A stretch of 64,000 nucleotides of DNA from Desulfobacteraceae bacterium (lineage in GTDB: Bacteria > Desulfobacterota > Desulfobacteria > Desulfobacterales > Desulfosalsimonadaceae). The notes beneath the pieces are model-generated. The model worked only from the letters and a program-made list of their open reading frames with translations. It was not told the origin of the DNA and did no database searches. The position numbers were made by a program, and so were the translations under genes. The DNA lies in contig JAIPDT010000001.1 in NCBI GenBank assembly GCA_021737545.1, positions 7,093 through 71,092 of the forward strand, read 5' to 3'. This document shows, piece after piece, positions 1 to 64,000 of this stretch (positions are counted from its first letter, which is position 1; every line of letters starts with the position of its first letter).

Positions 1-1233
1 TTTGACCTTGATCTCCATTTTCATGTGCTCGCCGTCTATAATATGGGGTACGACCTCCAGGCGCAGCACCGCCTGCTCGAATTCCACTTCCGGATTGCCT
101 TCATTGTCGGTGGTTTCAAAAGGCACCTTTTCCCCGTGCTCGGTAAATGCCATCTGATTGTCCATGGTGGTAATCGAGGGGCTTGACAGGATGTTAAGCT
201 TTCCGTCTTCCTGCAGGGCTTCCAGATTCGCATAAAGCACGTTTCCGCCGATGCGGCCTGCCACGGCTTCAAGCGACATGCCGCCGGAGCCAAGAAAAGA
301 TTCTTCCGGTTGGCGGGGGGTGCCGGCGACGCCGAAATCATCCAGGGACCCGCTGGAAGTCACGTAACGCCCGCTCCAGCGCATGCCGAGCTCCTTTGCG
401 GTTTCCTGAGTGGCCTCCACGATATTCGCCTCGATTAAGATCTGGGATCTGGGCTTGTCCAGGTGCCGGATAGTGCGTTTTATGCGCTTTAGGTCACTTT
501 GGCTGGCCTGGACCACAAGAGAGTTGGTCTCTTTGTCCACGACGATCTCTCCCTGGACTTCTTTCTCCCCGTTCTTTTTTAAAAACCTGGTCAAAAGTTC
601 GCTCAGCTTTTCTGCATCCGCATAGTTGACCTTTATGATCTGCCGGACCATGGGTCCGGCCCTTTCGGCCGCGGCTTTCCGGGTTTTTACCTGCTGCTGC
701 AGGTTGGACATCTCCAGGGATCTCTTCAGATCAGCCATGCTTTTAATCCTGAGGATGTCGCCTTTCCAGCCGTAGGTAAGTCCCTCGGATTCCAGTATCC
801 CTTTAAATGCATCATCCCACGGGATGTTTTCGATGTTGATACTCATGGTGCCGCCGACGGTTTCGTTTACCAGGATGTTCTGGTCTGCCGCCTTGGCCAT
901 GGCCCGCAGCACTGCGGGCACCGGGGCATCCCGCAGGTGCAGGGTGACTTTTTGTTGGGGCAGGGGCTTTTCCTGGGCAGGCGCGGGGGTCTCGGCCTGG
1001 TCTTCCCTGATTTCTCCCAGTTCGGTCACCTCCCCCTCTTTTGCAGGCGGAGAATGCGCCCTGGATTTTTCAGCCTTTTCCAGCCATTTGTCCGCAAAAT
1101 TGTCACTGGTCTTATCAGTCGAAGAGGCGCATCCGGCCGAATAAAAGGCTGCGGCACTGATCAGGAGGACCAAAAAAAACAAGTTCCATTTTTTAATCGG
1201 ACCGTTTATAAATTCATCCTGTTTATGATGCAT
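1..1233 (-). CDS. pilQ: Type IV pilus secretin PilQ-like, first 411 codons (3' end lies beyond the window edge)
   Basis: My own minus-strand translation gives an open frame from ATG at 1233 to position 1. It is absent from the ORF track because it has no stop in the window. It has a signal peptide plus a possible lipobox (LISAAAFYSAGC). N0/N1-type segments are present (VTLHLRDAPVPAVLRAMAKAADQNILV; KVNYADAEKLSELL), as is the start of the secretin core (RSQILIEANIVEATQETAKELGMRW; LNILSSPSITTMDNQ). It is the last gene of a pilM/N/O/P/Q-ordered cluster. Confidence 0.8.
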   Translation of the reverse strand, partial: MHHKQDEFINGPIKKWNLFFLVLLISAAAFYSAGCASSTDKTSDNFADKWLEKAEKSRAHSPPAKEGEVTELGEIREDQAETPAPAQEKPLPQQKVTLHLRDAPVPAVLRAMAKAADQNILVNETVGGTMSINIENIPWDDAFKGILESEGLTYGWKGDILRIKSMADLKRSLEMSNLQQQVKTRKAAAERAGPMVRQIIKVNYADAEKLSELLTRFLKKNGEKEVQGEIVVDKETNSLVVQASQSDLKRIKRTIRHLDKPRSQILIEANIVEATQETAKELGMRWSGRYVTSSGSLDDFGVAGTPRQPEESFLGSGGMSLEAVAGRIGGNVLYANLEALQEDGKLNILSSPSITTMDNQMAFTEHGEKVPFETTDNEGNPEVEFEQAVLRLEVVPHIIDGEHMKMEIKVK

Positions 1234-1502
1234 ATAAAATATTCTCCTAAATCTTGATGGCTTCGTAAAAAAGTTCTTTATTCCCCCGCCGCGGTAATTT
1301 TGCTTAAAAGGAAGTCCGGCGGTCGGGGGCAATTTTTTTGCTCCTGACCGTTTAATGTGGCTTCAAAAACAGCCCCCCGCCCTTGGGCTTCTTTAGGACT
1401 CGTTAATAATCAAGTAGCGAAGAAATCCACTTTTTACAAAACCATCAAACCCCGCCTACGGTCATGTTATCCGTAAGACCATATATCTCATATCTCCTAC
1501 CA

Positions 1503-1991
1503 CTATTCACTGTAAGGTACAGATGTTTTTTGCCCGGTGTCCAGTGATTTTATCACAACTTTTTCCGGCGAAATGCTTTGCACCATTCCGGCGCCCGGTT
1601 CAAGCCTTTGTCCTGTCCGGTATTCCACGCCGTTTATAATGGCCATTTTCGTATCCCCGATCTCCAGGTAGCCTGTGTATTTCAGGTTTTGAGCTGGGGG
1701 CTCGTTCTCTGAGCCGGTTTTTGAAACCTCCTCCTGTTGTGCCAGCACATAAAAGGGATCGCGTTGCCACTTCCGGCCGGTCAGCTCCAGGATATATTCT
1801 TGCCGGGGGCTCAGGTCTGCCTGGTCAATCCGGGCGTTGATTTTTTGCGTCATTTGTCTGGCCGCTTCAACGTCCGGACCGGATGTTTTATTATTGCCGC
1901 TTTTTTCCGGCGGGATGAAAAACAACTCGACTGCGCCGTATGCCACAGCAAGAATCATAAGCCCCACCAGTATCTTTTCTCTGGTTCCCAT
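1503..1991 (-). CDS. PilP-like pilus assembly protein (N-terminal membrane anchor, C-terminal beta domain)
   Basis: 162 aa. It has an N-terminal hydrophobic helix (ILVGLMILAVAYGAVELFF). The C-terminal segment YTGYLEIGDTKMAIINGVEYRTGQRL..VVIKS is typical of the PilP/GspC HR-like fold. It sits between the pilO-like and pilQ-like genes. Confidence 0.55.
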   Translation of the reverse strand: MGTREKILVGLMILAVAYGAVELFFIPPEKSGNNKTSGPDVEAARQMTQKINARIDQADLSPRQEYILELTGRKWQRDPFYVLAQQEEVSKTGSENEPPAQNLKYTGYLEIGDTKMAIINGVEYRTGQRLEPGAGMVQSISPEKVVIKSLDTGQKTSVPYSE

Positions 1992-2056
1992 CGTGGTCCT
2001 TCTTATTTAAACAAAAGCGCACGCAGTGCCGGATATATTTTTTGATCAAACGGTTT

Positions 2057-2599
2057 TTATTTTACGGTCACCCATATCCGCAGCCGATACTTTGGATTCC
2101 GGGTGCCGCTTTGCACTCTCATCATTTCAAGCGCCCGGAAATCGGATGCTGTGACCAGACTGATTAAAAAGTCCCGGAAATCCGGGTAACTTCCTTCCAG
2201 CCGACCGTTTACGAGCAATTTCTCGGATCCCCGGCTCATGGATGACGGTACCGGAGAAAAGGAGGATTGTTGAATGCCTGCGCGTGCCGCAAATTCGGAT
2301 AATATGGCCGAAACATTGTCTATGGTAAATTCACGCGCCTCCGTTTTCGGGACCCGGGAGGCAAGCCCGTCAATATCGGTTTCCTTTGCTGTTTTTTTCT
2401 GCAGGCGCTGATACAGGGGATAAAATATTTTCTGCTCCTCGATGCCGGCCTTGAGGCGCTCGGTTTTTTTCTCGGTTTGGGCGATCTGCTGACGGGTCGG
2501 CTGAATGCCCAGAAAAAACATTGCGCCGAGTACCACCCCGCTGAACAGGATATAGGCAAGAGCGCGCCGGTTTGCGCTGATTTCAAACCATCGGCTCAT
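2057..2599 (-). CDS. pilO: PilO-like pilus assembly protein
   Basis: 180 aa. The architecture is one TM helix (LAYILFSGVVLGAMFFLGI), a coiled coil, then a small alpha/beta C-terminal domain. Its start is 1 nt after the stop of the upstream pilM/N fusion. Confidence 0.65.
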   Translation of the reverse strand: MSRWFEISANRRALAYILFSGVVLGAMFFLGIQPTRQQIAQTEKKTERLKAGIEEQKIFYPLYQRLQKKTAKETDIDGLASRVPKTEAREFTIDNVSAILSEFAARAGIQQSSFSPVPSSMSRGSEKLLVNGRLEGSYPDFRDFLISLVTASDFRALEMMRVQSGTRNPKYRLRIWVTVK

Positions 2600-2600
2600 T

Positions 2601-4493
2601 TCATGCCTGCTTTAAATCGATGTTTATGGTGAACCTGTACACATCATCCCCTGTATTCAAAGTTTCCGGGGCGCTTTTTCGGATGTTTGAATCCACAAAC
2701 AGCGGTGAACGGCGAAGTCTTAGAAGATATCCTGTAAGGTGTGTTTCAAACAGGGACGGATCGCTGCGGACAAACCCCTCCACCATCAAAGCTCCTGCCT
2801 TGTTGTTCCCCTTCGTGTTTCCGTTGTTTCCCGGTTCCATACGAACATTGAGCAGTTCGATGTTCTCGGGGGTCACCTGGTTTAACTCCGTTAGCACGGC
2901 AACGGGCTGGAGCTTTCGGCTGTAGGCGCGCAATTCGTTCTTTTTTTCCTCCAGTCTGCCTGCAAGCCGGGCTATATCCTCTGTTTGAATTCTCGGTGAA
3001 TACTGTTCCATTTGTTGTTGAACTTCCGCGGTCTTTTTACGCGCCAGCTCCAGTTCGTGCCGGGCCATCCACCACCAGCCCGCTGTTAAAACAAACAAAA
3101 TAGCGCATGCCGCGGCTATCAGATTGGTATTACGCAGGGCTTCCCGTTCCCTGTCCATGTCGCCGGCGGTATGCAGAAAATTAATAGTTTTCTCCGACGG
3201 CATGGCCAGTGCCGCTGTGGATACGAGGCTTAGCCGTTCGTCGTGCTCCAAAAGCCGGATTTCTGCGGCCGTAGCTTCAGTCTGCCGGCCCAGGATATCC
3301 ATGATTTCGGCGGGAATGCCGAGCTGCTCGCTGAAAAATTCCTCAAGCCCGGGAAGAAAAGAAATGCCGCCGCAAATATAAATACGTTCCGGGGCGGGGT
3401 GGGTTAGTACATTGACCGAATGGTCTATGGTCCTTTCCAGCTGTCTTGCCAGACGTTCCAGGGCAGGTCTGATCGAATCAAAAAGTTGCCGGCCGGAAAC
3501 ATCTGCATCAGCTTCGGGAGCCGATTTTTCCGGGCTGCCGTTTCCCTGCCCCTTTAATTGCCGGGCCGCCTGCTGTCGGGATATCAGCGCCCGGCCCTCC
3601 GCGGGCCCTTCAGTCTGAAGTCCCGGTATTTCCGTATCTTCCTGTTCTCCGCCCTGACCGGTGTGCTCCATGATCAGCGAATCCAGAATGCTGTCTCTGC
3701 CGGTTTTGATAACGCGGTTAAAAAGTGTTGTATGCCGTCCGTGGATGTCTATATAGGAGGCGTCTTCGCCGATATAAAGTACGGCGTAAGGGTCGTCGCC
3801 CGGATCGATTAATTTGTGGATAAACAGGTTCTCCAGGGAAAACGCGGGCAGGGTGATGCCGGCAAGCGGATATCCGATTTCGGAGAAGATTTCTTTGTAC
3901 AGGCGGATTTCACGGGCCGAGGCAATGCATACTTCGGCAACCAGTTTCTGAATACCCTGATCTGCTATTTCGTCCTTGATCCGGTAATCAAAGAAATATT
4001 CGTTTTCATCAAAGCTTTTTTCCTTCCTGGCGGACCAGTACACGGCGTTGGTAAGTCTCTTTTTGACCTTTGGTACGTGTACGTTCCATATTTCGCCCTT
4101 TGAAGGCGGAAGGCAGACCCAGATATCGGTTTTTCCCGGCTTAATCATGTTCTGTAGCCGGGTTTTTAAAAAATACGGAAAATCGGGGTGTTCAAGGCTA
4201 AGGCCCTCGGGCAGGGATACGGAGTCGGCATCAACCGTGTGCCAGCCGGTTTTCCCCTTGCTCGTGTGAACCAGGTTGAGCCGGTCACGGAATATTTCCA
4301 CACCCAGAAATCCCCGGGACCGGGAAGGAAGCCATCTCTGTTTAAAATGTTTTCCGGGGCCGGGAGCGGAATGCTCTTCAGGTTGGGAATTCGTCTCCTT
4401 ATCGCCGCTGCTGCGGATTGTCTTGAGCAGTTTTTCCGTGGATGAAATTTCCTTTTTGTCTGCCACTATGCGACTCTTTCCTGCATGATCCAA
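2601..4493 (-). CDS. pilMN: Fused PilM (actin-like ATPase fold) - PilN pilus alignment protein
   Basis: 630 aa. Residues ~60-430 are PilM/FtsA-like (GVEI..; YICGGISFLPGLEEFFSEQLGIP). An INLLP-like motif (KTINFLH, aa ~436) follows, then a TM helix (LIAAACAILFVLTAGWWWM), a coiled coil and a PilN-type C-terminal domain. The start is TTG at 4493 and is uncertain; a GVG/GTG alternative lies a few codons in. Confidence 0.75.
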   Translation of the reverse strand: MDHAGKSRIVADKKEISSTEKLLKTIRSSGDKETNSQPEEHSAPGPGKHFKQRWLPSRSRGFLGVEIFRDRLNLVHTSKGKTGWHTVDADSVSLPEGLSLEHPDFPYFLKTRLQNMIKPGKTDIWVCLPPSKGEIWNVHVPKVKKRLTNAVYWSARKEKSFDENEYFFDYRIKDEIADQGIQKLVAEVCIASAREIRLYKEIFSEIGYPLAGITLPAFSLENLFIHKLIDPGDDPYAVLYIGEDASYIDIHGRHTTLFNRVIKTGRDSILDSLIMEHTGQGGEQEDTEIPGLQTEGPAEGRALISRQQAARQLKGQGNGSPEKSAPEADADVSGRQLFDSIRPALERLARQLERTIDHSVNVLTHPAPERIYICGGISFLPGLEEFFSEQLGIPAEIMDILGRQTEATAAEIRLLEHDERLSLVSTAALAMPSEKTINFLHTAGDMDREREALRNTNLIAAACAILFVLTAGWWWMARHELELARKKTAEVQQQMEQYSPRIQTEDIARLAGRLEEKKNELRAYSRKLQPVAVLTELNQVTPENIELLNVRMEPGNNGNTKGNNKAGALMVEGFVRSDPSLFETHLTGYLLRLRRSPLFVDSNIRKSAPETLNTGDDVYRFTINIDLKQA

Positions 4494-4695
4494 TTGTTGA
4501 GATGTGGGGGCGGCTTCTGTACCTGCTGCAGCAATCCTGGGAAATATTTGAGATAGAACCGGAAAACAGAAAATTCAAAAAATCAGTATTGTTATGTTAA
4601 TTAGGATATTCAGGACTTACGTGTCAACATTTTTGTCCATTTACCGACCATGAAATAATGGCTTGTATGGGATTCCGATTTATAAGCTATGTGAT

Positions 4696-6318
4696 CTATC
4701 CCACAAAGGGGCGGCGGAGCACGGTGTCTTTTTTCCAGCGAAGGTCGTTTTTGGACGGGTATGCAATGTTGTAGTGAAGTCCCCGGCTTTCCTTTCGGTG
4801 CAGGGCGCACCGGATGACGAGTTCGGCCACCAGCGCAATGTTGCGCAGTTCGATCAGGTTCGGGGTTACCTTAAAATTCCAATAGTATTCCTGTATTTCT
4901 TCGCCTATGATTTCGATTCTGCGTCTGGCGCGTTCCAGACGCTTGTCCGAACGTACGATTCCCACGTAGTTCCACATCAGGCGCCGGATTTCGTTCCAGG
5001 TATGCGAGATTACAATGGCCTCGTCGCTGTCCATGGTTCCCAGATCGTCCCACAACGGGATATCCGTTGCTGTTTCGTTTTCCGGGCCGCTTATTTCTTC
5101 TATGGCTTTTTGGGCCGCCTGATGGGCGTATACAAGGGCTTCGAGAAGCGAGTTGCTTGCCAGGCGGTTTGCGCCGTGAAGACCTGTGCAGGCAGTTTCG
5201 CCTATGGCATAAAGACGCTGGATATTGGTTCTGCCGAATATGTCGGTTGCCACGCCGCCGCACATGTAATGTGCTGCAGGCACTATGGGCAGCGGTTCGC
5301 GGGTCATGTCGACTCCGAACTCCAGGCACTTGGCATACAGGTGGGGAAAGCGGGATTTGATAAAGTCCGGGTCTTTATGGGAGATATCCAGAAAAACAGC
5401 TTCATCACCCTTTTTTTTCAGCTCGGAGTCAATTGCCCGGGCCACCACGTCCCTGCAGGCCAGTTCCTTTTCAGGCGCATAGTCCTCCATAAAGGCCCGG
5501 CCTTCTGAGTCGCGCAGGATGCCCCCCTCCCCGCGCACGGTCTCGGAGATCAAAAAATTTTTGGCTGCCGGGTGATACAGGCAGGTTGGATGGAACTGGA
5601 CGAACTCAAGATTGGTTATCGCCGCTCCGGCCCGGTAGGCCATGGCAATGCCGTCGCCGGTTGCCACGTCCGGGTTGCTGGTATAGGCATACACTTTGCC
5701 CGAGCCGCCGGTGGCAAGCACGACAGCCGAGGCGAGAACAGTATGGATTCGCCCTGTGTGCCTTTCGAGCACATAGGCTCCGTAACAGTAATCTTCGTGA
5801 GTGGTTATGATCAGGCCGCGGTTTAGCCTTGTGGAGCGGGTGATTAAGTCTACCGCGATATGATTTTCAAAAATAGTAATATTTTTGCGGGCGCGCACCT
5901 GTTCTGCCACCGCTTCTTCCACCGCGCGGCCGGTTGTGTCGTGGGCGTGCACAATGCGGTTGAAAGAATGCCCGCCTTCACGGCAAAGATCCAGATCCGG
6001 CCGGTCTTCGCTCCTGTTGAAGTCCACCCCGAGTTCCAGAAGTTCCTGGATTCGTGCCGGGGCGGCCCGGACCACCATTTTAACCACGTCTTCATTGCAC
6101 AGGCCGTCGCCCGCGGCAATTGTGTCCGCAATATGTGATTCAAATGTGTCTTCCGGGGCAAATACTGCGGCGATCCCTCCCTGAGCGTGGGCGGTGCTGC
6201 TGTCTGTCAACCCCCTTTTGGTGACTACTGCGACGCTACCTTGTTCGGCGGCTTTCAATGCAAACATTAGGCCGGCAATGCCGCTGCCAACAACCAGGAA
6301 ATCGAATCTGTGTTCCAT
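4696..6318 (-). CDS. nadB: L-aspartate oxidase
   Basis: 540 aa. It has an FAD dinucleotide fold (DFLVVGSGIAGL) and SSTAHAQGGIAAV, with succinate-dehydrogenase/fumarate-reductase flavoprotein-like motifs throughout. Confidence 0.9.
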   Translation of the reverse strand: MEHRFDFLVVGSGIAGLMFALKAAEQGSVAVVTKRGLTDSSTAHAQGGIAAVFAPEDTFESHIADTIAAGDGLCNEDVVKMVVRAAPARIQELLELGVDFNRSEDRPDLDLCREGGHSFNRIVHAHDTTGRAVEEAVAEQVRARKNITIFENHIAVDLITRSTRLNRGLIITTHEDYCYGAYVLERHTGRIHTVLASAVVLATGGSGKVYAYTSNPDVATGDGIAMAYRAGAAITNLEFVQFHPTCLYHPAAKNFLISETVRGEGGILRDSEGRAFMEDYAPEKELACRDVVARAIDSELKKKGDEAVFLDISHKDPDFIKSRFPHLYAKCLEFGVDMTREPLPIVPAAHYMCGGVATDIFGRTNIQRLYAIGETACTGLHGANRLASNSLLEALVYAHQAAQKAIEEISGPENETATDIPLWDDLGTMDSDEAIVISHTWNEIRRLMWNYVGIVRSDKRLERARRRIEIIGEEIQEYYWNFKVTPNLIELRNIALVAELVIRCALHRKESRGLHYNIAYPSKNDLRWKKDTVLRRPFVG

Positions 6319-6340
6319 ATCTGTTTTTGCCGGCCCCGGG

Positions 6341-7000
6341 TTAGAACAAAGAGGAGCGTTTTTTTCTTGAACCTGCAGTGCGGCCCAGGATGATGCCCAG
6401 GACCAGGACTCCGGCGCCTGCCAGAAACCACTTGAAGCCGGAGGAAAAAAATGCGTCGCTTATCCGCTGTTCCAGGGTTTTGATGCGCTGGTCTTTTTCC
6501 TTTGCGCTTTTCTTGAGGGCTTCGTATTCTTCTTTTAATTTAAGGAAGTCTTTGGATTCGTCTTCGAGCTCCTTATATTCCTTCCTGATCCCTTTAAGCT
6601 CATTTTGCGTTTTTTCCAGGCTTTTGGCGAGCTCCTGATTGCGCTTTATAAGTCTTTGGTTTTCTTCCTTAAGGGAACTTACTTTCTGATTCAGCGACTC
6701 GACTTGCTTGCGCAAATCCTCTGTAGCAAGACTGTCAGGCTTCTGGTCCGTTACATACTGCGAGAATACCCATCCTGTTGTGCCGTCCGGCAGCCGGACA
6801 TTGGTCCATTTTTTTTCTTGTCCCAGAACCTCGAATTTATGCCCGGACTTGATCATTTTTATAATACGGTAGTCCAGTCCGGGGCCTCTTCTTACTGTTA
6901 TTTCCATGAGATCGTTTACGTAATGGGTCTGGGCATGGAGCGAAGATGCCGCCAACACAGGCAATAGAGCAAATATGGTAAGAATTAAGATTTTTTTCAT
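6341..7000 (-). CDS. Bacterial SH3-domain protein with coiled coil and C-terminal TM anchor (YgiM-like)
   Basis: 219 aa. The order is signal peptide, SH3b-like segment (VRRGPGLDYRIIKMIKSGHKFEVLGQEKKWTNVRLPDGTTGWV), a long coiled coil, then a C-terminal TM helix. Confidence 0.7.
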   Translation of the reverse strand: MKKILILTIFALLPVLAASSLHAQTHYVNDLMEITVRRGPGLDYRIIKMIKSGHKFEVLGQEKKWTNVRLPDGTTGWVFSQYVTDQKPDSLATEDLRKQVESLNQKVSSLKEENQRLIKRNQELAKSLEKTQNELKGIRKEYKELEDESKDFLKLKEEYEALKKSAKEKDQRIKTLEQRISDAFFSSGFKWFLAGAGVLVLGIILGRTAGSRKKRSSLF

Positions 7001-7107
7001 AATGATTTAAAAAACACTATTGCAGTTTAATAGTTTCTGCCAGTTGGAAATATTAATATGTATAGGAGATTTTAAAGAGGGATGCAAGCCAAAATCCGTT
7101 TCCCGGT

Positions 7108-8730
7108 TTATGCTGTAAGGTTTTTTAACCGCTCTGCCAGGCCTGAAAGTCGCCGGTCAGGGTTATCGTTTTTAAGGGCGATGTTTACGGCCTTGGCGCT
7201 GCCCACCAGGATCACCAGATGTTTTGCCCTTGTAATGGCTGTATATAAAAGATTGCGCTGAAGCATTACATAATGGTTGGTTATCATGGGCAGAATCACC
7301 GCCGGGTATTCAGAGCCCTGGGATTTGTGCACTGATATGGCATATCCCAGTGTCAGGTCCCCGAGATCTTCGGTATCGTAAGATACCTCATGGCCGAAGT
7401 AATCCACGCGCAACCGTTGCCGTACATGGTTGATGCCGGTGATATTGCCCGTATCTCCGTTAAATACCTCCCTGGAGTAATCGTTTTTAAGGTGCATCAC
7501 CCGGTCGCCCTGTTTAAAAATGTAATTTTCGCCGGTTATTCCGCCGGTGCCGGGATTTATCGCTTTCTGAAGCTCGCGGTTTAAGTTGATTGTTCCGGCA
7601 ACTCCCTTGTGGACAGGTGTTAATACCTGAATCTCTTTTCCGGGTACAAATCCGTATATATCCGGCAGCCTGCGCGTGCATAGTTCCACGACTGCCGCGG
7701 CCGCATTTTCGGTCCCCGGGGCTTCGAGCAGAAAAAAGTCCCTTTCGTCTTCCATGTTTTCAAAGGGTGCCAGCTCCGGGCGACTCCCTTTGCGAATTTG
7801 ATGGGCATTTTGTACAATGGTGCTTTGGGCCGCCTGCCTGAAGATTTCTGTCAGATGATGTACGGGTATGATCCCGGATTCTATGATGTCGGAAAGCACA
7901 TTTCCGGGACCCACGGGCGGTAGCTGGAATACATCTCCCACCAGGATAAGCCGGGAGTCGACTCTGGTGGCCCGCAGCAGGTGATACATTAATTGCGCAT
8001 CTATCATGGAAGCCTCGTCTATTATAAGAACGTCGGCTTCAACCGGGTTGTCCGGGTCCTTGTCAAAACTGTGGGTCTCCAGGTGATAGCCGAGCAGCTT
8101 GTGAACGGTATGGGCCGGCCTTGCAGCGATCTCGCTTAAGCGCCTTGCCGCCCGTCCCGTAGGGGCCGCAAGACATACCCGGTTGCCGGTCTGTCCGAAC
8201 AATGCTGCAACCGCCCGGATCAGGGTGGTTTTCCCGGTGCCGGGCCCGCCTGTAATTATCGAGGCACGCGAGGAGAGCACCGATTGCAGGGCGGTTTTCT
8301 GCTCGTCTGAAAGCCTTACCGCAAAACGGTTTTCAATCCTGTCCGTGAGTTTTTCCACGATTTCTTCGGGTGGATCTGCAGGCACGCTCATCATGGCGGC
8401 CAGACGGCCGGCGATCGCGTATTCCGCTCTGTGCATGGCGGCAGGATATACCCGCGTCCCGGTTTCCCCGCCGGGTTCGATGACCACTTCACCCGCCTCT
8501 GCCAATCGGTCCAGCGCATTTTCAATGGCTTCCCAGTCCAGTTCAAATCGCTGGTCCAGGCTTTGTCTGAGCCATTCTTCCGGAATACAGACGTGCCCGC
8601 TCGAGACGGCCTGCTCCAGAATTTGCCGTATGCGGCATGCGGCCAGCCGATCTTCATCAGCCTGCAGATCATAGCCTGCATCGTTTATTTCGGCATTTTT
8701 AAAATAAAACCGCTCTTCCAAGTTCTGCAT
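7108..8730 (-). CDS. SF1B RecD/RecD2-like ATP-dependent DNA helicase
   Basis: 540 aa. It has Walker A ITGGPGTGKTT and Walker B LIIDEASMID. The C-terminal motifs GDRVMHLKNDY, YAISVHKSQGSEYPAV and LLYTAITRAK are typical of RecD2. Confidence 0.8.
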   Translation of the reverse strand: MQNLEERFYFKNAEINDAGYDLQADEDRLAACRIRQILEQAVSSGHVCIPEEWLRQSLDQRFELDWEAIENALDRLAEAGEVVIEPGGETGTRVYPAAMHRAEYAIAGRLAAMMSVPADPPEEIVEKLTDRIENRFAVRLSDEQKTALQSVLSSRASIITGGPGTGKTTLIRAVAALFGQTGNRVCLAAPTGRAARRLSEIAARPAHTVHKLLGYHLETHSFDKDPDNPVEADVLIIDEASMIDAQLMYHLLRATRVDSRLILVGDVFQLPPVGPGNVLSDIIESGIIPVHHLTEIFRQAAQSTIVQNAHQIRKGSRPELAPFENMEDERDFFLLEAPGTENAAAAVVELCTRRLPDIYGFVPGKEIQVLTPVHKGVAGTINLNRELQKAINPGTGGITGENYIFKQGDRVMHLKNDYSREVFNGDTGNITGINHVRQRLRVDYFGHEVSYDTEDLGDLTLGYAISVHKSQGSEYPAVILPMITNHYVMLQRNLLYTAITRAKHLVILVGSAKAVNIALKNDNPDRRLSGLAERLKNLTA

Positions 8731-8753
8731 TTCCGGGTTTCAGGTGAATTTTC

Positions 8754-9509
8754 TTAACCGTCGTCGCAGGCCACTGCAAATGCGTTTTTGTGACCGTATT
8801 CAATCAGTCTGTCCTCGGTTTTTTCCGCGGTTTCAAGGGAGGAAAACCTGCCCACCCTGACGCGGTAAAGGGTTTGGCCGCCTTTTTCAAAAGGAGTTAT
8901 TGCGACGTGGTCATAGTGTTTTAGCAATCGGTTTTTCAGTCTTACCGCAAAGGCGTGGTTGGCAAAGGCCCCGACCTGGACGGTGAAATCCCCCCTGAAA
9001 AAATCCCTGCCTCCGTCGTCCCCGCCGGGACTTTCCGCATAACCTTTTTCCATGGCAATAATTTCCACGGTTGCGGTTCCCGGGCCTATCATGCCGATGT
9101 CTTTGGCCGCCCGGTAGGAAAGGTCTATGATCCGTCCGCGAACAAACGGCCCCCGGTCATTGATGCGCACCACGGTCTCTTTGCTGTTGTCGTTGTTTCG
9201 CACCAGCACAAAAGTGCCCATGGGAAGGGTTTTGTGGGCCGCGGTTTTTGCGTGCATGTTATAGGTTTCCCCGTTGGCGGTACGGCGACCGTGAAATTTG
9301 GCTCCGTACCAGGAGGCGAACCCGGTCTGACGGAACCCTTGTGAATCGGTAATGGGATGGTACCATTGGCCGTTGATCTTGTAGCTTTTGCTTTTGTAAG
9401 GCGTGTCTTTTTTCGGCGGAGCGGTATGGCATCCTGAAAATACCAGGATAGCCGCAAGGGCAAATAAAACTGCGGGCAAGGCATATATACGGATTGCAGG
9501 TTTTGCCAT
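8754..9509 (-). CDS. rlpA: Septal-ring lytic transglycosylase RlpA family lipoprotein (DPBB + SPOR)
   Basis: 251 aa. It has a lipobox (VFSGC), a DPBB core ([39 protein letters not shown]) and a C-terminal SPOR-like domain ([14 protein letters not shown]). Confidence 0.85.
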
Positions 9510-9511
9510 GT

Positions 9512-11857
9512 TTATTTCCCTAAAGCAATGCGCAGGACCTGGCGCATCTTGTCCACAAAATGAAACCTGATTTCTTCTGTTACATTTTGGGGGATATCTT
9601 CCATGTCCTTTTCGTTGAATTTGGGAAGGATAATGCTTTTGATCCCGGCCCTGTGGGCCGCCAGGGCCTTTTCCTTGACACCGCCCACAGGCATGACCTG
9701 GCCGCGCAGAGTGATTTCTCCGCTCATTGCAAGATCCTTTGAGGTGGGGGTATTTGTTAGCAGTGATGCAATGGCTATAAGCAGAGTGACCCCGGCAGAG
9801 GGACCGTCTTTCGGCACCGCTCCCGCAGGCACGTGAACATGCAGGTCATGGGTGTCAAAAAAGTTTTCGTCTATTTTTAACACTCCGGCGTTGGCCCGGA
9901 TATAACTCAATGCAGCGTTTGCAGATTCCTTCATAACCTCTCCGAGCTGACCGGTCAGGGTAAGTTTGCCGTTTCCCTTCATTGCCGTGGCCTCGACAAA
10001 CAAAACGTCTCCGCCCGCTTCCGTCCAGGCCAGTCCCATAACCACACCGGGCGTGGATACCCGTTTTTTTATCTCGTCAAAGGAAAAGCGGACGGGTCCC
10101 AGATATTCCCTGACTTCCCGCATGCCTACTTTGACGAATTGCGCTTCGCCCCTTGCGATTTTGGCGGCCACCCCCCGGCAGACTGATGCGATCTCGCGTT
10201 CCAGGTTGCGTAGTCCGGCCTCCCTGGTGTAGCCGGTTATGATGTGCTTGACCGCGCCCTTGGTGATCCTGATGTTGTCAGCCTTCAGCCCGTGGCCACC
10301 TCTTTGCCGGGGGATGAGAAACCGGGTTGCGATCCTGGTCTTTTCCTCCTGGGTATAGCCGGAGAGTCTCAGCACTTCCATGCGGTCGAGCAGGGCCGGA
10401 GGGATGGTATCCAGAATATTGGCAGTAGTTATAAACATGACCTTTGACAGGTCAAAAGGCGCGTCTATGTAATGATCTGTAAATGAATAGTTCTGCTCGG
10501 GGTCAAGCACCTCCAGCAGGGCGGAAGAAGGATCGCCGCGAAAGTCCGCTCCTACCTTGTCTATTTCATCGAGCATGAAAACCGGATTTTTCGAGCTTGC
10601 ACGCCGGAGGCCCTGAATAATCCTGCCGGGCAGGGCCCCCACATAGGTGCGGCGGTGTCCCCTGATTTCGGCTTCATCCCGAATGCCGCCAAGGGCCACC
10701 CTGACAAACCTGCGTCCAAGGGCCCGGGCAATGGAATTTCCAAGCGATGTTTTTCCCACACCGGGCGGACCTACAAAACACAGAATCGGGCTTTTGGTTT
10801 CGGGGTTGAGTTTTAGGACCGCCAGATATTCGAGTATACGGCGCTTGGCTTTTTCCAGCCCGTAATGATCGTTTTCAAGTACTTTCTCGGCGCTTTCCAG
10901 ATCCAGGTTGTCCGGGGTGTTTTCGTTCCAGGGCAGCGCGGTCATCCAGTCCAGATACGTAAGAGCAACAGTATATTCCGCAGAAGACGGGTGCATTCTG
11001 GCAAGACGGTTTAATTCACGCTCTGCCTCCTTGTGGGCTTCTTCGGGCAGATTTTTTTCATAAAGCCGGGTTCGGTATTCCTCCACCTCGCTGCCGGATT
11101 CGTCTATTTCTCCAAGTTCCTGCTGGATGGCTTTTAATTGCTGGCGCAGATAGTACTCGCGCTGGTGCTTTTCCATATCGCCCTTAACCTGGGACTGGAT
11201 CTTGTTACCGATTTCCAGGATATCGATCTGGTAGCTGACCATGCGGGTGACCTTTTCCAGGCGCTGCCGTATGTCAAAAAGCTCGAGCACCTCCTGTTTT
11301 TCCTTTGTATCAGAATCAATTGTGGAGGTGATCATGTCTGCAAGTGTGCCGGGCTCTTCTATGGATTTTGCCATGGAGCCCATCTCGTCGGGGAGCGAAG
11401 AAGACATCTGCACCACTTTTTGGTACTGGGAGACCAGGTTGGCCATCATGGCCTCGATTTCCTTGTCGCGGTTTTCTTCTTCTTCTACATTCTCAATGCG
11501 GGCTTTAAGATAAGGATCTGTCTCCGTGTATTTCTGAATATTAAAGCGGCCTATGCCCTGGAGCAGGATCTGCGCCTTGTTTTCCTCAGTTTTGGCCATT
11601 TTAAGGATCACGGCGCTGCAGCCCACGGTATAAAGGTCTTCAGGACCATACTTTGATTCGGACCCGGTGTGCCTGGTTGCCATCGCCCCCACAAGGCGGT
11701 CTCCGGACATTGCCTCGTCTATGAGCTGAATGGATTCCTGCTGCATGACTATCAGCGGCAGGACCATTTTCGGAAACAGAACAACATTGTGAAGGGGTAG
11801 AATCGGCAATTCTTCCGGTATTCTGTCAAGAGACACGGTCTGCTCGTCTTGTGCCAT
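9512..11857 (-). CDS. lon: ATP-dependent Lon protease
   Basis: 781 aa. It has a LON N-domain, AAA+ Walker [10 protein letters not shown], and a protease domain with PKDGPSAGV and [12 protein letters not shown]. Confidence 0.95.
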
Positions 11858-11903
11858 GTAATTCGCCTCCGCTTCTTGGTTGCCGGGGACGTGCCGGCTC
11901 TGT

Positions 11904-12344
11904 CTATTCTGTATTTATAGGAATGTTTTGCCTGGTCCTGTGCGGCAGTTTTGTAATTTCTACATAGAGAAAGCCGTTTTTATATTTGGCGGTTATGTTT
12001 TCGGTATCCACCGGCGTCTTTAGGTGCAAAATTCTTTCAAACGGCCCGTACTGGATTTCCGCCAATCTGTATCTTCCGTTTGCAGCCGGCGGTGCACCGG
12101 TGCGTTTGCCGGAAATACGGATGGCCCGAGGGCTTACTTCCAGCTCCAGGTCCTCCTTTTCTACACCAGGGATTTCGGCTGTAACATAGATTTTTTCGGA
12201 TGTTTCGTAAATATCTAACTGCGGTTTCCAGGTGGTTTTGGAAAAGGCAAACATGGGGCTCATGGACTGGAACAGCTCTGACATGCTCCTGCCCGGGCCT
12301 GAATCGTCAAAGTCATTGGTAAATCGGATCTTGATGTAATCCAT
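11904..12344 (-). CDS. Hsp20/alpha-crystallin small heat-shock protein
   Basis: 146 aa. It has an alpha-crystallin domain (PQLDIYETSEKIYVTAEIPGVEKEDLELEV..; NGFLYVEITK). It lies 46 nt upstream of lon. Confidence 0.85.
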   Translation of the reverse strand: MDYIKIRFTNDFDDSGPGRSMSELFQSMSPMFAFSKTTWKPQLDIYETSEKIYVTAEIPGVEKEDLELEVSPRAIRISGKRTGAPPAANGRYRLAEIQYGPFERILHLKTPVDTENITAKYKNGFLYVEITKLPHRTRQNIPINTE

Positions 12345-12400
12345 CAGCCGGCTCCCGGGGATTTGAAATTGATTCGGTAAACAATAATGTTGATTAATTT

Positions 12401-12429
12401 ATTATAACACCCGGTTTCAGATTTGTAAA
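12401..12429 (-). promoter_or_regulatory. Candidate sigma70-type promoter for hsp20(-lon)
   Basis: The minus strand reads TTTACA-N17-TATAAT. The plus-strand tgtaaa is at 12424-12429 and attata at 12401-12406. It lies about 55 nt upstream of the hsp20 start. Confidence 0.4.
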
Positions 12430-12433
12430 GATT

Positions 12434-13294
12434 TCAGGGCCCGGCCGGCACGGTTTGAGCCGATTGGCCGATCATCCAGGCGATACCTATGCCTCCCATG
12501 AATGAGTGCCGGGTCTCCACCAGAGGGCTATCGGAAAAGACCGCACCGGAAAGATTGTCATACCGCGCAAACATACCGATCCACAGATTGGAAAACTTTC
12601 GGCTGGCAGACAACAGCACACAGCTTCCGCTGTAGCCGCCCTCTGGCCGGTAAGCGGGCCTCTCCTTTGTGGCATATTGGGGTTTTACTTCGTAATAGTA
12701 GGCATGATATTCTTGATCGGCAAAGATGGGGCCGATAACAGCCCCCACGCTCCATTTGCCGAAAATATCCGTGAAATCGATGTTTAACTGAGGATGCGCC
12801 TTCCAGCCTATGTGATCCAAAAAAGTCAAATCTGAAGTAAAAACCGCGCGCACCGGCATCCGCAGCCGCATCCTGATGTTTTTGCCTTTATGGAGCAAAT
12901 AATTTATCGAGGGGCCGAACTCTCCTACGGGATCGAGATCAGGCATGCCTTCGCGAACATTGCCTTCTTCGCTGGCCGCGGGTATGGCCCCGTCGGCGCT
13001 CAAATCTAAGCGCAGCCTGGGAGTTTCATATAACAGGCCCCTGATGCCTTCACGGTCCACCCTGAGAAAATCGCCGCGGTAAACCACATAAGGCATGGGC
13101 ACCAGGTAGAATTCCTGGGTCTGCGAACCACGGTAAGAAGGCATGGTAAGTGGTGCCACTCCCATGCCGAGCTCCCACAGCGGCACCTCACCGGATTTCC
13201 CGGAGGATCCGGCCAGGGCTGGCTGCGCGTAGAATGCGATTAAGAAGACAAAAGCGAATACAAAAATGCAGCTCAAGAATTTGTGTGCTGTCAT
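12434..13294 (-). CDS. MipA/OmpV family outer-membrane protein
   Basis: 286 aa. It has a signal peptide (FLIAFYAQPALAG). Alternating beta-strand pattern and motifs (PSYRGS..Y.V.P.PYVVYRGDFLRVDREGIRG) are typical of MltA-interacting MipA. Confidence 0.7.
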   Translation of the reverse strand: MTAHKFLSCIFVFAFVFLIAFYAQPALAGSSGKSGEVPLWELGMGVAPLTMPSYRGSQTQEFYLVPMPYVVYRGDFLRVDREGIRGLLYETPRLRLDLSADGAIPAASEEGNVREGMPDLDPVGEFGPSINYLLHKGKNIRMRLRMPVRAVFTSDLTFLDHIGWKAHPQLNIDFTDIFGKWSVGAVIGPIFADQEYHAYYYEVKPQYATKERPAYRPEGGYSGSCVLLSASRKFSNLWIGMFARYDNLSGAVFSDSPLVETRHSFMGGIGIAWMIGQSAQTVPAGP

Positions 13295-13308
13295 GGGCGG
13301 CGTCTTTT

Positions 13309-13346
13309 AAAAAGCCCCTCCGCCGTGATTGTGGCGGAAGGGCTTT
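13309..13346 (-). terminator. Rho-independent terminator after the molybdoenzyme cluster
   Basis: 13311-13324 pairs with 13333-13346 (13 of 14 bp, GC-rich, 8-nt loop). On the minus strand it is followed by TTTTT. It lies 38 nt downstream of the small-subunit stop. Confidence 0.55.
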
Positions 13347-13383
13347 ATATTGCTCTTTTCTTTGTTGTTGCAGGCAGCGGCGG

Positions 13384-14205
13384 TTAAAGTTCCATGGGGA
13401 TATCGCCCAGGCTCAAGTCCTTGTCGGTGACAATGTCCTCGATGGTTTTGTGCGCCTTGCCTTTTTCAATGGACAGGTTGTAGCTTCTGTTATCCTTTAG
13501 CCCGTGGAACCAGAAGTCGCCGAAGTTGTCGGTTTCGGCTGTAAAGGATTCTTTGGATTGAGCGTCTTTGAGCGTGCACTTGGCTCCGATGACAACTTCT
13601 TTTTCCTTTGGATCGTAAACCGTGCCGCCAACAAATTTCTTTGGCAGGTTTTTGTAGTAGACCCGCGATTTTGTGCCCGCCTCGGGATTGAGAAGCTCGG
13701 CTTCGGCAATGAAGTCCTTAAAGTCTTTTTCTTCTCCGAACTGCAGGGCAGCGGTAGGACAGTTATCCACGCAGCGCGGAACAGACCATTCTTCCGGATC
13801 ATTGTCAAGCAGATGGGCGCATCCGGTGCATTTCTGAGCGATATTAAGATCCTCGTTGAAAAATATCGCATCATGCGGGCATGCATCTTCGCACAGCTTG
13901 CATCCGGTGCACTTTTCCGGGTCGATAATAACGAGTCCGTCATCTCGCTTATGAATCGCGCCTACATCGCACGATGCAATACACGGGGCATCATCGCAGT
14001 GATGGCACATTTTTGGGAGATACGTTATTTTTACTTTCGGCACCTGCCCGCGTACCATCTCGGTAATCCCGAGCCAGAACTGACCGGTTTCGGGCTGGGG
14101 CTTGGCATAAGGTGTCCAATCATTTCCTACGTGTTCGTCCTTGCATGCAATCTGGCAGCAGTAGCAGCCATTGCATACTGACAGGTCAATATAAAAGGCT
14201 TTCAT
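13384..14205 (-). CDS. Iron-sulfur small subunit, pyrogallol-phloroglucinol transhydroxylase (BthL)/resorcinol hydroxylase family
   Basis: 273 aa. It has four Cys clusters (CNGCYCCQIAC; CHHCDDAPCIASC; CTGCKLCEDACP; CTGC..CVDNCP). A C-terminal beta-sandwich-like extension follows (GGTVYDPKEKEVVIGAKCTL..). Its start overlaps the large-subunit stop (TAATG). Confidence 0.75.
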   Translation of the reverse strand: MKAFYIDLSVCNGCYCCQIACKDEHVGNDWTPYAKPQPETGQFWLGITEMVRGQVPKVKITYLPKMCHHCDDAPCIASCDVGAIHKRDDGLVIIDPEKCTGCKLCEDACPHDAIFFNEDLNIAQKCTGCAHLLDNDPEEWSVPRCVDNCPTAALQFGEEKDFKDFIAEAELLNPEAGTKSRVYYKNLPKKFVGGTVYDPKEKEVVIGAKCTLKDAQSKESFTAETDNFGDFWFHGLKDNRSYNLSIEKGKAHKTIEDIVTDKDLSLGDIPMEL

Positions 14206-16832
14206 TATTTGCCTCCTTTCTCTATCCAGGCGTCGAAGCGCAGGCCTGACGCCGGGTCGTATTCTCGTTCAAAGGCATCGGGATAGTCCCGCTTCCATTG
14301 ATCCATCATATCTCCGGTAACCCGGGTGACTTCGACAAGGTAACCGCTGGTGGCCTGTCCCACACAGCGTTTGGAGGTAATCCATTCGCCTGAAATCGTA
14401 TTGATGGCGCCGCCGCGGTCCAGTTTTCCGGGTATTATGGGATCGTGTCTTGCGCCGTGGTCCACATATGCAACACCGGGCATCACTCGCTCCCAGACCC
14501 GTGCGCCGCAGAGAACAATTCCGCGCTCGTTGTGCACCATAACGATGTCACCCATCTTGATGCCGCGTTTTTCAGCGTCGTCAGGATGGATCCAGACCGG
14601 TTCATACATGTAGCCGTCCCAGCCCTTGACCTTGCAGGTAATTACCTCCCGGCTCCAGGGGATGTCATCTGCCTGCGAGTGTACCCGCCAGCGGCCGTGG
14701 TTGGACATGAGCAGTAGCGGATAGGATTGAGCGCGCCAGCTGGAAATTCGCTCATCATGCATTTCGCTTTTTTCGATCCACTTGGGAATTGGCGGACGTT
14801 CCTCGTCGCACGGATAATGCTTGGCAATGCGCTCAGAGTAGAATTCCAGCTTCCCGGTTGGCGTGGGCAGCGGGTTTTTCTCCGGATCATCATAGAAAGG
14901 CCGAAGGCCGGGGGGATCCTCTTCCCAATCATCGGCGGTAGGCAGAACGACATACTGCTTTTTGACGAAATCTTTCCAGTCGATAAGCTGGTTTAGCTCC
15001 ATGTTGTTAAAGACTTCCTTCTGAAGATCCTCGATTGTCTTGCCGCCTTCTGTGTATTCATTCTCTTTGCCCAGCTTTTTGGCAATTTCCAGTACTGCCT
15101 CATAGTCGCTCTTGGATTCGCCCACCGGTTTGACGGCCTGGTTCTGGAGCATGACGCTGTGATGCTGGGTACCCTGACGGGTATTTGTTACAATATCATC
15201 GACTTCCAGGGTGGTATTGGTCGGCAGAATTATATCCGCATACAGGCAATCGTTTTCCAGCCAGGGGTGCTGTGCGAGTATAAACTCGATTTTTGGATCG
15301 CGTTCCGCGATAATGGTCTCGTTGCCGCAGTTCCAGCATGTAATACGGCAGGGAGTATCAGTCCACATCATGCGGATTTCGGTTCCGCCATCTTTTTCAT
15401 CAATCGGGTAATTGTATTCCACGAATTGGTCGTCCACCATTTCTTCGATTCCGCCGGTACCCCAGAATTTCAATGGTGGATCAAGTATGGCCTTGTGTAT
15501 CAGAGTTTTAGGAATCAATTGCTTGCCCCATGCCCTGATGGTGGTCTGAGTGGGTTTGGTGAGACGCTCCGGCAACTGGGGGTTAAAAAAGCGGGTGCTC
15601 TTTAGCATCTGAGCGCGCGGCATTCCGCCGTAGCTGATCTGCGTCTGGTGAACTCCCGGGCCTCCGAGTCCCTGCATGCCGAGCAGTATGCACTCAAGGC
15701 GTGCCGGTTCATGAGAATAGGGGCCTCTGAACATGGAGCCGCCGAAGTAGTGGGCAATCGAAGTCGTATTTTTGGCAAATTCCCGGGCCAGCGCCTTTAT
15801 TGTCCATTCGGGAACTCCGCATTTTTTTGATGCCCATTCAGGTGTTTTGGGGATATCGTCTTCTTCGCCCATAACATAGGCTTCAACCTTGTCCATGCCG
15901 ATAGCGTGGGTTCTGATATATTCCTTATCGTATGTGCCTTCTTTTAACCACATGTAAATGATGGCTAGCTGCATGGCTGCATCGGTATTAGGCAGAACAG
16001 GAATCCACTTGTCTGCATGTACTGCTGCGCCGTAATTTAAATCCGGGCAGATATATATTTGTTTAATGCCGCACTGGGTCCAGAAATAGGAGAGGCGGCT
16101 TGCAAACTGGCCGACAAAGCCCCATGGAGTAGTTTCGGGGTCACAGCCCCAGAACAGCATCATGTCGCAGTTCTCGGTCATGTCCTTAACACAGTTATCC
16201 GAAGGATCCATCATGCCGACAAGTCCCTGGCCCCAGACGTGTTTGGACCCCCAGTAAAATCCTTCCCAGCTGTCCGGGTTGCGGACCTGCTGGGTAAATC
16301 CACCCAACATCTCAAGCAGTCGTGCCTGGTGTCCATGCGGGGTGTTGATGGTTTTGCACTCGCCGTGTCCGTCGCCCTGAGCCAGAATTGCCAAAGGACC
16401 GTAACTTTTAATGATGCGTTTTATCTCGGAGGCAATAATATCTGTTGCTTCTTCCCAGCTTATTCTTACGTACTTGCTTTTACCGCGGTTCTGGGTGTTG
16501 CGCTCTCCGTTGGGATCCCAATCCACTCGTTTCATAGGATATTTAATCCGGTTGGGAGAGTAGGTCCGTTTTTTATAAGAAAGAGACCACGGAGAAGGCA
16601 TACCCTTGAAATTGGATTCCAGGGTATGTCCGTTGCGCTTGAATTGCCACGGGTTAAAGGATTTGCGGTCAAATTTCCAATCAAAATGCATTGGCCTGAT
16701 GCGCACGATCTTGCCGTTTTTAACATCCACACAGCTCGGATCACATCCGCCCAGCAGGCCGCCGAGGGCCAGCCCCCGGACCACGGTCTTATCAGCCTTG
16801 GCGTCGACCTTGGCTTTGTCCTCTTTTGCCAT
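14205..16832 (-). CDS. Molybdopterin (bis-PGD) large subunit, pyrogallol transhydroxylase (AthL)/resorcinol hydroxylase family
   Basis: The ORF is open from TTG at 16877. ATG at 16832 is preferred because AAGGAGGA lies 4 nt upstream. As I recall the P. acidigallici AthL sequence, it shares these motifs: RIKYPMKRVDWDPNGERN, ISWEEATDIIASEI, NPDSWEGFYWGSKHVWG, MLFWGCDPETT, LKEGTYDKEY. There is no twin-arginine signal. Confidence 0.8.
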   Translation of the reverse strand: MAKEDKAKVDAKADKTVVRGLALGGLLGGCDPSCVDVKNGKIVRIRPMHFDWKFDRKSFNPWQFKRNGHTLESNFKGMPSPWSLSYKKRTYSPNRIKYPMKRVDWDPNGERNTQNRGKSKYVRISWEEATDIIASEIKRIIKSYGPLAILAQGDGHGECKTINTPHGHQARLLEMLGGFTQQVRNPDSWEGFYWGSKHVWGQGLVGMMDPSDNCVKDMTENCDMMLFWGCDPETTPWGFVGQFASRLSYFWTQCGIKQIYICPDLNYGAAVHADKWIPVLPNTDAAMQLAIIYMWLKEGTYDKEYIRTHAIGMDKVEAYVMGEEDDIPKTPEWASKKCGVPEWTIKALAREFAKNTTSIAHYFGGSMFRGPYSHEPARLECILLGMQGLGGPGVHQTQISYGGMPRAQMLKSTRFFNPQLPERLTKPTQTTIRAWGKQLIPKTLIHKAILDPPLKFWGTGGIEEMVDDQFVEYNYPIDEKDGGTEIRMMWTDTPCRITCWNCGNETIIAERDPKIEFILAQHPWLENDCLYADIILPTNTTLEVDDIVTNTRQGTQHHSVMLQNQAVKPVGESKSDYEAVLEIAKKLGKENEYTEGGKTIEDLQKEVFNNMELNQLIDWKDFVKKQYVVLPTADDWEEDPPGLRPFYDDPEKNPLPTPTGKLEFYSERIAKHYPCDEERPPIPKWIEKSEMHDERISSWRAQSYPLLLMSNHGRWRVHSQADDIPWSREVITCKVKGWDGYMYEPVWIHPDDAEKRGIKMGDIVMVHNERGIVLCGARVWERVMPGVAYVDHGARHDPIIPGKLDRGGAINTISGEWITSKRCVGQATSGYLVEVTRVTGDMMDQWKRDYPDAFEREYDPASGLRFDAWIEKGGK

Positions 16833-16890
16833 AATATCCTCCTTGCTTGTTTCGGGCTTTACCATAGAAAGCCTCAAAGTCTAAGTTAAA

Positions 16891-16919
16891 GGCATCCTCT
16901 TTTTTTAAAAGAGGATGCC
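16891..16919 (-). terminator. Perfect 13-bp stem-loop between the two molybdoenzyme genes (candidate partial terminator or processing site)
   Basis: ggcatcctctttt (16891-16903) pairs perfectly with aaaagaggatgcc (16907-16919). On the minus strand it is followed by TTTAACTT. It lies 14 nt after the stop at 16933. Confidence 0.4.
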
Positions 16920-16932
16920 CATCACCCTTGAA

Positions 16933-19146
16933 CTAGTCTAAATCATCAACAGTTTTCTGAACAGTTCCGAATTCCTCTGTCTGGAAAACGTTTTCCTGCA
17001 ATTCTTCTTCGGTACATTTTCTTACCCTGCACAGCAGACAGGTTAGATCCGGAGAGCCGTACATCGGATCCAAATGGTTGTTATTGGTAAGTACGTTAGG
17101 ATTGGAGATAAACAGCCCGTGGTAATTGTTCGCCGGTTCTTCCGGATAGAACCAGTTTGCAGTGGCCATCAGCATTCCCCTTAGAATACCCGGAAAGGTT
17201 CGGCACTTTTGCCGGATCCTGCCGCGCGGGGTTTCGATCCAGATCCAATCGCCGTCTGAAATCCCGTATTTGGCGGCTGTTTCAGGATGCATCTGACACA
17301 TGGGATATTCCATGAAGCTTCTCAGCCATGGAATATTCCGGTATTGGCCCAGGAAATAAAACGGCTGGCGAAAACCGCTGCTCATTACAACAGGGTATTC
17401 TTTAAACAACTCCGGGGTGCGGTACGGACTTTCACCCGGCTCCCTGAAAACCGGCAGGGGATCATAGCCAAGCTCTTCGAGTCGTTTGGAGTAAAATTCA
17501 AATTTGCCGGTTGCAGTCGGAAATCCTCCGCCTTTGCGCCAATAATCGGTCTTGTATTTATAGTATATCTGGTCCTGGCCCCAGCAGCCGTTAACGATCT
17601 TCTCGCTGAATTCCTTCCAGTTCATGTTGCCGTCATGGCCCTTGCGGACCTGATAGTCCAGCATTTCCTCCATGTTGTCAAACCAGTGTTCGGGTACAAC
17701 GCGTTTACCGATTTCATTGAAAATCCATGCATCGGCCTTGGCTTCGCCCGGCGGATCAACGACCTTGTTGTGAGCGCTGATGAAAAACCGCGGGTGCATG
17801 TCATAGACATCATCGATTTCAAGCCAGTGAGCCGCAGGCAGTACCATGTCTGCTGCTTCGGCCATGGGTCCCATAAACTGGTCAACTTGTACCAGGAAGT
17901 CTATTTTTTCGATTGCTTCGGCAACCTCCTTGGTGTTGGCCATATGCACAATTTGCTGCCCGCCAACGCTTATCCAGACATGAATGGGGGCCTCACCTCC
18001 GCCCAGGATTGTTTTGACCATGGTGTCGGGGTTGCAGGTACGTGCCGCACCCATTTTGTATTTATCTACACCGACAATTTTGCTGCGCATCTCTTCGGTC
18101 AGCGGGAGTTCCAAAAAGAAGTCTTCGATTAAGCCGGTGTCAGGAAGAACCCAGCTGCACATGCTGCCCGGGCGTTCAATGTTGCCGGTCAGCCCCATCA
18201 GGCAGGTGATGGCTCTTAAGGTGTGGCCGCAGTTGGCCTGTCTTTCAAGCGAACTTCCAACCTGGATGGTGCCCGGCGTGTCGATTGCCCATAATCGGGC
18301 CGCCTCGATGATTTTTTCCTTGGGTATCCAGGTGACTTCTTCAGTTTTTTCAGGAGTCCACTCCTTGACCCTTTCTCTTAGCTCTTCAAAGCCGTAAGTC
18401 CAGTTCTCGACAAATTCCTTGTCCCAAAGCTCTTCATTGAATATGACATTCATCATGCCCATAGCCAGGGCACAGTCGGAGCCCGGGCGCGGCTGCAGCC
18501 ACAGCGTCGCACGCGTTGCATAAGCACTGGCTCTTGGGTCAATTATGATAAGGTTCTTGCAGTAATCCAGGGACTGTATAAACCAGTTGCACATCTCAGA
18601 GTCGGCGCTGGAGATCTCAAGCTGCTTGGCCCACATTATGTTGGTTTTGGGGAACTCGCCTCCCCATCCGTGGTAATCGCAGTAAAGCCTGCCGTATCCG
18701 GTGACCAGTCCGTATAGGCCCAGACGCGGGCTGTGGCATACATAGCCCGGGCTGATGACGTTGGCGGTTCCCAGCGACCGGGCCAGGCGGTGTATATAGC
18801 GGTTATAGCCGCGGCCGGTGCCCTGGGAGACCGCAACGGATTCCTTGCCGTATTTTTCCTGGCTTTCCTTTATCTTTTCAGCAATGGTGTCCAGGGCCTC
18901 ATCCCAGGAAATCCTTTTCCATTTGCCTTCGCCCTTTTCTCCGACCCTTTTCATGGGGTATTTAAGCCGGAATGGGTTGTCAATGTGCTGTATACTGGAT
19001 AAACCTTTGGAACACATGGTCCCGCGGGTCAGTGAGTCGGGGTTGCCTTCTATATGGATTGGAACGCCATCCTCCACTGTCACTTTGACTCCGCAGCCGC
19101 CGTGGCAGCTTTTACAGGTTGAATAAATTACTTTTCTTTCGCCCAT
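16933..19146 (-). CDS. Molybdopterin/tungstopterin oxidoreductase catalytic subunit, acetylene-hydratase-like branch
   Basis: 737 aa. It has an N-terminal [4Fe-4S] motif CKSCHGGC..x26..C. Segments such as LAMGMMNVIFNEELWDKEFVENWTYGFEELRERV and GKFEFYSKRLEELGYDPLPVFREP resemble acetylene hydratase as I recall it. AAGGAGGA is the RBS. An in-frame TAA lies 6 codons upstream, so no Tat leader is possible. Confidence 0.75.
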   Translation of the reverse strand: MGERKVIYSTCKSCHGGCGVKVTVEDGVPIHIEGNPDSLTRGTMCSKGLSSIQHIDNPFRLKYPMKRVGEKGEGKWKRISWDEALDTIAEKIKESQEKYGKESVAVSQGTGRGYNRYIHRLARSLGTANVISPGYVCHSPRLGLYGLVTGYGRLYCDYHGWGGEFPKTNIMWAKQLEISSADSEMCNWFIQSLDYCKNLIIIDPRASAYATRATLWLQPRPGSDCALAMGMMNVIFNEELWDKEFVENWTYGFEELRERVKEWTPEKTEEVTWIPKEKIIEAARLWAIDTPGTIQVGSSLERQANCGHTLRAITCLMGLTGNIERPGSMCSWVLPDTGLIEDFFLELPLTEEMRSKIVGVDKYKMGAARTCNPDTMVKTILGGGEAPIHVWISVGGQQIVHMANTKEVAEAIEKIDFLVQVDQFMGPMAEAADMVLPAAHWLEIDDVYDMHPRFFISAHNKVVDPPGEAKADAWIFNEIGKRVVPEHWFDNMEEMLDYQVRKGHDGNMNWKEFSEKIVNGCWGQDQIYYKYKTDYWRKGGGFPTATGKFEFYSKRLEELGYDPLPVFREPGESPYRTPELFKEYPVVMSSGFRQPFYFLGQYRNIPWLRSFMEYPMCQMHPETAAKYGISDGDWIWIETPRGRIRQKCRTFPGILRGMLMATANWFYPEEPANNYHGLFISNPNVLTNNNHLDPMYGSPDLTCLLCRVRKCTEEELQENVFQTEEFGTVQKTVDDLD

Positions 19147-19181
19147 TTGGTTCCTCCTTAATTATATAACACCTTGGAGCT

Positions 19182-20129
19182 CTACATTACCGGAGCTCTG
19201 GTAACAACAGGTCTGTAGATGCCGACCTTTAATACACAGTACTTCAACGCAAAAGCCCCTATTGTATGGGAAATAATAGCTATAATCAGAATTTCGGGGA
19301 TATTGGTTTTTAGCACGAATATGCTGATTAGCGAGAGCGCAAAAGGTATTATTATACCCAGGAAAATTACGCCGATCCAAAAGGATAAGGCCACACGCCC
19401 CACAAGTAATTCTCTTACTGAAAGCTCGCCTATAGTTGACTGGTATGATGCACTGATCAGGTAGCTTCCGATTAGAATCGCGTTGCCGATAAGCGCCCAT
19501 TGGCTGGCGATCTCGAGTGTATGAAAATCAACCCCGCCTGTTACAAGACCAACGCCCATGATAAGTGCCAGACCGTCAGCGATTCCCATAATCACAAAAA
19601 CTATGGGCAGCAGACCTGTATTCCAAAATGGTATGCTTTTGCAGTAACTCATCATGAATCCGCAGTAAATACCTGTCAAAAGAGCAAACAGACCCGCCAG
19701 AAACCGCATGATCCAGTCTATAACCGTTAATGTGCCGACTGCTGAAGCCGCCACCAGGCTATGATCCAGCACGAAGGTTGTAACAAGCTGAATCAGTGCA
19801 AAAATAGAAAATACGGTGGTAAAAAACATGCCTCGCGCGATCCATGAGTGCCATGACTTGGTAAAAGGCGGAATCGCCCTCCAGAATCGCCACGGTCTGC
19901 CGAGGTAGAAAAAGTGAAAGGGCAGTTTGAGAAATACGATAATAAGCCAACCCACCAGTGCTCCCCACCAGTGGTCCATAACCACAGATACCAAGTACAT
20001 CCCCATGCCCAGAGCTGAAAACACTTCAGCCATCCAGATCAGCAGCCCCTGGCCTTCGATCCACTCGGTCTGCTGTGTAGGCTTTGTCATCCATTCATGG
20101 GGTGTAATCCATTGACGACCTCCTTGCAT
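19182..20129 (-). CDS. NrfD/PsrC-type integral membrane quinone-interacting anchor
   Basis: 315 aa and very hydrophobic, with about 8 predicted helices. It sits between the FeS and catalytic subunits, as in Psr/Ttr-type complexes. Confidence 0.75.
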   Translation of the reverse strand: MQGGRQWITPHEWMTKPTQQTEWIEGQGLLIWMAEVFSALGMGMYLVSVVMDHWWGALVGWLIIVFLKLPFHFFYLGRPWRFWRAIPPFTKSWHSWIARGMFFTTVFSIFALIQLVTTFVLDHSLVAASAVGTLTVIDWIMRFLAGLFALLTGIYCGFMMSYCKSIPFWNTGLLPIVFVIMGIADGLALIMGVGLVTGGVDFHTLEIASQWALIGNAILIGSYLISASYQSTIGELSVRELLVGRVALSFWIGVIFLGIIIPFALSLISIFVLKTNIPEILIIAIISHTIGAFALKYCVLKVGIYRPVVTRAPVM

Positions 20130-20139
20130 TTTTTGCCTC

Positions 20140-20916
20140 CTATTCTTCTTCTTTTCTGCCTTCCTCGATCAGCCGTTTAGACCTGGGATCCACGGTACTC
20201 TTTTGCTGGATGTGAATGCCTGTCATGGCATGCTCGGGAGCTTTATTATCCTTGCCGCCCACTTCCCCGTCTATATAATAAATTGATGGATCCGTGCCCA
20301 GTACGCGCTGAAGCTGGAAAGCATTCTTTCTGGCGATTAACCTGGAAACATTGCTGTTGGGATCATCTATGTCGCCGAACGTCAAAGCTCTTGCCTGGCA
20401 GGTGTTAACGCATGCCGGGGTGGCATCGCGGTCAATTCCGGGCGTCAGGCCGTTTGCCAGGCCATAATCGATTTTTTCCACGCAAAAGTTGCATTTTGTG
20501 GTGGTACCTTTTTGATGGGGATACAGCTCCTCCCCCTTTTTCTCGTATCGTGTCTTCGGGTAGCCAGGAAAATAACCAGGGTCCCGCCATGAGAAAATAA
20601 ACGTGCGGTTCTGGTAAGGGCAAGCGATTACGCAGTAACGGCAGCCGATGCACTTGTTTGCATCTATGGTAACAATACCGTCCTTGCGCTGGGAGGTCGC
20701 GCCTGTGGGGCAGACGTCCACGCATGGAGCATCCGCGCATTGGTTGCAGCGCACCGGAAAAGTTGTTATGTCTGCGGCACCTCTTTCTTCTGTTTCATAT
20801 GCAGCCAGTTTGACCCATGTAACCCAAAGCGGCAGAAAGTGCTCAACCCTGCAGGCGGCCACGCAGCCGTGGCATCTGGTGCACTTTGTCAGATCGATCA
20901 CCATTCCCCATCTCAT
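20140..20916 (-). CDS. 4Fe-4S ferredoxin-type electron-transfer subunit (PsrB/NrfC/TtrB-like)
   Basis: 258 aa. It has four Cys groups (CTRCHGCVAAC; CNQCADAPCVDVCP; CIGCRYCVIACP; CNFC..CVNTC). There is no signal peptide, and an in-frame TAA lies 14 codons upstream. Confidence 0.8.
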   Translation of the reverse strand: MRWGMVIDLTKCTRCHGCVAACRVEHFLPLWVTWVKLAAYETEERGAADITTFPVRCNQCADAPCVDVCPTGATSQRKDGIVTIDANKCIGCRYCVIACPYQNRTFIFSWRDPGYFPGYPKTRYEKKGEELYPHQKGTTTKCNFCVEKIDYGLANGLTPGIDRDATPACVNTCQARALTFGDIDDPNSNVSRLIARKNAFQLQRVLGTDPSIYYIDGEVGGKDNKAPEHAMTGIHIQQKSTVDPRSKRLIEEGRKEEE

Positions 20917-20957
20917 GATTTGACTCTCCTTGATTAAGTTTTTTATTACAGCGACTT

Positions 20958-20986
20958 ATATATATTGCCGGCCGGCTGTACCTCAA
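20958..20986 (-). promoter_or_regulatory. Candidate sigma70-type promoter of the molybdoenzyme cluster
   Basis: The minus strand reads TTGAGG-N16/17-TATATA, about 45 nt upstream of the ATG at 20916. The RBS AAGGAGAG follows. Confidence 0.3.
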
Positions 20987-20997
20987 ATTGGGAAATC

Positions 20998-21024
20998 GTA
21001 TTTTTTACATGTAATTTTACATAC
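20998..21024. promoter_or_regulatory. Promoter-proximal TTTTACAT repeat / TTACATGTAA palindrome (candidate operator)
   Basis: The sequence is gtattttttACATGTAAttttacata. It holds a perfect 10-bp palindrome TTACATGTAA at 21005-21014. TACAT-N7-TACAT lies at 21006-21022. Confidence 0.35.
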
Positions 21025-21226
21025 AATTTTTATAAACATAAATCAACCCAATTTTTCCGTTAAAAAAAAATAACAGTTCAGCCAGTATGATATATATAAA
21101 AAAATCACAAAAGCCTGCCGATGTCAAGAGCCCTGTCGAATTTTTTGTTTTGAGTTAATTTTGTTTTCCCGGAACATAATGTATCTATTATATATTTAAT
21201 AATAGTCGTATTATGGTTTTTTGTCC

Positions 21227-21258
21227 AGTATTTTACATGCAGTATTTTACATGTAATT
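21227..21258. promoter_or_regulatory. Distal tandem AGTATTTTACATG repeat with second TTACATGTAA palindrome
   Basis: The 14-bp unit AGTATTTTACATG(C/T) occurs twice in tandem (21227-21240, 21241-21254). The palindrome TTACATGTAA lies at 21247-21256, 242 bp from the proximal copy. Confidence 0.35.
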
Positions 21259-21289
21259 TTTTACGGCGCTTTGCAATTAAGATGGTCAT

Positions 21290-22324
21290 TTAAACGTTAA
21301 AGCGGAAGGTTATTATATCTCCGTCCTGCACTTCATAGGTTTTTCCTTCCAGGCGCAGGGTGGCGTTTTTTTTGGCGGCAGCCATTGAGCCGGCAGCCAC
21401 ATAATCTTCATAGGAGATTACTTCGGCCCGGATAAAGCCTTTCTGTATGTCCGAATGAATGGCTCCTGCGGCTTCAACAGCGGTTGTGCCGCTTTTTATG
21501 GTCCAGGCACGGACTTCGTCTTCGCCGACCGTAAAAAAGGAAATAAGTCCCAGGCTTTCATATGATGCCCGGATTACCCTGTCTGTTGCAGAGGCGGCAA
21601 TATTGAATTCCTCCAGCAGTTCCGCCGCATCATCTTCGGCCATCTGGGCAAGTTCATGCTCCAGTTTGCCCCTGATGATCATGCATGTCTCCTTTGAAAC
21701 ATTTTCAGACAAAGGCGGCAGAGACTCGTTTTCGTCCGGGTTGTTAAACAGCACCAGCACCGGTTTTGCAGACATCAGTCCGTAGCCGCGCCAAAATTTG
21801 GATTCTGCAAGTTCGGAAAACCGGCGCAAAGGTGTTTCTTTTTTCAATACCTCCCTGCACTGTGCGAGCCGGGCCTGCTCGTCGTGGTCCACGGTTTTGC
21901 CCTTTTTTGATTCGCTTTCCATTCGCTCCAGGCGTTTTTCCACCACGTTTAAGTCCATGTGCATCAGTTCCTGATCCAGGAGCAGAAAATCGTTTTCCGC
22001 ATCCGGAGAGTCCATGCCGTAGCCGGAGAAATTCCGCACCACGTGGATCAGGGCATCCGTGTCCCTTACAGCCCTCATCAGGGCATCATCTTCGCTGCCC
22101 GGTTTTTTTTGTTCACCTTTGCCGGCAAGGAGGTATTCCACTTTTGCATATATGGTTTTTTGCGGCTGGTAAATCTCGCTTAGCACGTCTATGCGGGGGT
22201 CCGGGACATCTATGGTTCCGATTCGAGTTTCAGACTTTGCCCCGGGGCTTGCAAATTCCCCGGTCAAGGCCTCGAATACCGTGGTTTTGCCAGAGCTTGA
22301 AAGCCCGATTATGCCCAGTTTCAT
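21290..22324 (-). CDS. ychF: YchF/OLA1-family P-loop ATPase/GTPase
   Basis: 344 aa. It has the P-loop GLSSSGKTT and a C-terminal TGS/YchF domain (AWTIKSGTTAVEAAGAIHSDIQKGFIRAEV..GDIITFRFNV). Confidence 0.85.
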   Translation of the reverse strand: MKLGIIGLSSSGKTTVFEALTGEFASPGAKSETRIGTIDVPDPRIDVLSEIYQPQKTIYAKVEYLLAGKGEQKKPGSEDDALMRAVRDTDALIHVVRNFSGYGMDSPDAENDFLLLDQELMHMDLNVVEKRLERMESESKKGKTVDHDEQARLAQCREVLKKETPLRRFSELAESKFWRGYGLMSAKPVLVLFNNPDENESLPPLSENVSKETCMIIRGKLEHELAQMAEDDAAELLEEFNIAASATDRVIRASYESLGLISFFTVGEDEVRAWTIKSGTTAVEAAGAIHSDIQKGFIRAEVISYEDYVAAGSMAAAKKNATLRLEGKTYEVQDGDIITFRFNV

Positions 22325-23139
22325 TATTCGGCACCTCCACTGTTTTCCTCGGATCGTCTTGTATCAATATCAAACAGTCTGCAGGTATTTTCCCATACGG
22401 CCCGGGCAAGCTGCTCCGGATCTGCATTTCTGACCTCTGCAAGCTTTAGGAGCACGCTTCTTACAAAAGCCGGCTCATTTCTGCGTATGCGGTTTTTTTC
22501 CGGTACCGGTGTTAAATACGGAGCGTCTGTTTCAACCAGCAGACGGTCTTCCGGGATGCGGGCCGCCATTTTCCGCAGGTCCTCCCCTCTTTTGGCAATA
22601 GTGAGAATGCCGGTGATGCCGATGTAAAAACCCATTTCCAGATATTGATCCATTTCGGAGGGCGTGCCGGAAAAGCAGTGGATTACGCCTTTTATGTCCC
22701 CGGACGCATGAGCCCTGAGCAGCTCCAGAAACCTGCCGCCGCTGTCCCGCTCGTGGAATATCAGGGGCAGCCCTAGTTCATTCGCGGTTTTCATTTGGCG
22801 GATACACCATTTTTCCTGGATATCTGCAGGCGAAGACATCCGGTTGAAATCCAGCCCGGTCTCGCCCCATGCCCTGACCCTGGGGTTGGCCGCAAGTTTT
22901 TTGAGTTCGGATAATCCCGCCTCAGAGCCCTGGTCTGCATCATGCGGGTGGATGCCCACGGATGCGTAGCACCCTTTATATGTTTCTGCTATATTTACTG
23001 CCCGCCGGGAGGTTTTTTGGGTTATCCCGACGACCATCATGGCTGTAACATCATGATTGCAGGCATTTTCAATTACCCGGTCAAGATCCTTGTTATAAGC
23101 CTTGTCATTTAAATGACAGTGGCTGTCAAATATGTTCAT
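22324..23139 (-). CDS. tatD: TatD-family metal-dependent hydrolase
   Basis: 271 aa. It has the signatures FDSHCHL, GIHPH, GETGLD, HCFSG and ETDAPYL. Its stop overlaps the ychF start by 1 nt. Confidence 0.85.
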   Translation of the reverse strand: MNIFDSHCHLNDKAYNKDLDRVIENACNHDVTAMMVVGITQKTSRRAVNIAETYKGCYASVGIHPHDADQGSEAGLSELKKLAANPRVRAWGETGLDFNRMSSPADIQEKWCIRQMKTANELGLPLIFHERDSGGRFLELLRAHASGDIKGVIHCFSGTPSEMDQYLEMGFYIGITGILTIAKRGEDLRKMAARIPEDRLLVETDAPYLTPVPEKNRIRRNEPAFVRSVLLKLAEVRNADPEQLARAVWENTCRLFDIDTRRSEENSGGAE

Positions 23140-23860
23140 TTGGAATTTTCCTTTGCATTAAGTAAAGTCGTTTTCAATTTTAAAAAATCTCTTGTAGCAC
23201 CGGAGAAAGGGGTATTCAAGTGAATCGTTTTTTCGGCAGCAATTCTCGTGATAATTCCTGTTGAATATATTGTATCCCCCAAAAAAAGGGCAACTAAAGA
23301 CACCCGGGGATTGAATGTTTGATATCGAATTGCTCGAGCATCAAAGTACCTACAAGAAAAAGGTCGGTGCAGGAAAACCCGGGCCAAACAGCATTTATGC
23401 GGACTTACAAGCAGCAGCCCCGGCTGGAAAAACGTTTCAACACCACAAAGTCCGTATTAGAGGTTGCTCCGGTTTTTCTGGAAAAATCATCGTCACCTGT
23501 TTAGAAACGCCCATTTGTCACAAATTTTTGTCAAAGAGCAACGAAGGCGTGCAATTCATTTAGAAACTTTTTTCCATTCATGATCTGGCGGTAAAAGTGC
23601 GCGAGGCGATTGAGCAGGAATAGGTGTATTGTCAAGAACTTCCCTGAAAAGAGAAGAAATCATGCTTATCATCAGAGCCCGGCAGGTTTCGGGTAAAAGG
23701 TAAGTCGCCTTGAACAGGCAGAGAGCCTGTGAGACGCCTTTGAGCATTCCCCGCCGGGCAAAATCCTTGCCATAAAATACAGTATTTCTGAGACTTCTGG
23801 AAATTACTTTAAAAAGGATTTTCAGAAGGACCCAACCGCAGTTCAAAAATGTTTTTGAAA

Positions 23861-24070
23861 TTAACTCTTTTCTCGCAAAACATTTTTGGCTTGAGGGCCA
23901 CGATCGGTTTCCTCGATATCGAAACTGACACGTTCGCCTTCATTCAGGGTCTTGAACCCTTCCTGATTTATACCGGAAAAATGGACGAAAACGTCCTGCT
24001 CTCTTTCTTCATCTTTAATAAAACCAAAACCCTTCTTTTCATTGAACCATTTCACTGTGCCTTGTGCCAA
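23861..24070 (-). CDS. cspA: Cold-shock protein (CspA family)
   Basis: 69 aa. It begins [25 protein letters not shown], carrying the RNP1/RNP2 motifs. Confidence 0.9.
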
Positions 24071-24800
24071 AATTCAACCCCCCTTTGATAAATAAACAGA
24101 TGTCAGCAAATAATTAATCATAATCAATTCTCCCCCACCACAAACAATCTGTCAAGAAGCCATCTAAAATTTGTCAATAGCATTTAGAACAGTTAGATTC
24201 TCTCCTATAGGTCACAGCCATGCGCCCAATTCGCTCAAGGCTGTTGAGGCCATCAAATAGGGCTCGTTATTTCGGCAGGCCAGTTTGCGGGTTTCTTGCA
24301 AGAGCCTCAGCAACGACCAGTTGGCAATAGGTGCTGACCCCTGTATACAATAATATCCGGAGACATGCCCCCACATATGCAGCAGGGTGTTGCGAATACC
24401 GCCGGCAGTGGGCGGACGCCGGGATACCTCGATTAATTGGCAGGCCAGCGCCGCGAAATTTTCCCGTTTCCGACACCGGGCCACCCTTCCGCCAATTTCC
24501 CGGTAAGCGTTGGGGTCACGTGCCTGGATGGAATATTTGTGATGACTCCATAACTGCTGGGTTGTTTTTGGCAGTGGAATCCGCCCCGGAGAACGGAGGC
24601 TATATTTTTCAGCTTGATATAATTAAAAATATAAAAAATCTATACATTTGATCAGTGTATTGGCCAAAATTTCCGGGAAAACAAAACCGCAATCAGGTTA
24701 TCAGCAAGGCGCGGTATCCGTGTATTGTTGAAAAATCAGGATAAATGTTTAAAAATATATTTTAAACCTTGGATTTATTAATAAAAAGGAGAATGAAATC

Positions 24801-25373
24801 ATGGCAGAGTCTGCAGAAATATTAAAACATGGTGATGCTCTTTTGATTGTGGATGTGCAGAACGATTTTTGCCCCGGCGGAGCTCTTCCCATAGAAAAGG
24901 GCGATGAGGTGGTTCCAATTTTAAACCGCTGGAGTAAAGGGGCTGCGGAAAAATGCGTGCCGGTTTACGCATCCAGGGACTGGCATCCGGTCGGGCATAT
25001 AAGCTTCCAGAATCGGGGTGGCAGCTGGCCGCAGCACTGCATCCAGGATACTCCGGGCGCCGCGTTTCACAAGGATCTCAACCTGCCCTCCGATACGGTG
25101 GTTGTAACCAAGGGAGTCAGGTTTGACAAGGACCAGTACTCGGCTTTTGACCAGACCGGGCTTGCAGATGAATTGCGCCGCTGCGGGATACAGCGAATTC
25201 TTGTGGGCGGTCTGGCTATGGATGTTTGCGTGCAGGCAAGCGTTATGGACGCCCTTGATGAGGGTTTTGAAACCGTTCTTCTTCTTTCCGCGACCCGCCC
25301 GGTTACACCGGAGGGCGGCAAAACAGCCGAGGAGAAAATTAAAAAAGCGGGCGGATCTATCTGCGAGGATTGA
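24801..25373 (+). CDS. pncA: Nicotinamidase/pyrazinamidase (isochorismatase family)
   Basis: 190 aa. It has LLIVDVQNDFCPGGALP, the SRDWHP metal site, and the catalytic Cys context GGLAMDVCV. Confidence 0.85.
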   Translation: MAESAEILKHGDALLIVDVQNDFCPGGALPIEKGDEVVPILNRWSKGAAEKCVPVYASRDWHPVGHISFQNRGGSWPQHCIQDTPGAAFHKDLNLPSDTVVVTKGVRFDKDQYSAFDQTGLADELRRCGIQRILVGGLAMDVCVQASVMDALDEGFETVLLLSATRPVTPEGGKTAEEKIKKAGGSICED

Positions 25374-25392
25374 TCGGTTTTCTTGCTTTAAT

Positions 25393-26211
25393 TTAATCCC
25401 GGAATTTGTGGTGGAGCAGGGGGCCGTGTCCGCCTCCTATCCCGTGAGCTTCGGAGAGCTCGATTAACTTTGCAGTGAGCCGGACAGCGCTGGCAAAAGC
25501 ATGGCAGGGAGCGAGCTTTTGGGCCAGATAGGAGGCAAGGGCGGAAGAAAAGGTGCATCCGGTGCCGTGCGTGTTGCGGGTGTTTGTATACGTGTGTGGT
25601 TGAGCGGTTGAGAGCACACTTTCGCCATCACGGAACACGAAAGTGTCTGTAATTTCATCCTTGTGTTTCGGCCCGTGGCCGCCTTTTATAACGATCCCTT
25701 TTAAATGCGGGAACTTTTCAAGCAGTTCCCCCCCGGCTGTTTCAGCATCCGGCGGGCAAGCTCCGTAAAGAATTTCGAGTTCGGCCTGATTGGGGGTGAT
25801 GTAGTCGGATACGGGAATAATCAGCGAGACAAGCGCTTTAATTGCCGAATCATCTATTAGCTGGTGCCCGCTGGTTGAAACCATGACCGGGTCGCATATA
25901 GTGAGATATCCCGCCAGATGACCCGCAATCTTTTCGCACACCTCCTTGTTTGGAAGCATCCCGAGCTTTACAGCGTCTATGCGGATATCTGATAAAACAC
26001 TTTCCAGTTGCTTTTCCACGAACTCGGCCGGCACAGCCATGGCGTCTTGGACTTCCCGGGTATTCTGGGCGGTCAGGGCCGCGATAACCGCGGCCCCGTA
26101 GACCCCGGCCGCCATGAACGTTTTGAGATCAGCCTGGATACCCGCGCCGCCGGAGGGATCCGAACCGGCGATTGAAAGCACTGTCGGTATGTGTTGGGTC
26201 TCTGTCTTCAT
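25393..26211 (-). CDS. thiD: Hydroxymethylpyrimidine/phosphomethylpyrimidine kinase
   Basis: 272 aa. It has LSIAGSDPSGGAGIQADLKTF, VKLGML and GTGCTFSSALASYLA. Confidence 0.9.
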   Translation of the reverse strand: MKTETQHIPTVLSIAGSDPSGGAGIQADLKTFMAAGVYGAAVIAALTAQNTREVQDAMAVPAEFVEKQLESVLSDIRIDAVKLGMLPNKEVCEKIAGHLAGYLTICDPVMVSTSGHQLIDDSAIKALVSLIIPVSDYITPNQAELEILYGACPPDAETAGGELLEKFPHLKGIVIKGGHGPKHKDEITDTFVFRDGESVLSTAQPHTYTNTRNTHGTGCTFSSALASYLAQKLAPCHAFASAVRLTAKLIELSEAHGIGGGHGPLLHHKFRD

Positions 26212-26280
26212 GATTTATTTTTTTTCCCGAAAAAACGTATGCAAAAGTCCGGATCCCTCGCGGCTGTCAGTCGGTCCATT

Positions 26281-26835
26281 TCAGTCGATGTATGTTACAG
26301 AGCCCTTTCTGGTGCGCTCCCCGGCAGTGAATTTATTTTCGGCTGCCGGGTAACCGACAACTATCGCGCACTGAAGGGAATAATTATCAGGGATCCCCGC
26401 TTCCTGCGCCAGATCACGGTTTTCCTCACCATTTATTCCCAGTTTGGTGGAAGCAAGAAAACACGAACCCAAATCCAGTTCGGTGGCTTGAAGAAGCATA
26501 TTTTCTGCGGCGACTGCCGTGTTGATAGCGCTGTTGGGGTTATCGGCCGGCCCGGAGAGCAGGATCAGCACCGGCGCGTCATAGAGAGGCTGGTATCCCG
26601 GCAGAGACGCCCTTTGCTGCAAAAATTCCACCCCCGAGTTAAGCATTGCCTTATGTGTCCGGTCGTTGATCTTTTGCCGAAGCTCGGGATTTCTAACAAC
26701 CGACATCTGAAATTCCCCTGCGTTGGGCGCCCATCTGCCGGCCTCTATAATTTTTCCAAGCTCGTCCTCAGAAACCGGCTTATCCAGGTACGCCCTTATA
26801 CTCTTTCTCTTTGCAATTGCATCTGAAACATCCAT
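26281..26835 (-). CDS. Nitroreductase-family flavoprotein
   Basis: 184 aa. It begins KRKSIRAY...P.S.E.L..I.EAGRWAPNAG, typical of the NADH-oxidase/nitroreductase fold. Confidence 0.75.
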   Translation of the reverse strand: MDVSDAIAKRKSIRAYLDKPVSEDELGKIIEAGRWAPNAGEFQMSVVRNPELRQKINDRTHKAMLNSGVEFLQQRASLPGYQPLYDAPVLILLSGPADNPNSAINTAVAAENMLLQATELDLGSCFLASTKLGINGEENRDLAQEAGIPDNYSLQCAIVVGYPAAENKFTAGERTRKGSVTYID

Positions 26836-26906
26836 GATTTTTCCTCCTCTACTTTAATCTGTTTTTACTTCCTGATTTTCACAATATGATCAATAATGCG
26901 CCGGAT

Positions 26907-28139
26907 TCAACTCGGCAGGCGATAGTTCTTCCAGCCCGGAGCAAAAAGCCGCCAGTATTCGGAATTGTAGCGCTCCTGGCCGACTTCCCGGTTGACTTCG
27001 CAGCGCAGCCCCAGAGACCTGCGCAGTCGCTGCAGACAGCCGAGGCATCGGATGCATTTGCGGATTTTGTGTTCTTCTTTGTTGGCCACCTTGGCGACCC
27101 ATTGCGGGTCGGCGATCAGGGGACGGCAAAGGGAGACCATATCTGTTTTCCCGCTGGCTATGGCATTTTCAACATTTTTCGGGGTGTGGATGGACGGCGT
27201 GATCACGGGTATATTCAGGACAGCTTCCATGGCCCCGGCTTCGTCAAGCATGGTATTGTCTTCTTCAGGCAAGTACCACTTGGCGGCTTCCCAGCATCCT
27301 CCGGTGAGATGGACATAGTCGATCCCTTCCTGTTCCGCCCTCCCGGCCATGTGAGTCGACTCCTCGATGGTGATACCGCGGGGCATATGTTCATTGCCGG
27401 TCATGCGGACCCCGACTACAAAACTTTGCCCCACTGCGGCCCTGGTTTTGGCGACAGCGTTGTAAAGCAGCCGCCCCCTGTTTTCAAGGTTGCCCCCATA
27501 GGCATCGGTGCGATGATTGGTGCGGGCGGAAAGAAAGCTGCTTCCTAAATAACCATGCGCAAAATGTAGTTCTGCCCCATCGAAGCCGCATTCTTTCATC
27601 ATTTGCGCGGTTTTGGCGAAGGTGTCCTCCAGCCAGACGATTTCTTCGGCGGTCAATTCCTGAGGAGGCGAAAGATTTTTATATTGTGCCCACATGGAAG
27701 GCAGCCCCTGGCGGGCTTCGTAAGCCCTGGCCTGCTTGGGGATATTTTCTTCAGGTATTGATTTTATGGGAATTGGTGACGGCGCCTTTGACGCCTTCCC
27801 GGGCGCTGTCTGCCTGCCGCTGCCTCCTGCGACTATTTGGCCGAAAACCTTGGAACCGAAAGCATGAACAGTCTCGGCCACCTCATTCCAAAACGGCATA
27901 TGCTCTTTTTCCGAAAGCATTGGAAATACCAGGTGGGCTCCGCCGCCGGGAAACGGGTTCAGTGCCGGCGGGGTTACTACGAGGCCGACTCCGCCTTTGG
28001 CACGAGCGGCAAGAAAGGCCATAAATTGTTCGCTGGGGCATCCCGCTTGTGCAAAATTGGTGGTTGTGGGCGCCATGGCCACTCGATTGCGAATCTCAAC
28101 ATTGCCGATTTTAATCGGCTTAAACATTTCCGTATACAT
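26907..28139 (-). CDS. Old-yellow-enzyme family NADH:flavin oxidoreductase with C-terminal Cys cluster (2,4-dienoyl-CoA-reductase-like N-domain)
   Basis: 410 aa. It has MFKPIKIGNVEIRNRVAMAPT, GFDGAELHFAHGYL and the C-terminal CIRCLGCLQR...C motif. Confidence 0.8.
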   Translation of the reverse strand: MYTEMFKPIKIGNVEIRNRVAMAPTTTNFAQAGCPSEQFMAFLAARAKGGVGLVVTPPALNPFPGGGAHLVFPMLSEKEHMPFWNEVAETVHAFGSKVFGQIVAGGSGRQTAPGKASKAPSPIPIKSIPEENIPKQARAYEARQGLPSMWAQYKNLSPPQELTAEEIVWLEDTFAKTAQMMKECGFDGAELHFAHGYLGSSFLSARTNHRTDAYGGNLENRGRLLYNAVAKTRAAVGQSFVVGVRMTGNEHMPRGITIEESTHMAGRAEQEGIDYVHLTGGCWEAAKWYLPEEDNTMLDEAGAMEAVLNIPVITPSIHTPKNVENAIASGKTDMVSLCRPLIADPQWVAKVANKEEHKIRKCIRCLGCLQRLRRSLGLRCEVNREVGQERYNSEYWRLFAPGWKNYRLPS

Positions 28140-28234
28140 GGTTTGATCTCTGTTTTCTTTTTACCTGAAGTTGATTCAATTTTTATAAACTGTTATATTA
28201 ACATTTTATTTATAACCAGTAAAGGTCGTTTATT

Positions 28235-29428
28235 TTGAGCAGACGCGCATACGCAATTATTATAGCCGCCTTTTTTACCGTTTCCATCGCTTATTCCATC
28301 AGATACGGCTACGGCATGCTGTTGCCTGAAATGCTGCCTGCATTGGATATTTCGAAAACCCAGGCAGGTACAATTTTTGCGATCTATTTTGTGGTTTATA
28401 CTGTTTTTACTCCGGTAATGGGGAGTTTATCCGACCTGTATAACTACCGTTTTATTCTTACCGTCTTTACCGCCATTTTGGGATTGGGCGCCTTGCTGAT
28501 GACCTCTGTTACGGGTTTTGCCCAGGCCAGCCTGTTTTTCCCCCTCGCCGCCTTGGGGCATGCCGCATGCTGGGCCCCTGTTGCTTCCCTGGTTCAAAAA
28601 TGGGTGCCCAACGAAAAAAGGGGAATGATGCTTTCCTTTGTAAGCATAGGAATCGGACTTGGTATTCCCGTGTGGGGAACGCTCCTGCCTTTTATTGTCG
28701 CGGCATCCGGATGGCGGGCCGGGTGGCTGGCGATGGGATCGTTTGCCGTTGTGGTGGCTTTAATGAACTTTATCCTTGTTCGCAACCCGGTCGGTTTCAG
28801 AGAGCAAATGGTATCTGTGCGGGAAAGGGCCAAGTTTATATTAACAATATATAAAGCACTTCTCAAAGACAAACGGTTCTGGATTGTGGGCACGGCTTAT
28901 TTGCTGGTGGGTTTTAATGTTTTGGTTCCTTTTACCTTTCTGCCGGTTTATGCAAGGGAAGCGCTGCATTTTGATTATGCCACTTCCACCCGCTTTGTAA
29001 GTCTTATCGCTTTTTTCGGCATTGCCGGTCAATTAACCCTTGGGCCCTGGTCCGATCGAATGGGCAGAGTAAATGTATTGATGTTGTGCGGTGCTATAAT
29101 GGGAATCGCTTGCCTCGGGATGAGTTTTTCCCCCAATAAATGGTGGTTGTACGGGATGACGAGTTTTTTCGGCCTGGCCTACGGTGCTGTATGGCCGGTT
29201 TATGCCGCGGCTGCCTCCGATTTTTTCCCCAGCAACCAGACCGGAAGCGTGGTCGGGCTTTGGACGGTTTTTTTGGGTCTGGGCTCCATCGTCTCGCCGG
29301 TGGTTTGCGGCTGGACCATCGATATAACCGGGGTGTATACGTGGGCCTTTATTTTGGGGCTGGCAAGCGGCCTGGCTTCGACTTTGTGCCTGGCAAGAAC
29401 ACGGGCACATGAAACTTACCGGGATTAA
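28235..29428 (+). CDS. MFS transporter
   Basis: 397 aa with about 12 hydrophobic helices. An MFS-like loop motif (GSLSDLYNYR) is present. The start is TTG. Confidence 0.75.
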   Translation: MSRRAYAIIIAAFFTVSIAYSIRYGYGMLLPEMLPALDISKTQAGTIFAIYFVVYTVFTPVMGSLSDLYNYRFILTVFTAILGLGALLMTSVTGFAQASLFFPLAALGHAACWAPVASLVQKWVPNEKRGMMLSFVSIGIGLGIPVWGTLLPFIVAASGWRAGWLAMGSFAVVVALMNFILVRNPVGFREQMVSVRERAKFILTIYKALLKDKRFWIVGTAYLLVGFNVLVPFTFLPVYAREALHFDYATSTRFVSLIAFFGIAGQLTLGPWSDRMGRVNVLMLCGAIMGIACLGMSFSPNKWWLYGMTSFFGLAYGAVWPVYAAAASDFFPSNQTGSVVGLWTVFLGLGSIVSPVVCGWTIDITGVYTWAFILGLASGLASTLCLARTRAHETYRD

Positions 29429-29590
29429 AAAATGTTTTTTCCCCAGGTTGCCGGCATTGAATCTTTATTGATAGTTTCGGGTTTATGGGTTACTATCGGA
29501 ACAATAATTTTATCAAAGGAGGCAGGCTGGTATTTTCTATATAACTCAAAAATATTACAGCGGTTAACGCTGCAATCCCTTATTTTTAAG

Positions 29591-29667
<77 letters not shown>

Positions 29668-29904
29668 GGACAAACTCATCTATAAGGCAAATCCTTTTAT
29701 CACTAACCGGGCTTTTTGTCTATATAAAATAAATTTAATCCCGGCACCGTCAATACTACCAATTTTCTGCAAGTCAGGATTTTTTAGTCTCTTTGGTAAA
29801 CCGGCTTGAGGTGTGGGGAAAAATGATTTAATTTTAATCAAAATATATCAATTTATATTCTTGGGCGTAAAAACAAAAAAATCAAGGATGGTAACAATAT
29901 TTCA

Positions 29905-30924
29905 ATGACAGGAAATCAGGAAGAACACAGGGAAGATATCACCATAGAGGAAGAAACGGATGTGGATGTGGACACTCTGAGTGAAGACGAGACTGATACG
30001 GCTCAGAAGTTGAAGGAAGCGGTATCCATTCCCAAAGAAACAGCAGCGGAAGGGAGCCTGGTTCCATATGATCCGCTTCAGCGGTATCTTTCAGAAATCA
30101 GCAGATATCCGCTTTTAACCCGTGAACAGGAAATCGAGCTCGGCCGCCGCGTTCAGGAGGGAGATCCGGATGCAGCCTATATTCTTGCCACATCCAACCT
30201 GAGGCTCGTGGTAAAGATCGCCATGGAATTCCAGCGGACCTGGATGCAGAATCTGATGGATTTGATCCAGGAGGGCAATATCGGGCTTATGCACGCGGTC
30301 CAGAAGTTCGATCCATACAAGAACGTCAAGTTTTCTTATTATGCCGCCTTCTGGATCAAGGCCTATATTCTTAAGTTTATTATGGATAACTGGCGGCTGG
30401 TCAAGATCGGTACCACCCAGGGACAGCGAAAGCTATTTTTCAAGCTGAAAAAGGAAAAGCAGAAACTTGTTGAACAGGGGTTTATGCCTGAGACACGTCT
30501 GCTTTCAAGCCGTCTCGGAGTATCAGAGCAGGAAGTGCGCGACATGGACCAGCGCCTTGACGGCTGGGACGTGTCCATGGATGAACCCTTAAAGGATGAC
30601 TCTGATACGGAGAGGGGAGATTTTTTCAGTTCTGAAACCGAGTCGGTTGAAAGCCAGGTAGCCCGCAAGGAAGTAGAAACACTGCTGCGCGAAAAAGTGG
30701 GTGAATTTACAAAGCACCTCTCAGAAAGAGAGCTCGATATTTTCGAGAAGCGGATATTTACCGATGCTCCGGTGACTCTTCAGGAAATCGGGGATAAATA
30801 TCAGATCTCGCGGGAACGGGTCAGGCAGCTGGAGAAGAATATAGTCAAAAAAATGAGAGCCTTTTTTGAAAAAGAGATCCCGGATTTTTCCTCCTACGAA
30901 TATCCGCAGGAAAACGGACAGTAG
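29905..30924 (+). CDS. rpoH: RNA polymerase sigma-32 (RpoH-like) factor with acidic N-terminal extension
   Basis: 339 aa. It has sigma70 region 2 (NLRLVVKIAMEF..LIQEGNIGLMHAVQKFDP) and an RpoH-box-like QGQRKLFFKLKKEK. Region 4 reads ISRERVRQLEKNIVKKMR. Confidence 0.8.
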   Translation: MTGNQEEHREDITIEEETDVDVDTLSEDETDTAQKLKEAVSIPKETAAEGSLVPYDPLQRYLSEISRYPLLTREQEIELGRRVQEGDPDAAYILATSNLRLVVKIAMEFQRTWMQNLMDLIQEGNIGLMHAVQKFDPYKNVKFSYYAAFWIKAYILKFIMDNWRLVKIGTTQGQRKLFFKLKKEKQKLVEQGFMPETRLLSSRLGVSEQEVRDMDQRLDGWDVSMDEPLKDDSDTERGDFFSSETESVESQVARKEVETLLREKVGEFTKHLSERELDIFEKRIFTDAPVTLQEIGDKYQISRERVRQLEKNIVKKMRAFFEKEIPDFSSYEYPQENGQ

Positions 30925-30928
30925 CCAA

Positions 30929-32716
30929 ATGAATTTAAGCAGAATCTTCTGGACATCCTTGCTGGCCGCCTTCTTTTTTTGCGTGGCCGGATGCACAGCC
31001 GTAAAAAAGCATGAAGATGTAGCGGGAAAACAGCCTCCAGCCCCCCAGGCCCCCGCGGCAACCGAAAATTTTAAGATCTCCGGGCCGAAGATCTCCGGTC
31101 CTCATGCAAACCAGTATTACTATTTTCTCCGGGCCCGGCTTGAAGCCCGAGCCGGCCGGCCGGAACAGGCCGCAGAGTTTTTGGAGAAGGCGGTAGAAAA
31201 GGCTCCTTACGAGCCGGTGTTAAAAAAAGAGCTTGCCTTGACCTATCTGGAGCTGGACCGGAAAGAAGATGCCCTGGCAATGGTCGAATCCGTGCTCAAA
31301 CAGGCTCCCGGCGAAGTGGAAGCGCTTGTGATTGCGGGCTCCATTCGGCAGTCTGTAGGAAAATACGAAGCAGCCAAACAGGCTTATGAAAAGGTAATCG
31401 AAAAAGCCCCGGACCGCAAAAATATATACCCGGCGCTGGCGAGGCTTTATTTGCATGACAACGAGGCGGAAAAAGCCGCGGATCTGCTGGAACCTTTTGT
31501 TAAGCGATTTCCGGAAAACTATTCCGGATTCTACTACCTTGCAAAAGCCTATTACGGTATGGGTGAACTCAATGAGGCGGCTAAAGCCTATAAGAAAACC
31601 CTGGAGCTGGAGCCCGGCCTGGTTGAGCCTCGTTTCGGGCTGATCGAGACCTATAAGAGTCAGGACAGGCCGGACAAAGCGATTTTGGAATATGAAAAGC
31701 TCCTTGAGAAGCACCCGGATAACACGGCGGCAGCCATAGAGCTGGGCCTTCTTTATGAAAAACGCGGTGATAAAGACAAGGCGGAAAGTCTGTGGTCCAA
31801 ACTGACAGACCGCATATCCTCGGATCCGGATGCGATCAGAAATTTCGCCCGCAGGCTGCTGGCCCGGGAGCGTTATTCCGATGCAACCAGAGTTTTATCT
31901 GAAATGCTCAAGCAGTCCCCGCAAAGCCCGGAATTGCATTATCTGGCAGGGGCGGCCCGCTATATGATGAAGCAGTTCGATGCCGCCATAAAGCATTTTG
32001 ACGTGATTGGGCCGGAAGATGACCTGTATCCTGATGCCATGATTCACCGGGCCATTATTTTAAACAGGCAGAAGAAAACCGGCGAGGCGATCAATGCCCT
32101 TGAAACCGCAATGAAAAAGCTTGACGACAAGCAGCGGGTCAGCCTGATTCCATATCTGAGCGCATTTTACCAGGAGCAGGGGCACTATGAGCGGGCCAGG
32201 GATATTTTGGAAAAAGGCCTTTCCCTGGAGCCGGAAAATGTCGAGTTGCATTATGAACTCGGGGTGCTCTATGACAGGATGGGCAATACCAAGGCAGCCA
32301 TTGACAAGATGAAGTCCGTGATAGAAATGGATCCGGAAAACGCAGACGCTCTTAACTACCTTGGATATACATATGCAGACAAGGGCGTCAGGCTTGATCA
32401 TGCCGAATCGCTTGTCCGCCGGGCTCTGGAAATAGAGCCCGACAATGGCTACATACTCGACAGCATGGGATGGGTTTATTACAAAAAAGGCGACTATGAA
32501 AATGCCCGCAAGTACCTTGAAAAGGCTCTTTCAAAAGTTTCCGGCGACCCGGTCATCCTTGAGCACATGGGAGATATCTACTTAAAACTTGGTAAAAGAA
32601 AAAAGGCGCTCGAGTATTACAGGAGGGCCAGGGAAAACACAGCCGGGAATGAAGAAGGCAGGGCGGAGCTCTCAGAGAAGATCGAATCCATTGAAACCGG
32701 GGAGAGGCAACCTTGA
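30929..32716 (+). CDS. TPR-repeat lipoprotein
   Basis: The ORF track starts at 30866, inside rpoH. ATG at 30929 gives MNLSRIFWTSLLAAFFFCVAGC (signal peptide plus lipobox VAGC). Many TPR units follow (e.g. YYLAKAYYGMGELNEAAKAYKKTLELEP). Confidence 0.7.
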   Translation: MNLSRIFWTSLLAAFFFCVAGCTAVKKHEDVAGKQPPAPQAPAATENFKISGPKISGPHANQYYYFLRARLEARAGRPEQAAEFLEKAVEKAPYEPVLKKELALTYLELDRKEDALAMVESVLKQAPGEVEALVIAGSIRQSVGKYEAAKQAYEKVIEKAPDRKNIYPALARLYLHDNEAEKAADLLEPFVKRFPENYSGFYYLAKAYYGMGELNEAAKAYKKTLELEPGLVEPRFGLIETYKSQDRPDKAILEYEKLLEKHPDNTAAAIELGLLYEKRGDKDKAESLWSKLTDRISSDPDAIRNFARRLLARERYSDATRVLSEMLKQSPQSPELHYLAGAARYMMKQFDAAIKHFDVIGPEDDLYPDAMIHRAIILNRQKKTGEAINALETAMKKLDDKQRVSLIPYLSAFYQEQGHYERARDILEKGLSLEPENVELHYELGVLYDRMGNTKAAIDKMKSVIEMDPENADALNYLGYTYADKGVRLDHAESLVRRALEIEPDNGYILDSMGWVYYKKGDYENARKYLEKALSKVSGDPVILEHMGDIYLKLGKRKKALEYYRRARENTAGNEEGRAELSEKIESIETGERQP

Positions 32717-33492
32717 AGCCCCGGAGGTATCTGGCTGTTGCGTTGCTGCTTGTAATCACGGCATGTGCAGGCGCACCTAAACGCCCCCCGGGCGCGGTAT
32801 CCGAGTTGGAGCGAAAAGAAGCCTCAAGGCTAATAGAGACTTTAAAGGAAAAAAATAAAGCGGTTGCACCCTACAAGGCGATAGGGCAGCTCGGAATATA
32901 CAGTACGCGCGTTTCCCTGGAAGGCAGGACCGCCTGGGTTGCCGCTCCCGACGGCCGGTTCAGAGTCGGCGTCCTGGGCCTTACAGGGCAACCGTTTGTC
33001 AGGATGATATGCACGCGGGATAAATGTTTTTTCCATTTCCGGGACGGCGATTGCCTGCGCAGGGAAACCGCCGGGAGCACCTCCCTTGAGCCGCTTTGCG
33101 GCATCGAAATTAAAGCCCGCGACATGGTGCTGCTTTTAGGAGGCGGCGTCCGGCTGGCGGGTTATGATTCCGCAAAAGCCTATGAAACGGTTTCCGGACG
33201 AAAGGTTCTGCTCCTGAAAAAAAGTCTTTCCGGCACTGTGCAGACCGTAGAGTTTTCAAAGGATCTTGCACATATCCTGGAAACAAAAGTTTTCGGATGG
33301 AAAGGGCTGGTTTACAGGGCTGAAATCAGACATCATCAGCGGGCGGGCTCCCGCATTATGCCCTTTGACCTGGATATTTCAGATGCCAACGGAAACAGGA
33401 TACGGGTTTCGGTGGAGCGTTGCTGGACGGATATCGAGCCGGGAAAACAGACCTTCTCTCCCGAGTTGCCCGAGGGTGCCGGCTGCGACTAA
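32713..33492 (+). CDS. Lipoprotein, LolB/DUF4292-like (tentative)
   Basis: 259 aa. The TTG start overlaps the upstream stop. It has a lipobox (LLVITAC) and is beta-rich. Pairing with a TPR lipoprotein is a common arrangement. The family call is from memory only. Confidence 0.45.
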   Translation: MKPRRYLAVALLLVITACAGAPKRPPGAVSELERKEASRLIETLKEKNKAVAPYKAIGQLGIYSTRVSLEGRTAWVAAPDGRFRVGVLGLTGQPFVRMICTRDKCFFHFRDGDCLRRETAGSTSLEPLCGIEIKARDMVLLLGGGVRLAGYDSAKAYETVSGRKVLLLKKSLSGTVQTVEFSKDLAHILETKVFGWKGLVYRAEIRHHQRAGSRIMPFDLDISDANGNRIRVSVERCWTDIEPGKQTFSPELPEGAGCD

Positions 33493-33519
33493 AATTGAGC
33501 GAGGCGTTTTAAAATTTCT

Positions 33520-34305
33520 ATGATTTCCGATTCCAGGGCTCTTGCTTTAGAATTGCATCTTCGTGCCTGTCCCAGTGTTGTCTGCCTTGGGGTGCGGCCC
33601 AATTTTGCGGATTATCCCCCGCAAGAAGCCGCCATGATCCGGGAGGCTGGAAAAGTCTATTATCCTTCCATATTTTATGCAGACATGTTTGCGGCCATGG
33701 GAAAGCCGATTTTTCCGAGCATCCATAATTACCGATTCGTGCAGGACAAAATCAAGCAGACCGCGCTTTTTGAAATACTTGACGTGCCCCGGCCCAGAAC
33801 CAGGATTTTTTACGGCAAGCGGCTGCAGGAAAAGATTCTTTCGTATTTTGCTTTTCCTTTTGTAGCAAAGATTCCCAGGGGCTCTTCGCTGGGTCGCGGG
33901 GTGTTTTTGATCCGGAATCCGGATGATCTGGATAAATACTGCTCCTTGACAAAGACCGCTTATATCCAGGAATATTTGCCTGTGGACCGTGATATCAGGG
34001 TGGTGGTGATTGGCGACGAGGTTTCCCATGCCTACTGGCGTGTTGCGGCTGAGGGAGAGTTCCGGACCAACCTGGCATGCGGGGCCGGTATCCGTACAGG
34101 GAAAGTACCCGGGGGAGCGTTAAGGCTGGCCCGTGACACTGCGCGAAAGTGCGGATGGAATGACGTGGGCATTGATATCTGCATATACAGGGACAGGTTT
34201 TATGTCCTGGAGGCCAACATGAAGTACGGAAAGGCGGGTTTCGCACATGCCGGCATTGATTACTTCAGTATGATGGAGGACAAGATCAGAAATGGCAGAA
34301 TATAA
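33520..34305 (+). CDS. ATP-grasp (RimK-like) domain protein
   Basis: 261 aa. It has FPFVAKIPRGSSLGRGVFLI, YIQEYLPVDRDIRVVVIGDEV and YVLEANMKYG, typical of the ATP-grasp fold. Confidence 0.65.
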   Translation: MISDSRALALELHLRACPSVVCLGVRPNFADYPPQEAAMIREAGKVYYPSIFYADMFAAMGKPIFPSIHNYRFVQDKIKQTALFEILDVPRPRTRIFYGKRLQEKILSYFAFPFVAKIPRGSSLGRGVFLIRNPDDLDKYCSLTKTAYIQEYLPVDRDIRVVVIGDEVSHAYWRVAAEGEFRTNLACGAGIRTGKVPGGALRLARDTARKCGWNDVGIDICIYRDRFYVLEANMKYGKAGFAHAGIDYFSMMEDKIRNGRI

Positions 34306-35461
34306 GCCTCCGCCTCTTGAGCGGCTGCGTACAGAACTCGACACAAGAGAGGAGCAAATCTTTTCTTCTATGGCGGCAAGGAGTGCCGAAGGGATTCGCC
34401 GCAGGCCGGAAAAAAGGCTTGCAACCGATTACCGACAGCAATATGCGGTTGACGTGGACAGGATACTGCATTCGCTTGCATACAGCCGGTATATAGACAA
34501 GACCCAGGTGTTTTATCTGATAAAAAATGATCATATCACTCAACGAATGCTCCATGTTCAGCTTGCCTCCAAGGCGGCAAGAACCATCGGGCGTTTTCTG
34601 GGGTTAAACGAGGATTTAATCGAGGCCGTGTCAATCGGGCATGACATAGGCCATGCTCCGTTCGGCCATGACGGGGAGCGATTTCTCTGCGAGCTGTGCA
34701 AAAAGCAGGGTATAGGCGAATATCATCATAACATCCAGAGCGTGCAATTTTTGGAAAAGGTCGAGCGCAAAGGCCGGGGTTGGAACCTTTGTCTGCAGAC
34801 TTTGGACGGAATCCTATGCCATGACGGCGAAGTACACGACCAAGAGCTTGTTCCGGCAAAGGGCAAGACTTTTGAAGACCACGACAGAGAATTGCAGGAC
34901 AGGCGCGCGGGCCGGCCTGTAACGCTTGTGCCCATGACCCTGGAAGGATGCGTGATGCGGTTTGCCGACACAATAAGTTATATAGGAAGAGACATTGAAG
35001 ACGCTATTCGTCTGGGCCTGATCAAGCGTGACGAGATCCCGCGCGACTGTGTAAGACACTTGGGGGATACCAACGGCACCATTGTCTATACCCTGGTCAC
35101 AGACGTGATATCAAACAGCTACGGAAAAGATCGGGTAGCTTTCAGTACTGAGATTTCAGAGGCCCTGCGGCGGTTGAAGCAGTTTAACTACGAGCGGATT
35201 TATTCCAATCCGGTGATCAAGTGCGAAACTCCGTTAATCGGGGAGATGTTTGAATACCTTTTTGACCGGTTCACAGAAGACATCCGCAGAGGAAATTTTG
35301 AGTCTCCGGTATACAGAAATTTTATTGCCGACATGGCCGGCGATTATATAAATCAGCACAGTGCGGCAGAGATCGTGCGCGATTTTATCGCCGGCATGAC
35401 CGACCATTATTTTTTAAATCAGGCCCCGGCGCGGATGCGTCCGGAGATCCGGGCGTTCTAA
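34292..35461 (+). CDS. HD-domain dGTP triphosphohydrolase-like protein
   Basis: 389 aa. It has DRILHS.AYSRY..KTQVF, HVQLASKAARTI, the HD motif IGHDIGHAPFGHDGE and DTISYIGRDIEDA. It overlaps the ATP-grasp gene by 14 nt. Confidence 0.75.
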   Translation: MAEYKPPPLERLRTELDTREEQIFSSMAARSAEGIRRRPEKRLATDYRQQYAVDVDRILHSLAYSRYIDKTQVFYLIKNDHITQRMLHVQLASKAARTIGRFLGLNEDLIEAVSIGHDIGHAPFGHDGERFLCELCKKQGIGEYHHNIQSVQFLEKVERKGRGWNLCLQTLDGILCHDGEVHDQELVPAKGKTFEDHDRELQDRRAGRPVTLVPMTLEGCVMRFADTISYIGRDIEDAIRLGLIKRDEIPRDCVRHLGDTNGTIVYTLVTDVISNSYGKDRVAFSTEISEALRRLKQFNYERIYSNPVIKCETPLIGEMFEYLFDRFTEDIRRGNFESPVYRNFIADMAGDYINQHSAAEIVRDFIAGMTDHYFLNQAPARMRPEIRAF

Positions 35462-35604
35462 AACTGTTTTTTACAGTCGCGGACTTTTAAAAAACGGTTG
35501 AGTTTTCCGGGCAAAAAATTCAATATATCAGTTTGACAAAATGCGGTTTGGTTGATTGGCGGCTGCGATGAGTCAAACCGGAGCCTTTTGCGGAGGAAGC
35601 ACGT

Positions 35605-36039
35605 ATGAAAAAGTTAAAGTATCTACTATGGCTGATAGTGATCATGCTGGTGGCGCTTGCGGTTTATCAGAACAGGGAGTTTTTTATTGAGGGAAAAAGC
35701 CTTGGAATTGATCTTGGTTTTGAGAGCTTTAAGACCCCCGAGCTTCCGGCGGGTGTTTATTACCTGGCTGTATTTTTAATAGGGCTTCTGATATCCTATT
35801 TTTCCACGCTGCCCCGGAAATTTCGGTCCAGGAAGACCATAAGGCAGTTAAACGAAAAAATCGCGGCGGACGAAAAAAAGATTTCCCGGCTGGAAGCCGA
35901 GATAGCAGCCGGCTCCCAAACACGGGAAAAGCCGGCCGGCGTCTATGAATACGGGCAATCGCAGGACCAGGAGGAACCGCGGGACACAGAGGCGGTTTGG
36001 CAGCAGACAGAAACCAAAGACAAAAAAACGGGCGAATAA
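35605..36039 (+). CDS. LapA-like (DUF1049) small inner-membrane protein with coiled-coil tail
   Basis: 144 aa. Two TM helices are followed by a KIAADEKKISRLEAEIA coiled coil and an acidic tail. Confidence 0.5.
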   Translation: MKKLKYLLWLIVIMLVALAVYQNREFFIEGKSLGIDLGFESFKTPELPAGVYYLAVFLIGLLISYFSTLPRKFRSRKTIRQLNEKIAADEKKISRLEAEIAAGSQTREKPAGVYEYGQSQDQEEPRDTEAVWQQTETKDKKTGE

Positions 36040-36049
36040 GTTTTTTATA

Positions 36050-38716
36050 ATGGGTGAGTCCGGCAAAAATTCCCAGCTCACGCCGATGATTCGGCAGTAT
36101 CTGGAGATAAAGGAGCAGTATGCTGACTATATCCTTTTTTACCGGATGGGGGATTTTTACGAAATGTTTTTTACGGATGCAGAAACCGCATCCAGTGAGC
36201 TCGAGATAACCCTGACGGCCCGCAACAGACATGAAGAAACCCCGGTTCCCATGTGTGGCGTTCCGGTCAAGTCCGCAGAGATTTACCTCGGCCGGCTGAT
36301 AGACAAGGGCTACAAGGTGGCCATCTGCGAGCAGACAGAAGACCCTGCAGAGGCAAAGGGGCTGGTTAAAAGGGAAGTGGTGCGTGTAGTAACGCCTGGG
36401 ATGGTTGTAAACAGCGATCTGCTCGATTCCCGTACCAACAATTTTATAATGTCGGCGGTGATAACGGATGACGGCTGCGGGCTTTCCTGCCTGGACCTTT
36501 CCACCGGTTCGTTTAAGGTCTGTCAGAGTCCGGATTCCGGGGCGGTGTTCGAGGAGGCCAGGCGGATTGTTCCCAGTGAAATACTGCTGCCTGAATCGGC
36601 CCATACGACAACGGCATATGAGCGGTTTCTGGAATCCTTTACCGACACGGCGGTGAGCTATCTTGATGACGAGGTCTTTTCCCATGGACATGCCAGGCAG
36701 CGCCTGCTCGAGCAGTTTAAGACCCGCAGTTTGGAGGGTTTTGGCTGCGAGCGGTTAAAAGCCGGGGTAAGTGCGGCCGGAGCTCTGCTTTATTATGTAC
36801 AGGACACCCAGAAACAGGAAATTATCCATCTTTCGGGCCTTGAAACCTATTTCCCCGACAGGTATTTAAGGATAGACGATATTAGCTGCCGGAACCTGGA
36901 GCTTACAGTCAACCTCCGCAGCGGAACCAGGCAGGCCACTTTGCTGTCGGTGGTGGATTATACTGTTACCGCCATGGGAGGCAGACTGATCAAGCGGTGG
37001 ATCAGGTATCCCTTGCTGGATGCCGAGGTCATCGGCGAGCGGCAAGAGGCGGTGGAGCAGGCTGTGGAGCTCTCCTCGGAGCGCAAGGCCGTAAGGGCCG
37101 GCCTGAAATCGGTTGCCGATCTGGAGCGCCTTGGCGGAAAGCTTGCAATGGGCCAGGGCAATGCCCGGGATCTGGTGGCCCTTCGCCGGTCCATGGAGGC
37201 CCTTCCCGATATCAGGGGTCAATTGGAGGCTTTTGATGCAAAGATCCTTGAGCCGGATGAATCGATTTTTCCCCGGCTTGCCGGGCTTGCCGAAAAAATC
37301 GGGCGCGCCGTGGTCGATGACCCGCCGCACACCGTAAATGAAGGAGGAATGATCAGGTCCGGCTTTGATGAAAAACTCGACGAGCTTATCAGCATCTCCA
37401 GGGATGCAAAGAGCTGGCTTGCCGAGCTAGAGGCCACGGAAAAGCAGGCTACCGGCATCCAGAGTTTAAAGGTTCGCTATAACAAGGTGTTCGGATATTA
37501 TATCGAGGTTACCAAAAGCTATGCGGATTATGTGCCCGATCATTATGTTCGAAAACAGACCCTGGTCAATGCGGAGCGCTATATCACAGATGAGTTGAAA
37601 TCGTTTGAAAACAGGGTGCTCGGAGCCCAGGAGCAAAGGGCCATACTGGAATACGAGATCTTTTGTCGGTTAAAAGACGAAGTCACCGCCTGCAACCGGA
37701 CTATCCAGTCTGCGGCGGAGTTTGCTGCCTGTGCCGATGTTGTAGCAGCCCTTGCCGAAGCCGCGGTGCATAACAACTATATCCGCCCGCAGATAAATAC
37801 CGAAGGCAGAATCCGGATCGAGGACGGAAGGCATCCGGTGGTGGAAAAGCTGGTTGCGGGAGAACGCTTCGTGCCCAACACGGTAGGTATGGACAATCTG
37901 GAAAATCAGCTTTTGGTCATCACGGGTCCGAATATGGCCGGAAAATCAACCGTGCTGCGGCAGGTGGCCCTTATTGTTATCATGGCCCAGATGGGTTCTT
38001 TCGTGCCAGCGGCTATGGCTGATATTGCGGTGACAGACCGCATTTTTACCAGGGTGGGGGCTCTGGATAATCTGTCTCAGGGGCAGAGCACATTCATGGT
38101 GGAAATGGAAGAGACAGCCAACATAATGAACAACGCCACTCCGGACAGCCTGGTGATAATGGATGAAATCGGCCGCGGTACCAGCACGTTTGACGGGCTG
38201 AGTATCGCCTGGGCCGTGGCCGAATATCTGCACGATTTGCACGGAGTGGGGGTTAAGTCAATGTTTGCCACCCATTATCACGAATTAACCGAGCTCCCCC
38301 GGGTAAAACAGCGGGTCAAAAACTACAGCATTGCTGTCAGGGAGATAAAAGACGAAATTATTTTTCTCCATCAGCTTGTCGAAGGCGGAACCAACCGAAG
38401 CTACGGAATCCAGGTGGCCCGGTTGGCCGGCATGCCGGAAAAAGTTGTTGAAAGAGCTAAAAAAGTGCTTGAAAATGTGGAAAAACAGGGGCATGTGCTG
38501 GGATCTCATGCAGCCGGCCCGGAAGGACGCAAAGGTGCAAGGAAGCAATATGTTCAGCTTCCGCTTTTCCGGGGACCGGAGGGTGCTGTGATAGAAAAGA
38601 TCAAGCAGATCGAGATATCCAGGATGACCCCTTTGGAAGCGCTTAATTATTTGAATATGCTTCAGCAAAATATCCTCGGCGGGCAAAGTCCGGAAGACAG
38701 CAGGTTCGCAGATTGA
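36050..38716 (+). CDS. mutS: DNA mismatch repair protein MutS
   Basis: The ORF is open from 35945. ATG at 36050 gives MGESGKNSQLTPMIRQYLEIKEQY..FYRMGDFYEMFF. Walker A is GPNMAGKST, and DEIGRGTSTFDG is present. Confidence 0.95.
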   Translation: MGESGKNSQLTPMIRQYLEIKEQYADYILFYRMGDFYEMFFTDAETASSELEITLTARNRHEETPVPMCGVPVKSAEIYLGRLIDKGYKVAICEQTEDPAEAKGLVKREVVRVVTPGMVVNSDLLDSRTNNFIMSAVITDDGCGLSCLDLSTGSFKVCQSPDSGAVFEEARRIVPSEILLPESAHTTTAYERFLESFTDTAVSYLDDEVFSHGHARQRLLEQFKTRSLEGFGCERLKAGVSAAGALLYYVQDTQKQEIIHLSGLETYFPDRYLRIDDISCRNLELTVNLRSGTRQATLLSVVDYTVTAMGGRLIKRWIRYPLLDAEVIGERQEAVEQAVELSSERKAVRAGLKSVADLERLGGKLAMGQGNARDLVALRRSMEALPDIRGQLEAFDAKILEPDESIFPRLAGLAEKIGRAVVDDPPHTVNEGGMIRSGFDEKLDELISISRDAKSWLAELEATEKQATGIQSLKVRYNKVFGYYIEVTKSYADYVPDHYVRKQTLVNAERYITDELKSFENRVLGAQEQRAILEYEIFCRLKDEVTACNRTIQSAAEFAACADVVAALAEAAVHNNYIRPQINTEGRIRIEDGRHPVVEKLVAGERFVPNTVGMDNLENQLLVITGPNMAGKSTVLRQVALIVIMAQMGSFVPAAMADIAVTDRIFTRVGALDNLSQGQSTFMVEMEETANIMNNATPDSLVIMDEIGRGTSTFDGLSIAWAVAEYLHDLHGVGVKSMFATHYHELTELPRVKQRVKNYSIAVREIKDEIIFLHQLVEGGTNRSYGIQVARLAGMPEKVVERAKKVLENVEKQGHVLGSHAAGPEGRKGARKQYVQLPLFRGPEGAVIEKIKQIEISRMTPLEALNYLNMLQQNILGGQSPEDSRFAD

Positions 38717-40716
38717 AGGATAAAAACAAAACTGGCACAAAAACGGTTGGCGAAATGATTTTCCGGGGCTTTGTTCCGGCTGCATTGATCTGTTTGCTGA
38801 TGGTCTTCTGGTCCTGTGCCTCAATCGGCACCACGCCCAACCAGTTGTATTTTTCCGCAGAGTCCTGTTATCAGAATCTAAAAGATAGCCCGCAGCGGCA
38901 GAAATACCGGAGTTGCTGGCTGGACTGCATCCGCCAATTCGAAGCGGTTCAAGGGCAGGATCCTGACGGCCCATGGGCTGCGGCCGGCCTGTTTATGGCG
39001 GGAAAGCTCTACCGGGAGATGTATAGCCACTCTTATGCTCCTGCGGACTTAAGAAAAGCCAGATCCATATTCCGGGAAGTTGAAAAAAAATATCCGTCAA
39101 GCGCCTACAGCAAAGATGCCCGGCAGGCTTTGGAGCGGATGGAGCAAGCCCCCCGGCAGGCCGATACAAAAGAGGCGGAAAAGCAGTATTTTTCCGCAGA
39201 GTCCTGTTATCAGAAGTTAAAAGACAGCCCGCAGCGGAAGAAATACCGCAGCAACTGGCTGAACTGCATCAGAAAGTTTAAAAAAGTACATGAAACAGAC
39301 CCGGACGGACCTTGGGCGGCAGCGGGGCTTTTCATGACAGCCGAGCTTTATCAGGGGCTTTACGAGCATTCCTATAAACCCGAAGATTTGGAAAAGGCCC
39401 GCTCTGTTTTTCGGCGGATAACTGATGATTACCCTTCTAGTGCATACAGCCGGCAGGCCCGCGAGCAGCTCAATGCTATGAAAGATGACGGAGAAACCCG
39501 GCAGGAGGCGTCTCCCGAGACCACATCCGGAGAGGTTACAACCGATACAGCCGCTCAGACCACATCACCGGAAGAGGGTGATCCCACCACGGTTACAGGA
39601 ATCCGTTACTGGTCTAATCCGGAATATACCAGGGTGGTAGTTGACGCCAACCAGGAGACAGATTTTAAAAACAACCTGTTAAACAAGGATCCATCCATTA
39701 ATCAGCCGCACCAGCGGCTCTATGTGGACCTTGAAGACAGCCGTCTGGGTAACGATATCCAAGAGCAGCTTCTCATTGATGATACCTTGTTAAAAGACGT
39801 GCGCGCCGGCCAGCATGATAGGGATACCGTGCGGGTGGTGGTGGATATAAAGTCTTTTGAGGATTATAATATTTTTTCTCTGAAAAATCCATTCCGCATT
39901 GTTATCGATGTTCGGGGACAAGCCTCTGCGGAAAAAAAGGGAAAAGCCCCGGCCGATTCCGGGCCGTCCATGGAAAACGGGGCTTCTATTGCCAAGCAGC
40001 TGGCTTTGGGTGTGCGCAGGATCATTATAGATCCCGGTCACGGCGGAAGGGATTACGGAGCGCCGGGATATATTAAGGGTGTGCATGAAAAAGATGTGGT
40101 GCTGGATATTTCTAAAAAACTGGCCGAGCAGTTGCGCCAGGAGTTGAATTGCGAGGTTCTTCTTACCCGAAGCTCTGATAAATATCTTACCCTGGAGGAA
40201 AGAACAGCGATAGCCAACACTAAAAAGGCTGATCTGTTTGTCTCCCTTCACGCCAACGCCTCCCGCAACCATAATGCATACGGCATAGAAACATATTTTT
40301 TGAACCTGACAACAGACGAAGACTCAATAGCCGTGGCAGCCCGGGAAAATGCGACTTCTGAGAAGAATATCAGCGAGCTGCAGAACATTTTGGATGATTT
40401 GATGCGAAACGCCAAGGTCAACGAGTCGAGCAGGCTGGCCACCTATGTCCAGAATGCCTTGTACGGTAACCTGGAGAATAACTACAGCAGGATCAAAAAC
40501 AAAGGTGTCAAACAGGCTCCGTTCTATGTGCTGCTGGGCGCCCAGATGCCCTCTGTTTTGATTGAGACTTCCTTTATCAGCAACAAAAGGGAGTGCAGTC
40601 GCCTTACAGATCCCGGTTATCAACGGGAGCTGTGCTCGGGGATCGTAAAGGGAGTAAAGCGTTATATTCAGAAGACAAGGCCCACCGCGTTTTTAAGCAG
40701 CGGGGAAGGTGATTAG
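38713..40716 (+). CDS. N-acetylmuramoyl-L-alanine amidase (AmiC-like) with duplicated N-terminal helical module and AMIN domain
   Basis: 667 aa. The TTG start overlaps the mutS stop, with an alternative ATG at 38755. It has a signal/lipobox-like LMVFWSC, 2 x 101-aa repeats and an AMIN domain (VTGIRYWSNPEYTRVVVD..FRIVIDV). The Amidase_3 core reads IIIDPGHGGRDYGA..SLHANA..ETSFISN. Confidence 0.85.
   Translation: MKDKNKTGTKTVGEMIFRGFVPAALICLLMVFWSCASIGTTPNQLYFSAESCYQNLKDSPQRQKYRSCWLDCIRQFEAVQGQDPDGPWAAAGLFMAGKLYREMYSHSYAPADLRKARSIFREVEKKYPSSAYSKDARQALERMEQAPRQADTKEAEKQYFSAESCYQKLKDSPQRKKYRSNWLNCIRKFKKVHETDPDGPWAAAGLFMTAELYQGLYEHSYKPEDLEKARSVFRRITDDYPSSAYSRQAREQLNAMKDDGETRQEASPETTSGEVTTDTAAQTTSPEEGDPTTVTGIRYWSNPEYTRVVVDANQETDFKNNLLNKDPSINQPHQRLYVDLEDSRLGNDIQEQLLIDDTLLKDVRAGQHDRDTVRVVVDIKSFEDYNIFSLKNPFRIVIDVRGQASAEKKGKAPADSGPSMENGASIAKQLALGVRRIIIDPGHGGRDYGAPGYIKGVHEKDVVLDISKKLAEQLRQELNCEVLLTRSSDKYLTLEERTAIANTKKADLFVSLHANASRNHNAYGIETYFLNLTTDEDSIAVAARENATSEKNISELQNILDDLMRNAKVNESSRLATYVQNALYGNLENNYSRIKNKGVKQAPFYVLLGAQMPSVLIETSFISNKRECSRLTDPGYQRELCSGIVKGVKRYIQKTRPTAFLSSGEGD
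38842..39483 (+). repeat. Intragenic tandem duplication (two 303-nt units, 339-nt period)
   Basis: The units are 38842-39144 and 39181-39483. About 66 of 101 aa are identical by hand count. An identical 29-nt run tatttttccgcagagtcctgttatcagaa occurs at 38848 and 39187. Confidence 0.8.
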
Positions 40717-40789
40717 GTGTATGGGGGGTCTTTTGTAAAAAAGTTCAACAGCGAAGGGCAAATCCTGAAATTTTAATAATAGGAGTATA

Positions 40790-42163
40790 ATGGACCAGGA
40801 AAATGCGATAAAATCGATATCAGTGTTAGACGGAAGATATGCCCGGCATACCGCGGGAATAGAGGAGATATTCTCCGAGTACGGACTGATAAAGTACCGG
40901 GTATATGTTGAACTTCAGTGGTTTAAGTTTCTTTTAGATGAGCTGCATCCCGCCGAGGTTGATCAGGAGGCACGAGGGCGGATCGATGCTGTCTATGAGG
41001 ACTTTGATGTGCAGAGCGCTCTTGCTGTCAAAACGATCGAAAAGCAAACCAATCATGACGTCAAAGCGGTTGAGTATTACATAAAGCAGCGGCTTATAGA
41101 TGCCGGTCTGGACCATATCAGGGAGTGGGTCCATTTTGCCTGTACTTCCGACGATATCAACAATACAGCTTATGCCCTTATGGTAAAAAGCGGGCGAAGG
41201 ATGTTTCTGGATGAACTCGGGGAAGTACTGTCAAGAATAGAGGATTTGGGGAAAAAATACAAGGCGGTCCCTATGATGGCAAGAACCCATGGTCAGCCTG
41301 CCACCCCTACTACAGTGGGAAAGGAGTTTATCAATTTCGCCTGGCGCCTGCGGCATGAAATCAACGCGATAGAAGAGCTGTCCATTCAGGCGAAGATGAA
41401 CGGGGCCAGCGGAAATTACAACGCCCATCATTTCGTCTTCCCTGAAATTGATTGGATCTCGGCGTCAACCCGCTTTATCGAAGAATATCTCGGCCTTTGT
41501 CCCGTGCTGTATACCACCCAGATCAACCCCAACAACTACCTGTCGGCGATTCTTCACGCAATGGTGCGATGCGCGGCGGTGATAATCGATCTGGACCGGG
41601 ACATGTGGGGTTATATCTCGCTGGGATATTTCAGGCAAAAATTAAAGGAGGACGAGGTGGGCTCTTCGACCATGCCCCACAAGGTAAACCCCATTGATTT
41701 CGAAAACAGCGAAGGCAATGCCGGACTTGCGGTTTCCATCATGGAGCACATGGCGGTAAAGTTGATGATATCACGTTATCAGCGGGATTTGAGCGACAGT
41801 ACAGTTCTGCGCAACCTGGGTGCGGTCTTCGGATACATGCTGATCTCATTGAAAAGTACGTTAAAAGGCCTGGAGAGGATAGAGGCCGATGAACGGATCA
41901 TAGCCGGGGATCTTGCTGCCAACCCGGAACTCCTGGCCGAGCCGGTGCAGACTGCCATGCGGGCCGGCGGGGAAAGTGAGCCGTATGAAAAATTAAAGAC
42001 CCTGACCCGGGGCAAACGGATCACGCGCGAGGAGTTGGTCTCCTTTATAGAAGGTCTTGACTCACTTACGGAGTCGGCAAGGGCAAATCTGAAAAACCTG
42101 GAGGTTTCCGGCTATACAGGCTTGGCCGAAGACCTTGTGGAGCATTATTTCAGCTCTCTTTAG
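40790..42163 (+). CDS. purB: Adenylosuccinate lyase
   Basis: 457 aa. It has LDGRY, ACTSDDINNTAY, the signature SSTMPHKVNP, and a C-terminal PurB-type domain. Confidence 0.9.
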   Translation: MDQENAIKSISVLDGRYARHTAGIEEIFSEYGLIKYRVYVELQWFKFLLDELHPAEVDQEARGRIDAVYEDFDVQSALAVKTIEKQTNHDVKAVEYYIKQRLIDAGLDHIREWVHFACTSDDINNTAYALMVKSGRRMFLDELGEVLSRIEDLGKKYKAVPMMARTHGQPATPTTVGKEFINFAWRLRHEINAIEELSIQAKMNGASGNYNAHHFVFPEIDWISASTRFIEEYLGLCPVLYTTQINPNNYLSAILHAMVRCAAVIIDLDRDMWGYISLGYFRQKLKEDEVGSSTMPHKVNPIDFENSEGNAGLAVSIMEHMAVKLMISRYQRDLSDSTVLRNLGAVFGYMLISLKSTLKGLERIEADERIIAGDLAANPELLAEPVQTAMRAGGESEPYEKLKTLTRGKRITREELVSFIEGLDSLTESARANLKNLEVSGYTGLAEDLVEHYFSSL

Positions 42164-42196
42164 CCTGCGGCCGGGTGCATGGCTGCATGTTATTTT
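42164..42196 (+). terminator. Weak terminator-like hairpin after purB
   Basis: gcctgcggcc-N8-ggctgcatgt (7 WC + 2 GU pairs) is followed by TATTTT. Confidence 0.3.
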
Positions 42197-42224
42197 AAAA
42201 CTTGAAATAAATAATTAAAATATG

Positions 42225-42246
42225 TTAGAGATTTTTTAGAGATTTT
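42225..42246 (+). promoter_or_regulatory. Perfect tandem 11-bp direct repeat (TTAGAGATTTT x2) in the leader of the GTPase operon
   Basis: The copies lie at 42225-42235 and 42236-42246, a one-helical-turn period. The second copy could serve as -35 (TTAGAG-N17-TATACT). Confidence 0.3.
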
Positions 42247-42345
42247 AATGTATATTTATATACTAATATCTAAAAATACAGTTGCAGAGGATTCGGAAAG
42301 CGGCTGGCGGGATGTATAACATTTATTTTCAAGGGGTGACCATTA

Positions 42346-42738
42346 ATGGAGTTTACGGTTGATTTCAACAAGGAGCAGATTGAATCCATAGAGGATATCC
42401 TGCAGAAGGAACTGATTGATCTGGGGGTCCAAAGCGTTATCCTCATGGATCTTGCCGGCAATGTGATCGTGAACCTTGACAGCGGGGAGGCCGATCACGA
42501 CGTGTTTTCCCTGGCGGCCCTGGCGGCAGGCAACTATGGTGCGGTCAGTGCAATGGCCAACATCATCGGTGAACAGGAATTTTCTTTGCTGTTTCACAAA
42601 GGTGAAGAAGAAAGCATACATTTTAGCAAGGTGGCCGATGACCTGCTTTTGTTGACCATATTCAACAAAAATGTCTCGCTGGGATTTTTGAGACTGAAGG
42701 TCGCAGAAGCTGTCAAGCGGATTAAGACCGTGATCTGA
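42346..42738 (+). CDS. mglB: Roadblock/LC7 domain protein (MglB-like)
   Basis: 130 aa. It has GVQSVILMDLAGNVI, AALAAGNYGAVSAMANII and LLLLTIFNKNVSLGFLRL, fitting the Roadblock fold pattern. It lies immediately upstream of the MglA-like gene. Confidence 0.7.
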   Translation: MEFTVDFNKEQIESIEDILQKELIDLGVQSVILMDLAGNVIVNLDSGEADHDVFSLAALAAGNYGAVSAMANIIGEQEFSLLFHKGEEESIHFSKVADDLLLLTIFNKNVSLGFLRLKVAEAVKRIKTVI

Positions 42739-42822
42739 GCGATTTTCTTTGCACAGGGGGAAGATACGGGGTTGGCAGCAACGGCTTAATTGAAATAAAC
42801 TGCTGTTCCGGAGGAAGGTGAT

Positions 42823-43428
42823 TTGGCGTTAATTAATCCGAAGAAGCGGGAGGTCCAGGTCAAAATTGTTTATTACGGGCCTGGTCGAGGGGGCAAAACC
42901 ACGAATCTTGAATATATCAACCGCAAGTTCAAGAAACGGATTTTAAATGAAATGGTCACGGTCAAGACCTATGGTGACCGCACGCTCTTTTTTGATTTTC
43001 TGCCGTTTGACATCGGTGAAATAAAGGGTCACAGCATCAAGATCCAGTTATACACGGTTCCCGGGCAGGTCAAGTACAACGCTACCAGGCGTCTTGTCCT
43101 GCGCGGAGTCGACGGCATAGTTTTTGTCGCGGATTCCATGGACCTGCGCCGGGAAATGAATATCCGCTCATTGGAGAATCTCAAGGCGAACCTGGAATCG
43201 TTTAACAAAAACCTTTTCAACATTCCTCTGGTCATGCAGTACAACAAACGCGATCTTGCAGATGAAGGCATTCCGATACTTTCGGTTGAAACTCTGGAAA
43301 AGGATCTGAACAGCAGCATAAAAGCGCCTTATTTCTCGGCAAGCGCGATCCGCGGCGACAATGTTGCCGTCACAATGAAAAAAATCATTGCGCTCACAGT
43401 CAGTTCTTTGCGCAAAAAACTGGAATAG
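42823..43428 (+). CDS. mglA: MglA-family Ras-like small GTPase
   Basis: 201 aa, with a TTG start after GGAGGAAGG. It has KIVYYGPGRGGKTTNLEYI, GDRTLFFDFLP, LYTVPGQVKY (Thr in place of the DxxG Asp), GVDGIVFVADS and QYNKRDL. It is near-colinear with Myxococcus MglA as I recall it. Confidence 0.85.
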   Translation: MALINPKKREVQVKIVYYGPGRGGKTTNLEYINRKFKKRILNEMVTVKTYGDRTLFFDFLPFDIGEIKGHSIKIQLYTVPGQVKYNATRRLVLRGVDGIVFVADSMDLRREMNIRSLENLKANLESFNKNLFNIPLVMQYNKRDLADEGIPILSVETLEKDLNSSIKAPYFSASAIRGDNVAVTMKKIIALTVSSLRKKLE

Positions 43429-43440
43429 GAGGGAATTCCA

Positions 43441-44256
43441 TTGACGCACAAGGATGAAGACGATATCGGCGCCCAGGTGTCAAGCCGGCTCGAGGAATTG
43501 TTCGGGGAACAAGATGAGCAAGATTCCGCCGGGCCCGCAGGAGAGTCTGCAGAAGCGCCTGGAAAAGGGCAAGCTGTGCAGGCCGATCCTGCTGAGGATA
43601 ATGTGACTGATCCGCCCGGCTATCCGCTGAAGAATCTCAAAGCGTATGTATTCGGGATCGACTGGGAAATCACCGATGAGAGTATGAAGGAGTTCCTGGA
43701 AGAAGTTCGGGGGCTTCAGTCGAAATATCAGCACGACAAGTTGCTTTCCACGTTTTTAAAACTTCACGAATCTGTGGGAAAATACATCAGGGCCAAAAAG
43801 GCCCGCGCCCATCCTGAAGCCATAAAATTTGTCGCTTCTGTATTCAAGAGTTTCGAAAAAGTTTTGATGACTCCGGATATGCCGGAATCACGGAAAAAAA
43901 GCCTGCTTTCCGCGGAAATCAAGAAATTCAAGAATTTCAGGGAAAAGGTGATGGCCGCCGGCAAAACCCGGCAGCCTGAGCCGGCTGACGCGATCGCCGG
44001 GAAACCGGAGGAAAAACCGACCGAAGCCAGCGAGCACCTTAAAGAAGAACCCCCCACAGAAGGCGAAACTTATCAGGCAGAGCCGGCAGAAACCGAAGGA
44101 TCGGCGGGTGACAAACAGTTCCCTGCAGAAGAGCCCAAGCCGGCGGCCGTGCTTGAGAACCAGGAAGCGTTAGATTATATTGTGGCCGAACTCCGGAAAA
44201 CCATCAAAGCGGAGTTTCATACAATAAGACAGATCATAAAGAATCTTGGTGCCTAG
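43441..44256 (+). CDS. Hypothetical protein (acidic/Pro-rich flanks, helical core)
   Basis: 271 aa, with a TTG start 8 nt after TAGGAGGG and 12 nt after the mglA-like stop. Codon usage resembles its neighbours. I recognise no family. Confidence 0.5.
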   Translation: MTHKDEDDIGAQVSSRLEELFGEQDEQDSAGPAGESAEAPGKGQAVQADPAEDNVTDPPGYPLKNLKAYVFGIDWEITDESMKEFLEEVRGLQSKYQHDKLLSTFLKLHESVGKYIRAKKARAHPEAIKFVASVFKSFEKVLMTPDMPESRKKSLLSAEIKKFKNFREKVMAAGKTRQPEPADAIAGKPEEKPTEASEHLKEEPPTEGETYQAEPAETEGSAGDKQFPAEEPKPAAVLENQEALDYIVAELRKTIKAEFHTIRQIIKNLGA

Positions 44257-44300
44257 ATATTTCATGGGCCGGCAAACCAAAATCTATTGGAGGCAGGAAT

Positions 44301-44774
44301 ATGGCAAATATTTTTTCGGGTGATATCTCCCGGATGGTGCTAAAGAGGACTGTGCACGCTGATCTGGGAGAAGTTTCTCTTGACAGCCAGATGCTTCAGG
44401 TTCTCATGGAACTCGACGGGAAAAAGAATCTCGGGCAGGTGGCCCAGTCTCTTAACATGAGCATGAAGAATCTGCGGCAGATAATTAACAATCTGCATGA
44501 CTTAACGCTTTGCGAACAGGCAAAAGAAAGTATGCCCACTTTGGGAAAGGATTTTTTTGATTTTCTTTCCTCACAGCTTTCACAGGCCATGGGCCCTATT
44601 GCAGATGTTGTTATCGAGGATGAAATAAGCCAGATGGGTGAAAATCCCGAAAGTTTTCCAGCTCATCGGGCGGTTGAGCTGGTGGACCTGCTGGCTCGCC
44701 AGATACTGCGCGAAGAACGTAAGGTTGCCTTTCAGCAGTCCATGGTGAAAAAACTCCGGGAGATCAAGGCATGA
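44301..44774 (+). CDS. Hypothetical protein with possible winged-helix segment
   Basis: 157 aa, with RBS GGAGG. The segment LDSQMLQVLMELDGKKNLGQVAQSLNMSMKNLRQIINNLHDL looks wHTH-like. I recognise no family. Confidence 0.5.
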   Translation: MANIFSGDISRMVLKRTVHADLGEVSLDSQMLQVLMELDGKKNLGQVAQSLNMSMKNLRQIINNLHDLTLCEQAKESMPTLGKDFFDFLSSQLSQAMGPIADVVIEDEISQMGENPESFPAHRAVELVDLLARQILREERKVAFQQSMVKKLREIKA

Positions 44775-44871
44775 TTCTTAAAACCTTCTGCAGGTAGGAG
44801 GTGATTTTATAAGACAAACCGCGGGGAAAAACTTATGGATGCCGGCGAAAATTGAGCAGGGAGAATAGCTC

Positions 44872-46125
44872 TTGGCAGTAATTTGCGAGGAATGCGGAAA
44901 AGTCTATTATATTGATCCCGGGAAGGTCGAGCAATATAGAGACAGAAATATCAGGCTAAGATGCAGCGAGTGCGGTCATGCCACTGAGTTATCCAGATTG
45001 TTCGACACTTACAAAAAGCCCCGGCCCTACACTGAGGATGAGAAGCTGCGGCATAAGGCCGCGCCCTCTGAAGAGTCTTTATATTCAGGGGCGGCAGGAG
45101 AAGATGAATCGGTTTATGTCGCACCTGAAGAACTCGGACTTTCTCCTGTAGAAGCAGAGCCCGGGGATGCCGGCTTTGCAGATGGGGGTTCCTATCCCGT
45201 TCCGGAAAGTTCCGGCGACCATGCCTCAAGAGGATGGATCGGTCTGCGCGGGAAGATGTTTTTTCTGTTCTTTTTAATTCCTGCAGCCTTTCTTGTGGCA
45301 TCAGGTTATTTCTCCCAGATGCGGCTCGAGGAAACCGTTTCAAAAATCACGAATCAGAGCGCGGATATTGTCGCCGACTCCGGTCAAGGGCGAGTTTTGC
45401 AAAAAGCAAAAGATGTTGCCCTGCAGTGCGAAATCTATCTTCGCTTCAATCCCTACCGGCAGCGTGAGGATTTTAGCTACGATCCGGAATTCAATCGGAT
45501 TGCCGTGCAGCAGTTCGGTGAGACCGGCTATACATGCTTGATTCAGGAACCGGAAGAAGGGCAGGGCTGGACTATCTGGGCCCATACCAATCCGAATCTG
45601 ATCGGTATTGATGATATCGATACGTTGCGCAAGGCATTGGGGCAGCAATTTGAAGAGTTTTTTTCCATTGTCAAAGCTTCGAAAGGGCGGAAAATTTCCA
45701 CAGGCCATTACATGTGGAAAGATAATAAAGGAAACCTGCGAAAGAAATATATGGCTGTTGCTCCGATCAAGATCGAAGGAAAGCCGTTTTCAGTAATTGC
45801 ATCAGTCTATATGAACGAGTTTACAGAGAAAATCGAAGAGTTGGGAAAAGACGCCGAACAGATTGCCGCTGATACCCGCAACATCAGCATGGGGTTACTG
45901 GGCTGCGCCATCGCGGCCATAGGCTTGTGCATTTTAATTTACGGCCACAGGCTGAGCCGAAATATCGACAGCCTGACCGATGCGGCCGAGCGTATCAGTG
46001 CAGGCGACCTTGAAGCCGAAATAGAGGTCCGTGCAAATGACCAGATCGGTCATCTGGCCGAGGCTGTTTCGAGGATTCAGGACAGAATGAGGCTTTTTGT
46101 TGAACGTCTGCAAAGAAATATATAA
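44872..46125 (+). CDS. Zn-ribbon (MJ0042-type) / two-TM periplasmic sensor / HAMP protein without output domain
   Basis: 417 aa. The N-terminus is VICEECGKVYYID..RLRCSECGHATEL. TM1 (FFLFFLIPAAFLVASGYF) is followed by a ~190-aa extracytoplasmic Cache-like region and TM2 (LLGCAIAAIGLCILIY). The HAMP domain (RNIDSLTDAAERISAGDLEAEIEV..DQIGHLAEAVSRIQDRM) is followed by the stop. Confidence 0.65.
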   Translation: MAVICEECGKVYYIDPGKVEQYRDRNIRLRCSECGHATELSRLFDTYKKPRPYTEDEKLRHKAAPSEESLYSGAAGEDESVYVAPEELGLSPVEAEPGDAGFADGGSYPVPESSGDHASRGWIGLRGKMFFLFFLIPAAFLVASGYFSQMRLEETVSKITNQSADIVADSGQGRVLQKAKDVALQCEIYLRFNPYRQREDFSYDPEFNRIAVQQFGETGYTCLIQEPEEGQGWTIWAHTNPNLIGIDDIDTLRKALGQQFEEFFSIVKASKGRKISTGHYMWKDNKGNLRKKYMAVAPIKIEGKPFSVIASVYMNEFTEKIEELGKDAEQIAADTRNISMGLLGCAIAAIGLCILIYGHRLSRNIDSLTDAAERISAGDLEAEIEVRANDQIGHLAEAVSRIQDRMRLFVERLQRNI

Positions 46126-46168
46126 ATAATATATTAAAAAAATTGTTAAGGAGTCAGCGGGGCGAGAA

Positions 46169-47212
46169 ATGATTATTATACCCAGAGAAAAACCGGTAAT
46201 TCAACAACTGAACAGCTATTATCTGAACATTGATAAATTCATAGAGCATTACCAGGGGGAATTGGGGGCCGGCACAGTCCACTTTAGGTCATCGTCTGCT
46301 GAAGCCGTGTTGTTTTTCGACGAACAGAGCATGGTCAGCGGTTATCTCGAGGATCACAAGCAAAAGGTGCACGGAAAAGAGGTCGTTGGCCGCATAATAG
46401 AAATGGTTGCCGGTAATAATTTCGTTGTATCCGTATACAGAATTCCCCCCGAAAGGCTTTATTTCTGGGCCAATCTGCCCAATTCAAAACCGCGTTACAA
46501 GGATCTGACCTCCGAGTTTACCGATTTGGAGGGCTTGATAAAAAAAATGGAAGGAGAGCAGCTCACAGGCTTTATCGATGTGGAGTTAAACAACGGGGAG
46601 GGAGGGTTGCTGTTTTTCTACAATGGTCAGGTTATCGGGGGCTCTTCTGCAGACGGCGGCGGCAGTGTGGACCGCTCAAGGGAATACAGGGACGATCTGA
46701 TCCGGCGGTCAAAAGAACACGGCGGCAGGTTCAATGTAGCAGAAGTGTTTCTTGAACCGGAAGAAGGATCGACTGCAGGCAACGATCAAATGCAGAAGGG
46801 TGCCGCAGGGGGCTCAAAAACAGCCGGCAGACCGCAGGGGACCGGAGGCGCAGTGCAAATTAACCGGGAAAGAGTCCTTGAAATGCTCCGGGAGCTTTTG
46901 GCAACACTGGAATCCGTGGTACAGGAAAACCGCAGGATCCGGTCTGATTTTGAAACACTGCTTTCCAGGAAGTTCGTTGAAAAAGTGGATAAATACGAGT
47001 TTCTGGACCCGTTTCTTGCGGAATTCAGATACGCGGGCGGCAAAGTCAGTTATGAAGGCGATGCGCAATGGGGAGAACTTGTAAATGCAGTCTGGGAGTG
47101 CATCAACGAGATTGCACAGGCCAACGGTCTGTCAAACCAGTTGAACAGACGGCTTGACGACTGGCGCAAACGGTTTGCGGGTGAAATTAAAGAATTTGAC
47201 ATAAATTTGTAA
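46169..47212 (+). CDS. Hypothetical protein with two DUF4388/PATAN-like half-motifs and a helical C-terminal domain
   Basis: 347 aa. The two motifs are GAGTVHFRSSSAEAVLFFDEQSMVSGY and LTGFIDVELNNGEGGLLFFYNGQVIGGS. A Gly/Gln-rich linker and a helical C-terminus follow. The motif match is by eye only. Confidence 0.5.
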   Translation: MIIIPREKPVIQQLNSYYLNIDKFIEHYQGELGAGTVHFRSSSAEAVLFFDEQSMVSGYLEDHKQKVHGKEVVGRIIEMVAGNNFVVSVYRIPPERLYFWANLPNSKPRYKDLTSEFTDLEGLIKKMEGEQLTGFIDVELNNGEGGLLFFYNGQVIGGSSADGGGSVDRSREYRDDLIRRSKEHGGRFNVAEVFLEPEEGSTAGNDQMQKGAAGGSKTAGRPQGTGGAVQINRERVLEMLRELLATLESVVQENRRIRSDFETLLSRKFVEKVDKYEFLDPFLAEFRYAGGKVSYEGDAQWGELVNAVWECINEIAQANGLSNQLNRRLDDWRKRFAGEIKEFDINL

Positions 47213-47253
47213 GTACAGGCGAAATTGCCGGCAAAAAGACAAGGTGATATTCG

Positions 47254-48345
47254 ATGAAACCGAAAGTGTTGATCGTAGACGATGATTCAGCATGGCTGCA
47301 GATGATGCAAGAAGAGATGCAGGGCTATTCAGACGCATTTTCCGTGATAACCGCGCATGACGGAAAACAAGCCCTGGAGGTGCTTGCCGCGGAACAGATC
47401 AGCCTGGTGGTCAGTGATCTGCGAATGCCCAACATGGACGGGTTCGAACTGTTAAACAGGATACTGCGTGAGTATCCGGACATTTCCGTGATCATCATCA
47501 CCGCCTACGATCGGCCCAAAACCAGGGAAGTGGTCTTTAAGAGCGGGGCTTATGACTACATGACAAAGCCGTTTACCGCCGCAGAGCTGGCTGAAAAAAT
47601 CAATCTGTCGCTTAAGAAAAAAAGCGAGGGCGGAAGCCTGAACAATGTTTCCCTGGAAACTTTTCTGCAACTCATTGAAATGGAGCAGCAGACCTGTACT
47701 CTGCGGGTAGAAAACAAAAACGGCTCCAAAACCGGCGTGCTTTTTTTCAGGGACGGCGAACTGATGAATGCCAGGATAGGCAGTATGCTTGGTATGGACG
47801 CTGCCTATGAGATCCTTTCCTGGTCCGGGGTGTCGGTATCTATTGATAACCGTTGCCCCGTAACCGAAAAACAGCTTGAAGGGGAACTCCAGGCAATTTT
47901 GCTTGATGCCATGCGCACCAAGGATGAAAACGACGAGAATTTTAGCCCTGAGGAGGATTTAAGTAACGAGCGCCGTGCGGAAGAAAACGCTGAGTATTTA
48001 ACCCCCGCGGAAGATTCAGAAACCGATGAAATCCTTCTTGAAACCCCTGCAAAAAAAGAGCAAAGCTCCAAGAATCAATCGCCTGCAGATACGGTCCTGG
48101 AGAAGTTAAACTCATCTCTGGTCAGTGAAAACGGCGTGGAAGACATTTACGAAGATTCTGCATGGAATTTTCTTATAGAGCAGGCGTCGAATATGGGGGC
48201 AAGTTTCGAAGCCGGCGAGCTAAACGCAATATATATAAACAGGGGAGCAAAAAGTCAATCCGTGATCGTTCCGGGCGAAAAGCCTGCAGTGATTTTAATG
48301 AAACCTGATACGCCCCGGGATCGCATTATAGACGAAGTGAGTTAA
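47254..48345 (+). CDS. Response regulator: REC + DUF4388/PATAN domain + acidic tail
   Basis: 363 aa. The REC domain has KVLIVDDD..VVSDLRMPNMDG..TAYD..K. The PATAN-like part reads GSLNNVSLETFLQLIEMEQQTCTLRVENKNGSKTGVLFFRDGELMNARIG..GMDAAYEILSW. Confidence 0.75.
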   Translation: MKPKVLIVDDDSAWLQMMQEEMQGYSDAFSVITAHDGKQALEVLAAEQISLVVSDLRMPNMDGFELLNRILREYPDISVIIITAYDRPKTREVVFKSGAYDYMTKPFTAAELAEKINLSLKKKSEGGSLNNVSLETFLQLIEMEQQTCTLRVENKNGSKTGVLFFRDGELMNARIGSMLGMDAAYEILSWSGVSVSIDNRCPVTEKQLEGELQAILLDAMRTKDENDENFSPEEDLSNERRAEENAEYLTPAEDSETDEILLETPAKKEQSSKNQSPADTVLEKLNSSLVSENGVEDIYEDSAWNFLIEQASNMGASFEAGELNAIYINRGAKSQSVIVPGEKPAVILMKPDTPRDRIIDEVS

Positions 48346-48415
48346 TTCCAAAAGAGCTGGTCCTGCTATAAACTCCTGATTCAGGTGCATCTGCGGTATC
48401 AATACGGGAAGAGCT

Positions 48416-48781
48416 ATGAATGATATTTTCAAGGACATTCTTTCAATTGAAGGAGTCTGCGGCGTTGCTGTAATAGATGCCCAAGGGGGGCTAATTTTGA
48501 GCCGTTTTTCCGATCAATACAGGGATGAGGCGTCCCGGCTCAACCGTGTGAACTGGAATCTGCTGGCACGGGAGCTTGCCGATATCGTGGAGGCAGAGTT
48601 CGTGTTTGAAAAACGGCGTATATATGTGCGAAAAATCCAGCCCGGATTTTTTATCACCCTGATAGAGGATATAGCACCGGTTACCATGGTGCGGATGAAC
48701 TGCGAAGTCCTGCAGTCTTCGTTAGACAGCCTGAAGTCCGGCGGCAGGATTTCTCAGATCTTGAAAAAAAGAATTTTTTGA
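48416..48781 (+). CDS. Roadblock/LC7-like protein (second copy)
   Basis: 121 aa. It has ILSIEGVCGVAVIDAQGGLILSRF and FFITLIEDIAPVTMVRMNCEVL. Confidence 0.6.
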   Translation: MNDIFKDILSIEGVCGVAVIDAQGGLILSRFSDQYRDEASRLNRVNWNLLARELADIVEAEFVFEKRRIYVRKIQPGFFITLIEDIAPVTMVRMNCEVLQSSLDSLKSGGRISQILKKRIF

Positions 48782-48806
48782 GTTTGGATTAAGGGTCTTC
48801 TGAAAT

Positions 48807-51191
48807 ATGGAAAACACACAGGAAAAATCAGGTTTTGACGCAAAAATGAAATCCGCCGAGGCCTATGAAACTCACGGGCTTTTTGAGGAGGCGGTAACCC
48901 TCTACAAAGAGATTCTTGAAGGGTTCTCCGATCTCGCTGAAGAAAACCGCACAAAGATACGGGAGAAGATAGACACGCTTGGCAAGGAACTCGAAGAGGT
49001 CGAACAGGCGGCGGCGGCCGCAGAGTTATCCAGCGAAGACGTCACCCATATTAAATCCGGACTTTCCATCGGGGGAAGTGCGCCCGAGATCTGCGACAGC
49101 GCCATGGCGTTTAAGGAGCTGGGCCTTTTCAAGGAAGCTTTGGCAGAGTATAAAAAGCTTTTTGGGATAGACTATGCGCTTGAAAATTTTTATGCAGAGG
49201 TTTTGGAATGCCTTTTCGGGGTGTTTGCTCCTTCCCGCGTGATCGAAGAGATCGATAAGATCGCCTCTGAAAAAAAGGTCGATGACAAGACAAAGGCGGC
49301 AATGAAATATGAGTTGGGCCAGGCATTGGAGCAGCGGGATTACAAGGAGCTTGCAATTGAGTGCTATAAATCTGTCCAGAGCATCGACCCTGTATATCCA
49401 AAGATCAAGGAAAAAATCGAGGCGGTAGAGCCCGGACACCGTTTTGAGTCCCGCTACGACTATCTGCTGCGCAACAATATCGTCACAACAGACCAGCTCC
49501 AGAAGGCACTGAGCCAGTCTAAAAAAACGAAAAAAAGCGTCGAGCAGGTTCTAATGGACCAGTTCAAGGTCCCCAAGGATCAGATAGGAAAGTCGCTTTC
49601 AGCTTATTATAATTGCCCTTTTAAGGCTTATAATCCGAGCATGGAAGTTCCCTATGAACTTTTGAAGAATTTGAAAAAACCTTTTCTGCTCCAGGACCTT
49701 TGGGTGCCGATGCACTGGGAGGTCGACCATATCGAAATTCTGCTCGACGACCCCAAGGATCTGCGCAAGCTGGATCATGCAAAGGCTTTATTTAACACCA
49801 ACAAGTTCACCTTTTCCGTGGGAACAAAGGAAGATATCGAAGCTATCATAAATCATTTCTTTGCGGAAAAGAAGTCCTTAAGAAGCCAGAAGGATGCCGC
49901 CCCCTCGCAGGATTTCGACGATTTGCCCGAGATCGAATTCGAGGAGGAGGAAGAAGAAGAGGGCGAAGAGATAGATGGTTATACAGAGGCCTCGGGCAAG
50001 GTGGTCCGTCTGGTGGATCAGGCCCTGATCACAGCCTTTAAAAGAGGCGCCTCTGACGTTCATGTGGAGCCCTCTCCGATTACCAAGAAGACCAAGATAC
50101 GGTTCCGCATAGACGGTGTATGCCAGGATTTTATGGAAATCCCCAACACTTTTGCCAAGGCTGTGCTATCGCGGATAAAGATCATGGCAGGTTTGGACAT
50201 TGCCGAGCGCAGGATGCCCCAGGACGGCAAGGTCAAGTTCAAGCGCCGCGGACTGCCCCAGTTTGAGCTCCGTGTTGCGACTCTGCCCACTGCGGGCGGC
50301 TACGAAGACTCTGTTCTTCGCATTCTGGCCTCTGCAGGTGCCATGAAGCTCGATGAAATGGGAATGACAGAGCGGAATCTTCAGGTGATGAGAAAATCCA
50401 TATCCAAGCCCTACGGGCTTATTCTATGCGTGGGGCCCACAGGTTCGGGTAAAACAACCACCCTGCATTCCGCTCTGCATCATATTAACACCCCGGAGCG
50501 CAAGATATGGACTGCAGAAGATCCCGTGGAAATCACTCAGCAGGGTCTGCGCCAGGTCGAGGTGCACAAAAAGATCGGCCTGGATTTTGCCCGTATCATG
50601 CGTTCTTTTCTGCGGGCGGACCCCGACGTGATAATGGTGGGCGAAATGCGGGACTACGAGACCGCTTCAATCGGTATAGAGGCCTCGCTTACCGGGCACC
50701 TGGTTTTTTCCACCCTGCATACGAATTCCGCACCGGAGACAGTGACCCGGCTTTTAGATATGGGGCTAAATCCCCTGAACTTTTCCGACGCATTTATAAG
50801 CGTGCTTGCACAAAGGCTCGTTAGACGATTATGCCCAAGCTGCCGGCAGGAGTATAATCCTTCAAAGGAAGAATTCGAAGAAATAAAAGAAATATACGGT
50901 CCGCAAGCTTTTGAGCAGACAGACATTACTTTTTCTGATGATCTTAAGCTGTATTCTCCCAAAGGTTGCGATGAGTGCAGCGGCACGGGGTATAAAGGCC
51001 GAATGGGAATCCACGAATTAATGGACGGTACCAGGGAGATTAAACGCCTGATCAAGAAGCAGGCCAGTGCCGAGGATCTGTTTTATCAGGCAAGCAGTGA
51101 AGGCATGACCACCCTGGTCCAGGACGGGTTAATGAAAATGTTTCAGGGCTTAACCGACATTAACGAGGTGCGTAGGGTCTGCCTTATCTGA
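48807..51191 (+). CDS. PilB/GspE-family secretion ATPase with N-terminal TPR-like region and T2SSE_N domain
   Basis: 794 aa. TPR-like helices cover aa 1-210 and a T2SSE_N-like domain covers ~215-345. A poly-Glu linker (EFEEEEEEEGEE) follows. It has Walker A GPTGSGKTTT, the Asp box/Walker B IMVGEMRD, the His box TGHLVFSTLHTN, and the tetra-Cys motif CPSC..CDEC. Confidence 0.85.
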   Translation: MENTQEKSGFDAKMKSAEAYETHGLFEEAVTLYKEILEGFSDLAEENRTKIREKIDTLGKELEEVEQAAAAAELSSEDVTHIKSGLSIGGSAPEICDSAMAFKELGLFKEALAEYKKLFGIDYALENFYAEVLECLFGVFAPSRVIEEIDKIASEKKVDDKTKAAMKYELGQALEQRDYKELAIECYKSVQSIDPVYPKIKEKIEAVEPGHRFESRYDYLLRNNIVTTDQLQKALSQSKKTKKSVEQVLMDQFKVPKDQIGKSLSAYYNCPFKAYNPSMEVPYELLKNLKKPFLLQDLWVPMHWEVDHIEILLDDPKDLRKLDHAKALFNTNKFTFSVGTKEDIEAIINHFFAEKKSLRSQKDAAPSQDFDDLPEIEFEEEEEEEGEEIDGYTEASGKVVRLVDQALITAFKRGASDVHVEPSPITKKTKIRFRIDGVCQDFMEIPNTFAKAVLSRIKIMAGLDIAERRMPQDGKVKFKRRGLPQFELRVATLPTAGGYEDSVLRILASAGAMKLDEMGMTERNLQVMRKSISKPYGLILCVGPTGSGKTTTLHSALHHINTPERKIWTAEDPVEITQQGLRQVEVHKKIGLDFARIMRSFLRADPDVIMVGEMRDYETASIGIEASLTGHLVFSTLHTNSAPETVTRLLDMGLNPLNFSDAFISVLAQRLVRRLCPSCRQEYNPSKEEFEEIKEIYGPQAFEQTDITFSDDLKLYSPKGCDECSGTGYKGRMGIHELMDGTREIKRLIKKQASAEDLFYQASSEGMTTLVQDGLMKMFQGLTDINEVRRVCLI

Positions 51192-51218
51192 TCAAAAGAC
51201 CGCACAGGAATCACCGCT

Positions 51219-51668
51219 TTGTTTGAATCCTTTAAAATGCGTCTGCTGGAGCGCCTCAGGCGATATTTCCCCGGAGCCAAACAGCAGCGAGAGGCGTATA
51301 CCGGCTCGGGAGGTTTCGAACAGCGGGATTTTGACAGATATCCGGTGAGCTTCCCGGTTCGGATATCCGGAAAGGATAAAAACAGATCGCCGTTTGAGGA
51401 AGAAAGCCGACTGCAGGATGTTTCCGGCAACGGCGCCATGTTTATAACACGTTATCCTGATCGTTATTATCCTGGTCAGCTTTTGCAGCTTTCCATTCTG
51501 CTTGACGCGGCCGAAGATGTGCAGGCGTGCATCAGCAACGAAGCCGCCGTGGTACGGATTCATCCTCACCATTGTGAATTATCTGACCCTTCCGGGCTGG
51601 CTGGCATAGCTGTCAGATTCCATTATACATTTGATTTCGAACGGGTCGATCCCGGCCACGGCTGGTAG
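51219..51668 (+). CDS. PilZ domain protein
   Basis: 149 aa. It has the canonical c-di-GMP motifs RDFDR (RxxxR) and DVSGNG (DxSxxG). An alternative start Met lies at 51237. Confidence 0.7.
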   Translation: MFESFKMRLLERLRRYFPGAKQQREAYTGSGGFEQRDFDRYPVSFPVRISGKDKNRSPFEEESRLQDVSGNGAMFITRYPDRYYPGQLLQLSILLDAAEDVQACISNEAAVVRIHPHHCELSDPSGLAGIAVRFHYTFDFERVDPGHGW

Positions 51669-51673
51669 AGTGG

Positions 51674-52756
51674 ATGAGCGGTCGTCGACGAAGAGACTAT
51701 ACAACCTTTTCCGGCAAGCTACCGGTGGCACTGGCCCTGATGGGGATTATACCGTGCCTCCTGGTTGTCTATTTGTTTGTGTATGAAAAAATCACGCTGA
51801 CCCAGGGGTTGCTTTTGTTTGCTCCCCTGGTATTGTTTTCCATGCTCACCGGGTTTTTTCTGATACGGCGCTCTGCAGAACAGCTCTACTACTTGAGCAG
51901 TGAAACAGCCAAGCTTCAGGCAGGTGAAAAAGATGAACCCATCCGGATAAAAGCCGACCGTGAATTAACCGAAATTGCAGAGCATTTCAATTCCCTTTAT
52001 AACAGCCTTGCGGAGTTAAATCGCAAGAACCAGGAACAGGCGGCCCAATTGATGGTCTATGCCCGGGATTTGGCCCTGTCCTACCAGCGCAGCAAACAGG
52101 AACAGGAACTGAGAAACCGTCTGAGCAGATACGTGGGAAACAATCTGGTGGAAAAGCTGGTCAACTTAAAGGACGGGGTCTTCATGGAAACCGAAAGGCG
52201 CAACGTCACGGTGCTGTTTGCGGACATCCGATCATTTTCCACCATTGCAGAGCGTATGGCTGCAGAAGATGTTGTTGAGATGTTAAACGAGTACTTCAGT
52301 ATTATGGTTGATATCATATTTGAAAACGGCGGACTTCTCGATAAGTTCGTGGGCGATCAGCTCATTGCGGTATTCGGCCTGGTGGATACCGACATAAACG
52401 CCACTGAAAACGCAATTCGGTCCGGCATTGAAATGCAGGCGGCCACGGAAAAGCTTATGCAGCAGCGCCGGCAGGCGGGCCGGGAATATTTCGAGATCGG
52501 CATCGGTATCAACACCGGCAACGCCATTATAGGAAACATAGGTTCTTCCAATCGCATGGATTATACCGTGATCGGCGATTGCGTAAACGTGGCGGCTCGC
52601 TTGGAGGAAATGGCAAGAGGCGGGGAAATCATTATCGGCGAGCAGACGTATCTGGCAAGTGCCGCCAATTTTGCATTTGAATCCCGGGGCGAGGTATATG
52701 TCAAAAACAAGCTGGAGCCGGTGGTGTGCTACAATGTTTTGGGCCGGGACTTGTAA
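51674..52756 (+). CDS. Membrane-anchored HAMP-like + class III adenylate cyclase
   Basis: 360 aa with two TM helices. The CHD has VTVLFADIRSFS, LDKFVGDQLIAVFG (Lys) and MDYTVIGDCVNVAARLE (Asp), giving ATP-type specificity residues. It lies 5 nt after the PilZ stop. Confidence 0.8.
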   Translation: MSGRRRRDYTTFSGKLPVALALMGIIPCLLVVYLFVYEKITLTQGLLLFAPLVLFSMLTGFFLIRRSAEQLYYLSSETAKLQAGEKDEPIRIKADRELTEIAEHFNSLYNSLAELNRKNQEQAAQLMVYARDLALSYQRSKQEQELRNRLSRYVGNNLVEKLVNLKDGVFMETERRNVTVLFADIRSFSTIAERMAAEDVVEMLNEYFSIMVDIIFENGGLLDKFVGDQLIAVFGLVDTDINATENAIRSGIEMQAATEKLMQQRRQAGREYFEIGIGINTGNAIIGNIGSSNRMDYTVIGDCVNVAARLEEMARGGEIIIGEQTYLASAANFAFESRGEVYVKNKLEPVVCYNVLGRDL

Positions 52757-52769
52757 GCGATAAACCTTT

Positions 52770-53570
52770 TCATTCAGGGTCCGGTTCTGTTTTTAGCCGC
52801 ACGCTTTCCTGCAGAACTCTGGCGAACAGCAGGTAGCCCGTATGGCCGACCATTCTGTCATCGGGCCGAAAGCGCGAGGGGTTGGTTTTGTAGGTGCGCA
52901 GAAAGATTTCTGCTGTTTCCGTTATCAGGAAGGGATAATCGCGAATGGCCCATAGAAGCTTGCTCATCTGGTTGGCGGTAGGTACCAGCACCCCGAGGTG
53001 CCCTCCAGGCTTGAGCGCGGCATACACCGCCCCCAGGGCTCGCGAGGGGTCGCGTACATCCAGGAAAAATGCATCAAGACCTGTTTCAAAGATTCCTTCT
53101 TCCACCGCCCGGGTATAAAGCCGTACGTTTTCAAAATCCTCTTTCGGGCGCAGATTTTTGCGGATCCTGTCTGCAAGGTTTTCGTTTTTTTCATACGTGT
53201 AAACGCATCCGCTGCTTCCCACAGCCCTTGCCATGATAAGCGTCATGCCGCCCGAGCCTGTGCCTGCCTCGCCGACGTTTTTGCCCGGAAAGATGTCTAA
53301 GCGCAGCAGAATATAACCGGCATCCTTGGGGTATATTATCTGGGTGTCGCGCTTTATGCCTTTCATTACAAGGTCATAGGTATCGCATTCAAGTACGTAG
53401 TATTTTTTGCCGTTTACTTCAAATATCGCCCCTAAACCGATTTCTGCGATTTCCTGGAGCGAGATGGAACCGTTTGGCAGATTTACGGCATCTGTTTCGC
53501 CGGTGTGAACCACCCGCAGGAATTTTCTGTTATCTGTTATTACTATGGCGCCCGGAAGAAATTGTGTCAT
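52770..53570 (-). CDS. trmI: tRNA (adenine-N1)-methyltransferase TrmI/GCD14 family
   Basis: 266 aa. It has QIIYPKDAGYILLRLDIFPGKNVGEAGTGSGGMTL and DAFFLDVRDP. Confidence 0.8.
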   Translation of the reverse strand: MTQFLPGAIVITDNRKFLRVVHTGETDAVNLPNGSISLQEIAEIGLGAIFEVNGKKYYVLECDTYDLVMKGIKRDTQIIYPKDAGYILLRLDIFPGKNVGEAGTGSGGMTLIMARAVGSSGCVYTYEKNENLADRIRKNLRPKEDFENVRLYTRAVEEGIFETGLDAFFLDVRDPSRALGAVYAALKPGGHLGVLVPTANQMSKLLWAIRDYPFLITETAEIFLRTYKTNPSRFRPDDRMVGHTGYLLFARVLQESVRLKTEPDPE

Positions 53571-54716
53571 TTAGAAACGCTCAATAAGTTTGTCTATTAA
53601 ATATGAGCTTTCGCGGATGGCCTGTTCACTAAAGGGGCCGAACCATTCCGAGATTTTGTTGAATTCGGATATAAAGCGTTGCCTGTCGCCTTTTTCCAGC
53701 ATGTCCAAATTTTCGTTGATGTTCTGGATAAAGGATTTAAGAAGTTCGCGTCGCTTTTGAGATGCCAATATGATTTCCGCATACATGGCCGCGTCCTGGG
53801 CAAACAGCCGGCCTACCATGCACAATTCCAGGCGGTAGATGGGGCTGGAGAATTCCAGGGTTCGGCCTATGGGCATTTTTTTTTGTTCTATGAACTGGCC
53901 GAAGGCAAAGGTGGCAAAATGGCGCAGGGACTGGACAACCGCCATTATGTCGTCGTGTTCTTCCGCAGAAGACTTAACAATCACAGCCCCCCAGGCAGTA
54001 AACTGATCAAGGAGCCATTGGCAGGCCTCCTGATCGCGGCCGGCGGTGGCCACCACTACCTGCTTGTCCAGAGATGAAGTGGTGGGACCGAACAGCGGAT
54101 GCAGGCCGATAACCGGGCCTTTGTGAGCATTTATCATGGCTTCCAGCGGTTCCTGCTTGATGCTGGTGATATCAGCCAAAACAGCTTTATCAGGCAGATG
54201 GGGCGCAAGTGCGTAAATAATTTCTGCGGTTTTTTCAATGGGCACGGATACAATGGCAAGATCCACATTTTTGCACAGCTCGCCTGCCCGGACCCAGTCG
54301 TTTTTTCCCATAAGGCGGACACTGTAGCCGGCTGTAGAAAAACAGGCTTCAAAATACCGCCCCATTTCTCCGTATCCCCCCACGATCAGTACTACAGCCC
54401 CGTGTTTTATACCCTTTTGCCGCATTTGACCGGTTTGCTCCACTCTTGACTGGTGTAGCACGGTCCTGTAGAGCTCTTCTACAAAATCGGGGTCCAGGCC
54501 GGCTGTTTGTCCCTGGCTGCGCCTGATGGATATCATGTCTTCTTCCCGGGCGGGATGGTATACCGGCAGATGGTGTTTTTTTTTGATTTCAAGGATACGG
54601 CTGACAAGTTCCTGACGCCGGGCCAGAAGGGAGACAATCCGTTCGTCCACTTCATCGATTTTTTCCCGCAGGGCTTCGATCTCTTCCTGATACTCTGTGT
54701 ATCGTTTATCTGTCAT
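53571..54716 (-). CDS. tyrA: Bifunctional chorismate mutase / prephenate dehydrogenase
   Basis: 381 aa. It has an N-terminal CM_2 helix bundle (LREKIDEVDERIVSLLARRQELVSRILEIKK). The PDH domain has IVGGYGEMGRYF and GLHPLFGP. Confidence 0.85.
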   Translation of the reverse strand: MTDKRYTEYQEEIEALREKIDEVDERIVSLLARRQELVSRILEIKKKHHLPVYHPAREEDMISIRRSQGQTAGLDPDFVEELYRTVLHQSRVEQTGQMRQKGIKHGAVVLIVGGYGEMGRYFEACFSTAGYSVRLMGKNDWVRAGELCKNVDLAIVSVPIEKTAEIIYALAPHLPDKAVLADITSIKQEPLEAMINAHKGPVIGLHPLFGPTTSSLDKQVVVATAGRDQEACQWLLDQFTAWGAVIVKSSAEEHDDIMAVVQSLRHFATFAFGQFIEQKKMPIGRTLEFSSPIYRLELCMVGRLFAQDAAMYAEIILASQKRRELLKSFIQNINENLDMLEKGDRQRFISEFNKISEWFGPFSEQAIRESSYLIDKLIERF

Positions 54717-54870
54717 TATGCGGTCCTTTTATCCGGCTTAGCTGATAGACAACCCTGAATGATATAGAAACGCGGCAGGATGTCAAGAAGCAGCGGGCTG
54801 TTTTTTGCCAGAAGCTGTAAAATACGTTATTATAAAATATTAAATTTTTGAATTTATCCGGAGACTGCAT

Positions 54871-55959
54871 ATGAGGTTCAAAATATTTTCTTCCCTTGCC
54901 GCAGGTCTCGTGCTTTCAGCAATTGGATTCTATTTCGCTTTTCGCAATGTGCCCCTGAACCTGCTTGCAGAAAGTCTTGCTGAAGTCAATTATCTATGGC
55001 TGGTCCCCGGCGCAGTGGTGGGACTTCTTTCGTTTGCTGTAAGAGCGCTCAGGTGGCGGTTAATACTCAGTTCCACCCTGAAGCTGCCGTTTTCCTCGGC
55101 CTTTCATCCTATGATGGTCGGTTTTATGGTAAATTCCGTTCTGCCCGGCCGCATCGGCGAACTGGCGCGACCGGCCATTATAAAAAAACAGGATAATGTA
55201 GCTTTTACCCTGGGCCTGACCACCATTGCAGCAGAGCGCTTTCTGGATGCGGTAACACTTATTGTTTTGTTTGCATGGGTGCTTGCCACCGTGCATATTG
55301 ACCCCGGCCTGCAGACAGAATTCCGGGGCCGCCAACTGGATCGCCATACTCTTGAAAGTCTTTCCCTGGCCCTGATCCGGATAAGCGTGATTGCGGCGGC
55401 CGCGGTGATTGCCGTAAGCATCCCCGCAGTTCAGCGGTTTGTAAAAAAGTTTATCCTTAACGCTCCCTCGCTGTTTTTCCCCAAGGACAGCCGTTTTGCA
55501 GAAAAGGTCCGCGCAAAATGCTGTCTTCCATTAACACATATCCTGGATAACATCGCAGCCGGGCTTTCCATGGTCAAGCAGCCTGGAGTCCTTTTATTTT
55601 GTGTGTTTTATTCATTTATTATCTGGCTGATGCAGTCCCTTGCGCTCTACATACTCTCCCTTGGATTCCCGGGTTTTTCGCTCGGATTTGGAGAGATGAC
55701 CACGGTGTTCATTATTATTTGTTTTTTTATCATGCTGCCCTCCGTGCCCGGATACTGGGGGTTGTGGGAGGCCGGCGGGGTTTTTGCCATGGCCCTTTTC
55801 GGGGTGGCCTCAGATCTTGCAGCGGGATTTTCGCTTTTAAGCCATGTAATGCTTATGTTTCCCGTGCTTTTTGTGGGGATTTATTCGGCTGTTGTCAGCG
55901 GGGTCAATATTTTCCGGATCAGCTACGAAGGGATAAAGAGAGATCAGCCGGAGGTCTGA
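54871..55959 (+). CDS. Flippase-like (UPF0104 / lysyl-PG synthase TM-region family) membrane protein
   Basis: 362 aa with about 8 TM helices. It has RALRWRLIL..LPGRIGELARP, characteristic of this family. Confidence 0.65.
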   Translation: MRFKIFSSLAAGLVLSAIGFYFAFRNVPLNLLAESLAEVNYLWLVPGAVVGLLSFAVRALRWRLILSSTLKLPFSSAFHPMMVGFMVNSVLPGRIGELARPAIIKKQDNVAFTLGLTTIAAERFLDAVTLIVLFAWVLATVHIDPGLQTEFRGRQLDRHTLESLSLALIRISVIAAAAVIAVSIPAVQRFVKKFILNAPSLFFPKDSRFAEKVRAKCCLPLTHILDNIAAGLSMVKQPGVLLFCVFYSFIIWLMQSLALYILSLGFPGFSLGFGEMTTVFIIICFFIMLPSVPGYWGLWEAGGVFAMALFGVASDLAAGFSLLSHVMLMFPVLFVGIYSAVVSGVNIFRISYEGIKRDQPEV

Positions 55960-55972
55960 GACATGCCCTGAT

Positions 55973-57655
55973 TTAGAACAGAAGTTTTCCGGCTTGTTCC
56001 ATGGGCAGCGGTTCATCGTAGAACCATCCCTGACCGTATTCACAGTCCATTTCCTGAAGGGTCGCAACATCTTGCCGGTTTTCCAGCCCTTCGGCCACCA
56101 CGCTCATTCCCAGGCGATGCGCCAGTTCAATGGTGCTGCCTACGATAGCCTGGTTGCGCGGAGTGCGGTGTATTTGGTTTATAAGGGACTTGTCGATTTT
56201 GAGGGTGTCAAAGGGAAAGTGGTTGAGATAGTTTAAAGAACAGTAGCCTTTGCCGAAATCATCAAGGGATGTGCGCACGTTGATGCGCGTCAGTTCATTT
56301 AAGATCTCTGCGAGCCGGTCCGTATTTTCTATAAGAGCTGTTTCAGTGAGCTCCAGATTGATGTGCGAGCTGCCCGCACCCGTTTTTTCAAGCGCTCCCT
56401 GCAGGACCGTGAGAAATTCGGGATCTGCGAATTGATATGCAGACACATTAACGCTTATTGTGAAGTTGTTGTTTTTGCCCGCTGTTTTTTCCCATTCCGC
56501 CGCCTGTCGGCAGACCTCGTAGATTACCCAGTTGCCAAGCGGGATAATCGCCCCGGTATCCTCGGCGATCGGGATGAATTGTTCGGGCATGATAATGCCT
56601 TTTTCCGGGTGTCTCCATCTGACAAGGGCTTCATATCCGGCAACGTCACCGTTTTTGAGCCGGACAATGGGCTGGTAATGCATCAGGAACTGGTAGTTGT
56701 TTAACGCCCGGCGAAGATCGGGTTCCAGCGCCAGTCTGCGCATGGCCTCCTGGTGCAGGGTGTCGTCGAATATCTTGAAGCCGCCTCGCGTACCGGCTCG
56801 TCTGGCGGCCAGGCCGGCGTCGCGGAACATGATCTCCGCATTTGTGTAAGGGGGCTTATTGTATACCATACCCACGTTGACCCTGCCTGCAATTTCATGG
56901 CCGGCCAGGTTTAGCGGCGTGCTGAGGGTTTCATAAATACTTATGGCCGCGGCATTTCCTTTAGTTAAAGACGGCAGGTCAAAGAGCAGGACTGCAAAGG
57001 TTTGCTCCCCTGTTCGGGCAAGCAGTGTATCCTCGGCAAGGGTATTTCGGAGCTGTCGGGCCCGTTTTACCAGGTATTCGTTTGCCGTCCTGCGGCCCAG
57101 GGTTTCAAAGATAATTGGATACTTGCGCATTTGAACGGAAATAACGGCAAAAAGAGAGGGGAGGCGGTCGCTTCGGTTGATCTGTTCGGACAGACGCCGG
57201 AGAAAATAATGGTGGTTGGGCAGTCCGGTTGCCGAATCATACATGCTGAGATATTCTTTTTCAATATCCTGAAGTCGTTTTTTTTCCAGGCTGGAAAAAA
57301 TCCGGGCACGCAGCATTACCGGATTGAAGGGTTTTGTCAGGTAATCTTCGGCTCCACGTTCAATGCAGGTAACGGCGCTTTCCATGTCGTCCACTGATGT
57401 AACCATGATAACCGGGATATGCCGAAGGTTCACGTCCGCCTTCATGGTTTTTAAAACCTCATGCCCGTCAATCTCGGGCATCAGGACATCGAGCAGCACC
57501 AGATCGGCCCGGGTTCTCTTGAGCCGGTCCAGGGCCTCTCTTCCGTTCTCCGCTTCGTAAATGAACTCAAAGCCCAGTTTATTAAGTATTCTGACCAGGG
57601 CAAAGCGGGTGGACTTGACGTCTTCTACCACCAGGATTGCAGCTTCGGTGTTCAT
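55973..57655 (-). CDS. Response regulator REC + degenerate GGDEF + EAL (c-di-GMP phosphodiesterase)
   Basis: 560 aa. The REC domain has DLVLLDVLMPEIDG. The GGDEF-like domain starts YDSATGLPNHHYF, but its signature reads RTGEQTF instead of RxGGDEF. The EAL domain has YEALVRW, DDFGKGYCSLNYL, LKIDKS and EGLENRQ. Confidence 0.85.
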   Translation of the reverse strand: MNTEAAILVVEDVKSTRFALVRILNKLGFEFIYEAENGREALDRLKRTRADLVLLDVLMPEIDGHEVLKTMKADVNLRHIPVIMVTSVDDMESAVTCIERGAEDYLTKPFNPVMLRARIFSSLEKKRLQDIEKEYLSMYDSATGLPNHHYFLRRLSEQINRSDRLPSLFAVISVQMRKYPIIFETLGRRTANEYLVKRARQLRNTLAEDTLLARTGEQTFAVLLFDLPSLTKGNAAAISIYETLSTPLNLAGHEIAGRVNVGMVYNKPPYTNAEIMFRDAGLAARRAGTRGGFKIFDDTLHQEAMRRLALEPDLRRALNNYQFLMHYQPIVRLKNGDVAGYEALVRWRHPEKGIIMPEQFIPIAEDTGAIIPLGNWVIYEVCRQAAEWEKTAGKNNNFTISVNVSAYQFADPEFLTVLQGALEKTGAGSSHINLELTETALIENTDRLAEILNELTRINVRTSLDDFGKGYCSLNYLNHFPFDTLKIDKSLINQIHRTPRNQAIVGSTIELAHRLGMSVVAEGLENRQDVATLQEMDCEYGQGWFYDEPLPMEQAGKLLF

Positions 57656-57666
57656 AGATTGTTTGC

Positions 57667-58437
57667 CTATTCGCCATTGAATACAGGCCGCCGTTTTTCC
57701 AGAAATGCGGTAAAGCCTTCCGCAGCGTCCTTTGAGGAACCCGTGGCCGCGAGGCCCTCGCGCTCTGCTTCCAGCCCCTGTTCCATGCCTTCGTAGATGC
57801 CTGCTGTCATGGCCCGCAATACCCAGCCCACAGCTACCGGCGGGCGTTCGGCTATTTTTTGTGCAAACGAGAAGGCCTCGTCCATGAGTTTTTCCGGCGG
57901 CACGATCTGATGGACCAGCCCTGCATCAAGGGATTCGGCCGCGCTCAAGCGCTTTGAAAACAGAATCATGTCCAGGGCTTTTGTCCTTCCCACCTCCCGC
58001 ATCAGCCGCTGGGTGCCGCCCCAGCCCGGAATAATGCCCAGATTGAGCTCTGTAAGGCCGACCCCGGCTTTGGGAGAATCCGCCATAAGCCGGAAATGAC
58101 AGCAAAGGGCGAGTTCAAAACCGCCACCAAAGGCATGCCCGTTTATGGCCGCGATAAAAGGCTTTTCGAATCTGTCAATCCGGCGCCACAGGTTTTGCCC
58201 CTTGACTGCCGTCCTGGCTGAATCGGCTGCATCCTTTATGTCAAAACCTGCAGAAAAGCATTTTTCTCCGGCACCGGTAAGAATAACAACCCTTACGTTC
58301 CTGTCGTTTTCAATCCTGTCGAGCTTTTTTTCGAAGTCTTCAAGAGCCGCCAGGCTCCAGGCATTTGCAGGATCGCGATTGAAGGTGATGGTGGCAATGT
58401 GATTACTGATTCCCAGAATATTGAGTTCGGTTGTCAC
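57667..58437 (-). CDS. Enoyl-CoA hydratase/isomerase (crotonase) family
   Basis: 256 aa. It has VVILTGAGEKCFSAGFDIK and AAINGHAFGGGFELALCC. Confidence 0.85.
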   Translation of the reverse strand: MTTELNILGISNHIATITFNRDPANAWSLAALEDFEKKLDRIENDRNVRVVILTGAGEKCFSAGFDIKDAADSARTAVKGQNLWRRIDRFEKPFIAAINGHAFGGGFELALCCHFRLMADSPKAGVGLTELNLGIIPGWGGTQRLMREVGRTKALDMILFSKRLSAAESLDAGLVHQIVPPEKLMDEAFSFAQKIAERPPVAVGWVLRAMTAGIYEGMEQGLEAEREGLAATGSSKDAAEGFTAFLEKRRPVFNGE

Positions 58438-58470
58438 AGTTGCCTCCTTGAGAGATAAAGATCCACAAAA

Positions 58471-58628
58471 TTATTTAGTGCCCATCCAGAAATGGCTAAT
58501 TTGCCCAATTTCTGCGTCAGGCGAAAATTTTAATCCTCAAAATACTTTGAGTATTCCTGCAGTTAAAATTTTCGCCTTCCTTGAACTTGAACAAATTATC
58601 TGATTTCTGGACGGACACTATTTAAATA
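58471..58628. repeat. 158-bp nested-palindrome intergenic element (MITE/REP-like), full copy
   Basis: It has ~25-nt imperfect terminal inverted repeats: TTATTTAGTGCCCATCCAGAAAT versus the reverse complement TATTTAAATAGTGTCCGTCCAGAAAT. The inner perfect inverted repeat is ggcgaaaatttta (58520-58532) / taaaattttcgcc (58564-58576). The centre is CTCAAA-ATAC-TTTGAG. The right arm recurs at 62205. Confidence 0.7.
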
Positions 58629-58835
58629 TATTATCCGATTTTTGTGCTAAAAGTGCAAAAGCTTCGTCCGGTTTAAAAAAAGATTGTTTTTTTATTTATC
58701 TCAGAGAGTTTTGAAAAATCCTCGCAAATTTGAAAAAAATTTACTAAATACTGGACAGTATTTTACAGGATACCTGTATGTCATGGTTTGTCAATCAAAA
58801 AGAAGGACCGGCAGCAATTTCCGGGATGATCGTTT

Positions 58836-59765
58836 ATGGATCGGGTAATCGAGGCAAGAGAGGTATATAAATTTTTCAAGGGCGTCCGCGCCGTGGACGG
58901 CGTGGACCTGGAAATCGGGAAAGGGGAGTTTGCCGCGCTGCTCGGTCCCAATGGGGCTGGAAAGACCACCCTGGTGGAGATGATAGAAGGAATCCAGAAG
59001 CCGGACAGCGGCGATATTCGTATCATGGGCATGCCGTGGAAGGGAAATCAAGAGGCGATCCGAAATATTATCGGCCTTTCGCTGCAGGAGACCCGTTTCA
59101 TGGACAAGCTGAATGTATGGGAGACACTTCGTCTGTTTGCCTCTTTTTTCGATCTCGGCGGAAAACGGGTACGCTATATCCTGGAGCTCGTCGGGCTGGA
59201 TGGAAAGCACCGGGCCCGCGTGGAAAATCTTTCCGGGGGGCAGCGCCAGCGTCTGGCCCTCGGCATAGCCCTTTTGAATTCACCGAAGATCCTTTTGTTA
59301 GACGAGCCTACTACAGGCCTTGACCCCAATGCCAGAAGAGAAATCTGGTCGATCCTGCTTGATCTGAAAAACAACACCGATACTTCCCTGGTGCTTACCA
59401 CCCATTATATGGAAGAGGCTGAAAAATTATGCGATCACATTCTGATCATAGACCGGGGAAAGGTCCTGCGAGAAGGGGGACTGGAGGATCTGCTGGCAGA
59501 AGATCAAAAAGAAAAAATAATCGAGTTCACCCTTGAAGATTTTTCCGTCTCAAAACAAGCCATTGCCGCAGAAGCGCCATTTCCGGTTCAATGGAACAGG
59601 GCCAACGGCAGAGGCGCTGTCCGCCTGGATCATATTGAAAGCCAGCTTCCTGTTTTTCTGGATTTTTTGCGCAGCAGAAACCTGCACATGAAAAATATGG
59701 AATGCCGCAGAAAGACGCTTGATGATCTTTTCACCGAGATGACAGGAAGGCGTTTGCATGAGTAA
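58836..59765 (+). CDS. ABC transporter ATP-binding protein (ABC-2/DrrA-like)
   Basis: 309 aa. It has Walker A GPNGAGKTT, the signature LSGGQRQRL and Walker B LLLDEPT. Confidence 0.85.
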   Translation: MDRVIEAREVYKFFKGVRAVDGVDLEIGKGEFAALLGPNGAGKTTLVEMIEGIQKPDSGDIRIMGMPWKGNQEAIRNIIGLSLQETRFMDKLNVWETLRLFASFFDLGGKRVRYILELVGLDGKHRARVENLSGGQRQRLALGIALLNSPKILLLDEPTTGLDPNARREIWSILLDLKNNTDTSLVLTTHYMEEAEKLCDHILIIDRGKVLREGGLEDLLAEDQKEKIIEFTLEDFSVSKQAIAAEAPFPVQWNRANGRGAVRLDHIESQLPVFLDFLRSRNLHMKNMECRRKTLDDLFTEMTGRRLHE

Positions 59766-60897
59766 GCCGGTGCGATACTATCAGCTCTGTCACCTGACTG
59801 TCGCCCATTTCAAGGAATTAATCAGGGAGCCGGCAGTGATTTTCTGGGGGATTGTCTTTCCCATGTTAATATCCCTTGGATTGGGCATGGCGTTTACTCA
59901 GAAAGGGGGCATTGAACATCACGTGGGCGTAATTGCAGAAAAAGAAGCCTCGGAAACAGGGGATTTGCAAATCAAGGATTTTTTGAGCAGGCATGCTGAA
60001 AAATTTTCTGATGCGGAAAATCGGTTTCAGGGCTACAGGCTTGTCATTGAAAATCCGCAGATGGGAAACACCACGTTTATTTTTACTGAAACCGACTGGA
60101 GCTCAGCCATTGTGCGGCTCAAGCGCGGCAGGCTCAACCTGATTGTAGAGGATACAGGGGGCGGGATCCGGTATCACTTCGATCCCAGCAATCCGGATGC
60201 AGAGCTTGCCTACCTGAAGCTGTCAAAGGTCTTGGAAGGCGGTTCGTCGGTTCAAAAACCTGAAGTTGCCCGCAAGATCGAGCCCCTGACAGTGACCGGT
60301 ACACGGTATATCGATTTTCTGGTCCCCGGGTTAATTGCCATGGGCGCTATGATGTCTTGCATGTGGGGCATTAGTTACGGCATGATAGACAAGCGGTCCA
60401 AGAAGCTTTTAAGGCGGATGGTTGCCACGCCCATGCGAAGATCGCATTTTCTGATTGCGCTGATGGCGGTGCGTATCGCCATGAATATTATTGAAGCGGT
60501 ACTTTTGTTTGTTTTTGCCTGGCTGGTATTCGATATTTCAGTGAAAGGGAGCATCCCCGCCCTGGCCGTGATTTTCTTATCCGGTAACATCGCATTCTGC
60601 GGGCTTGCCATTTTTGTTTCATCGCGCACCGCAAATACAGAGGTGGGAAACGGGCTGATCAACGCGGTGGTACTTCCAATGACCGTGCTTTCCGGGATAT
60701 TTTTCAGTTATTACAATTTCCCTGAAGCGGTCGTGCCTATTATCCGGAAGCTCCCTCTGACCTTGTTTACAGACGGGATTCGCAGCATTTTTACCGAAGG
60801 TGCCGGTTTTGCCCAAACCGGTTTTTCTTCAATTATTCTGCTGGCTTTTGGGGCGTTTTTCTTTTCCATCGGACTGCGCGTATTCCGCTGGCACTAG
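59758..60897 (+). CDS. ABC-2 type transporter permease
   Basis: 379 aa. It has an N-terminal TM, a large loop, then 5 C-terminal TM helices. It overlaps the ATPase gene by 8 nt. Confidence 0.75.
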   Translation: MSKPVRYYQLCHLTVAHFKELIREPAVIFWGIVFPMLISLGLGMAFTQKGGIEHHVGVIAEKEASETGDLQIKDFLSRHAEKFSDAENRFQGYRLVIENPQMGNTTFIFTETDWSSAIVRLKRGRLNLIVEDTGGGIRYHFDPSNPDAELAYLKLSKVLEGGSSVQKPEVARKIEPLTVTGTRYIDFLVPGLIAMGAMMSCMWGISYGMIDKRSKKLLRRMVATPMRRSHFLIALMAVRIAMNIIEAVLLFVFAWLVFDISVKGSIPALAVIFLSGNIAFCGLAIFVSSRTANTEVGNGLINAVVLPMTVLSGIFFSYYNFPEAVVPIIRKLPLTLFTDGIRSIFTEGAGFAQTGFSSIILLAFGAFFFSIGLRVFRWH

Positions 60898-60990
60898 GTT
60901 CCGGTTTTTTAGCTGTTGAAAACCGGGATTAAAAATAGTATGAAATAATTATAAATTTTAACACACACACAATTAAAGAAGAGAGAGTTT

Positions 60991-62205
60991 ATGACCAACG
61001 AAGCACTGGGCGGGTTCAAGACCTTTGACCTGCCCGAGCCCGTGATGCGGGCCATCGAAGAAATCGGATTTGAATATTGCACACCGATTCAGGCAGACAT
61101 TCTGCCTGCAGCACTCGCCGGAAAAGACGCCAGCGGCCGGGCCCAGACAGGGACCGGAAAAACTGCCGCATTTTTAATTTCAGCCATTACACGTATACGG
61201 AACAATCCGATTGAAGCAAAGAGAAAAAAGGGTTCGCCCAGGGTTCTCATTCTCGCGCCAACCCGGGAGCTGGTTATTCAGATCAGTGAGGAAGCCCGGG
61301 AGCTGGCAAAGTATTGCAACGTGAATATTATCCCGGTTTTCGGCGGGATGGATTATGTAAAACAGCAGAAACAGCTGGGGCAGAAACCGGTGGATATTAT
61401 TGTGGCCACCCCGGGGCGGCTGCTTGATTTTAATCGCCGGGGCCTGGTTTCCTTAAAAGAGATTGAAATTCTTGTTATTGACGAAGCAGACCGCATGCTG
61501 GATATGGGATTTATTCCGGACGTGCGAAAAATTATTCAAAGTACTCCGCAGAAGGGAAAACGCCAGACCATGCTGTTTTCAGCTACGCTTACCCGGGAAA
61601 TAATGAGGCTTTCCGAGCAGTGGACAAGGGATCCGGTGACAGTTGAAATCGAGCCTGCGCAGGTTGCCGTAGATACGGTCGACCAGGTTATCTATATTGT
61701 GACCATGGAGGAAAAGTTCGGCTTGCTCTACAATATCATAGAAAAACAGGGCCTGGAGAGGGTACTTGTGTTCTGCAACCGAAAGGACGAGGTCAGGCGC
61801 CTGACCGAAATGTTTTCACGCTATGAAATTAATTGTGCGATGATTTCAGGTGATGTGGACCAAAAAAAGCGCATGTCCAGGCTCGATGCTTTTAAGTCCG
61901 GAAAAATCCGTGTGCTGGTGGCCACGGACGTAGCCGGCAGAGGGATTCACATTGAGGGTATGAACCACGTAGTCAACTTCAAGCTGCCCTGTGATCCGGA
62001 AGATTATGTGCATCGTATCGGCAGGACCGGCCGGGCCGGGACGTTGGGCACAGCGATCAGTTTCGCAGACGAGGACGATGCATTCTATATACCTGCAATT
62101 GAACAGTATCTGGGGCGCAGTCTTGCCTGTATCGATCCGCCCGAGGATTGGCTGGTCATGCCGCAGGTCCCGCCGATTCGCAGGAAGTCCCTGAAAAGAG
62201 CCTGA
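60991..62205 (+). CDS. DEAD-box ATP-dependent RNA helicase
   Basis: 404 aa. It has the Q motif (FEYCTPIQ), [33 protein letters not shown] and [10 protein letters not shown]. Confidence 0.9.
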
Positions 62206-62264
62206 ATTTTCGCCTTCCTTGAACCTGAACAAATTATCTGATTTCCGGATGGACACTATTTAAA
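62205..62264. repeat. Half copy (right arm) of the 58.5-kb palindromic element
   Basis: 57 of 60 nt are identical to 58567-58626. It starts at the last base of the helicase stop codon. Confidence 0.75.
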
Positions 62265-62423
62265 AGATTTACGGATGCCTCCGAAAGGTAATGTATAGGA
62301 AGGCTCGGAATTTTTGCTCTTGACTTAATCGGTTTCTATTCATTATGGGAACAAAAAATTGTGCGGGAGACGGTCGCGGTAAATCAATGAACCCGCAAAA
62401 TAAGAAGGCCACAGGAGGAGGCT

Positions 62424-64000
62424 ATGTCCAAGCCGAATATGATATCCGGACTGATCCCGAAAGAGGAACACAAGGATTTCTCGGACTTTATTTATCTGCT
62501 GCGCACCGGCGACAAGAGATACCTGCTGCGAAACGACATCTGGCTTAAATGGCTGGACTGGTGCCGGGAAAACGATAAGGATGAAAAGTTTACAAAAAAT
62601 TCATCCATTGCCCGTTTTCTTTCCAGGGTTCCGGAAATGTTGTTCCCGGACGGCATTGCTCTGATATTGCACCGTTACACCATGGGCCGGTACAGGATTT
62701 ATAGGTTGAGTCCGGACCATCAATACCTGGAAGAAATTTCTGTCAACCGGTATCTGGACTACAAGGACGCCCACGTGCTCGGAAACGGGGCCGGCGCAAA
62801 CCGTGATGCCCTTGAACTAGATTTCATGCCTTTCTATGATTATGCCCCCACCATCAAGAATGTCAGAAACCTGGGCAACGGCATCAGCTACTTAAACAAG
62901 TACATGTCAAGCAGCCTGTTTCACAACCCTGAGCAGTGGGGCAGCAAGCTGTTCGAATTTCTGCGGATTCACAAGATAAACGGCGAGCAGCTTCTTGTTA
63001 ACCCTGATATCCTGAAGGGGGTGGATGATTTTCTGCCCGCGCTGGAGCAGACCATTGACGAGCTGGAGCATCAGGATCCTGATACGGGATATCAACAGCT
63101 AAAATCTGATTTAAAAACCAGGGGATTTGAACCCGGCTGGGGGCATAAAGCCGGCCGTATCCGGGAGACAATGGGAATGCTGCATGCGCTTTTCCACGAG
63201 CCGCGCAGCGCGGATCTGGAAGAATTCATCTCCAGGGTGCCTATGATTTCAAAGGTCGCCATTCTGTCGCCCCACGGATGGTTCGCTCAGGAAAACGTGC
63301 TTGGAAAACCGGATACCGGCGGCCAGGTGATTTATATCCTTGATCAGGTTCGTGCTCTGGAGGATCACCTGAAAAAGGAATTCGAGCTCTCGGGCATTGA
63401 CGTTACTCCCAGGGTGATTGTGTTAACCCGCCTGATACCCAATGCCGGAAACACAACCTGCAATCAGCCCGGGGAAGATATTGTGGGAACTGAGCACGCC
63501 CGGATCCTTCGGATACCGTTTTTCGACAGCCGGGGGCACAAACTTGAAGACTGGGTCTCGCGTTTTAAGATATGGCCCTATTTGAGCCGGTTTGCCTCGG
63601 ACTGCGAACGCGAACTTCTGGCCGAATTTCAGGGGCGGCCCGATTTGATTATCGGCAACTACTCGGACGGCAATCTGGTGGCCACGCTTCTCTCCGACCG
63701 GCTCGACGTTGTGCAGTGTACCATCGCGCACGCGCTTGAGAAGACCAAATATTTGTTCTCGGATTTGTACTGGCAGAACATGGAGCCTGATTATCATTTT
63801 TCCTGCCAGTTTACAGCAGACCTGCTTTCCATGAACAAGTCGGATTTCATCATTACCAGTACATATCAGGAGATTGCAGGCACAGAAACCCGGTTCGGGC
63901 AGTATGAGTCCTACCAGTTCTACACCATGCCCGGACTTTGCCAGGTGGTAAACGGGGTTAACCTGTTTAACCCGAAGTTCAACGTGGTGCCTCCGGGCGT
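62424..64000 (+). CDS. Sucrose synthase (GT4), N-terminal ~525 codons; 3' end beyond the window
   Basis: This is my own translation; the ORF is not in the track because it runs off the edge. ATG at 62424 follows AGGAGGAG. It has LGNGISYLNKYMSS, GKPDTGGQVIYILDQVRALE, GNYSDGNLVA, CTIAHALEKTKY and ITSTYQEIAG, hallmark motifs of sucrose synthase. Confidence 0.85.
   Translation, partial: MSKPNMISGLIPKEEHKDFSDFIYLLRTGDKRYLLRNDIWLKWLDWCRENDKDEKFTKNSSIARFLSRVPEMLFPDGIALILHRYTMGRYRIYRLSPDHQYLEEISVNRYLDYKDAHVLGNGAGANRDALELDFMPFYDYAPTIKNVRNLGNGISYLNKYMSSSLFHNPEQWGSKLFEFLRIHKINGEQLLVNPDILKGVDDFLPALEQTIDELEHQDPDTGYQQLKSDLKTRGFEPGWGHKAGRIRETMGMLHALFHEPRSADLEEFISRVPMISKVAILSPHGWFAQENVLGKPDTGGQVIYILDQVRALEDHLKKEFELSGIDVTPRVIVLTRLIPNAGNTTCNQPGEDIVGTEHARILRIPFFDSRGHKLEDWVSRFKIWPYLSRFASDCERELLAEFQGRPDLIIGNYSDGNLVATLLSDRLDVVQCTIAHALEKTKYLFSDLYWQNMEPDYHFSCQFTADLLSMNKSDFIITSTYQEIAGTETRFGQYESYQFYTMPGLCQVVNGVNLFNPKFNVVPPG

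Follow-up and report, generated by a model that had tools for sequence, protein, structure and literature searches.

Catechol dehydroxylases, the sister group of acetylene hydratase (AH), are reductive enzymes that support respiratory growth (PMC7028382). Among complexes with an NrfD-type membrane anchor, PsrC has its termini on the P-side, and the quinone-reducing SoeABC, with its anchor SoeC, is a proposed precedent for an inverted, cytoplasm-facing arrangement (PMC8076601). The operon described here lies in a 64,000-nt stretch of DNA (the window) and combines an AH-like protein (AHL) with an NrfD-type anchor and with relatives of both subunits of pyrogallol transhydroxylase (TH). A preliminary description had seen in it a membrane-anchored, cytoplasm-facing hydroxylase/hydratase module with one anchor that feeds electrons from a perhaps aromatic substrate into the menaquinone pool. 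Anchorage, orientation and an aromatic substrate are supported; the hydratase, the shared anchor and the direction of electron flow are not, and the claim of uniqueness is too strong.

Operon layout and conservation

Five minus-strand ORFs lie at the coordinates first given, 13384–20916 of the window, and their family matches agree with the genes as described (Table 1). Recomputed in gene order from FeS1 to FeS2, the intergenic gaps are 10, 35, 55 or 100 and −1 nt, identical to the earlier values; the last is a 1-nt overlap between the FeS2 start and the THL stop. A strong Shine-Dalgarno sequence precedes each gene. In-frame stops 6–22 codons 5' of the starts (at −14 codons for FeS1) bar longer N-termini, as had been noted for the FeS and AH-like genes: the upstream in-frame sequence contains no alternative start for FeS1, NrfD, AHL or FeS2, and THL can be extended by 15 codons at most. 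The THL start is most likely the ATG at 16832, giving 875 aa, because AAGGAGG is found 7 nt upstream. The RR motif is absent from every start version of all five genes, and the N-termini of ~70 orthologs likewise carry no leader, so that the reported lack of Tat leaders in the soluble subunits holds with corrected starts.

Table 1. Features of the operon and its flanks (window coordinates)
Feature	Position	Strand	Description
Upstream region (promoter/operator)	20917..21289	minus	373 nt, AT-rich
FeS1	20140-20916	minus	258 aa; 16 Cys, four clusters
NrfD	19182-20129	minus	315 aa; PF03916, 3e-20
AH-like (AHL)	16933-19146	minus	737 aa; top PDB match acetylene hydratase 2e7z, 8e-94
Spacer hairpin	16890..16920	minus	perfect 14-bp, arms GGCAUCCUCUUUUA/UAAAAGAGGAUGCC, AHL-THL spacer
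TH-like (THL)	14205-16832 (ATG) or 16877 (TTG)	minus	875 or 890 aa; top PDB match TH large subunit 4v4c_A, 3e-118
FeS2	13384-14205	minus	273 aa; top PDB match TH small subunit 4v4c_B, 2e-54
Intrinsic terminator, operon end	13309..13346	minus	14-bp GC-rich stem, 8-nt loop, U5

Some 65 loci conserve the triad FeS1-NrfD-AHL; they belong to uncultured members of the Desulfobacterales, Desulfatiglandales, SAR324, Chloroflexota and Actinomycetota. THL and FeS2 come after the triad in 22 loci. The full five-gene order recurs in 21 other loci, with the anchor-less variant L040 besides, and is not due to chance. This is a real, widely conserved and uncharacterised operon of uncultured anaerobes, and no characterised ortholog of the cluster was found. 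Co-location of the halves is seen in many genomes, and their linkage persists across four phyla in differing arrangements: Chloroflexi MAGs with the triad also carry THL orthologs (70–73% identity), one locus (L089) reads triad-UbiA-rSAM-rSAM-MT-THL-FeS2 on a single strand, and in Actinomycetota the same catabolic genes are flanked by the triad and by the THL pair. Desulfatiglans-type loci have up to three catalytic subunits per anchor, and two THL pairs can accompany one triad. The triad is nevertheless the core, self-standing unit—it occurs without THL in ~45 loci, and the majority of genomes have no THL adjacent to it. With a hairpin or terminator often separating the halves as well, the joining of both enzymes to one anchor proposed earlier is not supported. 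L040 and L005, which both lack NrfD, show that the catalytic parts can do without a connection to quinone, in keeping with a direct loop. Contact or electron exchange between THL-FeS2 and the triad is at most hypothetical.

The palindrome TTACATGTAA is present at 21005–21014 and 21247–21256, both within the upstream region; these are the only two copies in the 64 kb, where 0.01 were expected. In two orthologous loci (L008 and L067) the sole copy is also located upstream of FeS1. No sigma-54 consensus with two or fewer mismatches was found within the upstream region. The terminator after the last gene is real, as reported (−29.7 kcal/mol, z = −4.3, 0 of 200 shuffles as good), but it had been described as the only strong one, and the hairpin in the AHL-THL spacer was missed. 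This hairpin begins 12 nt past the AHL stop, has the weak U-tract UUUAACUU as its tail and lies in a region folding at −33.9 kcal/mol (z −2.3). Its possible roles are partial termination, a site of RNA processing and stabilisation of the mRNA. At the same junction, Desulfatiglans-type orthologs carry a canonical hairpin and U7 terminator, and in other loci the 40-nt spacer lacks a hairpin.

Catalytic subunits, electron wire and anchor

AHL appears to be a leaderless Mo/W-bisPGD catalytic subunit with a [4Fe-4S] cluster. Among its PDB matches AH (318 bits), with which it shares 33% identity, is followed by PsrA (7e-60, 206 bits). The two pterin-binding domains give strong scores, and alignment to the active-site residues finds the four FeS (FS0) cysteines, Lys48 and the metal-ligand Cys (C137) kept. 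Of 60 family members, all 60 have His15 in place of the catalytic Asp13 of AH, and the hydrophobic residues that we take to form the acetylene pocket of AH are replaced. A role as acetylene hydratase, and with it the earlier reading as a hydratase, is rejected on the invariant His and the loss of the pocket. Retention of the metal ligand and the [4Fe-4S] site without the hydratase residues suggests that AHL is redox-competent. By its comparison with AH, it probably belongs to the clade of acetylene hydratase and the catechol dehydroxylases and is thereby related to the 'catechol dehydroxylases' of the gut. Orthologs 68–89% identical to AHL are present at ~65 loci in several phyla, and with 70–89% identity across phyla AHL is better conserved than any other protein of the cluster.

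THL is, by its matches, a transhydroxylase-family Mo-bisPGD large subunit without an FS0 cluster or a leader (Pfam AhtL-like_1st, Molybdopterin and Molydop_binding). The His/Asp/Ser Mo site of TH is kept (His144, Asp174, Ser175, and also Trp176), Arg153 is replaced by Pro, and Tyr404 and Tyr560, which presumably serve the second substrate in TH, fall in loops deleted from THL. FeS2 appears to be a TH-beta-like subunit with a full four-cluster set and a C-terminal beta-barrel (CarboxypepD_reg-like; Pfam Fer4_11 and CarboxypepD_reg). Its Cys79, Cys99, Cys102 and Cys105 are kept in 28 of 30 family members, whereas TH beta has G/A/K/L at these positions and lacks the fourth FeS cluster. Because the Ser-ligated Mo site is kept, the second-substrate loops are lost and the four-cluster wire is complete, THL-FeS2 looks, in comparison with TH, like a water-dependent, electron-releasing hydroxylase, its likeness to resorcinol hydroxylase being one of type.

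FeS1 is a putative leaderless electron-transfer subunit with four [4Fe-4S] clusters, of the PsrB/ArrB/DsrO kind. It matches Fer4_11/Fer4_7 in Pfam and, as top PDB matches, ArrB and PsrB; its alignment to the DsrO model starts only at position 43, past the Tat leader. All 16 Cys are kept in 69–70 of 70 orthologs, and the N-terminus MRWGMVIDLxKC is conserved. NrfD is predicted to be an NrfD/PsrC-type, quinone-interacting anchor of eight helices with inverted (N-in/C-in) topology. The closest PDB fold to its AF2 model (pLDDT 77) is PsrC (2vpw_C, probability 1.0, TM 0.62), and the family HMM is colinear with TM2–TM8 of E. coli NrfD. The topology was called by the positive-inside rule: K+R residues are divided 13 versus 1 between the faces of the window anchor and 15.4 versus 0.2 on average in its family (n=71), a bias opposite to that of E. 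coli NrfD (5 versus 13), with 5 versus 8 in DmsC. The K/R-rich face has 19 near-invariant residues, the opposite face 1. Compared with E. coli NrfD and with DmsC, the anchor is thus predicted to be inverted, and this inversion, together with the family-wide absence of leaders, strongly indicates that the complex and its partner subunits face the cytoplasm. Quinone coupling of the triad is strongly indicated too. The uniqueness formerly claimed for such a complex was overstated, given the proposed SoeABC precedent (PMC8076601).

Neighbouring genes and the proposed reaction

Polyphenol/phloroglucinol-type families recur near the triad and THL: TRAP transporters, IclR, a PGR-like SDR, a DPGC-like cyclase, BKACE and the decarboxylase family. 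In four loci (L012, L016, L069, L053) DctPQM lies immediately upstream and on the same strand, and in two (L011, L040) IclR-SDR-cyclase-cyclase is immediately upstream; loci also contain a PF04909 decarboxylase-family gene and thiolase, BKACE, 3HCDH and MFS genes. The published phloroglucinol pathway is built from these families (PMC10470551). Curated PGR or DPGC models gave no match, and the SDR and cyclase are assigned at family level only. The 64 kb around the window copy contain no gene for a transporter, a regulator or the phloroglucinol pathway. Other recurrent neighbours are Mo/W-type ABC transporter and MoaA genes. In Chloroflexota the setting is one of membrane electron transport, the triad sharing its operon with a FixC-like flavoprotein or an FdnI-like cytochrome b. 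By family content, the neighbours seem to point to a polyhydroxy-aromatic catabolism ending in phloroglucinol; we infer an aromatic polyphenol as the substrate, which fits the neighbourhoods across loci.

The reading we prefer, with a probability of about one half, is that the operon encodes two cooperating cytoplasmic Mo/W enzymes that convert polyhydroxylated aromatics anaerobically: a quinone-linked dehydroxylase and a redox hydroxylase. FeS1-NrfD-AHL would form a self-standing membrane-bound complex, its anchor upside-down compared with those of Psr, Nrf and Dms, so that the conserved quinone/FeS-docking face, FeS1 and AHL would all be cytoplasmic. NrfD and FeS1 would pass electrons from (mena)quinol to AHL, which would use them to strip a hydroxyl from the ring reductively and would be the terminal reductase in triad-only organisms. 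THL-FeS2 would hydroxylate the ring with water and release electrons, in the manner of resorcinol hydroxylase. Hydroxylation (2 e− out) and dehydroxylation (2 e− in) would amount to a net hydroxyl shift, for example from pyrogallol or hydroxyhydroquinone to phloroglucinol, that needs no tetrahydroxybenzene co-substrate; the quinone pool would serve as a buffer, source or sink for electrons, and the phloroglucinol reductase pathway would take up the product. That AHL works reductively and that electrons loop between the two enzymes are put forward as hypotheses. Because the characterised enzymes closest to AHL are reductive dehydroxylases drawing electrons from the chain (PMC7028382), flow from quinol to substrate, or an internal loop, seems at least as likely as the feeding of the menaquinone pool proposed earlier.

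In the model of the preliminary description, electrons would instead leave both enzymes, acting oxidatively as hydroxylase or dehydrogenase, through the FeS subunits and the single NrfD into menaquinone, as in SoeABC or resorcinol hydroxylase. Sulfate reducers can reoxidise menaquinol, THL-FeS2 with its complete wire looks like a redox hydroxylase, and up to three catalytic subunits share an anchor in Desulfatiglans-type loci. SoeABC also reduces quinone (PMC8076601). This direction is possible but unlikely: the known relatives nearest to AHL are reductases (PMC7028382), triad-only Chloroflexota loci carry electron-input-type modules (FixC-like, NuoF-like) and not terminal oxidases, L040 keeps both enzymes without NrfD, and ring hydroxylation onto low-potential menaquinone is, by our own estimate, thermodynamically unfavourable. 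We consider it improbable that the halves are independent, co-regulated enzymes, with THL-FeS2 a non-redox pyrogallol-phloroglucinol transhydroxylase and the triad either a separate quinol-dependent reductase acting on another intermediate or a purely respiratory enzyme. TH is by far the top match of THL and FeS2, phloroglucinol-pathway families adjoin the cluster, a hairpin or terminator separates the halves, and the triad is autonomous in ~45 loci; however, the Tyr404/Tyr560 loops are missing from the window clade, the fourth cluster of FeS2, dispensed with by TH, argues for real electron transfer, and the two units stay linked in four phyla despite differing arrangements.

A triad working on cytoplasmic inorganic sulfur and no aromatics, as a SoeABC-like sulfite:quinone oxidoreductase or a Psr/Phs-like reductase, is very improbable, even in a window from a sulfate-reducer-type Desulfobacteraceae MAG. 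JGI labels two anchor homologs 'SoeC', and in NCBIfam AHL comes closest to PhsA and FeS1 to DsrO, but these NCBIfam matches are all far under the curated cutoffs, and AH outscores PsrA. Soe genes are ordered A-B-C with a catalytic subunit of ~950 aa, unlike the B-C-A order and shorter AHL of the window. The triad is common in Chloroflexota and Actinomycetota, at loci where its neighbours are genes of aromatic/acetogenic catabolism and no family of sulfur metabolism recurs. We give equally little credence to AHL as a cofactor-less scaffold like QrcB/ActB, with the triad a mere quinone-coupling module for THL-type hydroxylases. Such a role would suit the likeness of FeS1 to QrcC/ActB-type modules and the pairing of two THL pairs with one triad; against it stand the invariant metal-ligand Cys, FS0 cysteines and Lys48, the strong pterin domains, the cross-phylum conservation of AHL, the recurrent Mo/W-type transporter and MoaA, and the absence of THL near the triad in most loci.

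Read as two cooperating Mo/W enzymes, the operon most likely serves the anaerobic breakdown of plant polyphenols, possibly through an electron-looped hydroxyl shift.

Gene order and distribution

The five consecutive minus-strand genes named in the preliminary description were confirmed exactly as open reading frames (table), and the intergenic gaps of 10, 35, 55/100 and -1 nt stand as it gave them. They encode an iron-sulfur protein (FeS1), an NrfD-family anchor and an acetylene-hydratase-like catalytic subunit (AHL), here called the triad, followed by a transhydroxylase-like large subunit (THL) and its small partner (FeS2), here called the pair. Each gene is preceded by a strong Shine-Dalgarno sequence, which for THL favours the ATG at 16832 as the probable start. 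In-frame stops 6-22 codons upstream leave no space for leaders, and no RR motif is found, in agreement with the earlier reading of the subunits as leaderless. The operon closes with the strong terminator already noted (14-bp stem, U5, z -4.3). A perfect 14-bp hairpin, located 12 nt past the AHL stop and followed by a weak U-tract, had been overlooked. None of the five proteins matches an NCBIfam equivalog at its curated cutoff.

Features located in the window (positions are those of the window)
Feature	Position	Strand	Description
FeS1	20140-20916	minus	258 aa; four complete Cys groups; PsrB/ArrB/DsrO-type match
NrfD-family membrane protein	19182-20129	minus	315 aa; PF03916, 3e-20
AHL	16933-19146	minus	737 aa; best solved relative acetylene hydratase 2e7z, 8e-94; PsrA second
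THL	14205-16832 (or 16877)	minus	875/890 aa; pyrogallol-phloroglucinol transhydroxylase large subunit 4v4c_A, 3e-118
FeS2	13384-14205	minus	273 aa; transhydroxylase small subunit 4v4c_B, 2e-54
Hairpin between AHL and THL	16890-16920		perfect, 14 bp
Three consecutive ORFs	1503-4493	minus	162, 180 and 630 aa; no Pfam family at E<=1e-5
Stretch without large ORFs	23140-24800		~1.6 kb
Nitroreductase, OYE-family flavin oxidoreductase, divergent MFS transporter	26281-29428		5-8 kb upstream of the operon
tRNA-Arg (anticodon TCT)	29591-29667		sole RNA gene detected in the window

The 373-nt AT-rich region 5' of the operon contains both window copies of the palindrome TTACATGTAA (expected 0.01), which also lies 5' of FeS1 in two orthologous loci (L008 and L067). 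A sigma-54 promoter, considered because sigma-54 activators occur in orthologous loci, was not found upstream of the window operon. The flanks are of a housekeeping nature, with RecD-like helicase, RlpA, Lon, Hsp20 and MipA on one side and YchF, TatD, ThiD and MutS on the other, and a search around the operon for phloroglucinol-pathway, transporter and regulator genes found none in the 64 kb. In L005 and L081 the AH-like gene likewise has a homolog of the OYE-family gene (cluster c76) nearby, and homologs of the nitroreductase recur in L009, L055 and L067. Around the stretch without large ORFs (22-30 kb) the cumulative GC skew stops falling and begins to rise, and the genes change from minus to plus orientation. 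A replication origin at this flip (23-30 kb) is not supported, because the ORF-poor stretch and its surroundings show neither enrichment nor clustering of DnaA boxes and match no Rfam family.

Homologs of AHL number in the thousands; the best 120, which we examined, share 70-100% identity with it and derive from MAGs of Desulfobacteraceae, Dehalococcoidia and Thermoleophilia. Scanning one genome per GTDB species yielded 80 loci, onto which all five window proteins were mapped, and every locus with at least 68% AHL identity belongs to an uncultured MAG. The triad occurs in ~65 loci, in an invariant order, and the full five-gene order in 21 (Desulfobacterales, Desulfatiglandales, SAR324 and unclassified 'Pseudomonadota'). 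In ~45 loci from Chloroflexota, Actinomycetota and Acidobacteriota the triad stands alone within ±10 kb. The anchor belongs to the AH-like enzyme. It is missing from L040 (9158-15709), which retains the rest of the five-gene set together with SDR-cyclase-cyclase genes, and from L005 (9171-12220), which consists of FeS1 and AHL only; in both, AHL directly follows FeS1 after a gap of 63-69 nt.

The linkage of the triad to the TH-like pair reaches Chloroflexota and Actinomycetota. THL orthologs of 70-73% identity are present in the same Chloroflexi MAGs as the triad (RBG_13_51_18, RBG_16_60_22), L089 carries FeS1-NrfD-AHL-UbiA-rSAM-rSAM-methyltransferase-THL-FeS2 on one strand, and in Actinomycetota both units flank the same catabolic genes. 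L003 carries a more distant TH-like pair (36% identical to window THL), divergently oriented beside the triad and accompanied by a NarJ/TorD-family chaperone. The spacer between AHL and THL depends on the locus, being 40 nt and unstructured, a stable hairpin, or a canonical hairpin-U7 terminator in Desulfatiglans-type loci, so that triad and pair, though genetically linked, are probably not strictly co-transcribed. Desulfatiglans-type loci contain two tandem THL-FeS2 pairs per triad (L021:7306-14291, L022:4391-11371, L057:4593-11571, L071:12497-19495), their THLs ~67% and 66% identical to window THL, suggesting several hydroxylase specificities per anchor complex. An extra NrfD-family gene is found directly 5' of FeS1 in L047 (7203-8120) and L089 (348-1286), giving NrfD-FeS1-NrfD-AHL and thus two anchor paralogs per operon. 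We also observe second, divergent AH-like paralogs (35-36% identity) at most 8 kb from the triad (L053:1812-3860, L063:5416-7611) and two separate triads in one MAG (the pairs of loci L042/L061 and L056/L063), which resemble the paralog families of gut dehydroxylases.

Predicted orientation of the membrane anchor

The lack of leaders extends to ~70 orthologs: the N-terminus of FeS1, MRWGMVIDLxKC, is itself the first cluster motif, AHL begins a few residues ahead of TCKSCHGGCG, and the first 15-30 residues of THL form a Lys-rich tail that lacks twin arginines. The DsrO model aligns to FeS1 only past the leader of the model. Direct and profile sequence searches returned no relatives of the anchor in the PDB; its AF2 model (pLDDT 77) has PsrC as the top Foldseek match (probability 1.0, TM 0.62), and its family HMM is colinear with TM2-TM8 of E. 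coli NrfD. We counted K+R in homologous loops, with face 1 comprising the N-terminus, L2-3, L4-5, L6-7 and the C-terminus, and face 2 the other loops. The window anchor family (n=71) has a mean of 15.4 (range 12-19) on face 1 and 0.2 (range 0-2) on face 2, whereas the respective counts are 5 and 13 in E. coli NrfD and 5 and 8 in E. coli DmsC. Nearly all of the near-invariant anchor loop residues (19/20) lie on the K/R-rich face, and this is topologically the PsrB-docking face, since both termini of PsrC are on the P-side (PMC8076601). From the charge bias and the conserved face we predict that the anchor is inverted, which would put its functional face on the cytoplasmic side together with FeS1 and AHL. 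The cytoplasm-facing membrane complex proposed from the window is thus well supported by the leaderless orthologs and by a K+R bias opposite to that of both E. coli proteins.

The Psr/Phs/Ttr/Nrf/Dms complexes share their modules with the triad, namely a MopB catalytic subunit, a four-cluster FeS subunit and an 8-TM NrfD/PsrC anchor, encoded together; PsrA, PsrB and PsrC are first- or second-ranked structural relatives of the triad subunits, and ttrBCA also has the B-C-A order. In contrast to the leaderless triad with its opposite charge bias, these complexes are Tat-exported and periplasm-facing, with the anchor termini outside. Closer in this respect is the sulfite:quinone oxidoreductase SoeABC. 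Among NrfD-anchored molybdoenzymes it alone has been proposed to face the cytoplasm on an inverted anchor, with SoeC argued to be necessarily inverted (PMC8076601); for the triad the side is a prediction. Two anchor homologs are auto-labelled SoeC by JGI. Judged by its description, SoeABC probably differs from the triad in catalytic clade and substrate; its gene order is A-B-C versus B-C-A, and the recurrent neighbours of AHL loci include no sulfur genes.

Relatives of the two catalytic subunits

AHL is 33% identical to acetylene hydratase (AH) of Pelobacter acetylenicus (2e7z), with the same domain order. It retains the invariant cysteines C11/C14/C18/C45 of the N-terminal [4Fe-4S] cluster (FS0), Lys48 and the likewise invariant metal-ligand cysteine C137. 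The catalytic Asp13 of AH, beside the second FeS cysteine, is His15 in window AHL and in 60/60 close family members, and the pocket positions Ile14, Ile113, Ile142, Trp179, Trp293 and Trp472 are changed to Gly, Gly, His, Ala, Val/Ile and a deletion. We take the role of Asp13 and the assignment of these six residues to the hydrophobic acetylene pocket from the AH structure; the pocket list reportedly goes back to Seiffert in 2007. The preserved ligands, together with the loss of Asp13 and of the hydrophobic pocket, argue for AHL as a redox-competent Mo/W enzyme whose pocket is polar and against a hydratase, and the term used in the preliminary description does not hold in this respect. AH is cytoplasmic, as AHL is predicted to be, but monomeric, with no known FeS or anchor partner.

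AHL is slightly closer (36-38%) to an Adlercreutzia homolog with a Gordonibacter-type layout than to AH. The gut catechol dehydroxylases of Eggerthellaceae are bis-MGD enzymes of the clade nearest AH, act reductively on ring hydroxyls of aromatics and can support growth as terminal reductases (PMC7028382). Those of Eggerthella lenta (Dadh, Hcdh, Cadh) combine a Tat leader with an FeS subunit and a membrane anchor, and those of Gordonibacter (Dodh, Cldh) are leaderless, soluble and cytoplasmic with a small FeS protein; uncharacterised homologs have been predicted in environmental aromatic-degrading anaerobes (PMC7028382). Compared with their described layouts, the triad fits neither gut type: the lack of a Tat leader is combined with a full four-cluster FeS subunit and with an NrfD anchor that is predicted to be inverted. 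It further differs in its B-C-A order, its TH-family partner and its hosts, which are uncultured environmental Desulfobacterota, Chloroflexota and Actinomycetota. Being leaderless yet anchored, the triad would represent a third architecture in the AH/dehydroxylase clade. By analogy with the gut enzymes, we hypothesize that AHL reductively removes a catechol hydroxyl.

The pair has its best match, for both subunits, in the transhydroxylase (TH) of Pelobacter acidigallici (4v4c) and resembles it in its Ser-ligated Mo, absence of an FS0 cluster, beta-barrel beta subunit and cytoplasmic location. The Mo-site residues Ser175 (the ligand), His144 and Asp174 are kept in 27/27, 27/27 and 24/27 family members, and THL also keeps Trp176; Arg153 of TH is Pro in THL. 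Window THL lacks the loops that bear Tyr404 and Tyr560, as do 19/27 and 24/27 family members, respectively; these loops are kept only by TH-like paralogs at 36-43%. We take these tyrosines to be the second-substrate or catalytic ones of the TH structure, roles reportedly described by Messerschmidt in 2004. FeS2 has the C-terminal beta-barrel (CarboxypepD_reg) of TH beta. TH beta has three [4Fe-4S] clusters, whereas FeS2 has four complete Cys groups; the fourth-cluster cysteines occur in 28/30 sequences, at positions where TH beta has G/A/K/L. The THL gene, unlike that of TH, has a genetic link to a complex predicted to be coupled to quinone. A four-cluster wire without co-substrate loops appears to suit an electron-transferring hydroxylase of the resorcinol-hydroxylase type better than a non-redox transhydroxylase. 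The Lys-rich tail at the N-terminus of THL is conserved, continues into DKTVVRALALGG and is absent from Pelobacter TH; given the NarJ/TorD-family chaperone beside the TH-like gene of L003, it may be a vestigial chaperone-binding leader.

RehLS/RhLS of Aromatoleum anaerobium and DbhLS of Thauera aromatica AR-1 are TH-family enzymes of large and small subunits that use water for ring hydroxylation and depend on an electron acceptor (PMC10084136; PMC10100899). The complete FeS wire and the missing co-substrate loops of the pair are compatible with these resorcinol and 3,5-dihydroxybenzoate hydroxylases as described. Their pathways are oxidative, lead to hydroxybenzoquinone and belong to nitrate reducers, whereas the operon context points to phloroglucinol, and the literature examined reports no NrfD anchor for either enzyme. 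The Thauera 3,5-dihydroxybenzoate cluster also encodes an AH-like 'putative dehydroxylase', without which growth is impaired (PMC7028382), and would thus pair the same enzyme families as the operon described here. Our search of the accessible literature returned general notes and no characterised ortholog of this system. The Thauera cluster reportedly also needs a TRAP transporter, according to work by Molina-Fuentes in 2015.

Genomic context and possible function

We clustered all flanking ORFs and assigned them to families, which revealed three recurrent settings. Five-gene loci are accompanied by a DctPQM TRAP transporter (6-8 loci, in four of them directly upstream on the same strand), by IclR followed by SDR-cyclase-cyclase directly upstream of FeS1 (L011, L040), and by a sigma54 activator, a PF04909 amidohydrolase (the non-oxidative hydroxybenzoate decarboxylase family), thiolase and MoaA, the last near four loci. 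Actinomycetota neighbours comprise SDR, BKACE, 3-hydroxyacyl-CoA-dehydrogenase-like, IclR, MFS, aldehyde:ferredoxin oxidoreductase and 2-oxoacid:ferredoxin oxidoreductase genes. The defined anaerobic phloroglucinol pathway consists of an SDR (PGR), a 'cyclase' (DPGC), a 3-hydroxyacyl-CoA-dehydrogenase-like enzyme (TfD) and a BKACE (TAL) (PMC10470551), and at the family level the neighbours are exactly these.

The Chloroflexota operon is stereotyped (at about 10000-16000 in L027, L031, L036, L038, L048, L050, L061, L068 and others): the triad is followed by an FdnI-like cytochrome b or FixC-like flavoprotein, a UbiA-family prenyltransferase, radical SAM and a UbiE-like methyltransferase, the radical-SAM slot holding either an AhbD-like rSAM-SPASM protein or two of MSMEG_0568 type. 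NuoF-like genes or a Mo/W-type ABC transporter often precede it. Across the scan, a molybdate/tungstate-type ABC transporter (SBP_bac_11, permease, TOBE ATPase) lies directly upstream of the triad in L002 (5093-8062), L031 and L023. Canonical menaquinone (futalosine) biosynthesis was considered for the genes beside the Chloroflexota triad and rejected: the UbiA and methyltransferase proteins score far below every Mqn/Men cutoff, and the radical-SAM proteins are of the MSMEG_0568 'variant rSAM' type (NCBIfam). No curated quinone or heme pathway model is reached above cutoff by this accessory set, which could tailor quinone or heme; given the AhbD-like rSAM-SPASM protein, heme tailoring is an equally good reading.

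Beyond the observed composition, conservation, ligands, missing leaders and neighbourhoods, we strongly infer that the triad is a complex that faces the cytoplasm and on this side exchanges electrons with the quinone pool. Its substrates would be polyhydroxylated aromatics or hydroxybenzoates imported by TRAP or MFS carriers, and the products would enter the phloroglucinol pathway. Hypothetically, AHL would remove a ring hydroxyl reductively with quinol, and THL-FeS2 would insert a hydroxyl from water and release two electrons. Run together, they might shift a hydroxyl, as in the conversion of pyrogallol or hydroxyhydroquinone into phloroglucinol. The tetrahydroxybenzene co-substrate on which TH depends would be dispensable, with the electrons balanced through the quinone pool. 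Contact between the two units is hypothetical, as is the direction of electron flow, which sequence does not fix. In the full form of this reading, to which we give a probability of about 0.25, uncultured Dehalococcoidia-type Chloroflexota, Desulfobacterota and Actinomycetota would respire or rearrange plant polyphenols with an inverted, cytoplasm-facing NrfD complex. In it, AHL would act as a ring dehydroxylase dependent on quinol ('polyphenol respiration', compare organohalide respiration) and, with THL, would perform an electron-looped, co-substrate-free transhydroxylation. This would be a new route in anoxic peat and sediments, leading from compounds of the pyrogallol or hydroxyhydroquinone type to phloroglucinol.

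The hydroxyl shift is favoured because the NrfD-less L040 keeps both enzymes, because electron-input modules adjoin the triad in Chloroflexota, and because menaquinone is, by our own reasoning, a poor thermodynamic acceptor for ring hydroxylation. The all-oxidative model of the preliminary description, in which both enzymes feed menaquinone, is a less likely alternative. Against the hydroxyl shift stand the hypothetical nature of unit contact and of the direction of electron flow, the hairpin or terminator between the units and the occurrence of the triad alone in most loci. That the enzymes are independent and THL a true transhydroxylase is unlikely, being weakened by the missing tyrosine loops of THL and the conserved fourth cluster of FeS2. 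Action of the triad on a sulfur substrate is very improbable in view of scores (AHL matches AH with 318 bits and PsrA with 206 in the PDB), size, gene order and neighbourhoods. Equally hard to credit is a role of AHL as a cofactor-less scaffold, as its ligands are invariant and it is the most conserved protein of the cluster.

The family of every module is already known, a precedent has been proposed for an inverted NrfD complex that faces the cytoplasm, and AH-like dehydroxylase homologs had been expected in the environment. New are the leaderless NrfD-anchored probable member of the AH/dehydroxylase clade, conserved across phyla, the recurrent linkage of the triad to a four-cluster TH-family enzyme, and the proposed position ahead of the phloroglucinol pathway in abundant uncultured anaerobes. 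The persistence of polyphenols in anoxic peat and sediments has been attributed to an 'enzyme latch', the inactivity of oxygen-dependent phenol oxidases in such places (PMC10470551). Lineages carrying the operon or the triad dominate such habitats, as represented by peatland (SPRUCE), aquifer and marine-sediment MAGs, and the catalytic subunit of this core is 68-89% identical across many uncultured lineages. The operon also provides specific candidates, amenable to assay, for the catechol dehydroxylases that gut studies predicted in the environment. Should the triad prove to be a quinone-linked dehydroxylase and the pair a redox hydroxylase, they would supply missing upstream steps into the recently solved phloroglucinol pathway and a respiratory electron acceptor for 'fermentative' Chloroflexota. 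The triad would also be a second, independent inverted NrfD-type respiratory complex, useful for testing how NrfD couples to membrane potential. Respiratory or electron-looped dehydroxylation of polyphenols in peat and sediment Chloroflexota and Desulfobacterota would, if confirmed, be considerably more interesting.
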